A stretch of 64,000 nucleotides of DNA from Armatimonadia bacterium (GCA_039683575.1 JBDKRC010000010.1:1-64000); one strand, 5' to 3'; positions 1-64,000 are shown, counted from the stretch's first letter. The notes: generated by a model not told the origin, from the letters alone. Made by a program: numbers and translations.

Positions 1-57
1 CGGCAGCATGTCGAGCACATATCGCCACTCAGTTCCGATAAGCTCGGTGATTTCCAT
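1..57 (-). CDS. IS4-family transposase, N-terminal fragment (runs off the window)
   Basis: Minus strand from ATG at 57 reads MEITELIGTEWRYVLDMLP, resembling the W-x5-LP N-terminus of IS186/IS231-group transposases; it lies 40 bp inside an IS186-like terminal IR. Confidence 0.6.
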   Translation of the reverse strand, partial: MEITELIGTEWRYVLDMLP

Positions 58-113
58 GCTACAAGTGTAGCCGGAACCGGGATGGACGTAAAGAGCTTAA
101 GTTTACGCGTATG
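1..113 (-). mobile_element. End of an IS4-family (IS231/IS186 group) insertion sequence
   Basis: Minus strand 113-96 reads CATACGCGTAAACTTAAG, close to the IS186 terminus CATAAGCGCTAACTTAAG; it abuts CCCCGTTGGGG. Confidence 0.65.
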
Positions 114-195
114 CCCCGTTGGGGTCAGGGGGAGGAGGGTGGCGCGCGTACCCAGGGTTTCACCCTGGGCTAGAGTCGGTGACCCCGTTGGGGTC
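114..195. repeat. REP-like three-hairpin element
   Basis: (GA)CCCCGTTGGGGTC at 114-126 and 181-195 flank a CCCAGGG-TTTCA-CCCTGGG hairpin. Confidence 0.65.
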
Positions 196-332
196 AAACG
201 GCGGCGGCAAGCCCAGAGGGCCCACTGCAGCCTCAAGCTCAAACGCGGCCCGAGCCCGACAGGAATGTCGGGCGTACACGATGGGTTACAATATGTGGTG
301 GCGGGGCGGAGGGGTGGTCGTGGATGACGGCT

Positions 333-407
333 GCGGGCAGGATGCCCTCGCTCCCGGCGAACGGCGAGATGCGGGCAAGGATGCCCGCGCTCCACACGGC
401 GACGGCC
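333..407. repeat. REP-like doublet
   Basis: Two GCGGGCA(A/G)GGATGCCC(G/T)CGCTCC-type units (333-354, 371-393); a near-identical doublet lies at 31771-31849. Confidence 0.75.
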
Positions 408-1315
408 TAAGAGAGGCGTTTGAGCCGGCAGATGGGGCAGAGGTCGGTGCCGGTGGGGTTGCCGCAGTCGGGGCAGGGATGGTCGGAGCCTCCGGGAGCG
501 GGCTCTTTCATGGCTTTGCGGAGGGTGTTTATGAGTTGGGTCTTGCTCGAGGGGGCGAGTTGTTCGAGTAGTTCGGTCACCTGCTTGAGACGGTGGGAGT
601 GCGGGTCGAACTGCGGACAGGCCTGACTCACCACCGGCAGGCCCACGCATTGCACGTAGGCTTGGCTGGCGCGGTCGGGGATGAGGCTGAGCGGTTTGAT
701 TTTGCGCGGGTGGAAGTCGTCACCGGGCAGGACAGGCTTGGGGGCGTCGAGGCGGCCGGTGAGCAGGCGCTTGAGGATTTGCTGCAGCCAGTCGTCGAGG
801 GTGTGGCCGGTGGCGACCGCGTCTGCTTGCTCGCGCAGGCCCACGCGGTCCATCAGCGCCCGGCGGACGGCTCCGCAGACGGAGCACATCTCGAAGTTCC
901 CCGCAGGTTGGATTTGCACCCCGTAGTCGGCGACGCGCTCCACGATGAGCGGCACCCCAAGTTGTCCGGTTAGCTCCTCAACCACGGCGAGGCTGTGGTC
1001 GCTGTATTCCCCCAACCCCATGTCTATGTGCATTGCGGTGACGCGTATGTTGAGGCGCCAGCGCTCCTGCCAGAGAGTGTGCAGGACGGCGGCGGAGTCT
1101 TTGCCGCCGGAGAGGGCGACGGCGATGAGGTCGCCCCTGCGAAGCATTTCGAACTTGCGCATGGTGGCGCAGACGCGGCGGCGGAAGAAGGCGGGGTAGC
1201 AGGCAGGGCAGACGGCCTTGCCGAACTCGGTGAAGCGGAAGAGGTCCGCAGTGGCGCCGCAGCGGCAGCAGGAGCCGTCATGGAAGGTGAGTTTGGGTTC
1301 GTGTGTCTGGTCCAT
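407..1315 (-). CDS. TtuA/TtcA-family tRNA thiolation protein (PP-loop ATPase)
   Basis: SGGKDS PP-loop, CSVC, TGHTLDD, N- and C-terminal CxxC zinc-finger pairs; start taken at MDQTHE. Confidence 0.85.
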   Translation of the reverse strand: MDQTHEPKLTFHDGSCCRCGATADLFRFTEFGKAVCPACYPAFFRRRVCATMRKFEMLRRGDLIAVALSGGKDSAAVLHTLWQERWRLNIRVTAMHIDMGLGEYSDHSLAVVEELTGQLGVPLIVERVADYGVQIQPAGNFEMCSVCGAVRRALMDRVGLREQADAVATGHTLDDWLQQILKRLLTGRLDAPKPVLPGDDFHPRKIKPLSLIPDRASQAYVQCVGLPVVSQACPQFDPHSHRLKQVTELLEQLAPSSKTQLINTLRKAMKEPAPGGSDHPCPDCGNPTGTDLCPICRLKRLS

Positions 1316-1434
1316 AGTGAAGGGGCGTTCAATGACGCTGGCGAAATGTCTGTCGTAGAGGGCGGGCTCTGGAGAGCCCTCCCACAACGGCTATCGAACT
1401 CACTTTGGTAACACGATATACGGGGAGTGAAGAG

Positions 1435-4400
1435 ATGTCAAAAGCCTTGCTGGCGCTGCTGGTTGCTCTTGTGTGCTCGGTGGCTGTTGCGCAGGCCCCG
1501 ACGAACCTGGTGCAGAACGCGGGGTTTGAGGCGGTGCAGGCGGAGGCGCCGCAGCAGTGGACGTTGACGGGGTCGGCAGCACTGGACAATGCGCAGTTCT
1601 ATAGCGGGGCGATGGGGCTGGTGTTCCGGCATCCGCAGGCCGCGACCTCAACCGCCCGGCAGACGGTGCAGGCCGCGCCGGGCGAGTATCTGGCGTGGGT
1701 GTGGGTGCGGACGGAGAAGGTTGTGGGAACGGGGGCGAGGCTGCGGGTTCTGTCGGGGGAGCGAGTGCTGGTGGAGGCCAACCCGGCCACTGGTGACAAT
1801 GCGTGGCGGCAGGTCATGGTCCCGTTCAAGGTGGAGCAGGCTGGGCCGGTGACGTTTGAGTTGTCCCTGGAGAAGGCGTCGGGGGCCGCCTGGTTCGATG
1901 ATGTGATGATGGGGGCGAAGTCGTCGCTGCTGCTACTTCAGGCTGGGCAGGGCGGGCCGCAGCGGGATAGTGTGGCGCTGGGCAAGCCGTATGAGTTGTC
2001 GCCGCCGCCGAGCTATGAGCTTTGCACCGATCCTGGAGACACGGTGCAGTTGACCGATGGGAAGTATACGCAGGGATACTTCTGGACGCAGAAGTCAACG
2101 GTGGGTTGGTACCTGTACAGCCCGCAGATCGTGGTTGATCTGGGGAAAGTGGAGCCGATTGAGGGGATCATGATCGATGCGCCCGGTGGCGGCACAGCGG
2201 GCGTGATGTTCCCGAAGGAGATTACTTACCTCGTCAGTGATGACAATGTGACCTATCACGAAGTGGCGCGGCTGACGCCCACAGGGCTGAAGCAGGACGG
2301 CAAAGGCTGGTACACGCACAAGTTCCTGGCGGAGGGGCTGAAGACGCGCGGGCGCTATGTGATGATCCAGATCAACAAGGAAGGCAGCACGTTCTTTGCC
2401 GATGAGGTTGAGGTCTACCGGGGCAAGCACGATCCGGCGGCAGTCAAGTTCACCACGCCGGCGCTGAACCGGATGGACATGGCCTTCGCGCAGTACCAGC
2501 TTAAGCCCGAGACGTATACGCGCGGGCATTTTCCCGAGACGCCGCACATCAAGTGGCTGACGCCACTGTCGGGCGGGCCGGTGAAAGCGATTATGCTGGC
2601 CTATAGCGACGACATGCGGGATGTGTGCGAGATTGCGCAGCGGCTGGATCTGGATTATGTGCCGGTGTCGCATTACTCGTACTACCGGCCCGAGCCGCTG
2701 GGAGGTCTGATGCAGGAGCAGATCACGACGGCGCTGCCGCAGAGCCAGGTGATGGTGGTCGGGGGCCTCAGGTGGGAAGCGATGCCGAAGGCGCTGGTGG
2801 AGAAGATCCAGGCACGGGTGCGGGAGGGCATGGGGCTGGTGATCGTGGCGAGTGCCCCCCAGTTCATGCAGCCGGTGGCGCCAATGTGGGCCGAGCAGCC
2901 GCTGGAGGGTGATCAAGGAATACTGGATACGGTGCCAATGGCGGCGATACCGGGGTATGTGAAGCCTCGGAAGGGACACTTCCACCTGGCACAGTATGGC
3001 AAGGGGCGGATTGCGTGGGTGAACCCGACCGAGTTTGGGCGTCCGACGCACTCGATCACGTGTGACTTCACGCTGGCCGATCTGGATGAGGATGCCAATA
3101 CGCCACTGGAGTACTCGTATGTGTGGCTGAGCAAGCTGGTGCTGTGGGCGGCGCAGCGGGATCTGCCGAAGGTGAAGTTAGAGCAGACGGCAGACAAGGT
3201 GGTTGTGACGGTACCGGCGATGGCGGGCGGAGGGAGCGTAAGCGTGCTGGGGCGGAATGCGGAGTTTGATGCCAAATACTTCATCTCTGGTGGATGGCTG
3301 ATGACAGCGCAGGTGCCGCCGGAGGGGCTGGTGCGAGAACTGCCGCTGCCGAAGGGGGAGAACGGGCCGCAGTACCTTGATGTGACGGTGCGCGATGCCA
3401 GGGGCGGAATCGTGGATGTGGCGTCGGTCATGTACAAGCTGGATATGGGGACGAGGGTTGATTCGATCGCGCTGAATAAGCCGGTGTATGCGCCGGGAGA
3501 GGCTGTGGAAGCGAGCGTGAAGGTGAGTGGGGAACTCGCGGGGACGAGCTTGCAGGCGCGGCTGGTGGATACGCTGGGGCGGGAGATTGCGGAGCCGGTC
3601 ACCGTGGCGGTGACAGGGGAGGAAGTGGCGGTGAAGCTGACGCCGGGGCGGCCGCTGACGCTTTGCGCGAACCTCAAGGTGCTGCTGCTGCGTGATAACA
3701 GGATCATCGAACGGCGACTGGAGCGGGTGTGGCTGGACCGGCCTGAGGACGATGACTATACGTTCATGGCGTGGTACTCATGGGAGACCCAGCCGGATGC
3801 TTTCTATGCCGACAAGCTGCTGCGGACGTTCGGGCTGGATGGCTATGTATCGCTGCCGGGGAAGTGGCGGGCGGAGAATGCGGCGTATGGCAACCTGCGT
3901 CACGGGCCTGAGAATGTGTCGCGGGTCTTCCCTGAAAACAAGGACGAGAGCCGGGTGCGGGTGCCGTGTCTGACCGATCCGGCTTACCGGGCCAAGACGG
4001 CGGAGCGGATTGAGAAGATGGCGGCGGAGGTGCGGCCGTATGGGGTGACAGAGTGGTCGCTGGGGGATGAGTCGACGCTGGGGCGGCGGGACTACTGCAC
4101 GTCGCCGACTTGTCTGGCGGCTTTCCGTGACTATTTGACCCGGCAGTACCAGACGCTGGCGGCGCTGAACGCGAGTTGGGGCACCAACTTCGGGTCGTGG
4201 GAAGAGGTCGTGCCGGCGACGCTGGCCGAGGTGGAGAAGAAGCCGAACCTCGGAGCGTGGCTGGACCACCGGCGGTACATGGAGTGGCTGTTCACCGAGT
4301 ACCACGACTGGTGCAAGGGCTTGATCGTGAAGCACATCCCGGCGGCGCGGGTGGGAATTTCGGGGACGCCGGGGGTGAACTCGTATAGCGGGCATGACTG

Positions 4401-6015
4401 GTGGCAACTCATGCAGGGGCCGCTGACGCACCTGTCGTCATACGGCGGCGTCCAGCGGGAGATGCAGCGGTCGTTTGCGCGGCCGGGGACTTTCGTGTCG
4501 GCCTTCCTGGGCTATGACTACAAGGACACGGATGAGCAGCGGGCGCGGTACGGGCCGTGGGACCTGGTGTTCCATGGCAGCAACGGCGTGAACTACTATA
4601 CGCTGATGTCGAACACGCTGAACTGCCCGCTGATCAGGCCGGACATGAGCATGACGGACAAGGCGAAGTGGACGTTCGATGAGATCAAAGAGCTCAAGGA
4701 CGGCATGGGCAGACAGTTCATGGCGGCGAAGTACGCCGATGACGGCATTGCGGTGCATTACAGCCCGGCGAGCGTCCACGCCGCGACGGCGATGGGGCTG
4801 TTTGACAACCGGGACCGGCTGCGGCGGTATGACAACAACCTGAGCAACCTGGATAACATCCTGAAGCAGCTTCACCTGCAGTATGACTTCATCCACGAGG
4901 ACCAGATGGCGCGTGGGGACCTAGCCAACTATCGGGTTCTGATTCTCCCGTGGTCGTCGGCGGTCAGCCCGCGCGAGGCGGAGGCGATCCGGAAGTTCGT
5001 GCAGGCGGGCGGCACGGTGATTGCCGACTCGTACTGCGGCGTGCGGGATGGGCATGGGGCGCCGACGGCGATGCTGGAGGACGTCTTCGGCCTCAAGCAG
5101 ACGCTGACCGCGCCGGAGCTACAGGCGAAAGAACTGACGCTGCAGGGCACTGAGGTGCCGAACGCGCCGAGGACGGTGCTGGTCGCTTCGGGTAGTCCCG
5201 AGTTGCAGTTGACGACCGGCAAGGCGCTGGGGAAGATCGGCGAGATGCCGGCGGTGATCGTGAACCAGGTGGGGAAGGGCACGGCGATCTTCCTGAACTG
5301 CAGCTTCTCGAACTATGGCGAGACGTCGCTGGGCGGCGTGGGTGGCGAGGTGGTGGAGGAAGAGCAGGCGGCAGAAGCGGTCACGGTGCCCATCAGGCGG
5401 CTCATGAGTGCGCTGCTAGCCGGGCAGGGCGTGGGCGCACCGGTGACGGCGGCAGCGGCGGGCGACGGGGCGGCGCAGCTTGAGGTGTCGCGGCTGGCGC
5501 TGGGACAGGGGATGTTGGTGGGGGTGGTGCGGGACATCACGGAGGGAGCGGTGGACGAGAAGGACGCGCTGGCGGCGACGCTGACGCTGAGCAAGGCGGC
5601 GCATGTGTATGAGGCGCGGAGTGGGAAGTACATGGGGCAGGTGAAGGAGATCAAGGACAGCTTCCTGCGGGGTGTGGCGAAGGTGTATGCGGTGCTGCCA
5701 TACCGCGTGACGGGGCTGAAGGTCACGGCGCCGAAGACGGCGGTAGCGGGGGAGACGGTTTCGCTGCCAGTGGTGCTAACGGCTGAAGGGCAGGCCAAGT
5801 TCGTGCCGCATGTGCTGCGTGTGACGGTGGTGGGGCCGGAGCCGAATGGTAAGCCACGTGACCACTATGCGCAGAATGTGATCACAAGCGACGGCAAAGC
5901 GACCATCAGTGTGCCACTGGCGTACAACGATCCGGAGGGGTTCTGGAACGTGCGGATTGAGGACGTGCTGACTGGGACGAAGGCCGATTGTCTGGTGAAG
6001 GTTGCGGGGCGGTAG
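1435..6015 (+). CDS. Secreted multidomain glycoside hydrolase-like protein (CBM4/9-like, F5/8-like, GH42-like catalytic and trimerisation domains)
   Basis: Signal peptide MSKALLALLVALVCSVAVAQA; NLVQNAGFE CBM-like start; FRDYLTRQYQTLAALNASWGTNF GH42-like motif; YRVLILP...IRKFVQAGGTVIAD trimerisation-like motif. Confidence 0.75.
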   Translation: MSKALLALLVALVCSVAVAQAPTNLVQNAGFEAVQAEAPQQWTLTGSAALDNAQFYSGAMGLVFRHPQAATSTARQTVQAAPGEYLAWVWVRTEKVVGTGARLRVLSGERVLVEANPATGDNAWRQVMVPFKVEQAGPVTFELSLEKASGAAWFDDVMMGAKSSLLLLQAGQGGPQRDSVALGKPYELSPPPSYELCTDPGDTVQLTDGKYTQGYFWTQKSTVGWYLYSPQIVVDLGKVEPIEGIMIDAPGGGTAGVMFPKEITYLVSDDNVTYHEVARLTPTGLKQDGKGWYTHKFLAEGLKTRGRYVMIQINKEGSTFFADEVEVYRGKHDPAAVKFTTPALNRMDMAFAQYQLKPETYTRGHFPETPHIKWLTPLSGGPVKAIMLAYSDDMRDVCEIAQRLDLDYVPVSHYSYYRPEPLGGLMQEQITTALPQSQVMVVGGLRWEAMPKALVEKIQARVREGMGLVIVASAPQFMQPVAPMWAEQPLEGDQGILDTVPMAAIPGYVKPRKGHFHLAQYGKGRIAWVNPTEFGRPTHSITCDFTLADLDEDANTPLEYSYVWLSKLVLWAAQRDLPKVKLEQTADKVVVTVPAMAGGGSVSVLGRNAEFDAKYFISGGWLMTAQVPPEGLVRELPLPKGENGPQYLDVTVRDARGGIVDVASVMYKLDMGTRVDSIALNKPVYAPGEAVEASVKVSGELAGTSLQARLVDTLGREIAEPVTVAVTGEEVAVKLTPGRPLTLCANLKVLLLRDNRIIERRLERVWLDRPEDDDYTFMAWYSWETQPDAFYADKLLRTFGLDGYVSLPGKWRAENAAYGNLRHGPENVSRVFPENKDESRVRVPCLTDPAYRAKTAERIEKMAAEVRPYGVTEWSLGDESTLGRRDYCTSPTCLAAFRDYLTRQYQTLAALNASWGTNFGSWEEVVPATLAEVEKKPNLGAWLDHRRYMEWLFTEYHDWCKGLIVKHIPAARVGISGTPGVNSYSGHDWWQLMQGPLTHLSSYGGVQREMQRSFARPGTFVSAFLGYDYKDTDEQRARYGPWDLVFHGSNGVNYYTLMSNTLNCPLIRPDMSMTDKAKWTFDEIKELKDGMGRQFMAAKYADDGIAVHYSPASVHAATAMGLFDNRDRLRRYDNNLSNLDNILKQLHLQYDFIHEDQMARGDLANYRVLILPWSSAVSPREAEAIRKFVQAGGTVIADSYCGVRDGHGAPTAMLEDVFGLKQTLTAPELQAKELTLQGTEVPNAPRTVLVASGSPELQLTTGKALGKIGEMPAVIVNQVGKGTAIFLNCSFSNYGETSLGGVGGEVVEEEQAAEAVTVPIRRLMSALLAGQGVGAPVTAAAAGDGAAQLEVSRLALGQGMLVGVVRDITEGAVDEKDALAATLTLSKAAHVYEARSGKYMGQVKEIKDSFLRGVAKVYAVLPYRVTGLKVTAPKTAVAGETVSLPVVLTAEGQAKFVPHVLRVTVVGPEPNGKPRDHYAQNVITSDGKATISVPLAYNDPEGFWNVRIEDVLTGTKADCLVKVAGR

Positions 6016-6039
6016 CTTACCTGGCTACGGAGGGCACCA

Positions 6040-6140
6040 GGGAGCGGGCGGACCACGGTCCGCCCCTACGTGGGGTGGGGTGCCCGCACTACGCGTGGTC
6101 GGTGATAACGGCGGGCCGGCTGAAGCTCGGCCCCTCCGAA
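6040..6140. repeat. Cluster of short GC palindromes (REP-like) between convergent genes
   Basis: GGGCGGACC-AC-GGTCCGCCCCTAC and GGGCCGGC-TGAA-GCTCGGCCC hairpins. Confidence 0.5.
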
Positions 6141-6154
6141 GGCTAACGTGCGCG

Positions 6155-7327
6155 CTAGTTGTATAGCAGGCTGGCGCGTTCGATGGCTTGCTTGCCGAAG
6201 CGGCCGATGATGTCGTCGCGGGCGCGGCTTAGCTTGCGGTAGCGCTGCTGGCCATCGGCCTCGAAGAGCGACAACTGCGATACTGCTCGCTCCTGCAGCA
6301 GGTTTGAGGCCGCTACTCCGATCAGCCGGACCTTGCGCGCTCCAAATTGATATTTGCGCAGCAGCCGGTCAGCCTCCTGGAACACCGAGTACTCGGTATC
6401 GGTGGCATAGTTGAGCGTTACCGAGCGCGTGTGGGTTTCGAAGTCCTCCAGGCGGATCTTCAGAGTTACCGTGCGGGTCTGATACCCCTCACGCCGCAGC
6501 CGCCGGGCCAGGTCGTCGCAGAGCTTGAGCAGGTGCAGACTGAGGAGTTCGATATCGCGCGTGTCCCGCGCCAGGGTCGTTTCCTCGCTCATCTGCTTGA
6601 ACTCGCGCTTGCCATCGTACAGCGGCACCGGGGAGTTGTCCTGCCCCAGGGAAGCGAAGTGCAGGTGGCGTCCCATGACGCCGAATTCCTTTTCGAGCAG
6701 GACCAGGGGGATGCGTTGGAGTTGGCCCACGAGGCTTACGCCCATCTGCCCCAGGCGGCGGGCGGTGACGGGGCCGAGGCCCCATAGTTTGTCTACCGTC
6801 AGCGGGGAGAGGATGTCCGGCAACTGGTCGGGCGTGACCAGCGTCAGGCCCCGGGGCTTGTGCCAGTCCGAGGCCATCTTGGCGATCAGCCGGTTGGGCC
6901 CAATACCGATGGAGACGCTCAGGCCCAGTTCGCGCGCGATGCGATCCTGCAATTCCTGCGCGATTTTCACCGGCGGGCCGAAGAGCTTCTGGCTGCCGGT
7001 GATGTCCAGGCAGGCTTCGTCAATGGAGATGGGATCAAGGCGGGGAGTGTACTCCTGGTAGATATGAAAAGCCCGGCGCGAGAACTCGGCGCAGGCCGCG
7101 CCATTGACCGGTACGTAGATACCTTTGGGGCAAAGCTGGCGGGCCTTCCACAGTGGCATGGCGGAGTGGACGCCGTACTTGCGGGCCTCATAGGAGGCGG
7201 CGGAGACGACGCCACGGGCCTCGGGGCCGCCGACGATCAGGGGCTTGCCGACGTACTCGGGGTGCAAAACCTGCTCCACCGAGGCGAAGAAGGCATCCAT
7301 ATCGGCATGTAAGATGACGCGTTCCAT
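6155..7327 (-). CDS. dinB: DNA polymerase IV (Y family)
   Basis: ILHADMDAFFASVE, SAASYEARKYGVHSAMP and SIDEA motifs; little-finger C-terminus. Confidence 0.95.
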   Translation of the reverse strand: MERVILHADMDAFFASVEQVLHPEYVGKPLIVGGPEARGVVSAASYEARKYGVHSAMPLWKARQLCPKGIYVPVNGAACAEFSRRAFHIYQEYTPRLDPISIDEACLDITGSQKLFGPPVKIAQELQDRIARELGLSVSIGIGPNRLIAKMASDWHKPRGLTLVTPDQLPDILSPLTVDKLWGLGPVTARRLGQMGVSLVGQLQRIPLVLLEKEFGVMGRHLHFASLGQDNSPVPLYDGKREFKQMSEETTLARDTRDIELLSLHLLKLCDDLARRLRREGYQTRTVTLKIRLEDFETHTRSVTLNYATDTEYSVFQEADRLLRKYQFGARKVRLIGVAASNLLQERAVSQLSLFEADGQQRYRKLSRARDDIIGRFGKQAIERASLLYN

Positions 7328-7370
7328 TTCTCGCTCTCCCAACGAGCGGCCGAACAGGCCGGGGACTTCT

Positions 7371-7384
7371 CGAACGTGTGTTCG
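7371..7384. promoter_or_regulatory. LexA (SOS) box, GAAC-N4-GTTC type
   Basis: CGAACGTGTGTTCG immediately downstream of the dinB -10 element. Confidence 0.85.
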
Positions 7385-7387
7385 AAA

Positions 7388-7416
7388 AGTATGGCATTTG
7401 CCGGTGCGGCTGTCAA
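7388..7416 (-). promoter_or_regulatory. Sigma70-type promoter of dinB
   Basis: Minus strand TTGACA-17 bp-CATACT. Confidence 0.75.
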
Positions 7417-7475
7417 GGAAAATGTGGCGGGTAGGGGGATGATCTGTCGCTGCTCAACCTCATTAAGGAACCGAC

Positions 7476-8909
7476 ATGGCGCTCGACATACTCCTGGTCA
7501 ACCCCAACCGCATGAAGCCCGCCGTGGCGCCGCTGGCGCTGGAGTACCTCGGCGATGCGCTGGAGCGCGCAGGTCTGACTTTCGCGCTTTGTGACCTGTG
7601 TTTCGCCCCAGACCCACAGACGGCGCTGGCAGCGGCTCTGGAGGAGCATTCGCCGCGGCTGATCGCCATGACCCTGCGCAACTCCGACGACTGCTACTGC
7701 GCCACCCACCACTCCTTCGTGCCGTACTACGCGAGCCTGGTGGAGACCATGCGGTCGCACTCCGAGGCGCCGGTAGTGCTGGGCGGTGCGGGCTACTCAA
7801 CGGCGCCAGTGGGCATGCTGCGGCGGATTGGGGCGGACTACGGCCTCGTGGGCGATGGGGAAGAGGCACTGGTGGAGTTGACGCGGGCGGTGTCCGCGCA
7901 GGCACCCGTGGAGGGCCTTAGCGGCCTGGTCTGGAGCGAGGGCGGCCAGTGGCGCCGGAACCCACCGGCATGGCGGGAGTTCGGCCAGGAGCCCCTCACG
8001 CGCTCGCATTGCGACACGGGGCGCTACTTCCGTGAGGGCGGGCAGGCCGGGCTGGAGACCAAGCGCGGCTGTCCGGGAGGATGTGTCTACTGCGCCGATC
8101 CCCTGAGTAAGGGGGCGCGGCTGCGGCTGCGACCGGTTGAGGCAATCGTGGGCGAAGTGCGGAACCTGCTGGCGCAGGGCGCGAACGCGCTGCATCTGTG
8201 TGACAGCGAGTTCAACCTATCCTACGAGCACGCGCGGGCGGTGTGTGAGGGCCTGATTGCGGCGGGACTGGGCGAGCGAGTGCGCTGGTGGGGGTACCTC
8301 GCGCCGGCGCCATTTGATGGCGAATTACTGGATCTGATGGTACGCAGTGGGTGTGCGGGCATTGACTTCGGGGCCGACAGCGGTGACCCGCAGATGCTGC
8401 AGCGGCTGGGGCGGCAGTATACGGTCGAGGACCTGCGCGAGACGGCGCGACTGTGCCGTTCGCGGAACCTGCCCTTCATGTACGACCTGCTGCTCGGAGG
8501 GCCCGGGGAGACGCTGCAGTCGGTGAAGAGAACGGTAGACCTGATGAAGGAGATACGGCCGACATGCGTGGGAGTGGCGCTGGGAATGCGGCTGTACCGG
8601 GGCAGCCCGGCGGCGGAGGCGGTTGTAGGTGACCTGGACGGCTGCCGGACGCACCTGCGGGGGCAGCTCGCGGACAACAGCGACCTGACGCTGCCGGTCT
8701 TCTACCTGCAGGAGGAGATTGCCTCGGACGGGGTCCGGCTGCTTCGTGACCTCATCGCGGACGATCAGCGGTTCTTCTTTGGCTGGCCGGATGAAGCACA
8801 GGCTGATTACAACTACGACGACAACCCGGTGCTGGTCGAGGCGATTGCCGCCGGTGAGCGGGGAGCGTACTGGGATATGCTGCGGCGGAGACTGGGGCTG
8901 GAAGCCTGA
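7476..8909 (+). CDS. B12-binding domain radical SAM protein
   Basis: N-terminal cobalamin-binding fold (LLVNP...PLALEYL); RGCPGGCVYC CxxxCxxC motif. Confidence 0.9.
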   Translation: MALDILLVNPNRMKPAVAPLALEYLGDALERAGLTFALCDLCFAPDPQTALAAALEEHSPRLIAMTLRNSDDCYCATHHSFVPYYASLVETMRSHSEAPVVLGGAGYSTAPVGMLRRIGADYGLVGDGEEALVELTRAVSAQAPVEGLSGLVWSEGGQWRRNPPAWREFGQEPLTRSHCDTGRYFREGGQAGLETKRGCPGGCVYCADPLSKGARLRLRPVEAIVGEVRNLLAQGANALHLCDSEFNLSYEHARAVCEGLIAAGLGERVRWWGYLAPAPFDGELLDLMVRSGCAGIDFGADSGDPQMLQRLGRQYTVEDLRETARLCRSRNLPFMYDLLLGGPGETLQSVKRTVDLMKEIRPTCVGVALGMRLYRGSPAAEAVVGDLDGCRTHLRGQLADNSDLTLPVFYLQEEIASDGVRLLRDLIADDQRFFFGWPDEAQADYNYDDNPVLVEAIAAGERGAYWDMLRRRLGLEA

Positions 8910-9075
8910 CCCGTAGCGTCATACGTATAGGTACGCAGTCAGAATCGCGTACCATTGCGAATTGTCAGCTTACTACTGGCAGTCGTATAAATGATAGCGA
9001 TGAGCGTGAACCGGGGTATTGTGGTGGGGTAGGAGTGCCGGAAGGCTTGGCGAGGCCTGACGGCACTGATAAATT

Positions 9076-9108
9076 GACCCGCCTGAGTTTTCAGGCGGGT
9101 CTTTTTTT
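9076..9108 (+). terminator. Intrinsic terminator
   Basis: GACCCGCCTGA-GTTT-TCAGGCGGGTC followed by T7. Confidence 0.85.
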
Positions 9109-9147
9109 CGTCCGGACTATGGCCTCAAATGGCTGCTGTTGTTTTGC

Positions 9148-9176
9148 TTGACCACCATCGGGTGGAATGATATACT
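9148..9176 (+). promoter_or_regulatory. Sigma70 promoter of tRNA-Pro
   Basis: TTGACC-17 bp-TATACT, 10 bp upstream of the tRNA. Confidence 0.75.
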
Positions 9177-9186
9177 GACTGTCCGT

Positions 9187-9263
9187 CGGGGCGTGGCGCA
9201 GTTTGGTAGCGCGCACGGTTCGGGACCGTGAGGTCGCCAGTTCGAGTCTGGCCGCCCCGACCA
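9187..9263 (+). tRNA. tRNA-Pro (CGG)
   Basis: Cloverleaf; anticodon arm CACGG-TTCGGGA-CCGTG; T-loop TTCGAGT; encoded CCA. Confidence 0.97.
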
Positions 9264-9277
9264 TTCACAGATTTGTC

Positions 9278-9308
9278 AAAAAGTGGCTCCCATGCGGAGC
9301 CTTTTTTT
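9278..9308 (+). terminator. Intrinsic terminator after tRNA-Pro
   Basis: GGCTCC-CATGC-GGAGCC followed by T7. Confidence 0.75.
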
Positions 9309-9404
9309 GTGCCTGGGCACTGGGGAGCGCCTAACGGTCTCTGCGCTCCCGTAGGGGAGGAAGCGCTGCCGGGCGCGGGGAACAGGGGGCGTGAGGTGTT
9401 ACTG

Positions 9405-10535
9405 ATGACTGACGTGGTCCAACTGCTGCGTGATCTGGTCGCTCTGCCGAGCGTTAATCCATGTGCAGGGGAACCCGACGGCGTGCATGGGGAGGGGCGC
9501 GTGGTGGAGTACCTCGTGGGCTGGCTGGCGGAGCGGAAGATTGACCACGAGCTGCAGGAGGTCTGGCCGGGGCGGCACAATGTGGCCGCGCGGCTGAGCG
9601 GCGGTGGGGGGCCGTCGGCGGTCTTTGAGGCCCATACTGACACCGTTGAGATCCAGAACATGGAGATCGAGCCCTTTGCGCCGGAGCTGCGCGAGGGGCG
9701 GGTCTATGGGCGCGGCTCGTGCGATGACAAAGCGTCGCTGGCGGCCATGCTGGTGGCGCTGGAGCGGACGGCGCAGCGGGGGACGCCGCCGGGGGACATT
9801 ACGCTGGCGGCGACGGTTGACGAGGAGTACCGATTCTCCGGCGTCAAGTACATGGTGGACCACGACTTTCGCGCGGATGGGGGAGTGGTGGGCGAGCCGA
9901 CAGGGCTGCAGCTCATCGTGGCGCACAAGGGTGCGTTGCGCTCCCAGATCATCACGCACGGCAAGGCGTGGCACAGCAGCGAGCCGGACAAGGGAGAAAG
10001 CGCCATATTTCACATGGCGCGGGTGCTGACGGCGATTGAGGACTACGGGCGGGAGCTGGCCAAGCGGCCCGGGCATCCGCTGGTGAGCGGGCCGACGATC
10101 AGTGTGGGCCAGATCAACGGCGGGCACGCTCCAAACATCGTGCCCGACCGCTGCGAGATTGCCATTGACCGGCGCATCATGCCGGGCGAGGTGCCGGAAG
10201 TGGTGGAGCAGGAGCTGCGGGACTGGCTGACGGGGCGCCTTGAGGGCGTGCCGTGGGAGATGCAGGTGAGGCTCAACGACGGCGGGCTCGAGGGCTCTCC
10301 TGACGCTCCCATAGCGCAGCGGTGCGCGGCGGCGCTGGACCGGGTGCTGGGCGGGCATGTGACGGCGGGGGTGCAGTATGGAACGGATGCGAGCAAATTC
10401 GCGGCGGCGGGGACGCCGTCGGTTGTGATCGGGCCGGGAGATATCGCCCAGGCGCACACGGCGGTGGAGTGGGTAGAAGTGGAGCAGGTGAAGACGGCGG
10501 TGGAGGTCTACGCGGAGATCATGTGGCCGCGCTAG
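9405..10535 (+). CDS. M20 metallopeptidase (ArgE/DapE family)
   Basis: AHTDTV, GRGSCDDK, VDEE, GEPT and AHT zinc-binding motifs; start MTDVVQ. Confidence 0.92.
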   Translation: MTDVVQLLRDLVALPSVNPCAGEPDGVHGEGRVVEYLVGWLAERKIDHELQEVWPGRHNVAARLSGGGGPSAVFEAHTDTVEIQNMEIEPFAPELREGRVYGRGSCDDKASLAAMLVALERTAQRGTPPGDITLAATVDEEYRFSGVKYMVDHDFRADGGVVGEPTGLQLIVAHKGALRSQIITHGKAWHSSEPDKGESAIFHMARVLTAIEDYGRELAKRPGHPLVSGPTISVGQINGGHAPNIVPDRCEIAIDRRIMPGEVPEVVEQELRDWLTGRLEGVPWEMQVRLNDGGLEGSPDAPIAQRCAAALDRVLGGHVTAGVQYGTDASKFAAAGTPSVVIGPGDIAQAHTAVEWVEVEQVKTAVEVYAEIMWPR

Positions 10536-10748
10536 AGCATGAGATCACCGTTCGTGTTCCAGTAGGGCAGGCGGCCTCGCCTGCCCACGCGGGCGAGCCG
10601 CCCGCGCCACTGGGATATTGATCTGGCCAGCCCCACGCCAGAAGATCATTTTGGCTTTACAGCGGAGGGTTTGGGGCGTAAGCTGACGAACCTGTGGTAA
10701 CTGAATTACGGAAATCACCCCCGGTGCGGGGTTAAGGAGAGGATACGT

Positions 10749-11960
10749 ATGGCTGATTGTCAGCGCACTGTTGTCGAAGTGAATGCGGGGCCGCATGACC
10801 GCAAGAATGCGGTTGTGTCGTTCTTTTGCAATGAGGGCTGCAGCGAAAATCTGGTTCATGTTGTCAATGAGCTGAACGCCGACGGATCGCTGGGCGCGGC
10901 CATGCCGGCGCAGTGTCTGGCCGAGTTCTGCGGCTGCGAAGACGAAGAGTGCACCTGCTGCTGCGAAGTTGTCTGGATGATCCCGGAGATGAAGGCCGGC
11001 GAGACCCGGCGCTATGCCATCGGTATGGCCGAGCAGCCCGCGGAGTTCCCCGGTGGCGTCCAGATTGCGCTGCAAGAGGGCAAGCAGGCCGACTTCATGG
11101 TCGGCGACGAGCTGTTCACCAGCTACGTCTTCCAGGAAGGCATCGCCCGCCCGTTCTGCTACCCGGTCTATGGGCCGAACCGCAAGATCGTTGTGCGCGA
11201 AGTCAACCTCCCCCAGAAGGAGAGCATTGACCACCCGCATCACAAGGGTCTGTGGGTCGCGCAGGGCGCTGTGAACGACAACGAGGACAACTGGAGCGAG
11301 ATGAACGATCACGCGATCACCGCGTGTGAGGATGTCGAGATCCTCGCTGAGGGTCCGGTCTTTGGCGAGATCATCGCCTTCGGCGACTGGATGAGCGGCC
11401 GGCGCGGCACCCGCAAGAAGATGCTCGAAGAGCACACGCGGATCCGCGTCTACAACACCCCCGACAACGCCCGCGTGATGGACTGGATCATCACCTTCGT
11501 GGCGACCGAGGGCGGTTTCCACTTTGGCGACACCAAGGAAGCCGGAACCCTGTCGGCGCGGCTCAAGGAGAGCATGGAAGAGCGCAACGGCGGCACCATG
11601 CGCAACTCCTTCGGCGCAGTCGGCGAGGCCGAGAACTGGGGCAAGCGCGCGGAGTGGGTTGACTACTTCGGCGACGTCGAGGGCGAGGTCTGCGGTCTGG
11701 CGATCATGGACCACCCGGAGAACCATGGCTACCCGACGCACTGGCATGTACGGTCCTACGGGCTGTTCACCGCGAACGAGTGGGGCATCCACGACTTCAC
11801 CGGCGACAACGGCAAGCGCGGCGACCTGGCGGTGCAGGCCGGCGACTTCCTGACCTTCCGCTTCCGCGTGTTCATCCACAGCGGCAACACGTGCGAGGCC
11901 GACGTGAAGGGCCAGTACATGAACTTCGTGTTCCCGCCGACCGTGAAGGTCGTCGAGTAG
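10749..11960 (+). CDS. DUF6807/PmoA-like (PF14100-type) beta-sandwich protein, function unknown
   Basis: RPFCYPV, DHPHHKGLW, WVDYFG and DHPENHGYPTHWHVRSYG motifs; strong RBS AAGGAG. Confidence 0.75.
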   Translation: MADCQRTVVEVNAGPHDRKNAVVSFFCNEGCSENLVHVVNELNADGSLGAAMPAQCLAEFCGCEDEECTCCCEVVWMIPEMKAGETRRYAIGMAEQPAEFPGGVQIALQEGKQADFMVGDELFTSYVFQEGIARPFCYPVYGPNRKIVVREVNLPQKESIDHPHHKGLWVAQGAVNDNEDNWSEMNDHAITACEDVEILAEGPVFGEIIAFGDWMSGRRGTRKKMLEEHTRIRVYNTPDNARVMDWIITFVATEGGFHFGDTKEAGTLSARLKESMEERNGGTMRNSFGAVGEAENWGKRAEWVDYFGDVEGEVCGLAIMDHPENHGYPTHWHVRSYGLFTANEWGIHDFTGDNGKRGDLAVQAGDFLTFRFRVFIHSGNTCEADVKGQYMNFVFPPTVKVVE

Positions 11961-11985
11961 TCGCAAGTTCGAATAGCTGAAAGCC

Positions 11986-12024
11986 AAGGGGCTCACCACG
12001 GTTGGTGGTGAGCCCCTTTATTTT
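11986..12024 (+). terminator. Intrinsic terminator
   Basis: AAGGGGCTCACCAC...GTGGTGAGCCCCTT followed by a T-rich tail. Confidence 0.8.
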
Positions 12025-12045
12025 GTGTTCATCCTGATCTTCATC

Positions 12046-12085
12046 TTGACGAGGCGCGGATGTATGGCTATGGTACATATGTTCG
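12046..12085 (+). promoter_or_regulatory. Sigma70 promoter overlapped by a putative LexA box
   Basis: TTGACG-17 bp-TATGGT, with GGTACATATGTTCG (12072-12085) overlapping the -10 element. Confidence 0.6.
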
Positions 12086-12109
12086 ATTGATGCGTAATGG
12101 AGGGACAGC

Positions 12110-12613
12110 ATGGGTGACACAGACGAGCCGCAGGTTGTTGAGTTCGGGCCGTACCGCGTCATCGGGACGCGGTACGTGGGGAAGAATGAGAATCGCGAGA
12201 TCACTGCGATGTGGGACAGAGACTTCCTACCGCGAATGGCCGAGGTCAAGCCGCCCCTATCGGGGCCGCATCTGGCTTTCGGTTTGTGCCGGTGCCTGCC
12301 GGGAGTGACGGACGGGTCGTTTGAGTACATCGCGGCCGTGGTTGCGGCGGACGATGCTCCCGTGCCCGAGGGCATGATGGAGGCGACCGTCGCCGGTGGG
12401 ACGTACGTGGCATTCCCGGCGGAGAGCCTCGAGGTGCTCACGGAGGCATGGCAAGCCCTGCCGCAGTGGCTGGCCGCGCATCCTGAGTGGGAGGGCTACT
12501 GCGGCAAGGACTGCTGCGACTGTGACACGCATCCGTCTTTTGAACTCTACCCGGAGGACTTCGGCGAGAAGGGCAAGCTGTTCGTCTACATGCCCATCAA
12601 GCCGAAGGCCTGA
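12110..12613 (+). CDS. GyrI-like small-molecule-binding domain protein
   Basis: I-x2-MWDRDF, FEYIAAV, VPEGM...GGTYVAF and FELYP...VYMPI pattern. Confidence 0.8.
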   Translation: MGDTDEPQVVEFGPYRVIGTRYVGKNENREITAMWDRDFLPRMAEVKPPLSGPHLAFGLCRCLPGVTDGSFEYIAAVVAADDAPVPEGMMEATVAGGTYVAFPAESLEVLTEAWQALPQWLAAHPEWEGYCGKDCCDCDTHPSFELYPEDFGEKGKLFVYMPIKPKA

Positions 12614-12616
12614 GCC

Positions 12617-15600
12617 CTACCAGGTCACCACGTATCGGCCAGCGCCGGGCTTGCCGACCTTGAAGGTCAGGCGGCCCTGTACCATCTTTGTCTCGACCTT
12701 CCCCAGGTCGGCTTGCGTCAGCGCTGCCAGGGCGTGCACCTGTAGCTTCTGCGGGTCGGCGTTAGCCTGTGGGGCGAGGGCCTTCACGTCCAGCCCGACC
12801 GTGAACTCCTTGTCCCGCGGATAGGGGAAGACCGTCAGGCGGTTGGGCTCCTTGTTGACCTTCACTGACCCGTCGGTGGTGATCTTGCCGATGGTCAGCA
12901 TGGTCCCCGGTTTGTTCAGCCGCGTGGTGAAGTCGATTTCCGGGTCCTGGTTGTAGTCACGGGCGACCTCGGCCAGGTCGGCGAGAGTGACGCCGGTGAC
13001 TTTGCCGTTTTCGCGGGTGACCTTCAGCCGCGCGAGCACGATGCGCTGGTTGCCGTCGCGCAGGCCCTTAAGCGACAGGCGCGGGCCCTTGAACAGGCCG
13101 ATGGTGAGGTCGTAGGTGCTCATGTCCCCGTCTGGGATGCTGACTTCCCATGGGCCATCGGTGACGACCTCGCCCGGCTGCCACTGCGTCGTGGGCTTAA
13201 GCAGGCGGTGGTCCTGCTGGAAGACGATGTTGTCAGTCTCGCCGACCTTCGGGTTCGTGAAGTGGACGAAGCAGAAGTAGTCGTCCTCCGGCTTCTCCCC
13301 GACGTGCCATTCGTAGGTCAGACGAACCTTGTTGCCGCCGAGGTACTCGAACGCCTTCAGCCTCGGCTCGATGTTCCTTTCCGCGCGCAGGTACGGCATG
13401 TTGAAGCTCGTGCGGGCATCCGCGAAGGCAAACTCGGCGTTCTCCGCGTAGTCCACGAAGCTGCTCCCCTGCAGCGATGAACACACCCGCGTCCCCGGCC
13501 CTGTCGCGAGGAAGCCCCACTGTGGCAGTGTCGTATCCCCGACCTTCCACGTTTCCTTGTCCCAGTTCACCCACACCACGAGGCCACTGTCGTACTCGAT
13601 GCGCTGCCGTGAGGTATCGCCCAGAGCCAGCGCGACGCTCGCCGGGACGAGCTTCCCCTCCGCCTCGTACTGGATGCTGACCGGCTTGCTCGCCCCATAG
13701 AGTGCCTGCAGGGGGCCTAGCAGGTTGTGCTCCTTCGCGACCCACTGCACGTTCGCGGTCGACGTCGAACCGATGAAGCCCGCGTGGCCATAGGCCAGCG
13801 TCTGGGCGCGGTACTTGTCAATCTGCTCCATGCTCCCGCAGTTGCGTCCCCAACGGCTCTCGCGCATCGTGGCGAACCACCGCTCGTAGTAGCCCATGCC
13901 GTGGTTGACCATCTGCGGGTGGAGCTTGAGCAGGTCGAGATCGAGGAACGGCGTATGGTCCTCGCCGCCGTTGACCTGGGCCTCGACGCCATCGCACTTG
14001 CCTGCCCAGTAGAACTGGTTGTTGCCCTCGCCAAACAGCGGCCCCTCGTGGGTGTCGCGCATGTACTGGAACAGCTCGGAGTCGTATTTCACCTTGGCGA
14101 GAGCCATCGCAGCCATCGGCTGGTCGGCCTGGTGGTCAAGCTGGTGCCACGGCGGCACGCAGGTGTGAACGTCGAGATAGGCCGCGGTTGTGCCATAGGT
14201 CCTGTGGATGTACGGCGAGTTCTGCTCGGCGAAGCCCTTCGCGCGGTTGCACTTGAGCCCAAAGCTCTGCATCTTCGTGCCAGGGTTGTACCACGCCAGC
14301 GACTTGGTGCCGTCGGACTTGAGTACGCAGGCGGTCTCATCGTACGAAGGGGCGTCGGGGTAGAGATCAATGTAGTTCTCATGGCACGACCACACATAGC
14401 CGCAGTCGTTGGCGGCCTTGCCGAAGGCAATCATGCCCTCATCGCCGCCGTAGCGTGGGTCGGCGGGGATGTGGTCGGGCAGCTTCACATCGTAGCCGTA
14501 GCGCTGCCAAACATGCTGGATGATGGCGAGGTGGTCCACGCCGTTGTCCTTGAGGTCGCGCAGATTGTCGGCATCGCCCTGATAGGTGCCGCGCTGGTGG
14601 CCCCACACGTCGAGCATGATCCGGTCGCCGAGGAGCTTGAGGTAGGGTGAGGCCTCCCAGGGGATATTGGGCAGGACCTCGTTCACGTTGGGCGAGACAC
14701 CGATATAGCCGCTTTCGAACAGAGGGTTGAGTGTCCCGTCCGTCTTGCGATCGTAGGACGCCTCGCCCTGCGGGCAGCGTGAGGAGTGGGAGACCGTCCA
14801 GTCGAGATAGCGGTTGACGAAGACATTCTGGGCGGGCAGGTAGAACAGGCCGCTGCCCGGGAGATAGGGGACAGGGACGCTGCGGCGCAAGGCCGCGCCG
14901 GTGATGCGGCCGAGGGAGATGGCCACGAGCACTGGCTGGTCGCATGTGGCGCTGACGGTCAGAGCCTTGCCGCTGATCCCGAAGGTCCAGTCCACCGGCA
15001 CCGGCTGCCCTGCTACGTCATACTGCCATCTCACGTGAAGCTGGTTCGCCTTGAGTTCGCTGGAGAGTAGCTTCCCACCGCTGAGCAGGACGGGGCCGGT
15101 GCGCTCGCCCTCTTTGACCTCGCCGAAGACGCCTCCGCCCGAGGCCGGCCGGAAGGCATCGCCCCCGTCCACACTGCAGGTGAAGTCGTCGAGCGTGCCG
15201 GTCTTGGGCTCATAGTGATAGCGGATGAGGCCGTCGGCGCCCTCGTAGCTGAAGTCGCACGCGCTGCCCTGCGTTGTGACGCGGTTCCTGAAGTCGAGCA
15301 GGTTGGACGGGGTGACGCCTTCGCCCGAGCGGTTGCTCAGCGGCAGGAGGCTTTTGTCGGCTGTCGCCCTATAGGCCTTCGTCGCCGTTAGTTGCTGCAG
15401 CAGCGCCTGCTTGGCCTGGCTGGAAGCGCCGCAGATGATCTTCGGGTCGCCGAAGTAGGAGAAGTCGAAAGAGGGGTTGTTCTTCGGGCCGGGCTCGACT
15501 TGCAGGCGCAGCGTGATTGTCTCGCCAGCGCGCTTGGACATGTCGAAGGCATAGTCCTTCCACTGCCCCGCCGTGTAGTTCTCGTGCAGGAGTTCCTGTT

Positions 15601-16009
15601 CACCGACATACGCCCCAAAGGTCACGCCATCGCTTTTGCCGGGGACGGCGATGTCGGCGCGCATGGCGATGCTGAAGCTGAGCGTGATTGGCGTGAGCTT
15701 CGGGAGCTTGAGACGGTAGTCCACCCACATCTTGCCGGGCGCGATGTGCCAGGGGGAGTGCAGCAGGAGGGCCTTGCGGCCCATGATCTTCTCGCCGGGG
15801 AGGTACGAGATGCCCGCCACGGGCTCGAAGCTCCCCACCCACGAGTCCGGCATGTACACCGGCTGGCCACCATAGGACTGGTAGGCGACGCGGTACATGC
15901 CAATATCGCCCAGTGCGGTCTCGCCGGGCGGGAGGGGGACCGTGAGGTCAGCTTGCGCGAGCAGCAGGCTGGGGCACAGCAGCAGACACAGGACCAGTAG
16001 ATGCTTCAT
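12617..16009 (-). CDS. Large secreted protein, putative glycoside hydrolase (GH129/GH101-like TIM barrel)
   Basis: Signal peptide; WQRYGYD...HENYIDLYP...AAYLDVH...GEG pattern; family assignment is tentative. Confidence 0.6.
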   Translation of the reverse strand: MKHLLVLCLLLCPSLLLAQADLTVPLPPGETALGDIGMYRVAYQSYGGQPVYMPDSWVGSFEPVAGISYLPGEKIMGRKALLLHSPWHIAPGKMWVDYRLKLPKLTPITLSFSIAMRADIAVPGKSDGVTFGAYVGEQELLHENYTAGQWKDYAFDMSKRAGETITLRLQVEPGPKNNPSFDFSYFGDPKIICGASSQAKQALLQQLTATKAYRATADKSLLPLSNRSGEGVTPSNLLDFRNRVTTQGSACDFSYEGADGLIRYHYEPKTGTLDDFTCSVDGGDAFRPASGGGVFGEVKEGERTGPVLLSGGKLLSSELKANQLHVRWQYDVAGQPVPVDWTFGISGKALTVSATCDQPVLVAISLGRITGAALRRSVPVPYLPGSGLFYLPAQNVFVNRYLDWTVSHSSRCPQGEASYDRKTDGTLNPLFESGYIGVSPNVNEVLPNIPWEASPYLKLLGDRIMLDVWGHQRGTYQGDADNLRDLKDNGVDHLAIIQHVWQRYGYDVKLPDHIPADPRYGGDEGMIAFGKAANDCGYVWSCHENYIDLYPDAPSYDETACVLKSDGTKSLAWYNPGTKMQSFGLKCNRAKGFAEQNSPYIHRTYGTTAAYLDVHTCVPPWHQLDHQADQPMAAMALAKVKYDSELFQYMRDTHEGPLFGEGNNQFYWAGKCDGVEAQVNGGEDHTPFLDLDLLKLHPQMVNHGMGYYERWFATMRESRWGRNCGSMEQIDKYRAQTLAYGHAGFIGSTSTANVQWVAKEHNLLGPLQALYGASKPVSIQYEAEGKLVPASVALALGDTSRQRIEYDSGLVVWVNWDKETWKVGDTTLPQWGFLATGPGTRVCSSLQGSSFVDYAENAEFAFADARTSFNMPYLRAERNIEPRLKAFEYLGGNKVRLTYEWHVGEKPEDDYFCFVHFTNPKVGETDNIVFQQDHRLLKPTTQWQPGEVVTDGPWEVSIPDGDMSTYDLTIGLFKGPRLSLKGLRDGNQRIVLARLKVTRENGKVTGVTLADLAEVARDYNQDPEIDFTTRLNKPGTMLTIGKITTDGSVKVNKEPNRLTVFPYPRDKEFTVGLDVKALAPQANADPQKLQVHALAALTQADLGKVETKMVQGRLTFKVGKPGAGRYVVTW

Positions 16010-16027
16010 CGTATCCTCCCAGACACC

Positions 16028-16912
16028 CTATTTGACGGCCGCGACGACCATCCCGAACGGGAAGCCGGACCACTTGTCCACGAGCGGGTCCAGGCCCTTG
16101 CCGCGCAGGCTCTCGTCGATCATGAGGTCATCGAGCGCGGTAAGCTGCAGCCCGGCCTCCCTGAGCGCCCGCACGAAGCCGCCGTATGAGTGCAGGTAGT
16201 TCTCCACGTGGTAGCGCTGCCCCTCGTGGCTGAAGGCAGTGCGCCAGCCGATGGTCTGGCACATGTAGTGGAAGTCGCTGATGATCAGCCGCCCGCCGGG
16301 CTTCAGGCACATGGCCATCTCGCTGATGGGGCCGTTGATCTCGGGGACATGGCATAGCACGAGGTTGCAGATGATCAGGTCGAACTGCTTGCCATGGGGC
16401 AGATCGCCAAAGCCGCCCTCGATGAACTTCACCCGCACCCCTTCCGCCTCGGCCTGCGCCCGTGCCGTCGCCAGCATCTCGGGCGACGGATCGATGCCGG
16501 TCACCATTGCCCCGCGCGCGGCCAGTCTGCGGGCATAGCGACCCGTCCCACAGCCTACGTCCAGCACCCTGTTCCCCGCCACCTCGCCGATGAGCGGCTC
16601 CAGCACCGGCTCCTCGAGCATGATGAGCGGGTTCAACTCGGCATCGTAGCTCTCGGCCCACAGGGCATAGCCATCTGCCGGACTGATTTCGACCGGCTCG
16701 CGCGGCACCAGCTTCTCCCGTGCCGCCTCGCGGTGGGCGGCTATCGCGTCCTCGCCGATGGCGGGGCGCGCCTCCTCAACCAACGCCGCGACCTCCGCCA
16801 GTTCCTCCCTTAGTGTTGCCTCGTCGCAAGTATCCACATGCCGCCGGATTGCCGTCAGACTGGTGTTGAGCCTGACTGCAAGCCCCCGCAGCAGCGCGTG
16901 TGTGTCCGACAT
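16028..16912 (-). CDS. Class I SAM-dependent methyltransferase
   Basis: VLDVGCGTG motif I, FDLIICNLVLCHV, LKPGGRLIISD; start MSDTHA, 2 bp after the upstream stop. Confidence 0.9.
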   Translation of the reverse strand: MSDTHALLRGLAVRLNTSLTAIRRHVDTCDEATLREELAEVAALVEEARPAIGEDAIAAHREAAREKLVPREPVEISPADGYALWAESYDAELNPLIMLEEPVLEPLIGEVAGNRVLDVGCGTGRYARRLAARGAMVTGIDPSPEMLATARAQAEAEGVRVKFIEGGFGDLPHGKQFDLIICNLVLCHVPEINGPISEMAMCLKPGGRLIISDFHYMCQTIGWRTAFSHEGQRYHVENYLHSYGGFVRALREAGLQLTALDDLMIDESLRGKGLDPLVDKWSGFPFGMVVAAVK

Positions 16913-16913
16913 A

Positions 16914-19900
16914 CTACTCCCCTCGTTTCTCCGGCTGGTAGTTGGGGCTGACCTCATTCCTTACTGGCCAGCTTGCCCGTAGTTCGTCGTTGTACAAGCC
17001 AATCTCCCCGAAGGGGATGGGGCGGAAGTTGCTTTCGTGCAGTACCGTGGCGTCGGGTCTGAGGCCAAAGCCACCCTTGTCTGCGTTAGCGAATCCGGGG
17101 TCCTCGGCGGTGACGTAGTTGTCTACGACCTGCTGGATGCCCCGGTCGCGCGTCAGGAACTCCCCGCAGCGGTACGCGATGTTGCGCCAGACCATGTTCA
17201 CGCCCTCGTCCTCGGCTATACGGGCGAGGTCGGGGTACCTGGTCGAGTACGGCGGCTTGGTGATGTCTATGTCCTTGTAGAGCTGAGCCTCGTGTCCCTT
17301 CAGGAACTTGTCCCACCCGGCCTTGCCCCAGCCGGAGAAGCTGATGCCAAACTGGCAGTCGGCGAAGATGCAGTTGTCCACGATGTTTTCCTTGCCGCCG
17401 TGGATCTGCACGCCGCCGAAGTTGGACTCCGAGCACTTGTAGAAGACGTTGCCATAGATCAGCACACCGCTGATCGCGTCGTCAAGCCGGATGCCGCCCT
17501 GTCCGCACGGCACGCCGCTGCCGATGTGGTGCCAGTAGTTGTACAGGAAGCGGTTGCCGCGATAGGTCGGGTTGCCCCACATGTCCACCCCCGCCTGATC
17601 GTCGCCCTCAGTGACCACGCTGTGGACCTCGTTGTAGGCGACGAGGTGATCGTTGCCCTCAATGCGCATGGCGTGGTGGGGGGATTCGTGGATCAGGTTG
17701 TGGACGACGCGGTTGCCGCAGCCATTCATGAGCACGGCCGGGGTATACGAGCGGTTGATGCGTGAGAAGTCGTAGATATGGCAGTTCTCGATGAAGCTGT
17801 TGCCGGCGGTGAGCGTCTTGCGGTCGCCGGCGCTCATGTTGACCCCGCCGCTGCCCAGGACGGTCAGGTCACAGCCTATGAGGCCGCTGTCCGGGCCGCT
17901 GATGAGGCAGCCGTAGACGCCGCAGCGGGTGATTGTGCAGGCGGCGAGGACGTTGTGATTGCCATTCTTCACCACGATGCCATCGCCACGGGCGCCGTCG
18001 AGGGTGAGCCCCTGGAACGTGGTCCACGGGCAGGCGTCGAGGGTGACGAAGGGCCCGTCGAAGGCGCTGAACTCGATCTGCGCCTGTGCCGGAGCCGAGG
18101 GCGGGTAGACGTACAGCAGCCCGCTGGGGCGGTCCAGGTACCATTCGCCGGGCTGGTCGATCTCCTCGAGCAGGTTCAACGCGAGATAGCGCTGGTTGGC
18201 GCGGATACCGTAGCCGGGGCTCTGGGTAACCGTGAAGCGCTTCGCGGCAGCGTCGAGCTTGGCCGGGACGGTGCCCTCGGCCCAGTCCCAATACCACAGC
18301 CCGCGCAGGAACAGGTCAGGGGCGTTGGTCCAGCGGGCGGCGCGCTCGGTGTCGTAGGCGAAGGACCACGGCTGGCCGTCCTTGCCGCCGCCGACCTCGC
18401 CGACGCGCAGCCAGCCCTTGTTGGGGAACTTGGCGAGAGGCAGCGGCCTGCCATTCCAGAAGATCTCGGTGTAGGGGCCACTGGGCAGCCCGTAGCCGCG
18501 TGCGGACATGGTGCCGAGGTCCGTGATGCCGTTGGCCCTCATATCCGCCTGGAAGACCTTCCCGCGTGCCTCCTCGGGCAGGCGGGCGAGGATTGTGGGA
18601 TCGGTGACAGCGGCCAGGCCCTTGACCGGGCGCAGGCCGAGCAGCCTGGGCTTCTCGTCGCGATAGTTGCAGTAGATGACCGGGGCCCGCTCCGTCCCGG
18701 CGTCCTCGGCGAACAACTCAAACGTCTGCGAGACGGGGTAGTCCCCGCCGCGCAGGTAGACCTTCGCGCCTCCGTCGGGAAGCTTGCCGTCCCTGCGGGA
18801 GGCGCGGATGGCGTCGCGGGCACGGGTGAGGGTGGCGAAGGGCTGTTCGAGGGTACCCACGTTCGTGTCTTTGCCATCGGGAGCGACGTAGAGGGTCACT
18901 GCTGGCTTCGGCTGCGGCGGGAGGGTCATGCGAAGGGAAGGCAGCGGCTTGCCGTCAAGCGCCGCCAGCCGCTCACGGCCTTCCTGCCGCAGGTGCTCCG
19001 GCGCGGCCCCCATGGCGATGACCTTCTCATACTCCGCACGGGCTGCCGGAAGCTTCTTCTCGGCGGCATAGCTGGCCGCGACCCCGAACAACGCATCCAC
19101 GACGACGATGGATGGGGCTTGAGGATCGGCGGCCAACTGGCTGTAGAGGGCGCGCGCACCCGCATAGTCCTTCTCGCCCCGCAAGGCGTGGGCGAGGGTC
19201 AGGCGGGCACTGGTGACCTGCTGAAGCGTGAGCCCCTCCACCTGCCACGCCTGGGCGTACTCTTCCCGGGCCTCGGCGCTCTTCCCCGCGCGGCGCAGGG
19301 AATGGCCGATTTGCAGGTGGGCGTTGAGCTTATCAGTGGGCGTCATGCCGGGTGTGGTAAGCATGGCCTGATACACCTGTACGGGGATGAGACTTCCGGC
19401 GCCACCGCGCGCGAGGCGCATCAGCAGCATCTGGGCGGCCTGCTTGTTGGCCTCGGGGGCACCGGGGAGCTTGCCGAGGTCGATGGCATACTGGATTGCG
19501 CGAGCGAGTTGCTGCTGGGCGGCGGCTGTCTCGGCCAGCCGCAGCATCGCCAGCGACTGGAGGCTTTCGCCGAGGGCGCTGTCCTTCCGCACAGCAGCGT
19601 ACGCCTTCTCCGCAACCGCGTATTCCTTGCGCGAGAAGGCCTCTTCCGCGGCCAGAATCGCCTGAGTAATGGATTGGGCCGGCACGGGGTCAAAATACGC
19701 TTCAGCGAGCACCTCAGCGGGTGTCAGTGCGCGGTTCCAGACTACCACCTCGTCCACATCCAGCAGCACCGAGCCGAAGCCATAGCCCGCAAAGCCGATG
19801 CGGAAGCGTTTGTCGCCCGGTGGTGGTGTGTAGTCACCGGCATAGCTGCCCTTGCCGATGAGCAGCCCGTTGGCATACAGGCGGGTCTCCTTGCCATCCC

Positions 19901-20483
19901 AGGTTACGCACAGGTGCTGCCAGACATTGTCGGGGGAAGGGCCGCCGTTGATGCCAAATGAAGACTGCGGCTGCGGGCGGCCGATCTCAAAGCCGAGGCT
20001 CATCTGGGGATAGGAAGTGGTAAGTCGCCAGCCGTCCCAGTACCCGATACCGGTGGACAGGATCGTGCCGTTGGTCGCGCCGCTGTTGCCACGGTGGGTG
20101 CCGGGGCCGAGCTTGCGGACCCAGCAGGAGGCGCTGAAGGACTTGTTGGTGACGTCGAACGGTGCCCCCTCAATCCGCCCCATGTCGAGCCGGACGGCCT
20201 GCTTCTCTGGCCAGCGGCCGGGGACGAGTTCGAGCTTCTGGGCTTCTACGCCCGCCGCCGGGACCAGCGCGAAAGACAGCGGGTGGTCGGCAGGGCGGAG
20301 GTTCTTCGTAGTGGGAGCGGCTTGGGTGACATCCTCGAAGGTGTAGTACCCAAGCACGTCGGCGTTGCCGCGCAGGGCCTCGCGATGCTTGAGCCACCCG
20401 GCATGGGTGCCGGCCGATTGGGCGTATACACTCGCAGCCAGGAGGGTCAGCAGACCGGGAAGACAGAGGCGGTGGACGCGCAT
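16914..20483 (-). CDS. Secreted LamG-like + TPR + right-handed parallel beta-helix protein (putative lyase/hydrolase)
   Basis: Signal peptide from MRVHRL; WQHLCVTWDG...LYANG LamG motif; helical repeats; LYVAPDGKD...GTLEQPFATL, NLLEEIDQPGEWYLD and beta-helix repeats. Confidence 0.8.
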   Translation of the reverse strand: MRVHRLCLPGLLTLLAASVYAQSAGTHAGWLKHREALRGNADVLGYYTFEDVTQAAPTTKNLRPADHPLSFALVPAAGVEAQKLELVPGRWPEKQAVRLDMGRIEGAPFDVTNKSFSASCWVRKLGPGTHRGNSGATNGTILSTGIGYWDGWRLTTSYPQMSLGFEIGRPQPQSSFGINGGPSPDNVWQHLCVTWDGKETRLYANGLLIGKGSYAGDYTPPPGDKRFRIGFAGYGFGSVLLDVDEVVVWNRALTPAEVLAEAYFDPVPAQSITQAILAAEEAFSRKEYAVAEKAYAAVRKDSALGESLQSLAMLRLAETAAAQQQLARAIQYAIDLGKLPGAPEANKQAAQMLLMRLARGGAGSLIPVQVYQAMLTTPGMTPTDKLNAHLQIGHSLRRAGKSAEAREEYAQAWQVEGLTLQQVTSARLTLAHALRGEKDYAGARALYSQLAADPQAPSIVVVDALFGVAASYAAEKKLPAARAEYEKVIAMGAAPEHLRQEGRERLAALDGKPLPSLRMTLPPQPKPAVTLYVAPDGKDTNVGTLEQPFATLTRARDAIRASRRDGKLPDGGAKVYLRGGDYPVSQTFELFAEDAGTERAPVIYCNYRDEKPRLLGLRPVKGLAAVTDPTILARLPEEARGKVFQADMRANGITDLGTMSARGYGLPSGPYTEIFWNGRPLPLAKFPNKGWLRVGEVGGGKDGQPWSFAYDTERAARWTNAPDLFLRGLWYWDWAEGTVPAKLDAAAKRFTVTQSPGYGIRANQRYLALNLLEEIDQPGEWYLDRPSGLLYVYPPSAPAQAQIEFSAFDGPFVTLDACPWTTFQGLTLDGARGDGIVVKNGNHNVLAACTITRCGVYGCLISGPDSGLIGCDLTVLGSGGVNMSAGDRKTLTAGNSFIENCHIYDFSRINRSYTPAVLMNGCGNRVVHNLIHESPHHAMRIEGNDHLVAYNEVHSVVTEGDDQAGVDMWGNPTYRGNRFLYNYWHHIGSGVPCGQGGIRLDDAISGVLIYGNVFYKCSESNFGGVQIHGGKENIVDNCIFADCQFGISFSGWGKAGWDKFLKGHEAQLYKDIDITKPPYSTRYPDLARIAEDEGVNMVWRNIAYRCGEFLTRDRGIQQVVDNYVTAEDPGFANADKGGFGLRPDATVLHESNFRPIPFGEIGLYNDELRASWPVRNEVSPNYQPEKRGE

Positions 20484-20560
20484 GGGGAACCTCCGGTGGG
20501 CCAGTTCTGGTCGGCGGGTATGTCTTCGCCAACTGTGGGCTGATGACCTGTTGAGACGAA

Positions 20561-20593
20561 ACGGGCGCGGGATGACACCATCCCGCGCCCGTA
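20561..20593. terminator. Stem-loop downstream of the pilin-like gene trio
   Basis: ACGGGCGCGGGATG-ACAC-CATCCCGCGCCCGT 14-bp stem. Confidence 0.6.
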
Positions 20594-20614
20594 CCGGCAG
20601 ACAACTCCTTGAGC

Positions 20615-21262
20615 CTAGTTGGTCCGCATGGCTGCGCCCTGGCCGATGATGGTCGAGGCTGACAGCCACTTGGCATGTCCATCGGCAAAGCCCACATTTG
20701 ACCCGCCATTGTGGCGGGTATGGGCCTCGGTCCAGTTCGCCTGGGCCGCTGCCCCACAGGGAGTGTACCCGCTGCCGATTGAGGGATAGGCGACATTGCC
20801 GGGATAGCAAGATGCGATGAGCCAGTGCCGGGCGTCGCCGACGAGAATGCGATTCGCGGGCGTGGTGAGAACGCCGAGGGATTGCCCGCCAAGACCGGCG
20901 TCGTAGCCATAGGCGCCTTGGCCCTGAACACCCGTGCTTGACCAGTCCTTCATGTCGCCGCTGCTCGGGCAGTTGAAGACCTGCCAATTCTTGATGTAGG
21001 GCTGGATCTTGAAGCGCCACGAGCAGATACCGCCGACCGGAACGGGATTGCCGGGAATGGCGCTGTCATCCACAAAACGCTCGTCATAGTCCTGTACGTA
21101 TTGCAGCACGCCAAGTGTGATCTGCTTGATGTTGTTCAGGCAACTCGTCTGGCGTGCTTTCTCGCGGGCTTTGGCAAAGACAGGGAACAGGATCGCCGCC
21201 AGAATGGCGATGATCGCGATCACGACTAGCAACTCGATCAACGTGAAGCCATGGCGTTTCAT
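20615..21262 (-). CDS. Prepilin-type N-terminal cleavage/methylation, DUF1559-like H-X9-DG protein
   Basis: [51 protein letters not shown]. Confidence 0.9.
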
Positions 21263-21291
21263 ACTATCCTCCCTGTGCTGAGGTCGACGCG

Positions 21292-21969
21292 TTACGGTGC
21301 TATCGCTGCGGGCATGCTGCCCTTGATGGCAGTGCACTGCATCCACTTGGCGTGGCCGTCGGCAAAGCCGAGGTTGGAGCCGCCATTGTGCCGGGCCTGC
21401 TTGTCGGTCTGGTTGTTGGGCTGCGACGCATTGCAGGGCACGGTGGTGTCGCGGTTTTCCTGGGCGGCGAAGGCAAACGCCATGCCACCGCAACCGCTGC
21501 CATGCCAGTGCGCCGCGTCGCCGACCATGACCAGCGCCGCGGGCGACTGAACGGTGCCCACGGCAACACCACTGAGGTTGCCGTTGTAGCCATACTGCCT
21601 GGTGAGCTGGGTACCGGGGTAGCTGGGGTCACCAACGCCCGGGGCGGAAGGACAAACGAAGATCTGGTAGTTCTTGATGTAGGGGGAGAGATAGAAGCGC
21701 CACATGTTGACATTGCTGCCGTCCGCCCATCCGCCGGCTCCGGGGATGTTGAAGCCGGGGATGACGTAGCCCGCCAGCGGGAAGCGCTCGTCGTAGTCCT
21801 GCACGTAGGCCATGAAAGCCGTGGCCATCTGCCGCACGTTGCTCAGGCAGCTTGTCTGGCGGGCCTTCTCGCGGGCTTTGGCAAAGACGGGGAACAGGAT
21901 CGCCGCCAGAATGGCGATGATTGCGATAACCACCAACAGCTCAATGAGTGTAAAGCCGGTACGTTTCAT
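21292..21969 (-). CDS. Prepilin-type/DUF1559-like H-X9-DG protein
   Basis: Same N-terminal motif; [17 protein letters not shown]. Confidence 0.9.
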
Positions 21970-22101
21970 GCTGAGCCTCCGGTACTGAGAGTGCCCGAAC
22001 ATCCGACTATCCGACTATCAGGGAGCGGTTGCGTTCCAGAAGTAGTTGTATCCTCACCTCACGCCATGTGCCAAAGGAGCCTGCAACAGTCGGGCGCGGG
22101 C

Positions 22102-22737
22102 CTACATCGGCCAGGAAGTATCTATCCCCTGTCGGCCGTTGATCGCGCCCTTGCTCAGCCACTTGGCGTGGCCGTCAATGAACCCGAGATTGGCGCCGTC
22201 ATTGTGCCTGGCCGCGATGCCCTCGGCAACGTCCACGAGGGCGGTGGGAGCGATCCAGTTGCCAGCGAACTCATAGCCCCGCCAGACGCCGGCGGCGTCG
22301 CCGCTCATCGTGTCTGCAAACTGGACCGCCTCTGACGGTGCCTGGATATCGCCCAGCGCCCTGATCCCGCGGTCAACGCTGAACTCCCAGTTCTCTCCAA
22401 CCGACAGCCAGCCACGGTTGGCATCAGCAAACCAGGCTATCCGGTGGGTTGAGCAGCTTGGACACGCGAAGATTTGATCGTTCTTGACATAGGGGGTGAT
22501 CAGGGTGGTCCAGATGGGGCTGTTGGTGGCGCGAGTGAGGGTCGGCAGAATCTTCTCGTCGTAGTCCTGACAGTACTGCGCAGCCCCAAGCACGATCTGC
22601 TTGACGTTCGACAGGCAACTGCTCTGTCGAGCCTTCTCGCGGGCCTTGGCAAAGACGGGAAACAGGATCGCCGCCAGAATGGCGATGATCGCAATGACTA
22701 CCAGCAGTTCAATGAGCGTAAAGCCACAGCGTCTCAT
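22102..22737 (-). CDS. Prepilin-type/DUF1559-like H-X9-DG protein
   Basis: Same N-terminal motif; [17 protein letters not shown]. Confidence 0.9.
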
Positions 22738-22824
22738 AGGAGACCTCCCGTGTGGTGGAGCACGCAAATTGTCAATTGCCTAGTAGATTCGCCGGACGCT
22801 GGCAATCTCCTGCTGGTTTCTTGC

Positions 22825-24615
22825 CTATTCCTTCACCAGTACCTCGTGTTCGGTGCTGGCCACACAGTTGCGGTCATCGAAGAGGTTGAGGTAACAGACC
22901 GTTGTCCCCTCCGGCAAAGCCGCTGTCACCTTGCCGCCTTCGACTTGCGCGGGAAGCGCTTCCCACAGCCGTTCCTTCCATGCTCCGAGCGCCTTCGTGT
23001 AGGTCAGCTCCGCCTTGGTGATCGGCCGCTTGCTCTCGAACGTCGCCCACACATTCTGCCCGTCGCGCCCCTGTCCGGTTATCCTAGGCAGCGGATCGCC
23101 GCCCTTGAGGATGCTGTCGGCAAAGACCCGTATCTCCTCCGGCCCCTCACCCGCCGGACCGTGCCCGTGGGGCATGCGGATGCGGATGGCGAGCGTGCGG
23201 GGCGTCTGTGGCAGGCGGTATGACTTCTGCAGCGCCGGGAAGGTGTATGCAAAGTCGTTCGTGCCCGTTACCCACAGCATCGGCATCTTCGCGTCGCCGA
23301 GATAACTGGAGGGGTCCCACCACTTCATCCAGCGTTCGGCGCGCTCCTTGCCCAGCCCCATGATGCTGGCGGCGAAGTTGTGATCGAGTGTGAAGCCGCA
23401 GCCATAGACCGGCACCGCGAGCTTGAACCGCGGGTCCACTCCTGCGATGATGCTGGTCAGATACCCACCCCAGGAGATGCCGGTCACGCCGATCCGCTCC
23501 GGGTCAACTTCCGGCTGCGCGCGCAGCAGCGTGTTCGCCAGCAGGGCCGACGCCACCGCATGAAACGCCCACTGGTCTTCACGCTGCTCATCAATCTGCC
23601 CGTAGCCGCCCCACCCGGGCGGCCCGCCCTGGGGATTGCGCTCCCACTTGCCGTATGTGCCCCTGGGCAGCGCTCCGCAGGTGTCCATCGCAATCGCGGC
23701 ATAGCCCCGGTCAACCCATAGCTTCACCCAACTCGCGAAGGCCGTCCCGCCCCCACCGTGCACCAGCACCATCCCCGGCACCTTCTGGCCGGGCTCTACC
23801 TTGGGTATCCCTAACCATGCGAAGACCCGCGTCGGTATGCCCTCGTACGCGGGGCCCTCGAAGTACAGCGTCTTCATCCCCTCTGCTTCGAAGCCCTCGG
23901 CAGGCCACGTCTGCGGCACCTTCGAGAACCGCTGCAGGTCCCACATCGGGCCGACGGGGTCAGTGGGCGGCTCGACCTTGCGGGTGGCGGTCTCAGTTGC
24001 TTTTGCCTGTTCTTCGGGTGTGGCCATACCTGCCTCCAACGTTACTTCGGCGGATTGCTTGGGCCCCAGCTTAGTCGAGGATACCTGGCGACTGCCGCTA
24101 TATGGTCCCCAGAGGCTGTCGCTGCCCTTGAGTACAAGCCTCCCCGCGCCTCGGAACCACGTGCTGACCGGCCAGGAGCGATTCAGCGGCGGCTTGCGGA
24201 AAGCACCCCGAACGTCCCGGACTGCCTCCACCTGTGGGTGAAACACGACAATGAACTCCATCTTCTGATCGGTCAGGTTCTGCATCTGGAACGTGATCTT
24301 CGTGTCGGTGAAACAGTAGGTCAGAATGGCCTTGGGCGACGATGCCTTCAGCGTGCAGCCATCTACCATCTCTACGGTGTCCATGGACATCGTCTTGGTG
24401 TCATAGAGGTATATGCCGCGGCAGACCTTGGGGTCCGCCTCGATCATCTGCTGGTCATGCACGAGCAGGCTTGTGAGGCAGCCGTCAGCGGTGATAGTGG
24501 CGACATAATGGGGAGTCTGAACGCGGAAGCTCTTGCCCTCAGGAGCAATGGTCACGGCGGCCCAGGTAGGGGCGGTGAGCAGGAGCGTGAGGAGGATGGC
24601 GCGGGCTGGGGACAT
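22825..24615 (-). CDS. Secreted alpha/beta hydrolase (acetylxylan esterase-like)
   Basis: Signal peptide; VLVHGGGG oxyanion loop; GISWGG nucleophile elbow; candidate catalytic Asp (TND) and His (PHGH). Confidence 0.85.
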   Translation of the reverse strand: MSPARAILLTLLLTAPTWAAVTIAPEGKSFRVQTPHYVATITADGCLTSLLVHDQQMIEADPKVCRGIYLYDTKTMSMDTVEMVDGCTLKASSPKAILTYCFTDTKITFQMQNLTDQKMEFIVVFHPQVEAVRDVRGAFRKPPLNRSWPVSTWFRGAGRLVLKGSDSLWGPYSGSRQVSSTKLGPKQSAEVTLEAGMATPEEQAKATETATRKVEPPTDPVGPMWDLQRFSKVPQTWPAEGFEAEGMKTLYFEGPAYEGIPTRVFAWLGIPKVEPGQKVPGMVLVHGGGGTAFASWVKLWVDRGYAAIAMDTCGALPRGTYGKWERNPQGGPPGWGGYGQIDEQREDQWAFHAVASALLANTLLRAQPEVDPERIGVTGISWGGYLTSIIAGVDPRFKLAVPVYGCGFTLDHNFAASIMGLGKERAERWMKWWDPSSYLGDAKMPMLWVTGTNDFAYTFPALQKSYRLPQTPRTLAIRIRMPHGHGPAGEGPEEIRVFADSILKGGDPLPRITGQGRDGQNVWATFESKRPITKAELTYTKALGAWKERLWEALPAQVEGGKVTAALPEGTTVCYLNLFDDRNCVASTEHEVLVKE

Positions 24616-24707
24616 GTCAGTGCAGCCTCCTGATTACCTTCTTGCGCGGGTTTTGAGCTTCTGAAGGTACAATCTCGTACAACACAATCATCTGAGGGGG
24701 CAGGACA

Positions 24708-25109
24708 ATGAGTGGCACCACTCTGGACTACGAACGGTTCAACCAGCGCCTGAGGCACCACTGGCGCTGGACTGGCGTGTTCCTGCTGATGATCTTGGGG
24801 ACTATATGCAGCATGTCCCGGCCAATGGTGGCGGACATGGGCGGCATTGCCCACATCCGCCACGTTGGCCTATCCCAAGCCCTGAGCGAGGGCTTCGTGA
24901 AGTCGTTCCAGCCGGCCCTCGGAGGCCAGCGGCCATCATCGCGTGAGACACGCAACAAATTCGTCTTTCTCGGCCTTCACGTGCTGTTGATGCTCATCGC
25001 CGCCGAAGGCCTCAACATCCATGGCCGACGCATCGACCGTCTCGTCGCCCTCCGCAGAAAGGTCGAACTCGACGAGCTGATCATACCAGCGACGAAATCG
25101 CCCTCCTAG
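24708..25109 (+). CDS. Small membrane protein, unknown function
   Basis: Two hydrophobic segments; RBS-like GGA; fills the intergenic gap. Confidence 0.55.
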   Translation: MSGTTLDYERFNQRLRHHWRWTGVFLLMILGTICSMSRPMVADMGGIAHIRHVGLSQALSEGFVKSFQPALGGQRPSSRETRNKFVFLGLHVLLMLIAAEGLNIHGRRIDRLVALRRKVELDELIIPATKSPS

Positions 25110-26074
25110 ACCGCCAGCCCCTCACTCTTCGCCGCCTCGTATGCCTTCGTGATCACACGCTGGATGTGCAGTGCGGTCTCGGCGTTGCTGATCGGCTGCT
25201 TGCCCTCTTTGGCGCACTCCACAAAGTGCTTGAACTCGCGGTCGAACCGCGTCTCGCTGTTGTCCGCCTCGAACTCCTGCCACTCCTGCGAATCGTGCAT
25301 CCGCACCCGCACCGGGCCGGAGAAGTAGTTGTCCACACTGAGGATGCCCTTCTCGCCGGTGATGATCCACTGCGTGAACTCGCCGGGCAGCGAATAGCCC
25401 GCGATGACCTCGCCATAGCAGCCATTCTCGCCGGTGAAGAGAATGATGCCCACATCGTCGGTCTCCATGTCCTGCATGAACGTGCCAGCCCGGCACGACA
25501 CCGACTTGAACTTGCCCAGTAGGAACTGGTACAGGTCCGCGGCGTGGGAGCCATTGTCCATAAGCGAGCCGCCGCCGGCCATCTTCAGGTTCGCGCGGTG
25601 GTTGGTGGCGAACTTGATCATGCCGGTGAAGCCGCCGCGGAAGAAGATCGGCTTGCCGATGATGCCGCTGTCGAGGACTTCCTTGGCCTTCATCATCGGG
25701 CCGTGGAACCGGTGGCAGTAGGCGATCATCAAGATGGCCTTAGCCGTCTTTGCAGCCTCGGCCAGCGCCTCGGCATCTTCCAGCGTCGCGGCCATGGGCT
25801 TCTCGCACAGCACGTGGATACCGCGCTGCAGGCACTCGACGGCCATCTCGCGGTGCAGGAACGGCGGGGTGCAGATGCTGACCATGTCCGGCTGCTGCTC
25901 GTCCAGCATGACCTTCCAGTCACTGTAGCCCTTCAGACCGCAGGAAGCCTCGGCCTTGGCAACGTTTTCGGCGCTGATGTCCGACCCGGCCACGATCTGA
26001 GCGCCCTCGATCTTCTGCCACTGGGCAATGTGCGTGCCGGCGATATTCCCCAGGCCGATGATAGCGACTTTCAT
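25106..26074 (-). CDS. Gfo/Idh/MocA oxidoreductase
   Basis: MKVAIIGLGNIA Rossmann motif; HVLCEKPMA; GGGSLMDNGSH. Confidence 0.92.
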   Translation of the reverse strand: MKVAIIGLGNIAGTHIAQWQKIEGAQIVAGSDISAENVAKAEASCGLKGYSDWKVMLDEQQPDMVSICTPPFLHREMAVECLQRGIHVLCEKPMAATLEDAEALAEAAKTAKAILMIAYCHRFHGPMMKAKEVLDSGIIGKPIFFRGGFTGMIKFATNHRANLKMAGGGSLMDNGSHAADLYQFLLGKFKSVSCRAGTFMQDMETDDVGIILFTGENGCYGEVIAGYSLPGEFTQWIITGEKGILSVDNYFSGPVRVRMHDSQEWQEFEADNSETRFDREFKHFVECAKEGKQPISNAETALHIQRVITKAYEAAKSEGLAV

Positions 26075-26260
26075 ATTGTGTAACTTCCCTTCACAATGCG
26101 AAATGTGGTATTGTACTGCTGAGGTTAGCAGTCGATGGTTACGCCCTGAGCAGTAAGCCAGTATAGCAGGCAGCTCGCCTGTCCACGCTCCTACCACTCA
26201 GAACCTGCCACCAATTCGACAGTACTCACCGACAATCCTCCTGCCGAGACACACCTCTTC

Positions 26261-26644
26261 ATGACTGACAAAGCTTTCAAGACCTGCCGGCTATGTGAAA
26301 CCAGTTGGCCGACCCTGGCCGACTTTGTGAAGGACCGCAAACTGCGAGTGAACGGCTACCAGGCCTCCTTCGGCGCGCCGGAGGATGGCGTCATTCTGCT
26401 CACGCACGACGTTCCGGGGTGTGGTACGACGCTGGGCCTGGTGGCGGGGACGCTGCAGGATCTCTACCACGGCCCGCGCTACGTAGAGGTACTCGCGGGG
26501 ACCAAACCGTGCGAGTTGTGGTGTCTGGACGAGCACAGCATCGAGGACTGCGACGCGCCGTGTGCCATGGCCTGGATCAGGCACGTGCTGCAGTACCTTC
26601 GGCGACATGAACTACCAGAGCACCTGCGTAAGGAGCAGAGCTAG
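26261..26644 (+). CDS. Cys-rich hypothetical protein
   Basis: CxxC, HxxxxCGTT and C-x3-C-x7-C-x3-C pattern; 1 bp before the next gene. Confidence 0.7.
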   Translation: MTDKAFKTCRLCETSWPTLADFVKDRKLRVNGYQASFGAPEDGVILLTHDVPGCGTTLGLVAGTLQDLYHGPRYVEVLAGTKPCELWCLDEHSIEDCDAPCAMAWIRHVLQYLRRHELPEHLRKEQS

Positions 26645-26645
26645 T

Positions 26646-27929
26646 ATGTTGCGCAACCCCGATTTCTCGGCCTCCGATGGCGCCCTGCCCGAGCACTGGG
26701 CCGTGTGGCAGCCGGCCGCGCAGGCTGCTGGCGTACAGGTTCAACCGGTGCCCGAAGGCCTGCTGATGGCCTCGCCCCGTGAGCCCTTCTGCGTGGGTGG
26801 GGTCCAGCAGGAGGTCACAGGCATCGTCGGCGGGCAGGCGTATGCCTTCACGGTTGAGTGTCTGGTGCATGAGGTCCCGTATCCCTACCAGGCCATCGGA
26901 GTCCGGGTGGACTGGCTGCGCGAGGGCAAGCTGGTAGACCCGGCGGGGCGGCTGGTGAGCGGCCCCACTGTGACGGGCGAACACGCGAAGTTTGAGGATG
27001 TGTTGGTGGCACCGGAGGGGGCGGACGCGGCGCGGATACTGCTTGAGTGTCACTGGCTGCAGGGCGGCACGGTGACATGGCAGAGTGCGAGTATGGCGCC
27101 GGCGGAGCAACCGGCGCCCCGCAGAGTGAAGATCGGGACGGTGTACCTGCGGCCGCAGAACACGACGCCGGAACAGAACCTGGAGCTATGGTGTGACCAG
27201 ATCAGAGAGGCAGGACGGCTCGGGCTCGACATTGTATGCCTCTGTGAAGCGATGCTGTCGGTGGGCACGGGCAAGAGCGGGATTGACGTAGCCGAGGCTA
27301 TTCCCGGCCCGGCCACAGAGCGGCTCGGGCAAGCTGCGCGCGAGGCGAAAGTGTGGGTCGTCGCCTGCCTGAATGAGAGAGTGGGGGAGAGGGTATACAA
27401 CACCGGGGTGCTGCTGGACCGGCAGGGCAACGTGGCGGGCCTCTACCACAAGACGCACCTGCCGCGCGAGGAGTGGCGGCAAGGAGTGACGCCCGGCAGT
27501 GAGTACCCCGTGTTCAATACGGACTTCGGCACCGTCGCGATACAGATCTGCTATGACTGGTTCTTCCCCGAAGTAGTCACTGCCTTCGCAGCGCAGGGCG
27601 CGGAGATCGTCTTCGCGCCGACTTGGGGAACGACGTTTGCCGACAAGGAGGGGAAGGCCGAGGGGGAGACGGTATTCCGGGTGCGGGCGCGCGACAACGG
27701 GGTCTACATGGTGCCCTCAGTATATGACGGCAGCAGCATGGTGATCGACCCGCTGGGCCGCATTCTGGCGAGCAGCGAGGGGCAGACCGGGGTGTTCTGG
27801 GCAGAGGTGGACCTGAGCGAGCGCGAGCCGCTGTGGTGGGTGGGACACTGGCGCGCCATCGGCCCGCGCGACCGCATGCCCTACACCTACGCGCCGCTTG
27901 TAGACCCAATGCAGGGGCCGACATACTGA
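26646..27929 (+). CDS. Carbon-nitrogen hydrolase (nitrilase superfamily) with an N-terminal CBM-like domain
   Basis: LCE, YNTGVL...YHKTHL and ICYDWFFPE giving the E-K-C triad; MLRNPDF start. Confidence 0.9.
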   Translation: MLRNPDFSASDGALPEHWAVWQPAAQAAGVQVQPVPEGLLMASPREPFCVGGVQQEVTGIVGGQAYAFTVECLVHEVPYPYQAIGVRVDWLREGKLVDPAGRLVSGPTVTGEHAKFEDVLVAPEGADAARILLECHWLQGGTVTWQSASMAPAEQPAPRRVKIGTVYLRPQNTTPEQNLELWCDQIREAGRLGLDIVCLCEAMLSVGTGKSGIDVAEAIPGPATERLGQAAREAKVWVVACLNERVGERVYNTGVLLDRQGNVAGLYHKTHLPREEWRQGVTPGSEYPVFNTDFGTVAIQICYDWFFPEVVTAFAAQGAEIVFAPTWGTTFADKEGKAEGETVFRVRARDNGVYMVPSVYDGSSMVIDPLGRILASSEGQTGVFWAEVDLSEREPLWWVGHWRAIGPRDRMPYTYAPLVDPMQGPTY

Positions 27930-27941
27930 AGCAAAAAGCGG

Positions 27942-27971
27942 TTGCCAGTCGGGGACGGGCTGTGCTATAGT
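27942..27971 (+). promoter_or_regulatory. Sigma70 promoter upstream of the riboswitch
   Basis: TTGCCA, 18 bp, then TATAGT with an extended -10 TG. Confidence 0.55.
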
Positions 27972-27989
27972 CGGCCACAATTGAATACG

Positions 27990-28150
27990 GACCAGCTCGC
28001 GGAGGTCGGAAGACGGTTCAAAGCCGTCGCTGCCCCGCAACTGTAACCGGGTACGAAAGCCCCCTCAGGGCCACTGTGAGATGGAGATCTCGCGGGAAGG
28101 TCGGGGCCGGTAGGACGATCCGGAAGCCAGGAGACGACACTGCGAGCGCT
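27990..28150 (+). ncRNA. Cobalamin riboswitch
   Basis: GGAAGACGGTTCAAAGCCGTCGCTGCCCCGCAACTGT, GCCACTG, GGGAAGG and B12 box AGCCAGGAGAC in the canonical order; closing stem GCTCGCGG/CTGCGAGC; hairpin plus T6 at about 28177-28210. Confidence 0.92.
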
Positions 28151-28282
28151 GTAGTTGCATCCTTGAGTATGCAACGCATCCTCTTCGAGGGACGGAGGGT
28201 GGGCTTTTTTGCTTAACCGCCACCTCACCAAAGGGGCGGTTTTCTGCGTTCTTGGACCGCCTCAGAAAGGACTGGCCTCATC

Positions 28283-28987
28283 ATGCAGACGCGACGTGGC
28301 TTCACACTCATTGAGCTCCTGGTGGTCATAGCAATCATCGCGATCCTGGCGGCGATACTGTTTCCAGTGTTCGCCAAGGCCCGGGAAAAGGCACGTCAGA
28401 CGAGCTGTTTGTCCAACCTCAAGCAGATCAGTACCGCGTTCATCATGTATGCCCAGGACTACGACGAGACCTGTGCCCTGGCCTACTACGACGACTGGCT
28501 GCACTACTGGGACGCCACGCTGGACAGCAGCACTTGGGCTGAGAATGGCCCCGGATACCTGGACCCCTATATGAAGAGCGGCCAGATCCGCGCCTGCCCG
28601 AGCTTCAAGGTGACCGGCGGCGACCGCAAGTATACCGGCTATGCCTACAACGCCGATTTCATCGGCGCCAACCCCGTGGACGGCTGGGGACCGGGCAGGT
28701 CACCGGCGTCGCTGGGGCAGGTTACCGACCCCACCGGAACGGTCATGGTCTGCGACAGCGCCGTCTGGAGCAGCCTCAGCAACGCCGCGATTGGCAACAA
28801 CCTGCTGAAAGCACCCGGGCAGGTGGATTACTATGGGCCGAATGTAGCGTTTCGGCACAATGGTACTGCGAACGTGGCCTATGTGGATGGGCATGCGAAA
28901 GCTGCAACCAGAATGTACAATACCTCCGCGAGTGACAGCACACTTGGAGACCTGTCCTCGGACGCAAGCGCGTATGATCTGAACTAA
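28283..28987 (+). CDS. Prepilin-type/DUF1559-like H-X9-DG protein downstream of the B12 riboswitch
   Basis: [14 protein letters not shown]...; [25 protein letters not shown]. Confidence 0.9.
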
Positions 28988-29062
28988 CTGAAGTTGACCA
29001 ATGTAACGATTCGGGGCGTTTTTGGGGAACCCTCTAACGGGTTAATGTACTACTGTTTGGCA

Positions 29063-29126
29063 CAATTGCCACCGCCCTCTCCGCGTAGGTAGATATACGC
29101 GGAGAAGACGGTGGCAATTTCGTTTT
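29063..29126. terminator. Long hairpin, probable terminator between convergent genes
   Basis: AATTGCCACCG...TCTCCGCGTA / TACGCGGAGA...CGGTGGCAATT. Confidence 0.65.
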
Positions 29127-29174
29127 GGCGATTAGTGGTTCCGGCATGCGGAGCATGCCTACCACGCGTCCGGA

Positions 29175-30014
29175 TCAGACCCTGCTGACTAAAGGACCGT
29201 CCTTTAAGACCGGCAGCTGGGACTCGTAGCTTACCCGGTCATTGCGGTAGATGATCCCGATGGGAATCTCGTCGCCCCACATGAAGGCCTTCGCCAGCGC
29301 CGCGGCCCGGTCGAAGGGGTCGTAGCTGTCCTCCAGTGGCCGCACCCGGTCTTTGTACCACTTGTAGGTGTTGAGCTTGTTGAAGGTCACGCAGGGCTGC
29401 AGGATGTCCACCAACGCAAAGCCACCCCTATGCTGCAGAGCTGCCAGCATAACCTGCTCCATGTGGTCTGGCAGGCCCGCAAAGGTCCTCGCCACGAAGG
29501 AGCATTGCTGCGAAATCGCCGCGGCGATCGGGTTGAAGGCGAGGTTGATGACCCCGTAGGACTGCAGCTTGGTCGGTGTGCCGGCGTCCGAGGTGGGGGA
29601 GGCCTGGCCCTTGGTCAGGGCGTAGATCTGGTTATTGTGGACGAAAGCCTTGACCCCAACATTACGGCGCATGGCGTGCAGGAGGTGGTTGCCGCCCTCG
29701 CCATACATGTCTCCGTCGCCGCTGGTGATGATGACCTCAAGCTCGTGGTTGGCGAGCTTGATTGCGGTCGCAGGGGGCACAGCACGGCCGTGGAGGCCGT
29801 TGAAGACGTTTACGGGCTTGGTGACATAGTGCGGTAGCTTGGCCGCCTGGCCGATGCCGGAGACGAGGACGACCTTGCGGCGGTCGAGTCCGGCGGCATC
29901 GAGGGCCTTGTCAAAGGACTTGAGAATCGGGAAGTTGCCGCAGCCGGGGCACCAGGTAGGGTCCACGGGCGGCGTGGAGCGCAGACCCGCGCTCAGGGTT
30001 TGGGTGTCACTCAT
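29175..30014 (-). CDS. 2-oxoacid:ferredoxin oxidoreductase beta subunit
   Basis: WCPGCG, LHGRA, GDGD...EGGNH TPP motif, TKGQASPT, QPCVTFN. Confidence 0.93.
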   Translation of the reverse strand: MSDTQTLSAGLRSTPPVDPTWCPGCGNFPILKSFDKALDAAGLDRRKVVLVSGIGQAAKLPHYVTKPVNVFNGLHGRAVPPATAIKLANHELEVIITSGDGDMYGEGGNHLLHAMRRNVGVKAFVHNNQIYALTKGQASPTSDAGTPTKLQSYGVINLAFNPIAAAISQQCSFVARTFAGLPDHMEQVMLAALQHRGGFALVDILQPCVTFNKLNTYKWYKDRVRPLEDSYDPFDRAAALAKAFMWGDEIPIGIIYRNDRVSYESQLPVLKDGPLVSRV

Positions 30015-31671
30015 GGCCCAGCCTCCTCATAACCTCGCGCGCGGTGAACGGCATTCCATCATAACGCGCCATCAACTCCGCCCCCATAGCCAGCCCCTGC
30101 ATCGCGAGGATGCTGCGGAACTGGCCGGTGGCGTTGCCCTCGACTACCGTGAGGCGATCGCGCCACTGAAGATGGGGTGTGATCTGGTCCGGATTCAGCG
30201 GCCAGACCTGCGAGAAGTGTAGCAGCCCCAGCGACTGGCCACGCTCGGCGAGCAAGTCCACGGCCTCGCGGCAGGCGCCGTAGGTGGAGCCCCAGCAGAT
30301 CAGCAGGTGCTCGGCCTCGGGGGCGCCGTAGTAGGTCGGCGGCAGCGCCTCGGCCACCATCCCCTCCCCCTTGCGCAGACGCTTATCTACCATCTTGACC
30401 CGCACCGACAGGTCCTCGGTCACGTGTCCCTCTTCGTTGTGCTCGTCGGAATCGACCAGAACAAAGGCCTCGCCGCCGGGGATGGCCCGGGGTGAGACGC
30501 CGGATTCGGTGAGGGCGTAGCGCACGTAGTCAGGACCAGCCGTGCGGTCAATCATGAGGTCGATGGGGCGATAGGTTGGGTCGAGTGGCGGGATGTTCCT
30601 GTGCATGTCCACGAGGTACTGGTCCACCAGGACAAAGACGGGGGACTGGTACTTGTGGGCAATCTGCAGGGCCTGACGGGTGCAGTCGTACGCTTCCGGC
30701 AGTCCGCCAGGGGCGAAGATCGCGCGCGGGAACTCGCCGTGACCGGCATGCAGGGCGGGGAAGAGGTCTTCCTGGCCGGTGCGGGTGGGCAGACCGGTCG
30801 CGGGTCCGGGACGCATCGCCAGCAGCACCAGGACCGGCAGTTCGAGCATCCCGGCGAGGGACAGCGCCTCGACCATCAGCGAGAAGCCGCCGCCACTGGT
30901 GGTGGTCATGGCGGGGACCCCGGCGTAGGTGGCTCCGCAGGCCATGTTCATGGCGGCGATTTCATCCTCGGCCTGTTCAACGAGCACGCTGTAGTGCTCG
31001 GTCATGCTCGCCATGTAGTTGAGCACGGCGGTTGAGGGCGACATGGGGTAGGCGGAGACGAACTTGACCCCGCCAGTGCAGGCGCCGAGACCCACCGCGG
31101 AGGCGCCGTCGGCGACATAGTCCGAGCCGTCATTGCCGGGCGGGGCCTTGAGCAGCCCGGACTTGGAGGCCACGAGTTCGGCGCCCTTGCGGGCGCAGGC
31201 CGCGTTCTTTGTGATGATCTCCTCGCCCTTTTGCTTGAACACCGTGCCGAGGTAGTCCACGAGGTGCTGGACGTCATAGCCGAGCAGGCCGAAGACCGCT
31301 CCGGCGGCGACGGCGTTGCCCATGATGGCGTTGCCTGCGACTTTTTTGGCAACGTCGTCAAAATGGATCGTGAGCGTGCCCTCGGCCTCGCCATCGTAGA
31401 TGATGAGCCCCTCGGGCATCATGCTGCCGCGCAGTTCCTGCAGGGCGTTGTCGCTGAGGGCGACGAGGAGATCGGCGTCATCGCGGGGGGCGAAAAGCTC
31501 GTGGTCGCTGATACGGATGTCGTACCAATTGAGGCCGCCGCGGATGCGCGACATGTAGCTTTGGGTGGAGAGGAGATGGAGGCGGATGCTTGCGAAGGCT
31601 TCGACGAGGAGGTCGCCGGCGGTCTGGAGGCCTTGACCGGCCTCGCCTGCGATGCGGATATTGATGTCCAT
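30007..31671 (-). CDS. 2-oxoacid:ferredoxin oxidoreductase alpha subunit (fused gamma domain)
   Basis: GEAGQG, SRIRGG, YPMSPS, QAEDEIAA, TTTSGGGFSLM, RPGPATGLPT. Confidence 0.93.
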   Translation of the reverse strand: MDINIRIAGEAGQGLQTAGDLLVEAFASIRLHLLSTQSYMSRIRGGLNWYDIRISDHELFAPRDDADLLVALSDNALQELRGSMMPEGLIIYDGEAEGTLTIHFDDVAKKVAGNAIMGNAVAAGAVFGLLGYDVQHLVDYLGTVFKQKGEEIITKNAACARKGAELVASKSGLLKAPPGNDGSDYVADGASAVGLGACTGGVKFVSAYPMSPSTAVLNYMASMTEHYSVLVEQAEDEIAAMNMACGATYAGVPAMTTTSGGGFSLMVEALSLAGMLELPVLVLLAMRPGPATGLPTRTGQEDLFPALHAGHGEFPRAIFAPGGLPEAYDCTRQALQIAHKYQSPVFVLVDQYLVDMHRNIPPLDPTYRPIDLMIDRTAGPDYVRYALTESGVSPRAIPGGEAFVLVDSDEHNEEGHVTEDLSVRVKMVDKRLRKGEGMVAEALPPTYYGAPEAEHLLICWGSTYGACREAVDLLAERGQSLGLLHFSQVWPLNPDQITPHLQWRDRLTVVEGNATGQFRSILAMQGLAMGAELMARYDGMPFTAREVMRRLGHE

Positions 31672-31715
31672 GCCAGATCACGTTCCAGTGGTTATTGGAC
31701 AGCCAGGGAAAGGTC

Positions 31716-31849
31716 GGTGGGAGGAGGCGGTGAAGGCGCTCCTCCCACGGTTGGACGGTGTTAACGGCGTGCGGGCAGGGATGCCCGCGCACCTACGGCG
31801 AACGGCTCCGAGCGGGCAGGGATGCCCGCGCTCCACACGGCGAACGGCC
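31716..31849. repeat. REP-like palindromes
   Basis: GTGGGAGGAG...CTCCTCCCAC hairpin plus a GCGGGCAGGGATGCCCGCGC doublet (31771, 31812) matching 333-407. Confidence 0.75.
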
Positions 31850-32011
31850 TCAGGCGACGGGTGAGAAATCGTCTTTGGTGGCTCCGCAGAGCGGGCAGAG
31901 CCAGTCGCCGGGGACGTCGTCCCAGGCGGTACCGGCGGCGACACCGTTATCAGGATCGCCCTCGGCGGGATCGTAAATGTAGCCACACAAGTTGCATTCG
32001 TACTTCTGCAT
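31850..32011 (-). CDS. Rubredoxin
   Basis: [15 protein letters not shown]...DWLCPLCG. Confidence 0.95.
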
Positions 32012-32083
32012 GACAGCCTCCCTCAATCTAACGTGGTTTTCGCGGTTGATGTTCAAATGGTGGGCAGCGAAGTGATCTGCTGC

Positions 32084-32392
32084 CGCCCCTTCGGGGCTCT
32101 ATGGTGAGATGCGTGCTACCAGGGGCTTGCGCCCCTGGCTAGATGCCGGACGGCCCTTCGGGCCTAAGAGACGGCGGAAAGGCAGAGGCCACCAAAACGA
32201 TGGCAAGGCCTTCAATGGATGTGCGGCCCGAAAGCGCGAGACGAGACAGTCAGGTCGAAACGGTCAGGTCGAAACGGTCAGGTCGAAACGGTAAGACGTC
32301 GAAGTCGTAAGGCCCGAAGGGCCGTCCGGCATCTAGCCAGGGCCGCAAGGCCCTGGTTTCCGGCGACCCAACTCCTGAGCCCCGAAGGGGCG
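32084..32392. repeat. REPIN-like inverted element with an internal 3x14-bp tandem repeat
   Basis: Perfect 33-bp IR 32133-32165/32310-32342; 16-bp IR 32084-32099/32377-32392; GTCAGGTCGAAACG x3 at 32249-32290. Confidence 0.8.
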
Positions 32393-32411
32393 ACAGCCTC
32401 GGGTGGCAGGA

Positions 32412-33635
32412 CTACCGGGCTTTGCAGCCGCATTCGCAGTTCGCTTGCAGCTTCTCGCCAATGACCTTGCCTGCCTCGTAGCACTTGGCCAGGTCGGACT
32501 CGTCAGGTACGTATTGCGCCCTGACGGGTTCGGCGGCCATCTCTACCTTCATCTCTTCCAGGGTCTGGGCGATCTGCTTGGTGGCCTCGCCGCTCCAGCC
32601 GTAGGAGCCGAAGCACGTGCCGATTAGGTTCTGTCGCTTGAGGCCCTTGAGGTAGGTCAGCACGTCGGCGACCGTGGGGAAGATGGTGTTGTTCATCGTG
32701 GGTGAGCCGACGAGCAGCGCCCCGGCGTCGAGGAGTTCGGTGGCAACGTCACTGCGGTGGCTGGCGCCGAGGGGCATCAGGCGCACGCAGGCGCCGCCCT
32801 CGAGCAGACCCTCGCCGTAGGCGCGGGCCATGGCGGCCGTGCTCTTCCACATGGTGTCGTAAACGACGACGGCTTTGCGGGAGGGGGCCATGGTAGCCCA
32901 CTTCTCATACAGGCCCAGGATGCGGCCGAGGTCGTTGCGCCAGATGGGGCCGTGGTCGGGGGCGATGGTCTTGATATCGAGATTCATGCCGCCGACGCGT
33001 TCGAGCAGCTTGAGCACGAGCGGCGAGAAGGGCGTGAGAATGTTAGCGTAGTACTTGGCCGCCTCGAATTCCAGCACCCAGTCGTCCACTTCGTCGTCGA
33101 AGCGCTCCGAGGTGGCGAGGTGCATGCCGAAGGCGTCCTGGGCAAAGAGCAACTGGCGCTCGGGGAGATAGCTGAACATGCTGTCGGGCCAGTGCAGCAT
33201 CTTGGTCTCGACGAAGGCGAGGTTCAGGTTGCCGAGGCTGAGGGTCTCGCCGTCCTTGACCGGGATGATCTCCTGGTCGAGCTTGAACTGGCGGGCGAGG
33301 GTTTTGGCGCCGATGGTGGAGGCGAAGACCTTCTCCGGCTGGACGGCGGCGATGGCCTGAGGCAGGCAGCCGCTGTGATCCATCTCCGAATGGTCGGAGA
33401 CGATGTAGTCAATCTTGGCGGGGTCAATGACGGAGGCGATGCGAGCCAGCATCTCGCCGCAGAAGGGCTGTTTGACGGTGTCAATGAGCGTGACCTTGTC
33501 GGCCATGACCAGGAAGGCGTTGTAGGTGGTGCCGCGGCTGGTCAGATAGCCGTGGAAGTCACGGAGGGTCCAGTCAATGGCTCCCACCCAGTAGACATCG
33601 TCAGTTACGCGTATGGCTTTGGTGTCGACAGACAT
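32412..33635 (-). CDS. fprA: Flavodiiron protein (FprA/type A flavoprotein)
   Basis: GTTYNAFL, HSEMDHSG, LHWPDSM, flavodoxin domain GSPT...FGSYGWSG. Confidence 0.93.
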   Translation of the reverse strand: MSVDTKAIRVTDDVYWVGAIDWTLRDFHGYLTSRGTTYNAFLVMADKVTLIDTVKQPFCGEMLARIASVIDPAKIDYIVSDHSEMDHSGCLPQAIAAVQPEKVFASTIGAKTLARQFKLDQEIIPVKDGETLSLGNLNLAFVETKMLHWPDSMFSYLPERQLLFAQDAFGMHLATSERFDDEVDDWVLEFEAAKYYANILTPFSPLVLKLLERVGGMNLDIKTIAPDHGPIWRNDLGRILGLYEKWATMAPSRKAVVVYDTMWKSTAAMARAYGEGLLEGGACVRLMPLGASHRSDVATELLDAGALLVGSPTMNNTIFPTVADVLTYLKGLKRQNLIGTCFGSYGWSGEATKQIAQTLEEMKVEMAAEPVRAQYVPDESDLAKCYEAGKVIGEKLQANCECGCKAR

Positions 33636-33691
33636 GGTGGTCTCCGGAGAGCGAATAGTGAGTAGCGAATGGCGAATAGTAACGGCGGGCT

Positions 33692-33767
33692 GTAGGGCGG
33701 GGGCTTGTACCCCGCCGCCTGGGTGGTTCGTAGATAACGGCCGGCGGGGTACGAGCCCCCGCCCTAC
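33692..33767. repeat. GTAG-type REP doublet (REPIN)
   Basis: GTAGGGCGGGGGCTTGTACCCCGCCG with an inverted copy at 33742-33767 (1 mismatch). Confidence 0.8.
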
Positions 33768-33803
33768 GGTCCGAGCGGGCGGGACGCCCGCAGTATGCGA
33801 TGG

Positions 33804-34340
33804 TTAGGCGGCGCCGCCGCTTAGTGCCGCTGGCATGCCGGCGGCGACGGCGAAGATGCGGGCGGCGAGTTCCTGGTCGAGCATCAGCAGCGCCTGGGGG
33901 TTGTCGCCCACGAGGCGGAGCTTCTGGACGATACCCTCGGCGGTGGCTTCCTCTTCGACCTGCTCGTCAATGAACCACTGCAGGAAACTCGAGGAGGCAT
34001 GGTCACGGGTGTCGAGGGCTATGTCCATGATGCTGCCAATCAGGCTCGTGACCTTCTGCTCGTGGGAGACGACGTTTTCAAAGGCAGCCAGCGGTGTGGG
34101 CCACTCGGTCTGGGGGCCCTCAATGGCCTTGAGGGTGACCTTGTTGCCGCGCTCGATGACGTAATCGTAGAACTTGTACGCGTGCAGGGTCTCTTCCATG
34201 GACTGGATGCGCATCCAGTTGGCGAAGCCCTTGAGGCCCATGGCGTCGAAATGCGCCATCATGGACTGGTACAGGTAGGCGGAGTACAGTTCGGCGTTGA
34301 TCTGCTCGTTGATGGCCTGGTGGATCCGTTCGTTCAACAT
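33804..34340 (-). CDS. ftnA: Non-heme ferritin
   Basis: QINAELYSAYLY, EETLHA, HEQKVT and FLQWFIDEQVEEE ferroxidase motifs. Confidence 0.93.
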   Translation of the reverse strand: MLNERIHQAINEQINAELYSAYLYQSMMAHFDAMGLKGFANWMRIQSMEETLHAYKFYDYVIERGNKVTLKAIEGPQTEWPTPLAAFENVVSHEQKVTSLIGSIMDIALDTRDHASSSFLQWFIDEQVEEEATAEGIVQKLRLVGDNPQALLMLDQELAARIFAVAAGMPAALSGGAA

Positions 34341-34353
34341 TTCACATTACCCC

Positions 34354-34755
34354 TCATTCAGGTTTGGACGACTTGCAGTCGGGACAGAGGCCGAGAAGCT
34401 CGACGCGCTGCCCGATGATTTCATAGTTGGTGGCGCTGGCCAGCGATTGGAGCGGCGGTAGGGTATACTCCCCTTCGACGTCGGCAACCCTGTCACAGTG
34501 CACACAGCGGATGTGGCAATGATCGGCGGCGTTGCCGTCGTAGCGGCGCTGGTGGCCGGAAAGCTCGAGACGCTGGATGACGCCCTGGTCCGAGAGTAGC
34601 TCGAGGTTGCGGTAGACGGTGCCAAGGCTTATGTGCGGCAACTGGCAGCGCACGAGCTGGTAGAGCTCATCGGCAGTCGGATGCGTGCAAATGGCGCAGA
34701 GTTGGTCGAGGATGACATGACGCTGCTTGGTTAGGCGAGTAGATGCTTTGTTCAT
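34354..34755 (-). CDS. Fur/PerR family transcriptional regulator
   Basis: TKQR, HPTADELY, ISLGTVYRNL, HCHIRCVHC, GLCPDC. Confidence 0.93.
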   Translation of the reverse strand: MNKASTRLTKQRHVILDQLCAICTHPTADELYQLVRCQLPHISLGTVYRNLELLSDQGVIQRLELSGHQRRYDGNAADHCHIRCVHCDRVADVEGEYTLPPLQSLASATNYEIIGQRVELLGLCPDCKSSKPE

Positions 34756-34772
34756 AATAGTAACTGTTACGA

Positions 34773-34801
34773 ATTATAGACAGGGCAGGGCAGGTTGTCA
34801 A
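34773..34801 (-). promoter_or_regulatory. Consensus sigma70 promoter of the fur cluster
   Basis: Minus strand TTGACA-17 bp-TATAAT; AT-rich palindrome GTAAC-T-GTTAC between the -10 element and the ATG. Confidence 0.85.
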
Positions 34802-34882
34802 GCAGGATTGAGGGCGGTCTTTGGGGGTAGACAGTGGTGTGGAGAGACGATATCGGTGGTGAACGAAATGGCATTATTAGTG

Positions 34883-34911
34883 TTGACAATGCGGGGTCGG
34901 TATGGTAAAGT
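34883..34911 (+). promoter_or_regulatory. Sigma70 promoter of tRNA-Asp
   Basis: TTGACA-17 bp-TAAAGT. Confidence 0.7.
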
Positions 34912-34958
34912 AATCCACGCTCGCAGGCTATGGCGAGCATTGTTATTTTCCCCGTCTT

Positions 34959-35036
34959 GGGGCTGTAGCTCAGTCGGTTTAGAGTGCCACCCTGTCAAGG
35001 TGGAAGTCGCGGGTTCGAGCCCCGTCAGCCCCGCCA
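34959..35036 (+). tRNA. tRNA-Asp (GTC)
   Basis: Cloverleaf; anticodon arm CCACC-CTGTCAA-GGTGG; GGTTCGAGCC T-arm; CCA end. Confidence 0.97.
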
Positions 35037-36482
35037 TATGCTACGCACAGGCCCTTCTGCCAACCAGCAGAAGGGCTTTTTGTATGTGGCTGTTAGGCTC
35101 ACGCCATCGAAGGATAAGTTCGATTGTAGCAGATTCAGGAGCTGCCTCTTTTCAGTTTGAGGCTGGGTTAGCCATAACGTGTACGCATTCTGGGCCAATC
35201 TGAGAAGCTTCACCCCCGCTTCGTAGTAGACTTGGCTGGCCGACAGATGACTCTCGATGGACGCCTGTGCCTCAAGTTGGCGCGAACGCCATTCGTGGGA
35301 CTTCCGGCGCCATGTCTCTTCCCCAATCGTTCCGTCGAGCTTGTCCTCGTATGCGGCGTCCATGCGATCCTGAAGTCTACGCACTTCCGCCTGAAGCTTC
35401 TTGAGTTGCTCCTCGTGGTAAGTCTTCTCGTCTTGGTGGCTTGCCTTCAGCGCCGACACGATCCAGTCGATGTCCCCGTCGCTGATCTGGACCCGCTTAA
35501 CCACCTCTCCGAGAAGATCCTCGAGCCTGTCCTCGCGGATCGCCGGCTTGGCACAGCCGCCCTTGGAGCCTGTGCAGTGGTAGTAAACGTACTTGCCCTT
35601 ATGAATCTCAGCCGTCACGAGACAGCCACAATGGGCGCATGTGATCGCGCCGGTGTACGCAAAGGTGCGTTTCGCCTCCTGTACCGGATGATTTGTCTTG
35701 TTCAGCGCTTGCTGCGCGCGCTGAAACAGGTCAATCGTCACCAGCGGCTCGTGTGTTCCTTGATAGGTGCGTCCTCCCCATGTGAAGGTGCCGATGTAGA
35801 AAGGGTTTTTCAGAATACGCTCAATGGTACTCTTGCCGGGTACCTTGCCGAACCGGGTCGTGAGCCCTTCGGCTTTCATTCTGTCCGCAGCCTCCGCGAA
35901 GCTGCAGTTTCCAGCGGCGTACCACTCGAACACCTTTCGCACCAGGGGTGCTGTGACGGGATCAGGAGCAATCCCGCGCCTATCGCCATCCTGGATGTTA
36001 ATGTAGCCGATAGGGGCAGAAGACGGCCAAACGCCCTGCGCCGCCTTCTCCCGCATACCCTTGCTGGCTTCTTCGGAAAGGTTGTCCACGTAGTTCTTCG
36101 CCATCAGGACCTTGATTCCGTGCATGAACTTTTCGGTGGACCGGCATTCGTCCGAGAGGACGAAGTTCTCTTTGACGAAGTGAATCTCCAGGTCGAGATC
36201 GTCGAGAGTCACGTAGTCGCGGAGATTACGGTAGAGACGGTCTGTCTTCTCTACCAGCACGGTGCGACAGTTCTTGCGGTTGCGGCGCAGGAACTCGACC
36301 ATCTCGCCGAAAGCGGCTCGCCCGGCCTGTTTTGCGGTCTCTACATCCACGAACTCTTGCTTGATGGAGAAGCTCTCGTCCAGTCCATACTCATGAAGAA
36401 GCTTGAGTTGCGCCGGAATGGAGAACCCCTCGTCAGCTTGCTCTTTGCTGGACACTCGCGCATAGATGACCGCTGATTTCAT
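35025..36482 (-). CDS. Large serine recombinase (integrase)
   Basis: IYARVSS catalytic Ser, DRLYRN, recombinase domain, CAHCG...YYHC zinc ribbon, coiled coil; stop codon falls inside tRNA-Asp. Confidence 0.93.
   Translation of the reverse strand: MKSAVIYARVSSKEQADEGFSIPAQLKLLHEYGLDESFSIKQEFVDVETAKQAGRAAFGEMVEFLRRNRKNCRTVLVEKTDRLYRNLRDYVTLDDLDLEIHFVKENFVLSDECRSTEKFMHGIKVLMAKNYVDNLSEEASKGMREKAAQGVWPSSAPIGYINIQDGDRRGIAPDPVTAPLVRKVFEWYAAGNCSFAEAADRMKAEGLTTRFGKVPGKSTIERILKNPFYIGTFTWGGRTYQGTHEPLVTIDLFQRAQQALNKTNHPVQEAKRTFAYTGAITCAHCGCLVTAEIHKGKYVYYHCTGSKGGCAKPAIREDRLEDLLGEVVKRVQISDGDIDWIVSALKASHQDEKTYHEEQLKKLQAEVRRLQDRMDAAYEDKLDGTIGEETWRRKSHEWRSRQLEAQASIESHLSASQVYYEAGVKLLRLAQNAYTLWLTQPQTEKRQLLNLLQSNLSFDGVSLTATYKKPFCWLAEGPVRSIWRG
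35027..35110 (+). repeat. attL-side copy of the 84-bp direct repeat
   Basis: Matches 55967-56050 with 9 mismatches by eye; last 41 bp identical. Confidence 0.9.
35051..35081 (+). terminator. tRNA-Asp terminator embedded antisense in the integrase CDS
   Basis: GCCCTTCTGC-CAACCA-GCAGAAGGGC followed by TTTTT. Confidence 0.75.
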
Positions 36483-36678
36483 TCTTGACCGTCCTTCAGA
36501 TCGTTCATGCCCTCGCCTGTGCGCCCCGATGTACGCGTTATTCGTCGTCTACTGCACACGCACGGCCCCAGGCATTGCCACCGTCTGCCTCGCCCCGTGT
36601 GGGCGATCCTGGCGCAACTCTGCGGCAGTGTAGCGCCGGTCCGCTATTCTTTGGGGTGATCCTCCGCCCGCCGCCGCT

Positions 36679-37425
36679 TCACATCGCGACGGCGGCCAGC
36701 GCGTTTCCCCGGTGTCCCCCTTCGGGGTTCGCGGTCGGGTCCGTGCGGTCAATCATCCGGGAGATCGTCGTGGTCCTGAACTCGGCGCCGCGCGCCGTCC
36801 GAAGGCCTTCGGCATTGAACAGGTCGGCGATCTCCTGCCAGGTCTTTCCCTGTCGCCGCAGTTTCGTAGCACGCCTCGCCAAGTACCCTACGTTCTCCGC
36901 CGGCCGTCCGAGACGGACCCCCTTCTGCTTGGCTGCCTTCAGGCCGTCGCGGGTCCGCTCCCGGATGCGCTCAAGCTCCACCTCGGCCATCGCCAGGCGG
37001 AAGGGCAGCATCTTGTCAATCTTCTTCCCATCGCGGACCTGCCAGCCCTCGTCGGCGCTCAGCAGGTCTATGCGGCTCTTCACCGCCCAGTCAACGACCT
37101 TCAGCAGGTGAACCATGCTGCGCCCGAGGCGATCCACCTTGGGGAAGATGATTCCCTGTGCCTCGCCGGCCAGGACGCGGGCCTGGACCTCGGCGAGACC
37201 GTCGCGCTCCTTGGCACCGCTTTCGACTTCAGCCACCACGTCAACGAGGGTGAAGCCCTCGCGAATTGCTGCTTCCTGGAGGCGTGTCCGCTGCCCGTCC
37301 ATGGAGTGCCCGTTCGTGCCTTGCTGCGTCGTGCTCACGCGGATGTACCCGATGAGCTTCCCCGCCCCGGTGGCGAGCCGTGCCTGCTGTTCCTTGCTCA
37401 CTTTGGTTCCTCGCGGTCGGGCCAT
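36679..37425 (-). CDS. Small serine recombinase (resolvase/invertase-like) with a short C-terminal DNA-binding domain
   Basis: GYIRVST, ESGAK, DRLGRS, ERIRERTRDGL...GRP. Confidence 0.9.
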   Translation of the reverse strand: MARPRGTKVSKEQQARLATGAGKLIGYIRVSTTQQGTNGHSMDGQRTRLQEAAIREGFTLVDVVAEVESGAKERDGLAEVQARVLAGEAQGIIFPKVDRLGRSMVHLLKVVDWAVKSRIDLLSADEGWQVRDGKKIDKMLPFRLAMAEVELERIRERTRDGLKAAKQKGVRLGRPAENVGYLARRATKLRRQGKTWQEIADLFNAEGLRTARGAEFRTTTISRMIDRTDPTANPEGGHRGNALAAVAM

Positions 37426-37457
37426 TTCGGGTTCCTCCTTGTTTCGTTGACAGGAGG

Positions 37458-37496
37458 AGTATAGCGCATTAAACGAAATCGTTCAATAGCGTTTAA
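37458..37496 (-). promoter_or_regulatory. Promoter of the recombinase pair with an overlapping inverted repeat (possible res/operator site)
   Basis: Minus strand TTGAAC-17 bp-TATACT; TTAAACG (37469) / CGTTTAA (37490) IR. Confidence 0.55.
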
Positions 37497-37535
37497 CGTG
37501 CAAATGGCTCTTTGTTGATTCTGGCCTCGATCTTC

Positions 37536-38192
37536 CTATGGAAGAGCCTTCGGCGTTGCCACTGTTGGCTCCTGCGAGACGCGGCAGGCGTCTTGGGTTG
37601 CTGCCGGCCCGCCAGCGATGTTCACCTGCTTGTCGCCGATATTTACCTGCAGCACGGGAAGAGCCAGCTTGCGCACGGTCGCGAGAGTCTTGACCGCTGA
37701 AAGGAACCGACGATGTGCTCGGTCCTGGCGGCGCTGGTGATGCTCACTCCAGGCAATTCCCAGCTCTTTCATGTTCTGAGCGTAGATTGCATCAGCGTAC
37801 TGCACCTGTAGCCAGCAAGCCACGATCCGTTCGGCCAACAGGCGCTCCAGAGGAGATGTGTCAGGCCCCGCCAGTTCGCTCCTGAGCTTAGACAGGCGCT
37901 GTTCAATCGCTTCGCGAACGTAGATGTTATCTCCGGCATATACCTTGAGCATGGCGTCCTGCACGGCTTTCGCTGCGTCACCCACCGTGTCCCAGAGATT
38001 GGGGAAGTCTATCGTCACCTTCCGGATCATGGGCATCGCAGATTCGTCGCCCTTTTCAGCGCGCTTCAGGAGGGCGAGGAATTCGTCTTGGGCCGTGCTG
38101 GAAGAACCGGCTGGTTTCTTGCCCTCTGAGTTGGCCTTCAAAGCGCTCCTCTTCTCCGTTACATCATTCTTCTGCAGTTTGCTTTGGCGCAC
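37536..38192 (-). CDS. Hypothetical helical protein of the element backbone
   Basis: 218-aa ORF overlapping the upstream gene; SPLERLLAERIVACWL...RRFLSAVKTLATVRK. Confidence 0.7.
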   Translation of the reverse strand: MRQSKLQKNDVTEKRSALKANSEGKKPAGSSSTAQDEFLALLKRAEKGDESAMPMIRKVTIDFPNLWDTVGDAAKAVQDAMLKVYAGDNIYVREAIEQRLSKLRSELAGPDTSPLERLLAERIVACWLQVQYADAIYAQNMKELGIAWSEHHQRRQDRAHRRFLSAVKTLATVRKLALPVLQVNIGDKQVNIAGGPAATQDACRVSQEPTVATPKALP

Positions 38193-38493
38193 GTCTCCGC
38201 CTCCATTCCCCGCGATTGTGCCGGTGATACCCTGCCGCCATCAAAGCTTCACACGCCGCCAGATCACTGAGCTCACACAGTTCTACGACGGACCGGTCCA
38301 GCGCATCGAGGCGGTCACGTTCCTCGCGAAACGCTTCCGCCTCAAGCATGCGCTGCGTGCGCTCCAGGGCATCGAACGCAGCCGCGGCATGTGCGGCCTT
38401 TCCGCCTCCGAGGTACTCGCGAACAACTCGCCCGTTGACCCTGCGGCTCCGGGTGTAGTATCGCCCGCCTCTGCTTCGTCGTTCCCAGGCCAC
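38164..38493 (-). CDS. Small Arg-rich hypothetical protein, likely nucleic-acid binding
   Basis: MAWERRSRGGRYYTRSRRVNGRVVREYLG; RBS AAGGAG upstream. Confidence 0.7.
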   Translation of the reverse strand: MAWERRSRGGRYYTRSRRVNGRVVREYLGGGKAAHAAAAFDALERTQRMLEAEAFREERDRLDALDRSVVELCELSDLAACEALMAAGYHRHNRGEWRRRRAPKQTAEE

Positions 38494-38560
38494 GTGTTGT
38501 GTAACTCCTTTGCATTTGCACCGCTCCGCAATAGCGGCGCGTCGTTGTGAGCTTGCTGGA

Positions 38561-38890
38561 TCACCCGCGTCTTCGTCTGTAGCGTGTTAGCCAGCGGTGC
38601 GTCCCTGCCGGCGTCGTGAGGCTGTGCTCCGGCGGATCGGGCCACCTGCAATGCCCGCCGCCCGGCCGGTGCGGCCACTGGTATGCCTCGCACGTGCAGG
38701 GGGGGACGTTCGGTTTCCCTTTTCGCCATGGAGGATAACCGCCTTTTGGTATGCGTCCCCGGTGGTGTCGTCCAGCATGGGCCATGCAGCGCTGTAGCGC
38801 ATCGCTCCACATTGCCCACGCGCGACACCGTTCGCCGTTCGCCTTGATGGCTGTGCATTGACGCAGTTCGCGCGCGCGTTCAGAGTACAT
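38561..38890 (-). CDS. Small Cys/His-rich protein (HGGxSTG-domain-like zinc finger)
   Basis: QCTAIKANGERCRAWA...RCMAHAG and CTC...HRPGGGHC. Confidence 0.55.
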   Translation of the reverse strand: MYSERARELRQCTAIKANGERCRAWAMWSDALQRCMAHAGRHHRGRIPKGGYPPWRKGKPNVPPCTCEAYQWPHRPGGGHCRWPDPPEHSLTTPAGTHRWLTRYRRRRG

Positions 38891-38995
38891 ACATGGCTCC
38901 CAGATTGCGTCTTCTGGTGGGCGATCGCAAAATGCCCACGCTGACTGCAAAAACTACAGAAAAGCGTTGCCCGGCCACGCATTGCTGTGAGGACC

Positions 38996-39135
38996 GGACA
39001 GAACGGACAGAACGGTTTCCTGCGTATCCTTCATCATCAAGTACCGACTGCATACTGTATTGGGTCGCTTGCACATCAGGCAGCTCATCCGACTTACAGT
39101 GAGCCGGAAACCGTTCTGTTCGTTCTAACTGTTCT
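38996..39135. repeat. Iteron-like direct/inverted repeats at the primase 3' end (putative ori)
   Basis: GGACAGAAC x2; perfect 14-bp IR ACAGAACGGTTTCC (39007-39020) / GGAAACCGTTCTGT (39106-39119); extra GTTCT units. Confidence 0.6.
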
Positions 39136-41326
39136 CCGGTTGGTCGGCTCTCAGGCCAATCCCAAGCCACACCCACGTCTTCGTGTCGCCCACGTTTCGT
39201 TGGCTATGCTGAAGATCGGGACGGAGTCTCTTCAGTGCCTTGCCGAACTGTCTGTCCATTGCAGGAGGCTTTCCTGTGCGTTCGCAGAAGGCGTTGTAAG
39301 CCCTGCGGAGGTGCTCCTTAGGGGTGACGGCTGCAGGGTCAAGAATCGTGTCTCTATCGAGCCATACTGCCAGCGGATCAGTGATAGTACGGAACTCCCC
39401 CCAGGCCTCTTGCATGGAGACAGTCTCCGCTATCCCGCGCGTTCTAACGCGCGCTAAGGCGGCCAACGCCATGTTCAGGACGCCCGACAACTCGTGCGGG
39501 TCGGCCAATTCAGCGTCCAGTTCGCCGCGCTTCCTCGCGGTCTTCTCGTCGAACGTCCGGGTGAATGGTACGCACAGCCAGCGCCTGAAGAAGGCGTGGG
39601 AGGCGTCAGGCGACTGTGGCGGGTGGTTGGCGCTGAAGACCAGGCGTGAATAGGGGATGAACGAGAAGCCCTCGCCATACTTGCGTTCTCCGTAGATGGG
39701 GTCGCCGCCGGTTATGGCCTTGAACATGCTCGTGCCGGCCAGGTGGGCAGACGGCAGGTCGGGGCAGATGTTGGCGACCTTGCCCACGAGACTCGCCGCG
39801 GCGAAGCGGTCCACCTCCAGCTTGTGCAGACTGACATTGGCGCAGTTCTGATGACCCACGAACGCGGTAAGCCCTGTCAGGAAAGTGCTCTTGCCATTCG
39901 CCCCTTCCCCAAGTAGCAGCACGGCCTTTTGGACCGAGGTGTCGGGAGTCATCAGCCAGGCAGCAAGTTCCCATGGCAGGTCCTGCGTGTCTTCTGGAAA
40001 TGTCTGGTGGACAAACCTGATCCACGCGGGGCACGAGGCTTCAGGATCGTATGCGACTGGTATCTGGACCGGTGAGAGATGCTCTGGGGAGTGTGGAGAC
40101 AGCTCTCCGGTATGGAGATCGAGCAGACCATTAGTGCAGTTGATGACTTTCATAGAGGGAACGGTCACGAGGTGCGGTGCGTCAACGCGGATATATTCTA
40201 CGACCTCATCCTGTCTGCGCGTCGACCACTTCTCACTAAGCCCCCAGTCTCGCATCAGGCGCTTCACGAGAGCCTTAATGCGCCGTTCGCCCTTGGGCTG
40301 GTAATAGCCACTATCGTAGACATAGAGCGAGAGACCGTCGTCAACCGCGAATGCCTCAGTCTCCAGTATGGCCGTCGCCACATTCGCAGCAGCGATTGCC
40401 CTTTCGCCTTCCACGCGCCCACCACCGCCGTCTTTTGCTCGCGGTTGGTTGGCCGTGCACATGCTACCCGTGGCGTAGAACTCGGTTGCCTGCTCCAATG
40501 CCTTACGGATCGTGCGTTCGCCGTAGGTGCTATCGCCTCTCATTTCATCCCACTTCGCGCGCATCCGCCCGGACTGCCGGAAGAGCGAATCGACGCGAGT
40601 TGGATCGCCGCCTGTCCAGAACGCCAGGTAGTTGCACAGTGACAGGTCGCCGGCACTGTCGTCCTCGGGAAAGGCGCCCTCCCACAGACGCGAGAAGTCC
40701 CTGCCGTTCTTCGCGGCCCTTGCCTTGCCAAGAAGCTCGACGTCGGTTAAGTCTGTAGTGCCGGTCAGGTTGCGCTGGGGCGCAGGAACCGCCGCCGCTT
40801 TCCTGCCGAAGACGCGCTGATGAAGCGCCTCAAGCTGCTCCTGTCGGTGCTCGATGCTCGCGGGAGTGCCCGCCAGGTGTTGGCCTGTGACTGTGAAGTA
40901 CCGTGGGCTGCCAGGTCCGTACATCTCGATGTCTCCCTTACGCCGACCGCCAGGCGGCAACTCTGCCCAGAGGAGAACATGGATTCCGGTTCCGCTCGGA
41001 CTTGCCTCGCTGTAAGACGCAAGGAGTTCCACAATCTCCTGCGCCCACGGCTCCACTCCCCCCGTACGTGGATCCCGGCAGTCGTCCAAATCAACTCCAC
41101 ACAGCCCATTGTCGAACATGATTCCCAGACCGTCGAAATGCCTCACCTGCAGGCAGGCCGTCGCGAAGTCCGTCCAAGTAGACGGATCGTTCGACTTGGC
41201 GCGCCTCTCCGTCGTCGGGTTGTACGGCACCTTGGTTGGCTTGCTGTTGCGCAGCTCTGACCGCCAGCACACCCAGGCCGGGCGGGTCTTCAGACACGCG
41301 GGGAGGTTGGGCAGAAGGTCTATCAT
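39125..41326 (-). CDS. Primase-polymerase/SF3 helicase fusion (P4/D5 family, NrS-1-like)
   Basis: WVCWR...KVPY, DLDDC and SPSGTGIH AEP motifs; LAFWTGGD...LFRQSG helix bundle; D5-N domain; Walker A GEGANGKS. Confidence 0.92.
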   Translation of the reverse strand: MIDLLPNLPACLKTRPAWVCWRSELRNSKPTKVPYNPTTERRAKSNDPSTWTDFATACLQVRHFDGLGIMFDNGLCGVDLDDCRDPRTGGVEPWAQEIVELLASYSEASPSGTGIHVLLWAELPPGGRRKGDIEMYGPGSPRYFTVTGQHLAGTPASIEHRQEQLEALHQRVFGRKAAAVPAPQRNLTGTTDLTDVELLGKARAAKNGRDFSRLWEGAFPEDDSAGDLSLCNYLAFWTGGDPTRVDSLFRQSGRMRAKWDEMRGDSTYGERTIRKALEQATEFYATGSMCTANQPRAKDGGGGRVEGERAIAAANVATAILETEAFAVDDGLSLYVYDSGYYQPKGERRIKALVKRLMRDWGLSEKWSTRRQDEVVEYIRVDAPHLVTVPSMKVINCTNGLLDLHTGELSPHSPEHLSPVQIPVAYDPEASCPAWIRFVHQTFPEDTQDLPWELAAWLMTPDTSVQKAVLLLGEGANGKSTFLTGLTAFVGHQNCANVSLHKLEVDRFAAASLVGKVANICPDLPSAHLAGTSMFKAITGGDPIYGERKYGEGFSFIPYSRLVFSANHPPQSPDASHAFFRRWLCVPFTRTFDEKTARKRGELDAELADPHELSGVLNMALAALARVRTRGIAETVSMQEAWGEFRTITDPLAVWLDRDTILDPAAVTPKEHLRRAYNAFCERTGKPPAMDRQFGKALKRLRPDLQHSQRNVGDTKTWVWLGIGLRADQPENS

Positions 41327-41517
41327 TTGGCTTCCTCTGGAGTGGCTTCGGTCGGCGTCGCGGTCGTGGGTTTCTCCCAGCTTGCGAGTAGGTCACAGAA
41401 GGCACTCATGTTGCGAATAGCCTCCCGTGCGTCCTCCTCAGAGACATGCTTCCCTGTCCGCTCCTCCCAGAAGCGGCGGGTCTGCTCCACGACGTCCGGC
41501 GAGAGTCCATGCGCCAC
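41323..41517 (-). CDS. Small hypothetical protein
   Basis: 64 aa, translationally coupled to the primase (4-bp overlap). Confidence 0.65.
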   Translation of the reverse strand: MAHGLSPDVVEQTRRFWEERTGKHVSEEDAREAIRNMSAFCDLLASWEKPTTATPTEATPEEAK

Positions 41518-41520
41518 GAG

Positions 41521-41727
41521 CTACGCCTCAACTCTCTGCTTGGGCTGCAGACGCCTGCGCAGGGCATCGATTTGCGCCTCGTCGTAGTAGCGGTATCCTC
41601 GATGGTCACGGTATGGCGCGACGATTCCCGTCCGCTCCCATCGCCAGAGCGTCGAACGGGAGATACCCAGGGCTCGCAGTACCTCGCCGATGGGCCTCAA
41701 CGCCTCGTCATGCTTCACACCCGTCAC
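41521..41727 (-). CDS. MerR-type HTH protein (excisionase/AlpA-like)
   Basis: IGEVLRALGISRSTLWRWERTG...RDHRGYRYY. Confidence 0.85.
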   Translation of the reverse strand: MTGVKHDEALRPIGEVLRALGISRSTLWRWERTGIVAPYRDHRGYRYYDEAQIDALRRRLQPKQRVEA

Positions 41728-41860
41728 CTCTTCCGATGCCTGCTACGCATTGCATCAAGTTGCAGCGTGGCGTAGTATGGTGCAGAGTATGACAGGGGAT
41801 GCTATTGAGAAATAGTCCCAAACACGGTGCTAAGTGTCGCCATTCCGCAGGAGGTAACAG

Positions 41861-43033
41861 GTGTCTGGTTCCGTCGAGGATCACGAGCTGCTTAGTGCGG
41901 TGACGGCGCTACAGATGAGACGGTTTCTCACCGAACTGCCGGATGGGGTCTCCCATCCCTTAGTGCTGCCGAGACACGAGCGCGACCGGGTGGTGTGCGA
42001 CTTTTCTGCGCCAAGGTTCTACTTGCCTATTCGTAAAGCAAGTAAGCCTCGTCGTTGGATCGAAAGGGCAATTGCGCCGGTCGCCGAGCTCACGGAGCGT
42101 CATGAAGAGGTGGGGGAAATGGGGAAGTGGACGTATGACTGGTACTACTTCGAGTTACTGGATCGCGACCGCGTTCTGCGTCCACTGTTTTGGCTGAGCG
42201 CGCAGCTACTTCACCATTCCTTCACTGATGATAGACCCTTGAGACAGATCAGTGGCAGCATGTGCGAACGTGTGGGCCACTTGCGTCAGTTTCTGACGAT
42301 GGACTATGTCAACGGGGGGGCGAGCGACGGCAGCTCCCGTGAGATAGAGTACGCAGATGAATGGCGTGCCTGGTTTGCCGAGACATTCCGCGCACATGAG
42401 GCGGAGTGGCTTGCGTCAGGTGATCTTCTCTATGCGAGTGTAGGGCCTTGGCTCCAGCACCTACAGTTCGATCAAGACCTGCTTCACGAGCAGGGGGCGA
42501 AGCGCTCAAGGTCTGACCTGAAAGGCCGGGGCCACAGTTGGAAGAGCAAATTCCCGTCGGGTCTTCCCGGCGTCTACTGGAAGATGGTACCCGTGTATGA
42601 CGGCGAGCTCAGAGGGGCGCTGTGGCGGGCGATGCAGCATGAACTGTACGTGACATCGGTCTTCAATTTGGGTGCCACTCAGGATCGGGACCCCGAGCTG
42701 TGGCAGCGCATCGAGGAACGGTTTGCCCTGCCTTACCAGCGCATGAGTCGATATCGCTACTACGAGCGAGCGCGTGAGCAGGAGGTACTTGAGTTGAGCC
42801 TGCAGGACTATACCTTGGATGAGATCGCAGTAGCGCTGGTGGATAAAGGCCTTCACCCCATAAGCCAAGACCTCTATCCGCCGCCTCCGCCGCAACCTGG
42901 CACAGATCAATACGACACTGCCGTCGCATCCGCCCGGCGCGCCGCAGAACGCAGGCGGAAGGTCCTGCGCGCAGAGGGTTCGCTTAAGCTCGGCAAGCCG
43001 GGTAGGCGAAAGAAGGAGACAGCAAAGTCCTGA
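41861..43033 (+). CDS. Hypothetical protein divergent from the replication module, possible C-terminal HTH
   Basis: GGAGG RBS plus GTG; LELSLQDYTLDEIAVAL; basic tail. Confidence 0.7.
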   Translation: MSGSVEDHELLSAVTALQMRRFLTELPDGVSHPLVLPRHERDRVVCDFSAPRFYLPIRKASKPRRWIERAIAPVAELTERHEEVGEMGKWTYDWYYFELLDRDRVLRPLFWLSAQLLHHSFTDDRPLRQISGSMCERVGHLRQFLTMDYVNGGASDGSSREIEYADEWRAWFAETFRAHEAEWLASGDLLYASVGPWLQHLQFDQDLLHEQGAKRSRSDLKGRGHSWKSKFPSGLPGVYWKMVPVYDGELRGALWRAMQHELYVTSVFNLGATQDRDPELWQRIEERFALPYQRMSRYRYYERAREQEVLELSLQDYTLDEIAVALVDKGLHPISQDLYPPPPPQPGTDQYDTAVASARRAAERRRKVLRAEGSLKLGKPGRRKKETAKS

Positions 43034-43311
43034 TTCTCTGCCGCCTCGTCATCACAATGGTGGTGTCTACATGGGGATGATGGACCCGTTGTTAAGCGGG
43101 TGCTAACCATCATCTTAGCGGCTGTTTGTGCATCTTCCAGGGGTACCGGCCAGTCTGTCTTACTCTACCGCAAATCCTTAGGAGGTGCCGGCTGCCTGAC
43201 TGGCGAAAGGCAGCAACGCCGCACGTGGAGCTTCGGGGGGTGTCGCTGGATCAAGCTGAAACCCTCTGTTCCCTCCCCCGCCTGCCCACATACGAGGACG
43301 TGATACGCAAT

Positions 43312-44958
43312 ATGGCACGAGGCTCAAAGAAGCCTGCCAAGAATGGCGGGCCGCTGGACTTCAAGGAGAAGCTCTGGGAGGCCGCGGATAAGCTGCGCGG
43401 TCACATGGACCCCGGTGAGTATAAGCACGTCGTCCTGGGCCTGATCTTCCTCAAGTACATCTCCGATGCGTTCCAGGAACTGCACGACAAGCTGAGCGCG
43501 ACTGCCGCGACCGAGCACACCGACCCGGAGGACCGGGACGAGTACCTGGCTGAGAATGTCTTTTGGGTGCCACAGAAGGCCCGGTGGGCGGAGCTGCAGG
43601 CCAAGGCGAAGACGCCGGAGATTGGCCGTCTGCTGGATGACGCGATGCTTGCCATCGAAAAGGACAACCAGTCCCTGCGCGGGGTGCTACCCAAGATCTA
43701 CGCCAGCCCTGACCTCAACAAGGAGCGCTTAGGCGAGGTTCTGGACCTGATTGGCACTGTGGGATTGGGAGACCCCGAAAGCCGCCGTATGGACGTCCTG
43801 GGGCGCGTCTATGAGTACTTTATCGGGAAGTTCGCGAGCCAGGAGGGGAAGGCCGGCGGGGAGTTCTACACGGCGGCCTGTGTGGTGCGCTTGCTGGTCG
43901 AGATGTTGGAGCCGTTCCACGGGCGTATCTACGACCCGTGCTGCGGGTCGGGGGGCATGTTCGTGCAGAGTGAGCGCTTCGTCGAGACCCACGGCGGGCG
44001 GCGCACCGACGTGGCGGTGTACGGGCAGGAAAGTAACCCCACGACCTGGCGGCTGGCCCGCATGAACCTGGCGATCCGCGGGATAGACGCCAACCTTGGG
44101 CCACACCACGGCGACAGCTTCCACCACGACCTGCACCCTGACTTGAAGGCTGACTTCATCCTCGCCAATCCCCCTTTCAATGACAGCGACTGGGGCGGGG
44201 AGCGTGTGCAGAATGACCCCCGCTGGAAGTACGGCGCCCCTCCGCCCAACAACGCCAACTTTGCCTGGGTGCAGCATTTTCTTCACCATCTGGCGCCAAA
44301 CGGCACGGCGGGCTTTGTTCTCGCGAATGGCTCGATGTCGAGCACCTTCTCGGGTGAAGGCGACATACGTCGCCAGATCATTGAGGCTGATCTGGTGGAC
44401 TGCATGGTGTCGCTGCCAGGGCAGCTTTTCTACACCACGCCGATCCCCGTTTGTCTGTGGTTCTTGGCGCGGGACAAGCGTAACTCGGGTAAGCGCGACC
44501 GCCGCGGCGAGACCCTGTTCATTGACGCTCACAGGATGGGAGCAATGGTGGATCGGGTGCACCGGGAGTTGACCGACGACGACGTCGCTGCCATCGCGCG
44601 CTGCTACCACGCTTGGCGAGGGGAGCCCAAGGCGGGCAGATACGAGGATGTGGCCGCCTTCTGTAGGTCAGCCACGATCCAAGAGATTGCTCAGTATGGC
44701 TTTCTGCTGACGCCAGGTCGGTACGTGGGCGCTGAGGAAGTGGAAGACCAGTCCGAGCCATTCGCGCAGGTCATGACCCACCTTACCGCACAGCTTTGGC
44801 ACCGGATGGATGAGGCCGGGCGGCTTGACTTGACCATCACGAGGAGTTTGGGCAGCCTGGGCTATGGGCGCAGCCAGCCATCGACAGAGCACCTTGGCGA
44901 GGCCGGTGGGCGCGCAGCAGGTACGCGAGTAGAGAACTCGGGCGCCGACAATGGGTAA
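43312..44958 (+). CDS. hsdM: Type I R-M methyltransferase subunit
   Basis: [32 protein letters not shown]; start MARGSK after a GAGGA RBS. Confidence 0.95.
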
Positions 44959-46306
44959 CCCAGTCTGCTGGGAAAGCGTGCGTCTCGGCGACTTAGTCCA
45001 GATTGTGCACGGATGGCGGTTCGAGAGCGAGTACTTCCGGGACACCCCACCTGGGGATGTACTTCTGACCCCCGGCAATTTCCGGGAAGGTGGTGGCTTC
45101 AAGGGCGACGCCCTGAAGTACTACGATGGGCCCGTCGCCGATGGGTATGTCCTGGCTGAGGGTGATCTCCTCGTAACGATGACTGACCTGAGCAAGCTCG
45201 GGCGGACATTGGGTTATCCCGCCTTCGTCCCAGGCGCCCCCCCCGGACAGAGATACTTGCACAACCAACGATTGGGCAAGGTCATCGTTGGCAGCCCAAC
45301 CCGTCTACTGCAACGCTTCCTGTACTATCTTCTATGCACTTCGGATTACAGGCATGAAGTGCTGGCCGGAGCGACCGGCACGACCGTTCGGCATACGTCA
45401 CCCAGCCGTATTGCCGCGTTCAGGTTCCGATTGCCGTCACTTCGTGAGCAGAAGGCTATCGCCCACATTCTTGGTTCGCTGGACGACAAGATCGAACTGA
45501 ACCGGCAGATCAACGAGACACTGCAGGAAATCCTGCGGGTCGCCTTCAAGTCCTGGTTCATTGACTTCGACCCGGTGCGGGCAAAGGCGGAGAGGGGGCA
45601 GCCCGCCGGCATGGACGCTTCCATCGCCGATCTCTTCCCCAATGAACTTGAAAGCACGGATCTGGGTGAAGCGCCCAGAGGCTGGCAGACAGGGACGTTG
45701 GGTGGCGTGGCGCACCAAATGCGTAGGGTGGTGACCCCTGAAGAAGCAACCCCGGAGACACCCTACATTGGCCTTGAGCACATGCCGCGCAGGTGCATTA
45801 CGTTGTCCACGTGGGGTACCGCGGATGAAGTTGCCAGCGGCAAGTACGGGTTTCTGCAAGGCGAATTGCTGTTTGGGAAGCTCCGGCCCTACTTCCACAA
45901 GGTTGGGGTTGCACTCGTAGATGGCATTTGCTCAACAGACATTCTGGTCGTTGCGCCCAAACAGCCTGAATGGCAGGGGTTCGTGGTAGGCCACCTGTTC
46001 AGCGACGCACTTGTGGCCCATGCGGACGCCCATTCGACCGGGACGAAAATGCCCAGGACCAACTGGCCCTCGATGGCCGGTTACAAGGTCGTGTTGCCGC
46101 CGACGGCGTTGGCAGCGGCTTACAACGCGGTGGTGTCACCCATGCTGGAGGCCATCCGCAACAACGTGCTGCAGTCCCGCACTCTCGCGTCCATCCGCGA
46201 CGCGCTGCTGCCGAAGCTGCTGTCCGGTGAGCTCCGCATTGACGACCCCGAAGCCTTCCTGCCCCACGCCCAGGCCGGCGCCCCCGAAGAGGTGCAGGAG
46301 AGATGA
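44951..46306 (+). CDS. hsdS: Type I R-M specificity subunit
   Basis: Two TRDs; [36 protein letters not shown]. Confidence 0.93.
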
Positions 46307-48000
46307 AAGCGGACGAGCTGTTCATCGAGAAGATGTTGCACGGCACGGATCAGTACCTGATCCCGGTCTTCCAGCGCTACTACGAATGGACGTCCGATGA
46401 GTGGCAGCGCCTGTGGGACGACATCACTGCCCTGTTGGAGGAAGACGCCAAGGCAGAGCACTTTATGGGGCCGATGGTGGCTGTCGCCCACAATCCCACA
46501 CCTGGCTCGGTGCCGCAGTACCTCATGATCGACGGCCAGCAGCGACTGACGACGATCGTGCTGCTGCTCTGCGCCATTCGGGACTTGGCCGCCGAACACG
46601 AGCTGGAGAAGATCAGGGGGCAAATACAGGATCAGTTCCTGCTCGACCAGTACAAGACGGGGATGGATCAGTACAAGGTCATCCCGCGCCAGCGCGACCG
46701 CGCCGGGGTCATGAAGCTGATGGAGGGTAAGGTCGACGAGAGCGCCGGGCGCCCGCTGGAGTGCTACAACTACTACGTGAAGCAGATTAGGCAGGCGATG
46801 GCTGAGGGCAAGGCCCTGGAGACGATCTTCGCTGCCGTGGCGAAGCGCCTGACCCTGGTCATGATCACCCTGACGGACGAGAACCCCTTCGAGATCTTCG
46901 AGACGCTCAACTCCACCGGCAAGCCGCTGGAAGAGGCGGACCTCATCCGCAACTACGTGTTCATGAAGCTGTCCTTCACCGACCAGGACGACTTCGACGA
47001 GAACCTGTGGCGACCATTCGAGGATCGCTTCTCCGCCCACGGCGAGCACAAGCTGATCCCGCTCAGTGATTACTACCGCGACTACCTCATGCGCGATGGC
47101 ACGTATGTCGTCAAGCGACACACTTATGTGGACTTCAAGAAGCACATGGATGGGCAGGACGACAAGAACGGCTTTGAACCTACGGAGTTGGCGCTGAAGC
47201 TGGACGGATACGCCCAGCTCTACACGAAGATCTGCCGACCGCGTACTTACATAGAAGACGAAGACATTCAGCGGGAGTTGCGGTACATTGCGCGGCTGAG
47301 TAGTGCTGGCACCGCCTACCCACTGGTACTCAACCTGCTTGGCCGGCACAAGGACGGCACGCTCGCCAAGGCCGAACTGCTGGAGTGCCTTCGAGCTCTC
47401 CAGAGCTTCGTCATCCGGCGCTCCATCGGCGGTGAGTCCACGCGCGCGTATGGCCGCTGGTTTCCCGGAGCTATCAGCGAGTGCAAGGACGGAGCTGTTC
47501 TGGAGGGGCTGATCGGCTACTTCAAGAAGCGCGTATGGCCGGCGGATGAGCAGTTCAGGGCAGAGCTCAAGAGCTTCCAGCTGTATCGGCGCGAGTTCGA
47601 CATGACCCGCTTGATGTTGATCGCGCTGGAGGACTGCTGTCAGCACAAGGAGCCGGTTGACGTAGACGCTGGGGTGACCGAGGAGAAGCTGACTGTTGAA
47701 CACGTAATGCCGCAGGGCATAGTGGACGACGCCAAGGGCGAAGCTTGGAAGGCGGTCTTGGGGCCCGATTGGGAGAAGGTCCAGACCAATCTCATGCACA
47801 CCCTGGGGAACCTGACGCTGAGTGGCTACAACCGGGAGCTCTCGAACGAACCCTACGAGACGAAGCGCGAGGAACTGAAGAACAGCCATCTGGAGATCAA
47901 CAAGTACTTCGCCGGCCAGGACACGTGGGACGCGGCGGCGATCGACGCGCGGACGGACCACCTGGCCGATCAGCTGGCAAGCATCTGGCCGGTACTGTAA
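46303..48000 (+). CDS. GmrSD-like type IV restriction protein (DUF262 + DUF1524)
   Basis: IPVFQRYYEW, IDGQQRLTT, FETLNSTG; EHVMPQ...LGNLTL...N HNH-like motif. Confidence 0.92.
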   Translation: MKADELFIEKMLHGTDQYLIPVFQRYYEWTSDEWQRLWDDITALLEEDAKAEHFMGPMVAVAHNPTPGSVPQYLMIDGQQRLTTIVLLLCAIRDLAAEHELEKIRGQIQDQFLLDQYKTGMDQYKVIPRQRDRAGVMKLMEGKVDESAGRPLECYNYYVKQIRQAMAEGKALETIFAAVAKRLTLVMITLTDENPFEIFETLNSTGKPLEEADLIRNYVFMKLSFTDQDDFDENLWRPFEDRFSAHGEHKLIPLSDYYRDYLMRDGTYVVKRHTYVDFKKHMDGQDDKNGFEPTELALKLDGYAQLYTKICRPRTYIEDEDIQRELRYIARLSSAGTAYPLVLNLLGRHKDGTLAKAELLECLRALQSFVIRRSIGGESTRAYGRWFPGAISECKDGAVLEGLIGYFKKRVWPADEQFRAELKSFQLYRREFDMTRLMLIALEDCCQHKEPVDVDAGVTEEKLTVEHVMPQGIVDDAKGEAWKAVLGPDWEKVQTNLMHTLGNLTLSGYNRELSNEPYETKREELKNSHLEINKYFAGQDTWDAAAIDARTDHLADQLASIWPVL

Positions 48001-48018
48001 ACAGCTGGGGGAGCAACC

Positions 48019-51000
48019 ATGCCCGCGTTCATCACCGAGTCGGAAGTTGAGAGGTCCGCCCTCGGCTACCTGAGCGACCTCGGCTACGAGGTGCTGTACG
48101 GCCAAGACATCGACCCTGAGAAGCCGGCACAGGAGCGGCAAGATTTCGGTCAGGTCGTCCTGGCGTGGCGGCTCAGAAGCGCCCTGGGCAAGCTCAACCC
48201 ACAGGCCGACGGGGAAGCGCTCGACGACGCCATGCGCCAGATCCTGCGCGTCGACAGCCCGAGCCTGGTGGAGAACAACCACAGCTTCCATCGGATGGTC
48301 ACGGACGGGGTCTCAGTGCCCTGCCGCAAGGCCGACGGAACGCAGGGCTACCAGCAGCTCAGGCTGCTCGACCACGACGACCCGAAGGCCAACGACTTCC
48401 TGGCGGTCAACCAGTTCACCGTCTTGGAGGACAAGCACCATCGCCGTCCCGACATCGTGATCTTCCTCAACGGCCTTCCTGTGGCCGTCTTCGAGATGAA
48501 GAACCCCGCGGATGAGAAGGCGACGGCGAAGAGCGCCTTCAAGCAGCTACAGACCTACAAGAAGCAGATCCCCACCCTATTTCAGTTCAACGAGCTGCTG
48601 ATCGTCTCCGATGGCCTGACCACCAAGGTCGGCTCCCTGACCGCCAACTGGGAGTGGTTCCTGCCTTGGCGCACGGCTGACGGGGAGACAGTTGCGCCGA
48701 AGACGGAGCTGCAGCTAAGGACGCTGGTGCAGGGCGCCTTCGACAAGTCGCGCTTGCTGGACCTGATCCGGTACTTCGTGGTCTTCGACACCAGCGGAGC
48801 CGCGGCTGTGAAGAAGATCGCCGCCTATCACCAGTTTGGTGCGGTGAACAAGGCCGTCGAGTGCACGGTGAAGGCCTCCCGGCCCGAAGGTGATCGGCGA
48901 GCTGGCGTCGTGTGGCACACGCAGGGGAGTGGGAAGAGCCTGTCGATGGCCTTCTATGCCGGGAAGATGGTGCAGCATCCGGCGATGGAGAACCCGACGA
49001 TCGTGGTGCTGACCGACCGCAACGACCTGGACGACCAGCTGTTCGGCACCTTCTCGGCGTGTCAGGGGCTGTTGCGCCAGGCGCCAACACAGGCCCAGAG
49101 CCGCGACCACCTGCGGGAGTTGCTCAAGGTCGGCTCGGGCGGCGTAGTCTTCACAACTATCCAGAAGTTTTTCGCGGGGAAAGGGGAGCAGCACCCGCAG
49201 CTATCCGACCGGCGCAACATCGTGGTCATCGCGGACGAGGCACACCGCAGCCAGTACGACTTCATACGGGGCTTGGCAAAGCATATGCGCCAGGCTTTGC
49301 CGTATGCGTCATTCATCGGCTTCACAGGCACCCCCATTGAACTTGCTGACAAGAGTACCCCCGCAGTCTTTGGTAGCTACATCGACATCTATGACGTAGC
49401 CCGCGCTGTCGAAGATGGTGCGACGGTCCCCATCTACTACGAGGCCCGCCTGGCGAAGATCGAACTGCCTGAGAATGAGCGTCCCAAGGTCGACGAGGAC
49501 TTTGAGGAGGTTACCGAGGACCAAGAGGAGACCGAACGCGAGCGCCTGAAGACGAAGTGGAAGCAGCTGGAGGCGGTCGTTGGCACCGAGAAGCGCCTGC
49601 GCCTGATTGCCGCGGACATCGTAGAGCACTTCGAGAACCGGCTGGGGGCAATCGACGGCAAAGGGATGATCGTCTGCATGAGTCGGCGGATCTGCGTCGA
49701 CCTCTACAAGTACTTGGTCGAACTTCGCCCGGAGTGGGGATCCGAGGAGGACGAGGCGGGCACCCTCAAGGTCGTCATGACCGGCAACCCCTCGGAAGAG
49801 CTGGCGTGGCAGCAGCACATTCGGAACAAGCCGCGGCGTGAGGCTTTGGCGCGGCGCTTCAAGGACCCGAAGGACCCGTTCAAGCTGGTGATCGTGCGGG
49901 ACATGTGGCTCACGGGCTTTGACTGTCCGTCGCTGCACACGATGTATGTGGACAAGCCGATGCAGGGGCACGCGCTGATGCAGGCCATCGCTCGGGTTAA
50001 CCGGGTCTTCCGAGACAAACAAGGCGGGCTCGTGGTGGACTATCTGGGGCTGGCGGCGCAGTTGAAGAAGGCGCTGGCGGCCTACAGCGACAGTGACCGT
50101 CAGGAAGCTGGCGTGGACTTGGACCTCGCGGCGAGAGTGCTCCGGGAGAAGTACGAAGTGGTAGTGGACATGTGGCACGGCTTCGACTATTCGGACTGCC
50201 TCAGCGGGACGGGACAGATCAGGTTGGAGGCCCTGCCAGGGGCCTTGGAGCACATCCTGCAGCTGGAGGATGGGAAAAAGCGGTACTTGGAGGCGGTGAC
50301 GGCGCTGTCGCGGGCCTTCGCGCTGGCGGTGCCTCACGACTACGCCCTGTCCATTCGGGACGAGGTGGGGCTGTTTCAGGCCATTCGTGCGGGGCTGGCC
50401 AAGGGCGAAGATGACGAGAATGGCGACGGCGGGGAAAGGCAAGCCAGCCCTGAAGACGTGGAGTTAGCTGTTCGTCAGATCGTATCGCAGGCTGTATCCG
50501 CCGATCAGGTTGTGGACATCTTCTCCATCGCGGGGCTGGACAAGCCAGACATCTCCGTGCTCTCAGAGGAGTTCCTTGAAGAAGTCCGCGGCATTAAGCA
50601 GAAGAACCTGGCGGTCGAAGCCCTGCGGCGCCTGATTGAAGACACCATCAAGACGCGCGGGCGAACGAACGTGGTGGAGTCGCGGAAGTTCTCGGAGATC
50701 CTGGTGGACACGATCAAGCGCTACCAGAACCGGACGATCGAGGCCGCAGCGGTCATTGAGGCGCTGATCCAGCTCGCTAAAGACATGAGGGACGCCCAGA
50801 AGAGAGGGGAGAGCCTGGGGCTGAGCGAGGAGGAAGTCGCCTTCTACGACGCGCTGGAGACCAATGACAGCGCGGTGGCGGTGCTCGGTGACGATACCTT
50901 GCGCGCCATCGCTCGCGAGCTCGTGGAGGCCGTCAGGAAGAACGCGTCGATCGACTGGACGGTACGTGAGAGCACTCGCGCAAAGCTGCGGGTGATCGTG

Positions 51001-51105
51001 AGGCGGACGCTCAAGCGGTTTGGGTACCCGCCGGACAAGCAGGAGAAGGCGACGCAGACAGTGCTGGAGCAGGCGGAGCAGCTGTGCCGAGAGTGGGCGG
51101 GGTAG
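48019..51105 (+). CDS. hsdR: Type I R-M restriction subunit
   Basis: RPDIV...EMKN nuclease, [36 protein letters not shown]. Confidence 0.96.
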
Positions 51106-51165
51106 GCCGGAGTTCGCAGGATGAAGGCGGACGCGGGCGCGAGACTACACGGGAGGTCGAGACGG

Positions 51166-51642
51166 ATGTCAGACTGCGAGAGCTACATGCTGTACTGGAG
51201 AAATGACTGGCTCGAACAGCTGCCCGAAGAACCATTGAACCATCTCGCCAGCAACCAGCTGAGCCCGAAGGAGGTCCATACGGGCGACGTCATCTGGGCA
51301 GTCACGGTCGATCAGGCCAGGCTCTATCTGTTGGGCAGGCTAATGGTTGCGGAGCTGATCGTGGGACAGAGAGCTGCGGAGAAGCGTCTGGGTACCACTG
51401 ACCTCTGGGAGGCCAAGTACCACGTGATCGCCACGAGAGAGAGCCGTGTTCGATGGCAGCCTCTCGACATCACCCAACTGGCCCCCGAACTGCGCTTCAA
51501 GAGCAATAAGTCGCCTCGCCTGACTATCGTTGAGGGTGAGGTGGTTTGGCATCAGCTGCAGGCCATGCGCACCCTAACTCTGGAGACTTCACGGCGGCTT
51601 GAGCTGGCCTGGGCGGCAAGGCCGCGAGCGCAGGGCAAGTAG
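51166..51642 (+). CDS. Hypothetical protein, putative PUA/EVE-like domain without a nuclease
   Basis: GGAGG RBS; VHTGDVIWAVTV...LYLLGRLMV beta pattern reminiscent of PUA-superfamily domains; fold is inferred. Confidence 0.6.
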   Translation: MSDCESYMLYWRNDWLEQLPEEPLNHLASNQLSPKEVHTGDVIWAVTVDQARLYLLGRLMVAELIVGQRAAEKRLGTTDLWEAKYHVIATRESRVRWQPLDITQLAPELRFKSNKSPRLTIVEGEVVWHQLQAMRTLTLETSRRLELAWAARPRAQGK

Positions 51643-51715
51643 CCTCCCGGTCGCGAAGCCGATAGACGACCGACACGGACACGCACTCTGACAGGGATTG
51701 CCGGGGAGGCACACG

Positions 51716-52162
51716 ATGCGCGTCTACGGGAGCATACAGGGAGTTGATCCGGGCACGTGGTTTGAGGACCGACGGGCGCTACATGAGGCCGGCGTCCACC
51801 GGCCCCTTCAGGCGGGCATCTGTGGCTCCGCCGCAGAGGGCGCGGAGTCGATCGTGATGTCTGGGGGATACGAAGATGACGAAGACCATGGGGACGTCAT
51901 CATCTACACGGGGCATGGCGGCAACGACACCGAGACCGGCCAGCAGATAGCCGATCAGGAGCTCACCCGGCAGAACCTGGCCCTCGCCCGGAACGCGATG
52001 GATGGCACCCCTGTCAGGGTCATAAGAGGGTCAGGACACAACTCCCTGTTCGCACCTGCCAGAGGCTACCGCTATGATGGTTTGTTCGAGGTGCAGGAGT
52101 ACTGGCAGGAGAGAGGCAGGTCCGGCTTCATGGTCTGGCGCTACAGGTTGGTCAAGCGATGA
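51716..52162 (+). CDS. SRA/YDG domain protein (5mC reader), no HNH domain
   Basis: GVHRPLQAGICG, SIVMSGGYEDDED, IYTGHGG, PVRVIRG, YRYDGLF. Confidence 0.9.
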   Translation: MRVYGSIQGVDPGTWFEDRRALHEAGVHRPLQAGICGSAAEGAESIVMSGGYEDDEDHGDVIIYTGHGGNDTETGQQIADQELTRQNLALARNAMDGTPVRVIRGSGHNSLFAPARGYRYDGLFEVQEYWQERGRSGFMVWRYRLVKR

Positions 52163-52418
52163 CAAGGCTCACTAGTACACGCCTGACTTCCTGGTGAAGC
52201 TGGCGAATAGCCTGACGCTGATCGTGGAGATCAAGGGCTACGAGACCGAGCAGGATCGCCAGAAGCACACGGCGGCGGGTCGGTGGGTGGCAGCCGTCAA
52301 CAACGCCGGGCGCTGGGGTAGGTGGGCGTTTGTCGTCTGCAAGGAGACTGCTGCCTTGCCGAAGGTGCTGGAAAAGTACTACACCGGCTCTGGACGCGAC
52401 CACAGTGTCGCGCGGTAG
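52158..52418 (+). pseudogene. C-terminal remnant of a type III restriction (Res-like) endonuclease
   Basis: One frame reads DDKAH*YTPDFLVKL...IVEIKG...WVAAVNNAGRWGRWAF (PD-ExK motif); in-frame TAG at 52173; no helicase part. Confidence 0.75.
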
Positions 52419-52462
52419 GACAAGAGCCGCTGCCGCCACCGAGCCGCGTGGAGAGTGTGTCC

Positions 52463-55400
52463 ATGACAATTCCGGGATTCTCAGAGCAGTCTTTGGCGAA
52501 GGAGTGGCTGGAGCGTGGCGTGGACGAAGCCTTCCAGGAGCTGGCTGCCTCCCTGCTCAGGGAGGACTTCCCCAGTCTACATGCATATCCCGCTGGCGGA
52601 AAGGACGGCGGCATTGATCTCTGCGGCGTCTTCGACAATGGTGGACAGGTCTTTGTGCAGTGCAAGCATCTTGGCGAGAACGGGGCAAAGGCAGCGCTGG
52701 CGGCATGGGGCAAGGATGCTGAGCGTCTGGGCACCCATATTGCAGACCCGGATGGCCCGACCAAAGGACAGGCACAATACGGGCCGTGGTATGACACCAA
52801 GAACCCCGTCAGGCAATACCGCCTCTGCGTCAGTTCCATAGCGAAGAACAGGGACCAGACAGACGAGATCAGGGACACGATTGAGGCGTTCTTCGTCAAC
52901 CTGGCGACCGAGCACCCTCATCTTGCGCATCTGGGCGCCGTTGAGGTCGTGGTAGACGATTGGGCCGACCTCACGGCCCGCCTTGAACGCCGCCCTGACC
53001 TGCTCTTCCGCTTCTTCCCTGAGACACGTCCGCGCAGCCTCGTGCCGATAGAGGCACACAAGACCGTGGGGACCTTCCGCTCCTATCTTGAGGACGCGAA
53101 GCTACCCTACTACAGCCGATCCGCCCATGCGCGGGCCTATCCGCCGCCCCAGGGGATCACGATCCCGCAGGAGCGAGCACTCATCGACCGTCTCGCATCC
53201 GATGACCTCACGGGGCTGATCGTGACAGGGGCTGGCGGGATCGGCAAGACCCGTCTCGCGCTTGAACTCGCCCTCCAGGCGCACGGGGAGGGCTGGCTGG
53301 TCCTATTCGCTCCCCACCAACTGCGCTATGAAGACATAACGTACCTCGGCGAAACCCCCCTTGTCGGAACTCGCGTGCTTGTCTTGCTCGATTACGTGGA
53401 GACGCAATCCGAGTTTGCGCAGTGCGTCCAGCGGATGAGTGAGCTCAACGACGCCCTTGAGTTCCAACTGCGCTTTGTTGCCAGCTGTCGCAAGACCTAC
53501 TACTCCAAGATCCAGAGCCTCGACGGACAGCTGGAAGTCCCGCTTTCTCCTGTGGGCTCGCCTGGGTGGGCGGCCTGGGAGGAGGATTACCAGCATCACG
53601 CTGTTCGGCACATCCTGACTGCGACTGGCGTTCCACTCGGCGATCATGAGTTGCGGCTGTGCCGCGATGTGCCTATCCTGGCTGTGTTCCTGGCCTATTT
53701 GCTTAAGAGCAAGCGAACGGAGGCCTTTCAGCAGCTGTTGGCGGAGGAGGACTTCGGCAGATGGGTTCTCCGCCGCCTCGAAATGACATTCCCCGGACGG
53801 CGTCTTGAGAGAGAGCTTGCGCTGCTGCTGCCTCAGTTTCCACTCTCAGACTCTATTGGGATGAGGCTGAGCGCAGACCAACGTGACGTGCTGGACCACC
53901 TCGCCACGGACGGCTGGGTGGAGAAGATGACTGCTGGGGATGCCGCGGCGGCGGACGTGTGGGAGGTGGCGCACGACGTACTGGCGGACCAGGCCGTACT
54001 CAGCTACATCAGCGGCATACCGCACACACTGGAGGAATGGGTGCGGGATGTCCTCCAGACCGCTGAGAGCTTGGGGACGCTACCTTCTGCTCTCGTGTCG
54101 TTGCAGCGCATTGCGTCACTGCTTCCTGGACCGGTCAGGTGGTCTGCGCTGATCGAGGAGAGAATCTCGCGTGCCTTCGAGCAATGGCAGACGGTGCGCA
54201 ACCTGCTCACATGGACCTCACTGCTCTCCGTGGGTGAGGCCCTGTCACTTCTCGACAAGTTCCCTCGCCTGTGGGAAGGGGCGGAAGCCGATACTGATTT
54301 CCAGAACCGTCTGGGATGGTTCGCTCGGATCGCCACGCGCGACGATCCGGATGTAGTGACCGAGGAGCAGCAGGCAGTCCTCAAGGCTTGGATCGCCCGT
54401 GCGGCCCCCTACTGCACTGCCTGCAACTTCATGCTCAACTGGGGGTTGCGACTGGCCCCTCAGGAGTTGCGTCCGTGGGTTCTCGATGCAATAACCAAGC
54501 ATCCCGACCAACACCAGACCCACTTCCCCATCGCGACGTGGCTGAGGACAGAGCTTCCGCCGGAGGAGATCCAAGGTGCTGTCTCAGCCTGGCTGGGCAG
54601 CTTCGCGACGGCAAATCGGGCTTCGTTCGTCTACGCGGGCTGGCTGAACGCCGGAGGGGACAAGGTCGCCGTCCAGAAGCACATGGAGAAGTGGCTGGCA
54701 GAGCACGAGACGGCGCTGGGGGCTTCGTTCGTCTACCAGGGCTGGCTGGACGCCGGAGGGGACACGGCGTTCGTCCAGGAGCACATCGAGCAGTGGCTGC
54801 CGCTGCATCAGAGGGCGCTGGAGGAAGCGTCGTTCGTCTACAAGGCCTGGCTGGAGGCCACGGAGGACACGGTCTTCGTCCGGGATCACATTGAGATGTG
54901 GCTGGGGGAGCACGAGACGGCGCTGGAGGCGCGGTTTGTCTATAGGGCCTGGCTAAATAGTGGAGGCGATCCCAACTTGGTGCGAGATTCGGTGAGGGCA
55001 TGGCTGCGCGCGCACGGGCTCGAACTCGAAGCTGACTACGTGCTGAGTTCTTGGGCACGCCGCCTGGGCGAATGGGCAGAGCTGAAGGAGTTTGCCATCG
55101 TTTGGCTGGCGAGGCACAAGACTGAGGCAGTAGCCTCATACGTCGTGAAGTACCTCGCACGGGAAGACGAGCTTCCCGAACAGTGCGTCAGAGACATTCT
55201 GGAGTGGTGCCGCATCTTCGCTGACCAAGAAGATGTCATAACCCGTTTCACCCGCCTCAGGAAGCATCTCTGGCGCCCGGAGTTGGCGGATGATGTCGTA
55301 ACTACTGCTGAGACGCTACTCGGAGCGATCATTGACAGGAGCGAGGTACCCGCCGCTCTTGACAACGAACAAGCGATGGCGGCGCTGAATTGGTTGATTG

Positions 55401-55777
55401 GGAATAGAGCACTCCGGAATGGTCCTCTCGCCCATCGGGTCGACGCACTCCTGGTCCGCTGGCTTCGTTTCCCGCACTCATACGGGCCGGTGGTCGCCAC
55501 TGCCTTCCTGCAGCATCATAGCACGGTGCGACGCGTGTGCAACGCAATTGGGAGAGGCGAACTGAACGTTGTAGCTGATCGCGGGGCGCTGGAGCGCTTT
55601 CTGCAATGGGTCAACGGATGGACACCGAAGAACAGGGTCGGGATAGTCCAGACGTTGGACTACGCAAGGCGCCACTACCCGGCAGAGGGCCTGTGGGAGA
55701 TCGTGCAGGTGCCGCACCTTGAGCGTTCGGATGACGCGTCTTCTCCCGAAGACGCTGCACAGGAGGAGACAGGCTGA
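52463..55777 (+). CDS. REase-like nuclease + P-loop (STAND-like) NTPase + 34-aa repeat protein; putative antiviral NLR-like protein
   Basis: DGGIDL...VQCK Mrr-like motif; Walker A GAGGIGKT; Walker B LVLLDYVE; C-terminal ASFVYxxWL repeats. Confidence 0.8.
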   Translation: MTIPGFSEQSLAKEWLERGVDEAFQELAASLLREDFPSLHAYPAGGKDGGIDLCGVFDNGGQVFVQCKHLGENGAKAALAAWGKDAERLGTHIADPDGPTKGQAQYGPWYDTKNPVRQYRLCVSSIAKNRDQTDEIRDTIEAFFVNLATEHPHLAHLGAVEVVVDDWADLTARLERRPDLLFRFFPETRPRSLVPIEAHKTVGTFRSYLEDAKLPYYSRSAHARAYPPPQGITIPQERALIDRLASDDLTGLIVTGAGGIGKTRLALELALQAHGEGWLVLFAPHQLRYEDITYLGETPLVGTRVLVLLDYVETQSEFAQCVQRMSELNDALEFQLRFVASCRKTYYSKIQSLDGQLEVPLSPVGSPGWAAWEEDYQHHAVRHILTATGVPLGDHELRLCRDVPILAVFLAYLLKSKRTEAFQQLLAEEDFGRWVLRRLEMTFPGRRLERELALLLPQFPLSDSIGMRLSADQRDVLDHLATDGWVEKMTAGDAAAADVWEVAHDVLADQAVLSYISGIPHTLEEWVRDVLQTAESLGTLPSALVSLQRIASLLPGPVRWSALIEERISRAFEQWQTVRNLLTWTSLLSVGEALSLLDKFPRLWEGAEADTDFQNRLGWFARIATRDDPDVVTEEQQAVLKAWIARAAPYCTACNFMLNWGLRLAPQELRPWVLDAITKHPDQHQTHFPIATWLRTELPPEEIQGAVSAWLGSFATANRASFVYAGWLNAGGDKVAVQKHMEKWLAEHETALGASFVYQGWLDAGGDTAFVQEHIEQWLPLHQRALEEASFVYKAWLEATEDTVFVRDHIEMWLGEHETALEARFVYRAWLNSGGDPNLVRDSVRAWLRAHGLELEADYVLSSWARRLGEWAELKEFAIVWLARHKTEAVASYVVKYLAREDELPEQCVRDILEWCRIFADQEDVITRFTRLRKHLWRPELADDVVTTAETLLGAIIDRSEVPAALDNEQAMAALNWLIGNRALRNGPLAHRVDALLVRWLRFPHSYGPVVATAFLQHHSTVRRVCNAIGRGELNVVADRGALERFLQWVNGWTPKNRVGIVQTLDYARRHYPAEGLWEIVQVPHLERSDDASSPEDAAQEETG
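54518..55234 (+). repeat. Intragenic tandem repeat, 102-105 bp period
   Basis: Unit starts at 54620, 54722, 54827, 54929, 55031 and 55133, with a degenerate unit at 54518. Confidence 0.85.
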
Positions 55778-55898
55778 GCGCGGCGCCTGCTTCAGTCGCC
55801 CAGCCTATACTGCCTCTGCCATCTCCCGGCACTCCTCGCTGCTCATCCAGTTGCGAAGGTCGTGCAATAGGGGGAGCCAAAGTGGACAGCCAGACACC

Positions 55899-56050
55899 TT
55901 AGGCGATACGCTCCGCAGCCTCTCTCAGTTCCTGGCTGCGGAAGAAGTTCATAAAGTCGTCGCGTAAGCCCCGCCACACGCTACTCAGAGGCCCTTCCGT
56001 TAACCAACGGAAGGGCTTTTTGTATGTGGCTGTTAGGCTCACGCCATCGA
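55899..56050 (-). other. attR: detached integrase C-terminal extension plus an integrase-like remnant
   Basis: Minus strand reads DGVSLTATYKKPFRWLTEGPLSSVWRG-LRDDFMNFFRSQELREAAERIA*; the integrase ends DGVSLTATYKKPFCWLAEGPVRSIWRG*. Confidence 0.85.
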
Positions 56051-56309
56051 GGGAGCATCCCACGGCAGCGGAATGGGGATGTGCAGGGGAAGCAGGAGCA
56101 CGGCGGGGCAGGAGCGAAGGGTGGTCGTCAAGGTGGAAGGCCATCCCAACGGTGAGGAGATCGGGTTGGATGGTGGGTTTGCCTTACCACCCGAACTTGA
56201 TCCTGCCATGGCCGGAACCCCCTACAGCCACAGGCGTTACTAGTTTGATAGGCACAACAGCCCTGCGCTTGCAGGGAATACGACATCCAGAAGAAGGAGC
56301 GCGGCGATC

Positions 56310-59300
56310 ATGCTAATTGCGAGATTGGTGGTGGGGATCGGTTGCCTGATCCTGATGGCCGCCTTGGCCGGGGGGGCAGCAGCGGCGCCTGGCGCCCCGA
56401 TCACACTCGAAGCCGAAGCCGCGCAGATCACCGCGGATCGGGCGGAAGTGGTGGCGCAAGACACCTTCCCGAGCAAGCAGGGCGTGTCGCTGAGAGAGAA
56501 TGTGGTCAGCAACGTTGGCCTGCCCGACACCGCGCCTGACCTGGTGTTCAGGGTGAAGGTGGCAGAGGCCGGTCGCTACTGGATCCGCACCAACGCGGCC
56601 ACGGATGCAAAGGGCACCGAAGCGATGCGAGTGGCCTCGGGGAAGGGTGCCTCGCTACGGTTGATGATCTCCGTTGACGGTAGTCGCCCGACCAAGCGCG
56701 TCGTATTCGTGCCCTGGAGCCCGCCGGGCAGTTGCATCCAGTCCACCGGCAAGTTCGATTTCAGCGGCCAGGAGCAGGAGATCAGGGTCTGGCTACCCGA
56801 AGGCATGCGACTCGACTACCTGCAGATCGCTCCCTACTCGCCCCCGAAAGTGCCGGCCGCGGCGGCCGCGTATCAGCCGACCATCGTGCCGCCCAAGTCC
56901 CGGCCGCGCCTGTGGGTGAACGAAGCGTCGCTGCCGCAAGTGCGGGCCAACCTGGACAAGGGCGAGAATGCCCCGGTGTGGGCGCGGGTCAAAGAGCAGG
57001 CAGCAAAGCCGTTCGCGTTCAGTGTCGCCCCCAACACGGAGGTAACCTACAACGCTGCGCTGGAGCAGGCCGCTGTGAACAAGGCGTTCGTCCACCTGAT
57101 GGCCGGTGACAGGGAGCGCGGAGTCGAAGCCGTGGCCCTGATGCGCACCTATCTGGCGGCAGTCCAGTTCGACAACCTGCTCGACATCACCCGCGAGATC
57201 GGCCGGGCCATCTACTCGGGCGCGCTGGTCTATGACTGGTGCTACGACGTGATGGAGCCGGCAGACCGGGACAGCATCCGCAAGGACCTGATGCGCCTGG
57301 CCGATGACATGGAGATCGGCTGGCCCCCGTTCCTGCAGACGATCGTCAACGGCCATGGCAATGAGGGGCAGGTGAACCGCGACCTGCTGTGCATGGCCAT
57401 CGCTATCTATGACGAGGATCCCCAACCCTACCGCTACTGCAGCTACCGCATCCTCGAGGAACTGGTGCCGATGCGCCGCTTCGAGTACCAGTCGCCGCGC
57501 CACAACCAGGGCATCAGCTACGGCCCCTTCCGGTTCGGCTGGGATATGCACGCCGCGTGGCTCTTCCGCCGTATGACCGGCAAGCCGGTCTTCGACGACA
57601 ACATCGGCGAGGTCTACAAGTTCTGGCTCTACATGCGCCTGCCCATCGGGCAGATGCTCCGCGATGGCGATGGTTTCTCCGACGGCCAGCAGGTGAACCT
57701 CGGACTGACGCCACTGCTCGCCTACGCCTACGCCGACGACCCGATGATCAAGGGCGACTTCCAGCGCCAGGGGGGCACGGCCAGCGATCCGATTATGTTC
57801 CTGATGCTCAATGACCCCAACCTGGCTCCACAGAAGAGCCTTGACGCCCTTCCGTTGACCATTGACTTCGGCCCGGTTCTCGGGTCCATGGTGGCCCGGA
57901 CGGGCTGGAACATGGGTGCAAACACCTCCGACGTGGTGGTTGAGATGAAGGGCGGCGGTTACCATTTCGGCAACCACCAGCACTCCGATGCGGGCAGCTT
58001 TCAAATCTACTATCGCGGGCTGCAGGCGGTCGATCTTGGCCAGTACAAGTTCTACGGCACGCCCTATGACAGCAACTTCTGCAAACGCTCGGTCGCGCAC
58101 AGCATGCTGCTGGTAGTGGACCCGGAGGAGAAGCTCCCCGGCACGAGTTCGAACGATGGCGGCACCCGCTTCAATCGCGCCTGTCCCACCACTCCCGAGG
58201 ACACGATCAACAACCCGGCATTCGCCAACGGCAAGAAGATATCGGCCAGCTTCGGCCCCGTGTCGCAGCGGCCCTTCTTCAGTTACTTCTCGGTGGATAT
58301 GAAGTCTGCCTACAGTGAGAAGATCAAGGAGTATGTGCGCACTTTCTGCTTCCTCAACCTCGGCAATGAGCAGACACCGGCGGCGCTCATCGTCCTCGAC
58401 AACGTCACGGCCGCGAAGCCCGAGTTCCGCAAGTACTGGCAGTTGAACACGCTGAACCCGCCTGAACAGACCGCCGACGGCGTGGTCCTCAGAAACAGCG
58501 CCCTGGGATTGGCCGGCAAGGTAGACGTGCGGATGCTGCGCCCGGAGCCGGAGAAGCGCGAGTTGGAGATTCTGAAGGGCGAAGACGCCTACAGCGTGTC
58601 CGGAAAGCCCTTCACGCCGCCGGACCCGGCCAAGCCGGAAGGGCATGGCTGCCGGGTTATGTTCTCGCCAAAGACGGCGCAGGCCAGCGACGTCTTCCTG
58701 ACGGTAATGCCGATGTCGGACGAGAAAGCGCCGGAGCTTCCAGTGAGCCTGGCGGAGACCCCGACAACCTTCGCGCTTACGCTGGCCGACCGGGTGGTCG
58801 TTCTGAGCAAGAATGGCAAACTACTCGATGGGCCGTTCCAAGTTCATGTGCCGACGGGCAAGCAGTACCAGTTGCTGCTCGCCGGTCTCGCTCCGGGGGC
58901 TTGGAGCATCCGCTCCACGGACGACAAGACCAGGTTCAATGCCCGCGTCGAGGCGGAAAAGAATACGGCCTTCTTCATCGTGCCGGGGGGCGACTTCATG
59001 GTACAGCCGGGAGCATTGCCTGGCGCCCCCGAGTTCCATGCCCCGGCGGACTGCATGCCGCCAGTAGCGCCGCCGCTTGCCAATCGGGTATTTCTCGATG
59101 GGCAGCTTATTCCTGTTCCGCCCACGAAGACCGCAGGCACGTGCCTGCTGCTACCCGCGACCGCGATCTTCAAGACCCTCGGCATCAAAGCAGTCGAGGC
59201 GGACGGAGCCTTGCGCGTCACAGCCGGGGACCGGATTTCGCTCTTCCGCGCGGCCGCCGATGACTTCAGCCTGAACGGCCACGTCCTCAACATGCCCGTG

Positions 59301-59831
59301 TCGGCGGTACGCGAGCAGAAGGAGTGGTTTCTCCCCGATAGCGTGCTCGCCGCGGTGACCGGTCTCGACCTCGTGCGAGACGAGGCGTCCGCCAGCGTGC
59401 TGCTCACCCGGAGCCGCATTCCCCCTCAGACTGCAGTGCTGTGGGTCGAAGCGAACAAGGACTCCGACCTGCAGGCCTTGCGTGCCATGGTGGCGGACAT
59501 TCCTGGGCGCCGGGAGTATTGGGCCGCCGAGGGGCGCGATGTTCAGTTTGAGGTGACCCTCGCGCGCCGGGCAACAGTCAAAGGAATTGGCATTCAGTGG
59601 CACCAGGGCGCCACACGCCAGGCGAAGTTCGCGCTGGAAACGAGCACCGACGGGGCTACGTGGAAGAAAGTGTTCGAAGGCGTTAGCTCCGGCAAGTCGG
59701 AGGGGCTGGAGACTTACGCCTTCGATCCACACGAAGTTCAATACGTGCGCTTCCACGGGTATGGCAACACCGTCAATCAGTGGAACTCCCTTGTCCATTT
59801 CCGCGTGATCCCGGCCGACGCCGCCCCGTGA
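56310..59831 (+). CDS. Secreted heparinase II/III-like polysaccharide lyase with a C-terminal F5/8 (CBM32-like) domain
   Basis: Signal peptide; RPRLWVN; GHGNE; HNQGISYG; ARTGW; HQHSDAGSFQIYYRG; ETSTDG...YVRFHGYGNTVNQWNS. Confidence 0.85.
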   Translation: MLIARLVVGIGCLILMAALAGGAAAAPGAPITLEAEAAQITADRAEVVAQDTFPSKQGVSLRENVVSNVGLPDTAPDLVFRVKVAEAGRYWIRTNAATDAKGTEAMRVASGKGASLRLMISVDGSRPTKRVVFVPWSPPGSCIQSTGKFDFSGQEQEIRVWLPEGMRLDYLQIAPYSPPKVPAAAAAYQPTIVPPKSRPRLWVNEASLPQVRANLDKGENAPVWARVKEQAAKPFAFSVAPNTEVTYNAALEQAAVNKAFVHLMAGDRERGVEAVALMRTYLAAVQFDNLLDITREIGRAIYSGALVYDWCYDVMEPADRDSIRKDLMRLADDMEIGWPPFLQTIVNGHGNEGQVNRDLLCMAIAIYDEDPQPYRYCSYRILEELVPMRRFEYQSPRHNQGISYGPFRFGWDMHAAWLFRRMTGKPVFDDNIGEVYKFWLYMRLPIGQMLRDGDGFSDGQQVNLGLTPLLAYAYADDPMIKGDFQRQGGTASDPIMFLMLNDPNLAPQKSLDALPLTIDFGPVLGSMVARTGWNMGANTSDVVVEMKGGGYHFGNHQHSDAGSFQIYYRGLQAVDLGQYKFYGTPYDSNFCKRSVAHSMLLVVDPEEKLPGTSSNDGGTRFNRACPTTPEDTINNPAFANGKKISASFGPVSQRPFFSYFSVDMKSAYSEKIKEYVRTFCFLNLGNEQTPAALIVLDNVTAAKPEFRKYWQLNTLNPPEQTADGVVLRNSALGLAGKVDVRMLRPEPEKRELEILKGEDAYSVSGKPFTPPDPAKPEGHGCRVMFSPKTAQASDVFLTVMPMSDEKAPELPVSLAETPTTFALTLADRVVVLSKNGKLLDGPFQVHVPTGKQYQLLLAGLAPGAWSIRSTDDKTRFNARVEAEKNTAFFIVPGGDFMVQPGALPGAPEFHAPADCMPPVAPPLANRVFLDGQLIPVPPTKTAGTCLLLPATAIFKTLGIKAVEADGALRVTAGDRISLFRAAADDFSLNGHVLNMPVSAVREQKEWFLPDSVLAAVTGLDLVRDEASASVLLTRSRIPPQTAVLWVEANKDSDLQALRAMVADIPGRREYWAAEGRDVQFEVTLARRATVKGIGIQWHQGATRQAKFALETSTDGATWKKVFEGVSSGKSEGLETYAFDPHEVQYVRFHGYGNTVNQWNSLVHFRVIPADAAP

Positions 59832-60019
59832 GACCGATTGCGCTCTGGCATTTCGGTAACTGGCACCTGATTGGGGTTGGCGATCTTGGCCCAACAGACC
59901 ACGCCCAGACCGCAGCGGTATGTCAGGGCTGAGGACCAAAGAAGGTGCTTGCCCCGATCTTGCCGAATACTCTAGTAAGGTTCTGTTAAGGAATTCGGCA
60001 CAATAAGTGGAGGTATGCC

Positions 60020-60670
60020 ATGCGCAGAGGTTTCACCCTGATTGAGCTCTTGGTCGTGATCGCCATTATCGCCATTCTCGCGGCCATCTTGTTTCCGGTT
60101 TTCGCCAAGGCCCGCGAGAAGGCCCGACAGGCTTCTTGCCTCTCAAACATCAAGCAGATGGGCCTGGCCATGCTGAGCTACGTGCAGGACTATGATGAGA
60201 AGTTCTGTTTTGCGGTCGACATCTTGGGAGCCGGCACGGCCGACGACAAGTGCTTCGACAACCTGCTGGTGCCATACTGCAAGAACCAGCAGATGTTTGT
60301 TTGCCCCTCCCGCAACACCAATCAGGTCGGGTATGGTTACAACATGCACCTCGGGGATCTCTACCGCCGCAACAATACTGCCAGCCTCGGAGCGGTCACG
60401 ATGCCCGCGAGTACTGTGTTGTTCGCCGATGCCTGGGGCCGCCCGCTCTTCGGCACTGGCGCCGGCAATATCTGCATACACGCCTGGAAGAGCAACGCTA
60501 CTTGCCAGAATCGCGCGCCATACGGTGTAGTTAGCGATACCAACATGGGCGAGGGGGCGCACAACGCCGGCAACAACTACTGCTACGTGGACGGCCACGC
60601 CAAGTGGCTGAACCAGGCCGCCGGCGTGTCCGAAACAGCCGAGCAGCGATGGTGGAACGTGTACAAGTGA
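60020..60670 (+). CDS. Prepilin-type/DUF1559-like H-X9-DG protein
   Basis: [22 protein letters not shown]...; [17 protein letters not shown]. Confidence 0.9.
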
Positions 60671-60704
60671 TGCGGATCGCATCGTGATGACAATCGCCGT
60701 AGCC

Positions 60705-60739
60705 ACGCGTCCCGATCCGTCAGGCTCGGGACGCGTTTT
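60705..60739 (+). terminator. Hairpin/terminator after the pilin-like gene
   Basis: ACGCGTCCCGA...TCGGGACGCGT followed by TTT. Confidence 0.6.
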
Positions 60740-60764
60740 ACCATGCGCAAGAGAGGCTGTCGGG

Positions 60765-63700
60765 ATGAAAACGGTATCAGTATTTGCTTTGCTGTGGTTT
60801 TTCAGCGGCCTCGCCTGGGGTAGCCTGCCCGAAAACTGGACGCTGGCAGGTCAGAGCGAGGAGAAAGATGGCTGGCTGATTGCTGCCGCGCCGGCTAAGC
60901 TCACCGTCCCCCTGGCCGGCGATACCATGACGCAGGTCACGCTGCGTTGCGGCGCAATAGACCGCAAAGTGACCTGCGACGCCGCCGGTGCGGCCGGGCC
61001 ATCGCTGCATCTGGAGCTAACGGCGCGCGACGATGAATACCGGGTGGGCATCATCGGCAAGGAAGTCATCCCGCTTCCCGATTCCTGCCTGGAGTTGCGT
61101 CTCAACCAGCCGGGCAATGAAATCTTCAGGGACCGCTACTACGTCCGCCCTTACCCGCATTGGTACGAGGGCGCCGATCGCAAGCGCGTGCTGGACGGCT
61201 GGGCGCAGTTGCCCCCGGCCTCCACCCATGAGGTCGTGCTGGGCCTTGAGACGCGGGGCAATCTCGTGCGTGTCTGGGTTGATGGTCGCTGCCTCGGCGG
61301 TGCGATGCTCGACCGGCCAGCCGGCCTCACCTTCGCGCTGCCGGCAGGCGTGGCGCTGAAGGACGCGACGGTGCGCACCTTGCCGGCCAATGCCGCCTAT
61401 CTGCCCCTGAACCTGCTCGGCTACCGCCGACCGGTTGCGGGGGCGGAAACTGAACTGCCCGTTCAGCGTGGCGATATTGAGGCAAACGGCATTCCCTTCC
61501 ACGTTGGCGGACGCGGCGACGAGATTGACGTCGGCGTCTCGCGCTGGCTCGCCGAGGAGAAGGGGCCTGAGGAATACACCGATAACTACTACACCCGCAG
61601 CGCCTTCGATAGCCGCCCTGAGGACATTCTGTTGGCCGTGCCGAGCGACGACTACTCCTCCGCCCACTTCCTGTGCACGGTGGATCCCGACCCGGCCAAA
61701 ACCCCCGTTGTGACCCTCCGCCTCACCCGCTATCTCAAGGACTATTACGACTCCGGCGGTCGTGGGGATGGTATCGCGGACTCCACGATCAAGCTGGAGA
61801 AGACCGCCGGGAAGTGGCCCGCGGGCTGCCGGGAAGTGGGGATGGTACAGGTGCAGACCGCTGCCGGCCTGCGCCGGGTACCGCTGCTGCAGGTCAGCCT
61901 GCCGCTACACGGGGGCCGGATTCAGGATGTGCTGGAGGAGAAGGGGCTGTTCATCGGGCGCGGCACCGGCTACCTCGAGTTGGAGTTGACCAAGGAGATA
62001 CACGACGTAGAGACCGCCAACCACGGGGCCTACTCCACCAAGCCGCTGGGCAAGCCGAGTGGAGTGCAACTCTACGCTCTTACTTTGCAGCGCGCCCCGG
62101 TTCAGGTGCGCCTGCGGTCCCGCCGGATTGGGAACGTGTTCTACCGCGATGAGCGCCCCGCGGTGGACCTGGAGATGCGGAGCCTGCAGGAGGCCGGCTT
62201 CTCCGGCAAGCTCTCCTGGCGGATCACTGACGCCGAAGGGAAGAGCACCTCCGGAGAACGGACTGTCAGCATTCCAGCCGCCGCCCACCCGATGAAGCTT
62301 CCGGTAGACCTGCAACAGCCGCGGTACGGGTGGTTTGAGGCAGCCCTGGAGCTCCGCGACGGCGCCGGCCGTCCCGTCTGGGACACCGTTACTACTTTTG
62401 CGATTCTACCGCCCGATACTCGGAAAGCGGGTTCGGACTCGCCGTATGGCATCTGGTGGTTCGGCAAGAACCACGTTGGGACCGATAGCCTCGAGCAGAT
62501 GGCGCCGCTCCTGCAGCGCCTCGGCTACCGGCATATCTGCCCCCGTGGCTCCTACCCCGGACAGGGCGAGGACTTGGCCAAATATGGCTTGAGTCTGAGT
62601 ATGTTCGGCAACTACATCACCCGCAAAGAGGCGGGGCTGAAGTCGCTATATGAAGCTGTCGCCGCCAATCCGAAAGTCGGCTGGGACATTGTTTTCCACG
62701 AGAATGGCTTCGGCGAGAACATCGAGTTTCCGCCGGAATTCCTGGGCAAGCCCGCGCCGAAGCTGACCGAGGCCCAGCAGCAGAAGTTCAAGGAAATGTA
62801 CGAACAGGCAGTAGAGTATGCGAAGTACGTGCGCGCGAAGTACCCCCACGTGAAGCTGATCCTAGGCAACGGCTCCTTACCCTTTGCCGTCGAGTTTATG
62901 CGCCAGGGGTTTCCGCGGGAATACGTGGATGCCTTCGGTGACGAGGACCTCGGCCAGCAGTACCCGCCCGAGGCTCCACCGCAGGCCTTCAAGTCCATCT
63001 TCTGGATGCGCCAGTACGCGAAACTGTACAAATATGATGTCCCCATCACCACCACGTACGAATGGCGGGGGCGCGGCACCAATCCCGCCAATCTCAGCGA
63101 GTTGGAGCAGGCGCAACTTTACAGCCGCGACCTGCTGCAGTGTCTCGCGTACAACATGCCGCACATCAACGCTGGGCTCCTGCATGACGTCGGCGACGCA
63201 TATTTCTACAGCCGCTGGGGCTCGGGTGGCGTGTGTCACCGCTATCCCATGTGTGCCCCGAAGATCAGCTACGTGGCTCTCTCAACTCTTACCCGCGAGT
63301 TGGATCAGGCCAAGTTCCGCCGCTATCTCGACACCGGCTCCCCCAGCGTCTACGCCGAGGAGTTCAGCAATCCCGGCGGCATGGTATACGCCCTGTGGCT
63401 ACCGCGGGGAGAACGGCGGGTTAACCTCGACTTTGGTCGCGACACCAGCTTCTCATTGACGGACATGAACGGGAACATGCAGAAGCTGCGGGCGCCTAAG
63501 GGAAAGGCCACCATCAACATCTCGGCCTCCCCGCGCTACCTCGCCACCAGTACTCCGCTCAGCATCAGCCCCGCCGGGCCCACCGTCTGCGAGCCCCCGC
63601 CGTCGAAGCCGACGGTCATCGATTCGCTCGTCGCGCTTGATCAGTGGGAGGTGGCGACGGCGCCGGAGAAGGCGCTGGAGGGGGCACACTTTGACTTCCC

Positions 63701-64000
63701 GCGAAAGCTCGGCGCAGTCACGGTTTCGGTGACACCGGACGCGCAGAAGAAGCAGGCGCTGCAGTTGGCCCTAAAGCCCGAGCCGGACATGCCCTGGCCG
63801 GTGGCGAGATACGTGGTGCTGCGGGACAAGACGCCGGCGCCGGTGCCGGGCCGCCCGACATCGGTGGGCATGTGGGTGAAGGGCAACTCGTCCTGGGGGC
63901 GGGTCTTCTGGGAGTTCGAGGACGCCAGGGGTGAGCGCTTCCTGAGCATCGGCGCGCCTTGTGGCGGCTGGAGCGTGGGCGACTGGCGTTGCCAGACCTT
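60765..64000 (+). CDS. Large secreted protein, possibly clan GH-A-like (3' end outside the window; absent from the ORF track)
   Basis: ATG at 60765 gives MKTVSVFALLWFFSGLAWG signal peptide; the same frame reads ...SIGAPCGGWSVGDWRCQT at the window edge; VFHENG and TTTYEW could be the catalytic Glu motifs. Confidence 0.75.
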   Translation, partial: MKTVSVFALLWFFSGLAWGSLPENWTLAGQSEEKDGWLIAAAPAKLTVPLAGDTMTQVTLRCGAIDRKVTCDAAGAAGPSLHLELTARDDEYRVGIIGKEVIPLPDSCLELRLNQPGNEIFRDRYYVRPYPHWYEGADRKRVLDGWAQLPPASTHEVVLGLETRGNLVRVWVDGRCLGGAMLDRPAGLTFALPAGVALKDATVRTLPANAAYLPLNLLGYRRPVAGAETELPVQRGDIEANGIPFHVGGRGDEIDVGVSRWLAEEKGPEEYTDNYYTRSAFDSRPEDILLAVPSDDYSSAHFLCTVDPDPAKTPVVTLRLTRYLKDYYDSGGRGDGIADSTIKLEKTAGKWPAGCREVGMVQVQTAAGLRRVPLLQVSLPLHGGRIQDVLEEKGLFIGRGTGYLELELTKEIHDVETANHGAYSTKPLGKPSGVQLYALTLQRAPVQVRLRSRRIGNVFYRDERPAVDLEMRSLQEAGFSGKLSWRITDAEGKSTSGERTVSIPAAAHPMKLPVDLQQPRYGWFEAALELRDGAGRPVWDTVTTFAILPPDTRKAGSDSPYGIWWFGKNHVGTDSLEQMAPLLQRLGYRHICPRGSYPGQGEDLAKYGLSLSMFGNYITRKEAGLKSLYEAVAANPKVGWDIVFHENGFGENIEFPPEFLGKPAPKLTEAQQQKFKEMYEQAVEYAKYVRAKYPHVKLILGNGSLPFAVEFMRQGFPREYVDAFGDEDLGQQYPPEAPPQAFKSIFWMRQYAKLYKYDVPITTTYEWRGRGTNPANLSELEQAQLYSRDLLQCLAYNMPHINAGLLHDVGDAYFYSRWGSGGVCHRYPMCAPKISYVALSTLTRELDQAKFRRYLDTGSPSVYAEEFSNPGGMVYALWLPRGERRVNLDFGRDTSFSLTDMNGNMQKLRAPKGKATINISASPRYLATSTPLSISPAGPTVCEPPPSKPTVIDSLVALDQWEVATAPEKALEGAHFDFPRKLGAVTVSVTPDAQKKQALQLALKPEPDMPWPVARYVVLRDKTPAPVPGRPTSVGMWVKGNSSWGRVFWEFEDARGERFLSIGAPCGGWSVGDWRCQT

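Follow-up and report, generated by a model that had tools for sequence, protein, structure and literature searches.

The gene at 52463..55777 on the plus strand of the window (the whole stretch of 64,000 nt of Armatimonadia bacterium DNA that was analysed) is likely to encode a stand-alone antiviral STAND pattern-recognition protein of the Avs type (NLR-like), carried as cargo of a 20.9-kb integrative island at a tRNA-Asp gene. Its layout, with a predicted DNA-cleaving domain, a switch driven by ATP and a Trp-rich repeat sensor, places it in the known group of one-protein antiviral sensors; it is probably a single-gene Avs-like system and thus a further member of an already large group. The gene and its parts are as follows (evidence in brackets).

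52463..55777, + strand: whole gene of the nuclease-STAND-repeat protein, stop codon included (reading frame, alignment of homolog starts)
52463..53032, + strand: N-terminal effector, residues 1-190, with PD-(D/E)xK (Mrr-like) nuclease fold (domain model, structural matches)
52604..52666, + strand: catalytic motif D48...D52...Q66-x-K68 (conservation in relatives)
53168..53542, + strand: nucleotide-binding domain of the NOD, about residues 236-360, including R343 (Pfam matches below cut-off, invariant residues, EfAvs5 structure)
53228-53251, + strand: Walker A, G256-A-G-G-I-G-K262-T263 (motif, conservation)
53378-53401, + strand: Walker B, L306-V-L-L-D310-Y-V-E313 (motif, conservation)
53543..54022, + strand: helical and winged-helix domains of the NOD, about residues 361-520, including P404 and H504-D505 (NLRC4 superposition, conservation)
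54023..55717, + strand: alpha-solenoid at the C-terminus, presumed to be the sensor, residues 521-1085 approximately (all-helical model, generic solenoid matches)
54620..55126, + strand: Trp-rich two-helix repeat of 34 aa, five clear copies, residues 720-888 (own family HMM, DNA repeats)

The sole long frame over these coordinates is 52322..55777 (+ strand); a start at ATG 52463 yields a protein of 1104 aa, and residue 1 is aligned to residue 1 in 55 of 109 homologs. The protein comprises, in this order, a PD-(D/E)xK nuclease, a full STAND/NOD NTPase module and an alpha-solenoid at the C-terminus, and the predicted folds of all three parts bear out the effector-NTPase-sensor layout claimed in an earlier note on this DNA. 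All motifs named there were found in the translation and are conserved in relatives (43 for the nuclease, 37 at full length), hence they are not due to chance. The AlphaFold2 model of the full protein (pLDDT 88.3) had its best Foldseek matches in the PDB with SAMD9 (E 2e-9), Avs4 8dgf (2.4e-8) and Avs3 8dgc (1.1e-7), and NLRC4 and EfAvs5 were also among the top matches. The protein corresponds to Avs in the broad sense, as a single polypeptide with an N-terminal domain of a cell-killing effector type, a STAND NTPase, and a sensor of at least 400 aa (here about 565 aa). Scanning of the protein against NCBIfam returned nothing meaningful, and a consensus scan for sigma-70 promoters and terminators returned nothing useful 5' of the gene.

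The nuclease domain was modelled at a pLDDT of 94.9, and both the predicted core fold of the Mrr-like PD-(D/E)xK superfamily and its D...(D/E/Q)xK motif are present (K47-D48-G-G-I-D52, then V65-Q66-C67-K68). Both halves of the motif that had been noted earlier as DGGID-x10-VQCK were recovered, with a spacer of 12 and not 10 residues. D48, D52 and K68 are found in 43/43 aligned relatives; at position 66, the 43 aligned sequences have E (41), Q (one, the window's protein) or D (one), and 117 motif-bearing family proteins have E (108), Q (7) or D (2). With Glu in 41/43, ExK is the motif of the family, and the window's copy has a minority variant, QxK, so that the description as Mrr-like PD-QxK applies to this copy, not to the family.

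In an exhaustive alignment against 48,161 chains, the N-domain was structurally closest to Avs4 (8dgf_A residues 1-185; Z 9.5, rmsd 4.3, 147 aligned), and further matches were obtained for BspD6I (Z 8.3 and 8.0), MspJI (7.6), AF1548 (7.5), FokI (7.5), LlaBIII (7.3) and AspBHI (7.0). Foldseek with the N-domain alone gave nothing at E<=1e-3, its weak matches being mostly restriction enzymes. The Pfam model PF04471 (Mrr_cat) was not matched by the window's protein at E<=1 and was matched by just two of the 37 relatives (best E 0.0018), and a PDB sequence search with the N-domain, likewise with the family profile, yielded nothing beyond P-loop noise and designed repeat proteins.

Judged from the sequence, Gln at the position of the family's catalytic Glu could weaken catalysis in the window's copy. 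This Glu-to-Gln exchange, together with an 80-aa restriction endonuclease remnant immediately upstream of the gene (52176-52415), which indicates ongoing gene erosion at this spot, would fit a decaying or disarmed allele of a defence family. We regard such an allele as improbable, as the frame is intact at 1104 codons, the C-terminus aligns to within about 20 residues of the relatives' ends, all NOD motifs are kept, and the Gln recurs in 7/117 family members with diverse surrounding sequence; moreover, Mrr-type nucleases usually have QxK. Three contigs of a metatranscriptomic library, 100% identical to the window at 51939-52168, 52344-52521 and 55074-55265, also cover parts of the gene; these are a weak hint of expression, for which DNA carry-over in the library is possible and gaps carry no meaning. 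The sequencing runs examined contained only 5-7% of the sampled words.

The central module shows the features of the STAND superfamily, i.e. a P-loop GxxxxGK[ST], a Walker B with acidic end, and the NBD-helical-winged-helix order of NLRs and Apaf-1. The Walker A (GAGGIGKT) and Walker B (LLDYVE) motifs named in the earlier note are present and are invariant or near-invariant in the 37 full-length relatives: all 37 share G256, G258, G259, G261, K262, Y311, E313, R343, P404, H504 and D505, and 36 of them also have D310. Based on its invariance and the range of the superposition, H504 would by position be the conserved winged-helix His of NLRs and Apaf-1. By structure, the NOD matched NLRC4 (4kxf_B; Z 15.8, residues 179-616, 309 aligned), EfAvs5 (Z 14.9, residues 190-412) and, at Z 12-14, SAMD9 as well as NLRP3, NOD2 and Apaf-1, the last three at Z 12-13; the Pfam models AAA_16 (27.0 bits) and nSTAND_NTPase5 (24.4 bits) were matched below their curated cut-offs.

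From about residue 505 on, the AlphaFold2 model is all-helical, and the claim of a helical-repeat, Trp-rich C-terminus proved correct: the 34-aa unit occurs in five to six copies, one of them weak and upstream of the others (residues 691-716), and the repeat is visible also in the DNA (family D1) with a spacing of 102-105 nt at 54620-54969. No TPR or any other Pfam repeat family was matched by the protein at E<=1, in agreement with the view that the sensor is not a canonical TPR; as a 34-aa two-helix unit that lacks a TPR sequence match, the repeat is TPR-like in geometry only. Structural matches of the solenoid were restricted to generic ARM, HEAT and PUF proteins (Z 12-17) and are therefore uninformative on its ligand. 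Across 179 family proteins of at least 1000 aa, the repeat count ranges from 0 to 25 and correlates with length (r 0.72). Several Pfam names placed on relatives (Slx4, PTH2, RXLR, Endotoxin_mid, Smr and others) were rejected, since they fall within the Trp-rich repeats and comprise zero significant stretches.

The family comprises 694 representatives at E<=1e-30, and homologs were found, in patchy distribution and at 29-42% identity, in 33 species genomes of at least eight phyla, mainly Acidobacteriota, Chloroflexota, Planctomycetota, Cyanobacteriota and Gemmatimonadota. The nuclease is kept in 93 of 109 homologs; its place is taken by a Peptidase_C14 caspase in six of eight variants scanned, and by Trypsin_2 (two) or TIR_2 (one) among seven further variants. 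Antiviral STAND proteins (Avs, NLR-like) are characterised by such exchange of effectors on one NTPase-sensor chassis.

The exchange also bears on whether the protein is a STAND of non-immune function, i.e. an ATPase with a regulatory or scaffolding role, as in MalT or AfsR, in which the N-domain would have a nuclease-like fold without cleavage. According to Lee et al. 2026, defence and non-defence clades are interspersed, and the Gln at position 66, where the family has Glu, as well as the match of Mrr_cat in so few relatives could be read in the same sense; however, the interchangeable N-domains are all of cell-killing types (caspase, trypsin-like, TIR), the Asp residues for metal binding and the Lys are kept in every aligned relative, no DNA-binding output or other regulatory domain was found in the protein with Pfam or NCBIfam, and the gene is accessory and island-borne. 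A non-immune role is thus very improbable.

The earlier statement that the gene is the last one of an island rich in restriction genes is correct, and this island can be delimited: it is bounded by the tRNA-Asp gene, 92-nt direct repeats (att) and recombinases.

34959-35036, + strand: tRNA-Asp (tRNA search)
35023-35114, + strand: attL, left 92-nt direct repeat, beginning inside the 3' end of the tRNA (direct repeat)
35025..52162, no strand assigned: other island cargo, context outside the system (gene annotation)
55963..56054, + strand: attR, right 92-nt repeat, 88% identical, 186 nt 3' of the stop codon (direct repeat)

The other cargo comprises two serine recombinases, a D5/NrS-1-type primase-helicase, HsdM, HsdS, GmrSD, HsdR, a 173-aa protein without identified function and a stand-alone SRA protein; the type I R-M genes, GmrSD and the SRA protein are located upstream of the gene. 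A terminator-like hairpin with U-run lies within attR (-28.2 kcal/mol, z -6.3) and was not listed by the consensus scan for terminators. An empty site was found in a relative, where a metagenomic DNA contig of run X1 links the T-arm of tRNA-Asp straight to 55963-56300, and a same-genus genome has a recombinase of 81% identity at tRNA-Asp, with no similarity to island cargo over the 1.7 kb sampled inward of the recombinase. No clean attB was recovered from same-genus genomes, in which the flanks lie on separate contigs. The gene is present in one copy in the genome and was not found in the 40 related genomes searched (0/40), three of the same genus among them.

The single-gene nature of the module, as proposed in the earlier note, is supported in that no partner is conserved beside the homologs: the 12 island proteins had no tblastn match at the 33 homolog loci, and clustering of 380 neighbour ORFs from these loci gave no family in more than four loci. 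For the same reasons, the SRA protein and the type I R-M system were rejected as partners; neither recurs beside homologs. The homolog neighbourhoods, when scored for defence genes, showed no clear enrichment and mainly housekeeping functions next to the gene. The commonest Pfam families in the 139 nearest ORFs (three per side, 33 loci) were SRP54, RimM and BNR/Sortilin, with three members each, all classed as housekeeping. At E<=1e-5, these 139 proximal ORFs matched 44 PADLOC families and 139 distal ORFs from these loci matched 28, a crude comparison of raw family counts that pools the loci and has these same loci, not the whole genomes, as baseline. Four Acidobacteriota loci have flanking genes in common, which suggests stable residence, and tblastn detected no relatives in 72,556 plasmid records or in 50,697 phage records.

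These surroundings, with most homologs amid housekeeping genes and not in obvious defence islands, and with the flanks common to the four Acidobacteriota loci, raise the question of an NLR-like conflict protein whose target is not a phage but plasmids or rival islands, or which serves in regulated cell death or self/non-self discrimination. Proposals of this kind exist for many STAND-effector proteins from cyanobacteria, actinobacteria and other bacteria with complex lifestyles; the family resides mainly in the five phyla named above, the gene itself is carried on a mobile island, and caspase, trypsin and TIR are the effectors to which work on conflict systems gives weight (Kaur et al. 2021). 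Still, we consider a non-phage target unlikely: all tested STANDs of the same layout (Avs1-5, Avs7-24) are phage-protein-responsive or phage-protective (Lee et al. 2026), the gene has classical anti-phage systems as neighbours in the window, and the present data hold no pointer to a non-phage trigger.

Compared domain by domain (Foldseek and structure alignment), the NOD resembles those of NLRC4 and EfAvs5, and the nuclease that of Avs4. Avs4 (EcAvs4, 8dgf) also has the same plan, i.e. an Mrr-like PD-(D/E)xK nuclease, a STAND NTPase and a helical-repeat sensor in the same order on one chain. However, 8dgf was unmatched in PDB searches by profile (E<=1) and by single sequence (E<=10), Avs4 chains are 1534-1541 residues long, so that the window's protein is about 430 residues shorter, and the Avs4 sensor, which senses portal protein, differs from the Trp-rich 34-aa repeat. 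Membership in the Avs4 sequence family (Gao et al. 2022) was judged by the AVAST type IV model and the 8dgf search, neither of which matched.

The closest NTPase cores by structure are those of the Avs5/SAMD9-like proteins (EfAvs5 9jap, AVAST5 9nc9, human SAMD9 9zjw), with SAMD9 (Z 13.7, residues 184-656) as the best Foldseek match overall; these chains are without sequence match to the window's protein. They also differ in the effector: Avs5 has SIR2, Avs6 PNP, and Avs9 and SAMD9 AlbA_2 plus SIR2 with an OB fold, whereas the window's protein has a PD-(D/E)xK nuclease; Avs6 (PNP) and Avs9 (AlbA_2) are hence set apart by architecture. Avs8 corresponds to PADLOC PD-Lambda-4 according to Lee et al. 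2026, and the window's protein did not match that model. In eukaryotic NLRs and apoptosome ATPases (NLRC4, NLRP3, NOD2, Apaf-1), the NOD superposes over about 300 residues (Z 12-16), but their sensors are LRR or WD40 and their adaptor domains recruit partners, whereas the effector enzyme of the window's protein is fused directly.

For the NTPase, the specific Pfam models that fit best are those of the 'novel STAND' clades PF25199 (nSTAND_NTPase5) and PF20720 (nSTAND3), the latter being also the model of the Avs5 NTPase. nSTAND_NTPase5 was matched by 26 of the 37 relatives at E<=0.1, and by a trypsin-bearing relative (P0172) with 40.3 bits, above the 34-bit cut-off; the window's protein, at 24.4 bits, stays below this gathering score, so that the model is its nearest one and not a family in which it is filed. 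nSTAND3 was touched by 12 of the 37 relatives, and neighbouring clusters in the atlas carry nSTAND3 or nSTAND5, some of them with Mrr_cat too. Both models cover the NTPase alone and denote no system or function.

PADLOC, run with the protein and its 37 relatives, returned no Avs, bNACHT or other named system; the AVAST models of PADLOC 2.0.0 were not matched at E<=1 by the protein or at E<=0.01 by the relatives, and the solved Avs3, Avs4 and Avs5 chains were not matched by sequence. The sole PADLOC match of the protein was the candidate PDC-S73 (E 1.3e-6; residues 21-76, the nuclease core), at profile positions 11-66 of 752. With 56 residues only, and a match in just one of 37 family members, this reflects a shared nuclease motif and not membership; literature searches on PDC-S73 and nSTAND5 yielded nothing relevant. 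The earlier view that no named Avs type can be assigned thus holds for the PADLOC 2.0.0 models and for the Avs3, Avs4 and Avs5 chains, while the terms 'unclassified' and 'new system' were overstated, given that the NTPase adjoins nSTAND_NTPase5 and nSTAND3, that the nuclease fold and the overall plan are of Avs4 type, and that 589 STAND clades, 198 of them defence-associated, are already defined, with Avs7-24 named (Lee et al. 2026). The family may already be among these clades.

The solved Avs3, Avs4 and Avs7 suggest, by analogy, that the sensor of the resting protein would be folded back onto the ADP-bound NOD. A conserved invader protein, most likely of a phage, would bind the solenoid and release the autoinhibition, upon which the NOD would oligomerise in an ATP-dependent manner and bring the nuclease domains together. 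DNA would then be cleaved by the assembled nucleases irrespective of its sequence, and death or arrest of the infected cell would follow before the phage cycle is completed.

A more far-reaching view, which we hold only tentatively and think doubtful, is that of a distinct, unnamed Avs lineage with a modular sensor made of an undescribed Trp-rich repeat, whose specificity would be adjusted as repeats are gained or lost and which would be directed at a trigger class beyond those of Avs1-24. The highly repetitive sensors of fungal NLRs would offer a parallel to such adjustment, 0 to 25 copies being seen in the family. The protein would also join an Avs5/SAMD9-like NTPase core to an Avs4-type nuclease. 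As an example of a trigger, one may think of a protein conserved among the poorly known phages that infect Planctomycetota and Acidobacteriota.

We know of no defence system that has been tested from Planctomycetota, Acidobacteriota or Chloroflexota. If confirmed, the likely antiviral STAND protein described here would add an Avs-type receptor from these phyla. Since the natural variants differ mainly in the number of repeats and in the fused effector, a repeat-array sensor of this kind is easy to dissect, and the family would, if confirmed, provide a convenient model for the change of specificity in bacterial NLR-like sensors.

The STAND gene occupies the only long reading frame at its position (52322..55777, + strand), and translation from the ATG at 52463 yields P0001, a nuclease-STAND-repeat protein of 1104 residues (52463-55777, + strand); this start is supported by the pairing of its first residue with residue 1 in 55 of 109 homologs. 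The motifs named in the earlier note were all found in P0001. The nuclease motif DGGID...VQCK is present as K47-D48-G-G-I-D52 and V65-Q66-C67-K68, with a spacer of 12 residues and not 10 as had been counted; Walker A reads G256-AGGIG-K262-T263 and Walker B L306-VLL-D310-YV-E313. The catalytic and nucleotide-handling residues are conserved: D48, D52 and K68 are invariant in 43 relatives, and G256, G258, G259, G261, K262, Y311, E313, R343, P404, H504 and D505 in 37 full-length relatives, 36 of which also have D310. The motifs are thus under selection and are no chance strings.

The nuclease motif of the family is ExK, with Glu at position 66 in 41 of the 43 relatives and in 108 of the 117 family proteins whose motif is recognizable. 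P0001 carries Gln at this position, one base away from Glu. Since Gln recurs in seven of the 117 motif-bearing members, with differing surrounding sequence, and since QxK is the usual form in Mrr itself, the nuclease of P0001 is, as read from its sequence, probably active though possibly attenuated.

The full-length AlphaFold2 model of P0001 (pLDDT 88.3, pTM 0.65) and the model of its N-domain (pLDDT 94.9) are both confident, and the full model has a nuclease-NTPase-sensor architecture. For the N-domain (residues 1-190), the top match among 48,161 representative chains was Avs4, whose N-terminal nuclease (8dgf_A residues 1-185) aligned over 147 residues (Z 9.5, rmsd 4.3 A), followed by BspD6I, MspJI, AF1548, FokI, LlaBIII and AspBHI (Z 7.0-8.3), and the predicted fold is that of a PD-(D/E)xK restriction endonuclease. 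The NOD module, i.e. the NTPase part (approximately residues 180-616), superposes on NLRC4 (Z 15.8) and also on SAMD9, NLRP3, NOD2 and Apaf-1; the comparison of the nucleotide-binding domain with EfAvs5 gave Z 14.9. This structural nearness to Avs5 agrees with the assignment of the Avs5 NTPase to Pfam nSTAND3 in a preprint (bioRxiv 10.1101/2025.07.08.663546). A Foldseek search with the whole model ranked SAMD9, Avs4 and Avs3 at the top. The C-terminal part, the presumed sensor (approximately residues 520-1085), forms an alpha-solenoid whose matches are all generic repeat proteins of the ARM, HEAT and PUF types, with Z 12-17, a range that is uninformative for helical repeats.

Within the solenoid, an HMM built on the family detected a two-helix unit of 34 residues, repeated five times clearly and once weakly (residues 720-888), each unit with two Trp-Leu pairs and a Gly-Gly-Asp turn; the unit is visible in the DNA as a repeat with a spacing of 102-105 nt, and no Pfam repeat model matches it. 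In 179 family proteins of at least 1000 residues, the copy number ranges from 0 to 25 (mode 6) and correlates with protein length (r 0.72), so that length differences among homologs are attributed to variation in repeat number. The source names of some relatives (P0002, P0004, P0020, P0056 and P0099) include 'IS5 family transposase', 'DNA-nicking Smr family endonuclease' and 'peptidyl-tRNA hydrolase'. Such names are apparently artefacts of spurious low-complexity matches inside the repeats; the similar Pfam names PTH2, Slx4, RXLR and Endotoxin_mid likewise belong to hits in the Trp-rich repeats, none of which has a significant stretch.

At the sequence level, Pfam matches of P0001 remained below cut-off for AAA_16 (27.0 bits; cut-off 32.6) and nSTAND_NTPase5 (24.4 bits; cut-off 34), and nSTAND3 was sub-threshold as well (17.7 bits); among 37 relatives, AAA_16 was matched by 31, nSTAND5 by 26, nSTAND3 by 12 and Mrr_cat by two. 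NCBIfam gave no useful match for P0001. The single PADLOC 2.0.0 match of P0001 covers 56 residues of the nuclease core (candidate PDC-S73); neither P0001 nor the 37 relatives matched a model for Avs/AVAST, bNACHT or another system, and no relative was found among all PDB sequences by profile and single-sequence searches. A word-indexed search retrieved 109 further protein clusters (27-43% identity), almost all of them unnamed metagenome proteins; Pyrinomonadaceae, Anaerolineales and Pseudanabaena proteins with public accessions are among them. Searching 1.84 billion representatives exhaustively with a profile retrieved 694 proteins at E<=1e-30; with the threshold relaxed to 1e-10 and to 1e-3, the numbers rose to 1064 and 1866.

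The effector of the family is modular. The nuclease domain is kept in 93 of the 109 homologs, and in the others the first ~185-190 residues are replaced: six of eight scanned variants carry a Peptidase_C14 caspase at the N-terminus, and of seven further variants scanned, two carry Trypsin_2 and one TIR_2, with the other four N-termini left without assignment. Alternative cell-killing enzymes on one NTPase-sensor chassis are the distinguishing mark of Avs and of other conflict proteins of the NLR-like type.

Homologs were sought in one genome per species and turned up at 33 loci, spread over Acidobacteriota, Chloroflexota, Planctomycetota, Cyanobacteriota, Gemmatimonadota, Pseudomonadota, Verrucomicrobiota and Actinomycetota. 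Genes were called by a simple longest-ORF rule, and on each side of the homolog the three closest ORFs of at least 90 aa were taken (139 ORFs in total); their commonest Pfam families are housekeeping families (SRP54 and RimM, three occurrences each, and BNR/Sortilin), and two integrases are among them. PADLOC (E<=1e-5) matched 44 families in these ORFs, including MADS components, LmuA, SspH, QatC/D, a ThsB-like TIR and Tn7-like TnsB/TniQ, and 28 families, including MADS, SspH, TIR, Pycsar and retron-type, in a size-matched set of 139 distal ORFs drawn at random from 191 at 26 of the 33 loci. Defence genes are thus present around some homologs and, going by family tallies of these two ORF sets pooled over loci, somewhat commoner nearby; enrichment of the family near defence genes is possible. 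No conserved gene adjoins the family members, and the STAND gene is therefore considered to act as a single-gene module. In four Acidobacteriota genomes (loci L002, L003, L013 and L030), the homolog has the same housekeeping neighbours each time, which points to a fixed place in the chromosome for that lineage, unlike the island location in the window.

In the window, the STAND gene is the last cargo gene of a mobile element, an integrative island of 20.9 kb at tRNA-Asp (34959-56054), which includes the following features.

Features of the tRNA-Asp island
34959-35036, tRNA-Asp
35023-35114, left copy of a 92-nt direct repeat, beginning within the tRNA-Asp 3' end
46303-48000, + strand, GmrSD-type (type IV, modification-dependent) restriction gene, within the type I R-M operon at the HsdS/HsdR junction
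51121-51642 and 51698-52162, + strand, two small stand-alone genes after HsdR
52176-52415, + strand, 80-codon open fragment without start codon, separating the SRA gene from the STAND gene
55963-56054, right copy of the 92-nt repeat, 88% identical, 20,940 nt from the left copy

The interval between the repeats encodes two serine recombinases, a D5/NrS-1-type primase-helicase, HsdM, HsdS, GmrSD, HsdR, a 173-aa unknown, a stand-alone SRA protein and P0001; the island is flanked by ferritin and oxidoreductase genes at one end and by a heparinase-II-like gene at the other. A DNA contig of metagenome run X1, in which the tRNA-Asp T-arm is fused straight to 55963-56300 (~95% identical), represents the unoccupied integration site in a relative. 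A strong hairpin followed by a U-run lies within the right repeat, 186 nt beyond the STAND stop codon. The STAND gene is single-copy in its genome and was not found in any of 40 related genomes searched (three of the same genus, 12 others of the same family; completeness 66-98%). In a same-genus genome (L040, G002:C92), an 81%-identical serine recombinase adjoins an identical tRNA-Asp; this locus may hold the same integration module with other cargo, since no similarity to the cargo of this island was seen in the 1.7 kb sampled on the inner side of the recombinase.

The fragment at 52176-52415 resembles the C-terminal end of BPTD_3080-family/type III restriction endonuclease subunit R genes (35 plasmid records, 35-45% identity) and is a remnant of a lost restriction gene. 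Of the two small genes after HsdR, one encodes a SAD/SRA domain protein of 154 aa (Pfam E 5e-53) and the other the 173-aa unknown; these may be modified-DNA readers left without a nuclease partner, and neither was found beside STAND homologs. Fold neighbours of the 173-aa unknown are fused elsewhere to HNH, NucS_C, Nmad3, EVE, HIRAN or TIR domains (a lead only). Outside the island, a stretch of ~78 nt between the flavodiiron-like and ferritin genes (~33690-33768) matches dozens of sites on both strands of two same-genus genomes (G002 and G003; 76-85% identity) and resembles a palindromic dispersed repeat of the REP/MITE kind. The gene at 60020-60670 (+ strand) encodes a protein with a prepilin-type N-terminal methylation motif and DUF1559, a type typical of Planctomycetota, which fits the Planctomycetota MAGs among the homolog hosts.

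Short contigs from a metatranscriptomic library match the STAND gene exactly, at its 5' end and over an internal stretch; they are a weak hint of its transcription, since DNA carry-over is possible in such a library.

In a 2026 Nature paper (PMC13581612), Lee et al. describe 589 STAND clades (198 defence-associated), 684 sensor structural clusters with the 90 most prevalent analysed, and triggers or protection for Avs7, Avs8 and Avs10-24; the seeds included proteins reached via Mrr effectors, and nSTAND clades are on the tree. The P0001 family may well already be in the tables of that study, because some members occur in NCBI nr. Avs6 and Avs9 have PNP and AlbA_2 effectors, respectively (PMC12680541), which the architecture of P0001 does not fit. 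The nSTAND1 and nSTAND2 clades were introduced by Kaur et al. 2021 (PMC8195603), and the literature search returned no text on nSTAND5 or PDC-S73.

By analogy with the solved Avs3, Avs4 and Avs7, a ligand bound to the solenoid would release autoinhibition, ATP-dependent oligomerisation would follow and switch on the nuclease domains by proximity, and the destruction of DNA would abort the infection. The initial observation is confirmed, and its reading as an NLR-like antiphage system was largely right; the proposal of a new kind of system does not stand. P0001 is most aptly placed among the Avs-type antiviral STAND proteins as a new candidate member, in which a nuclease of the Avs4 type is combined with an Avs5/nSTAND-like NTPase core and with a Trp-rich repeat sensor of its own.
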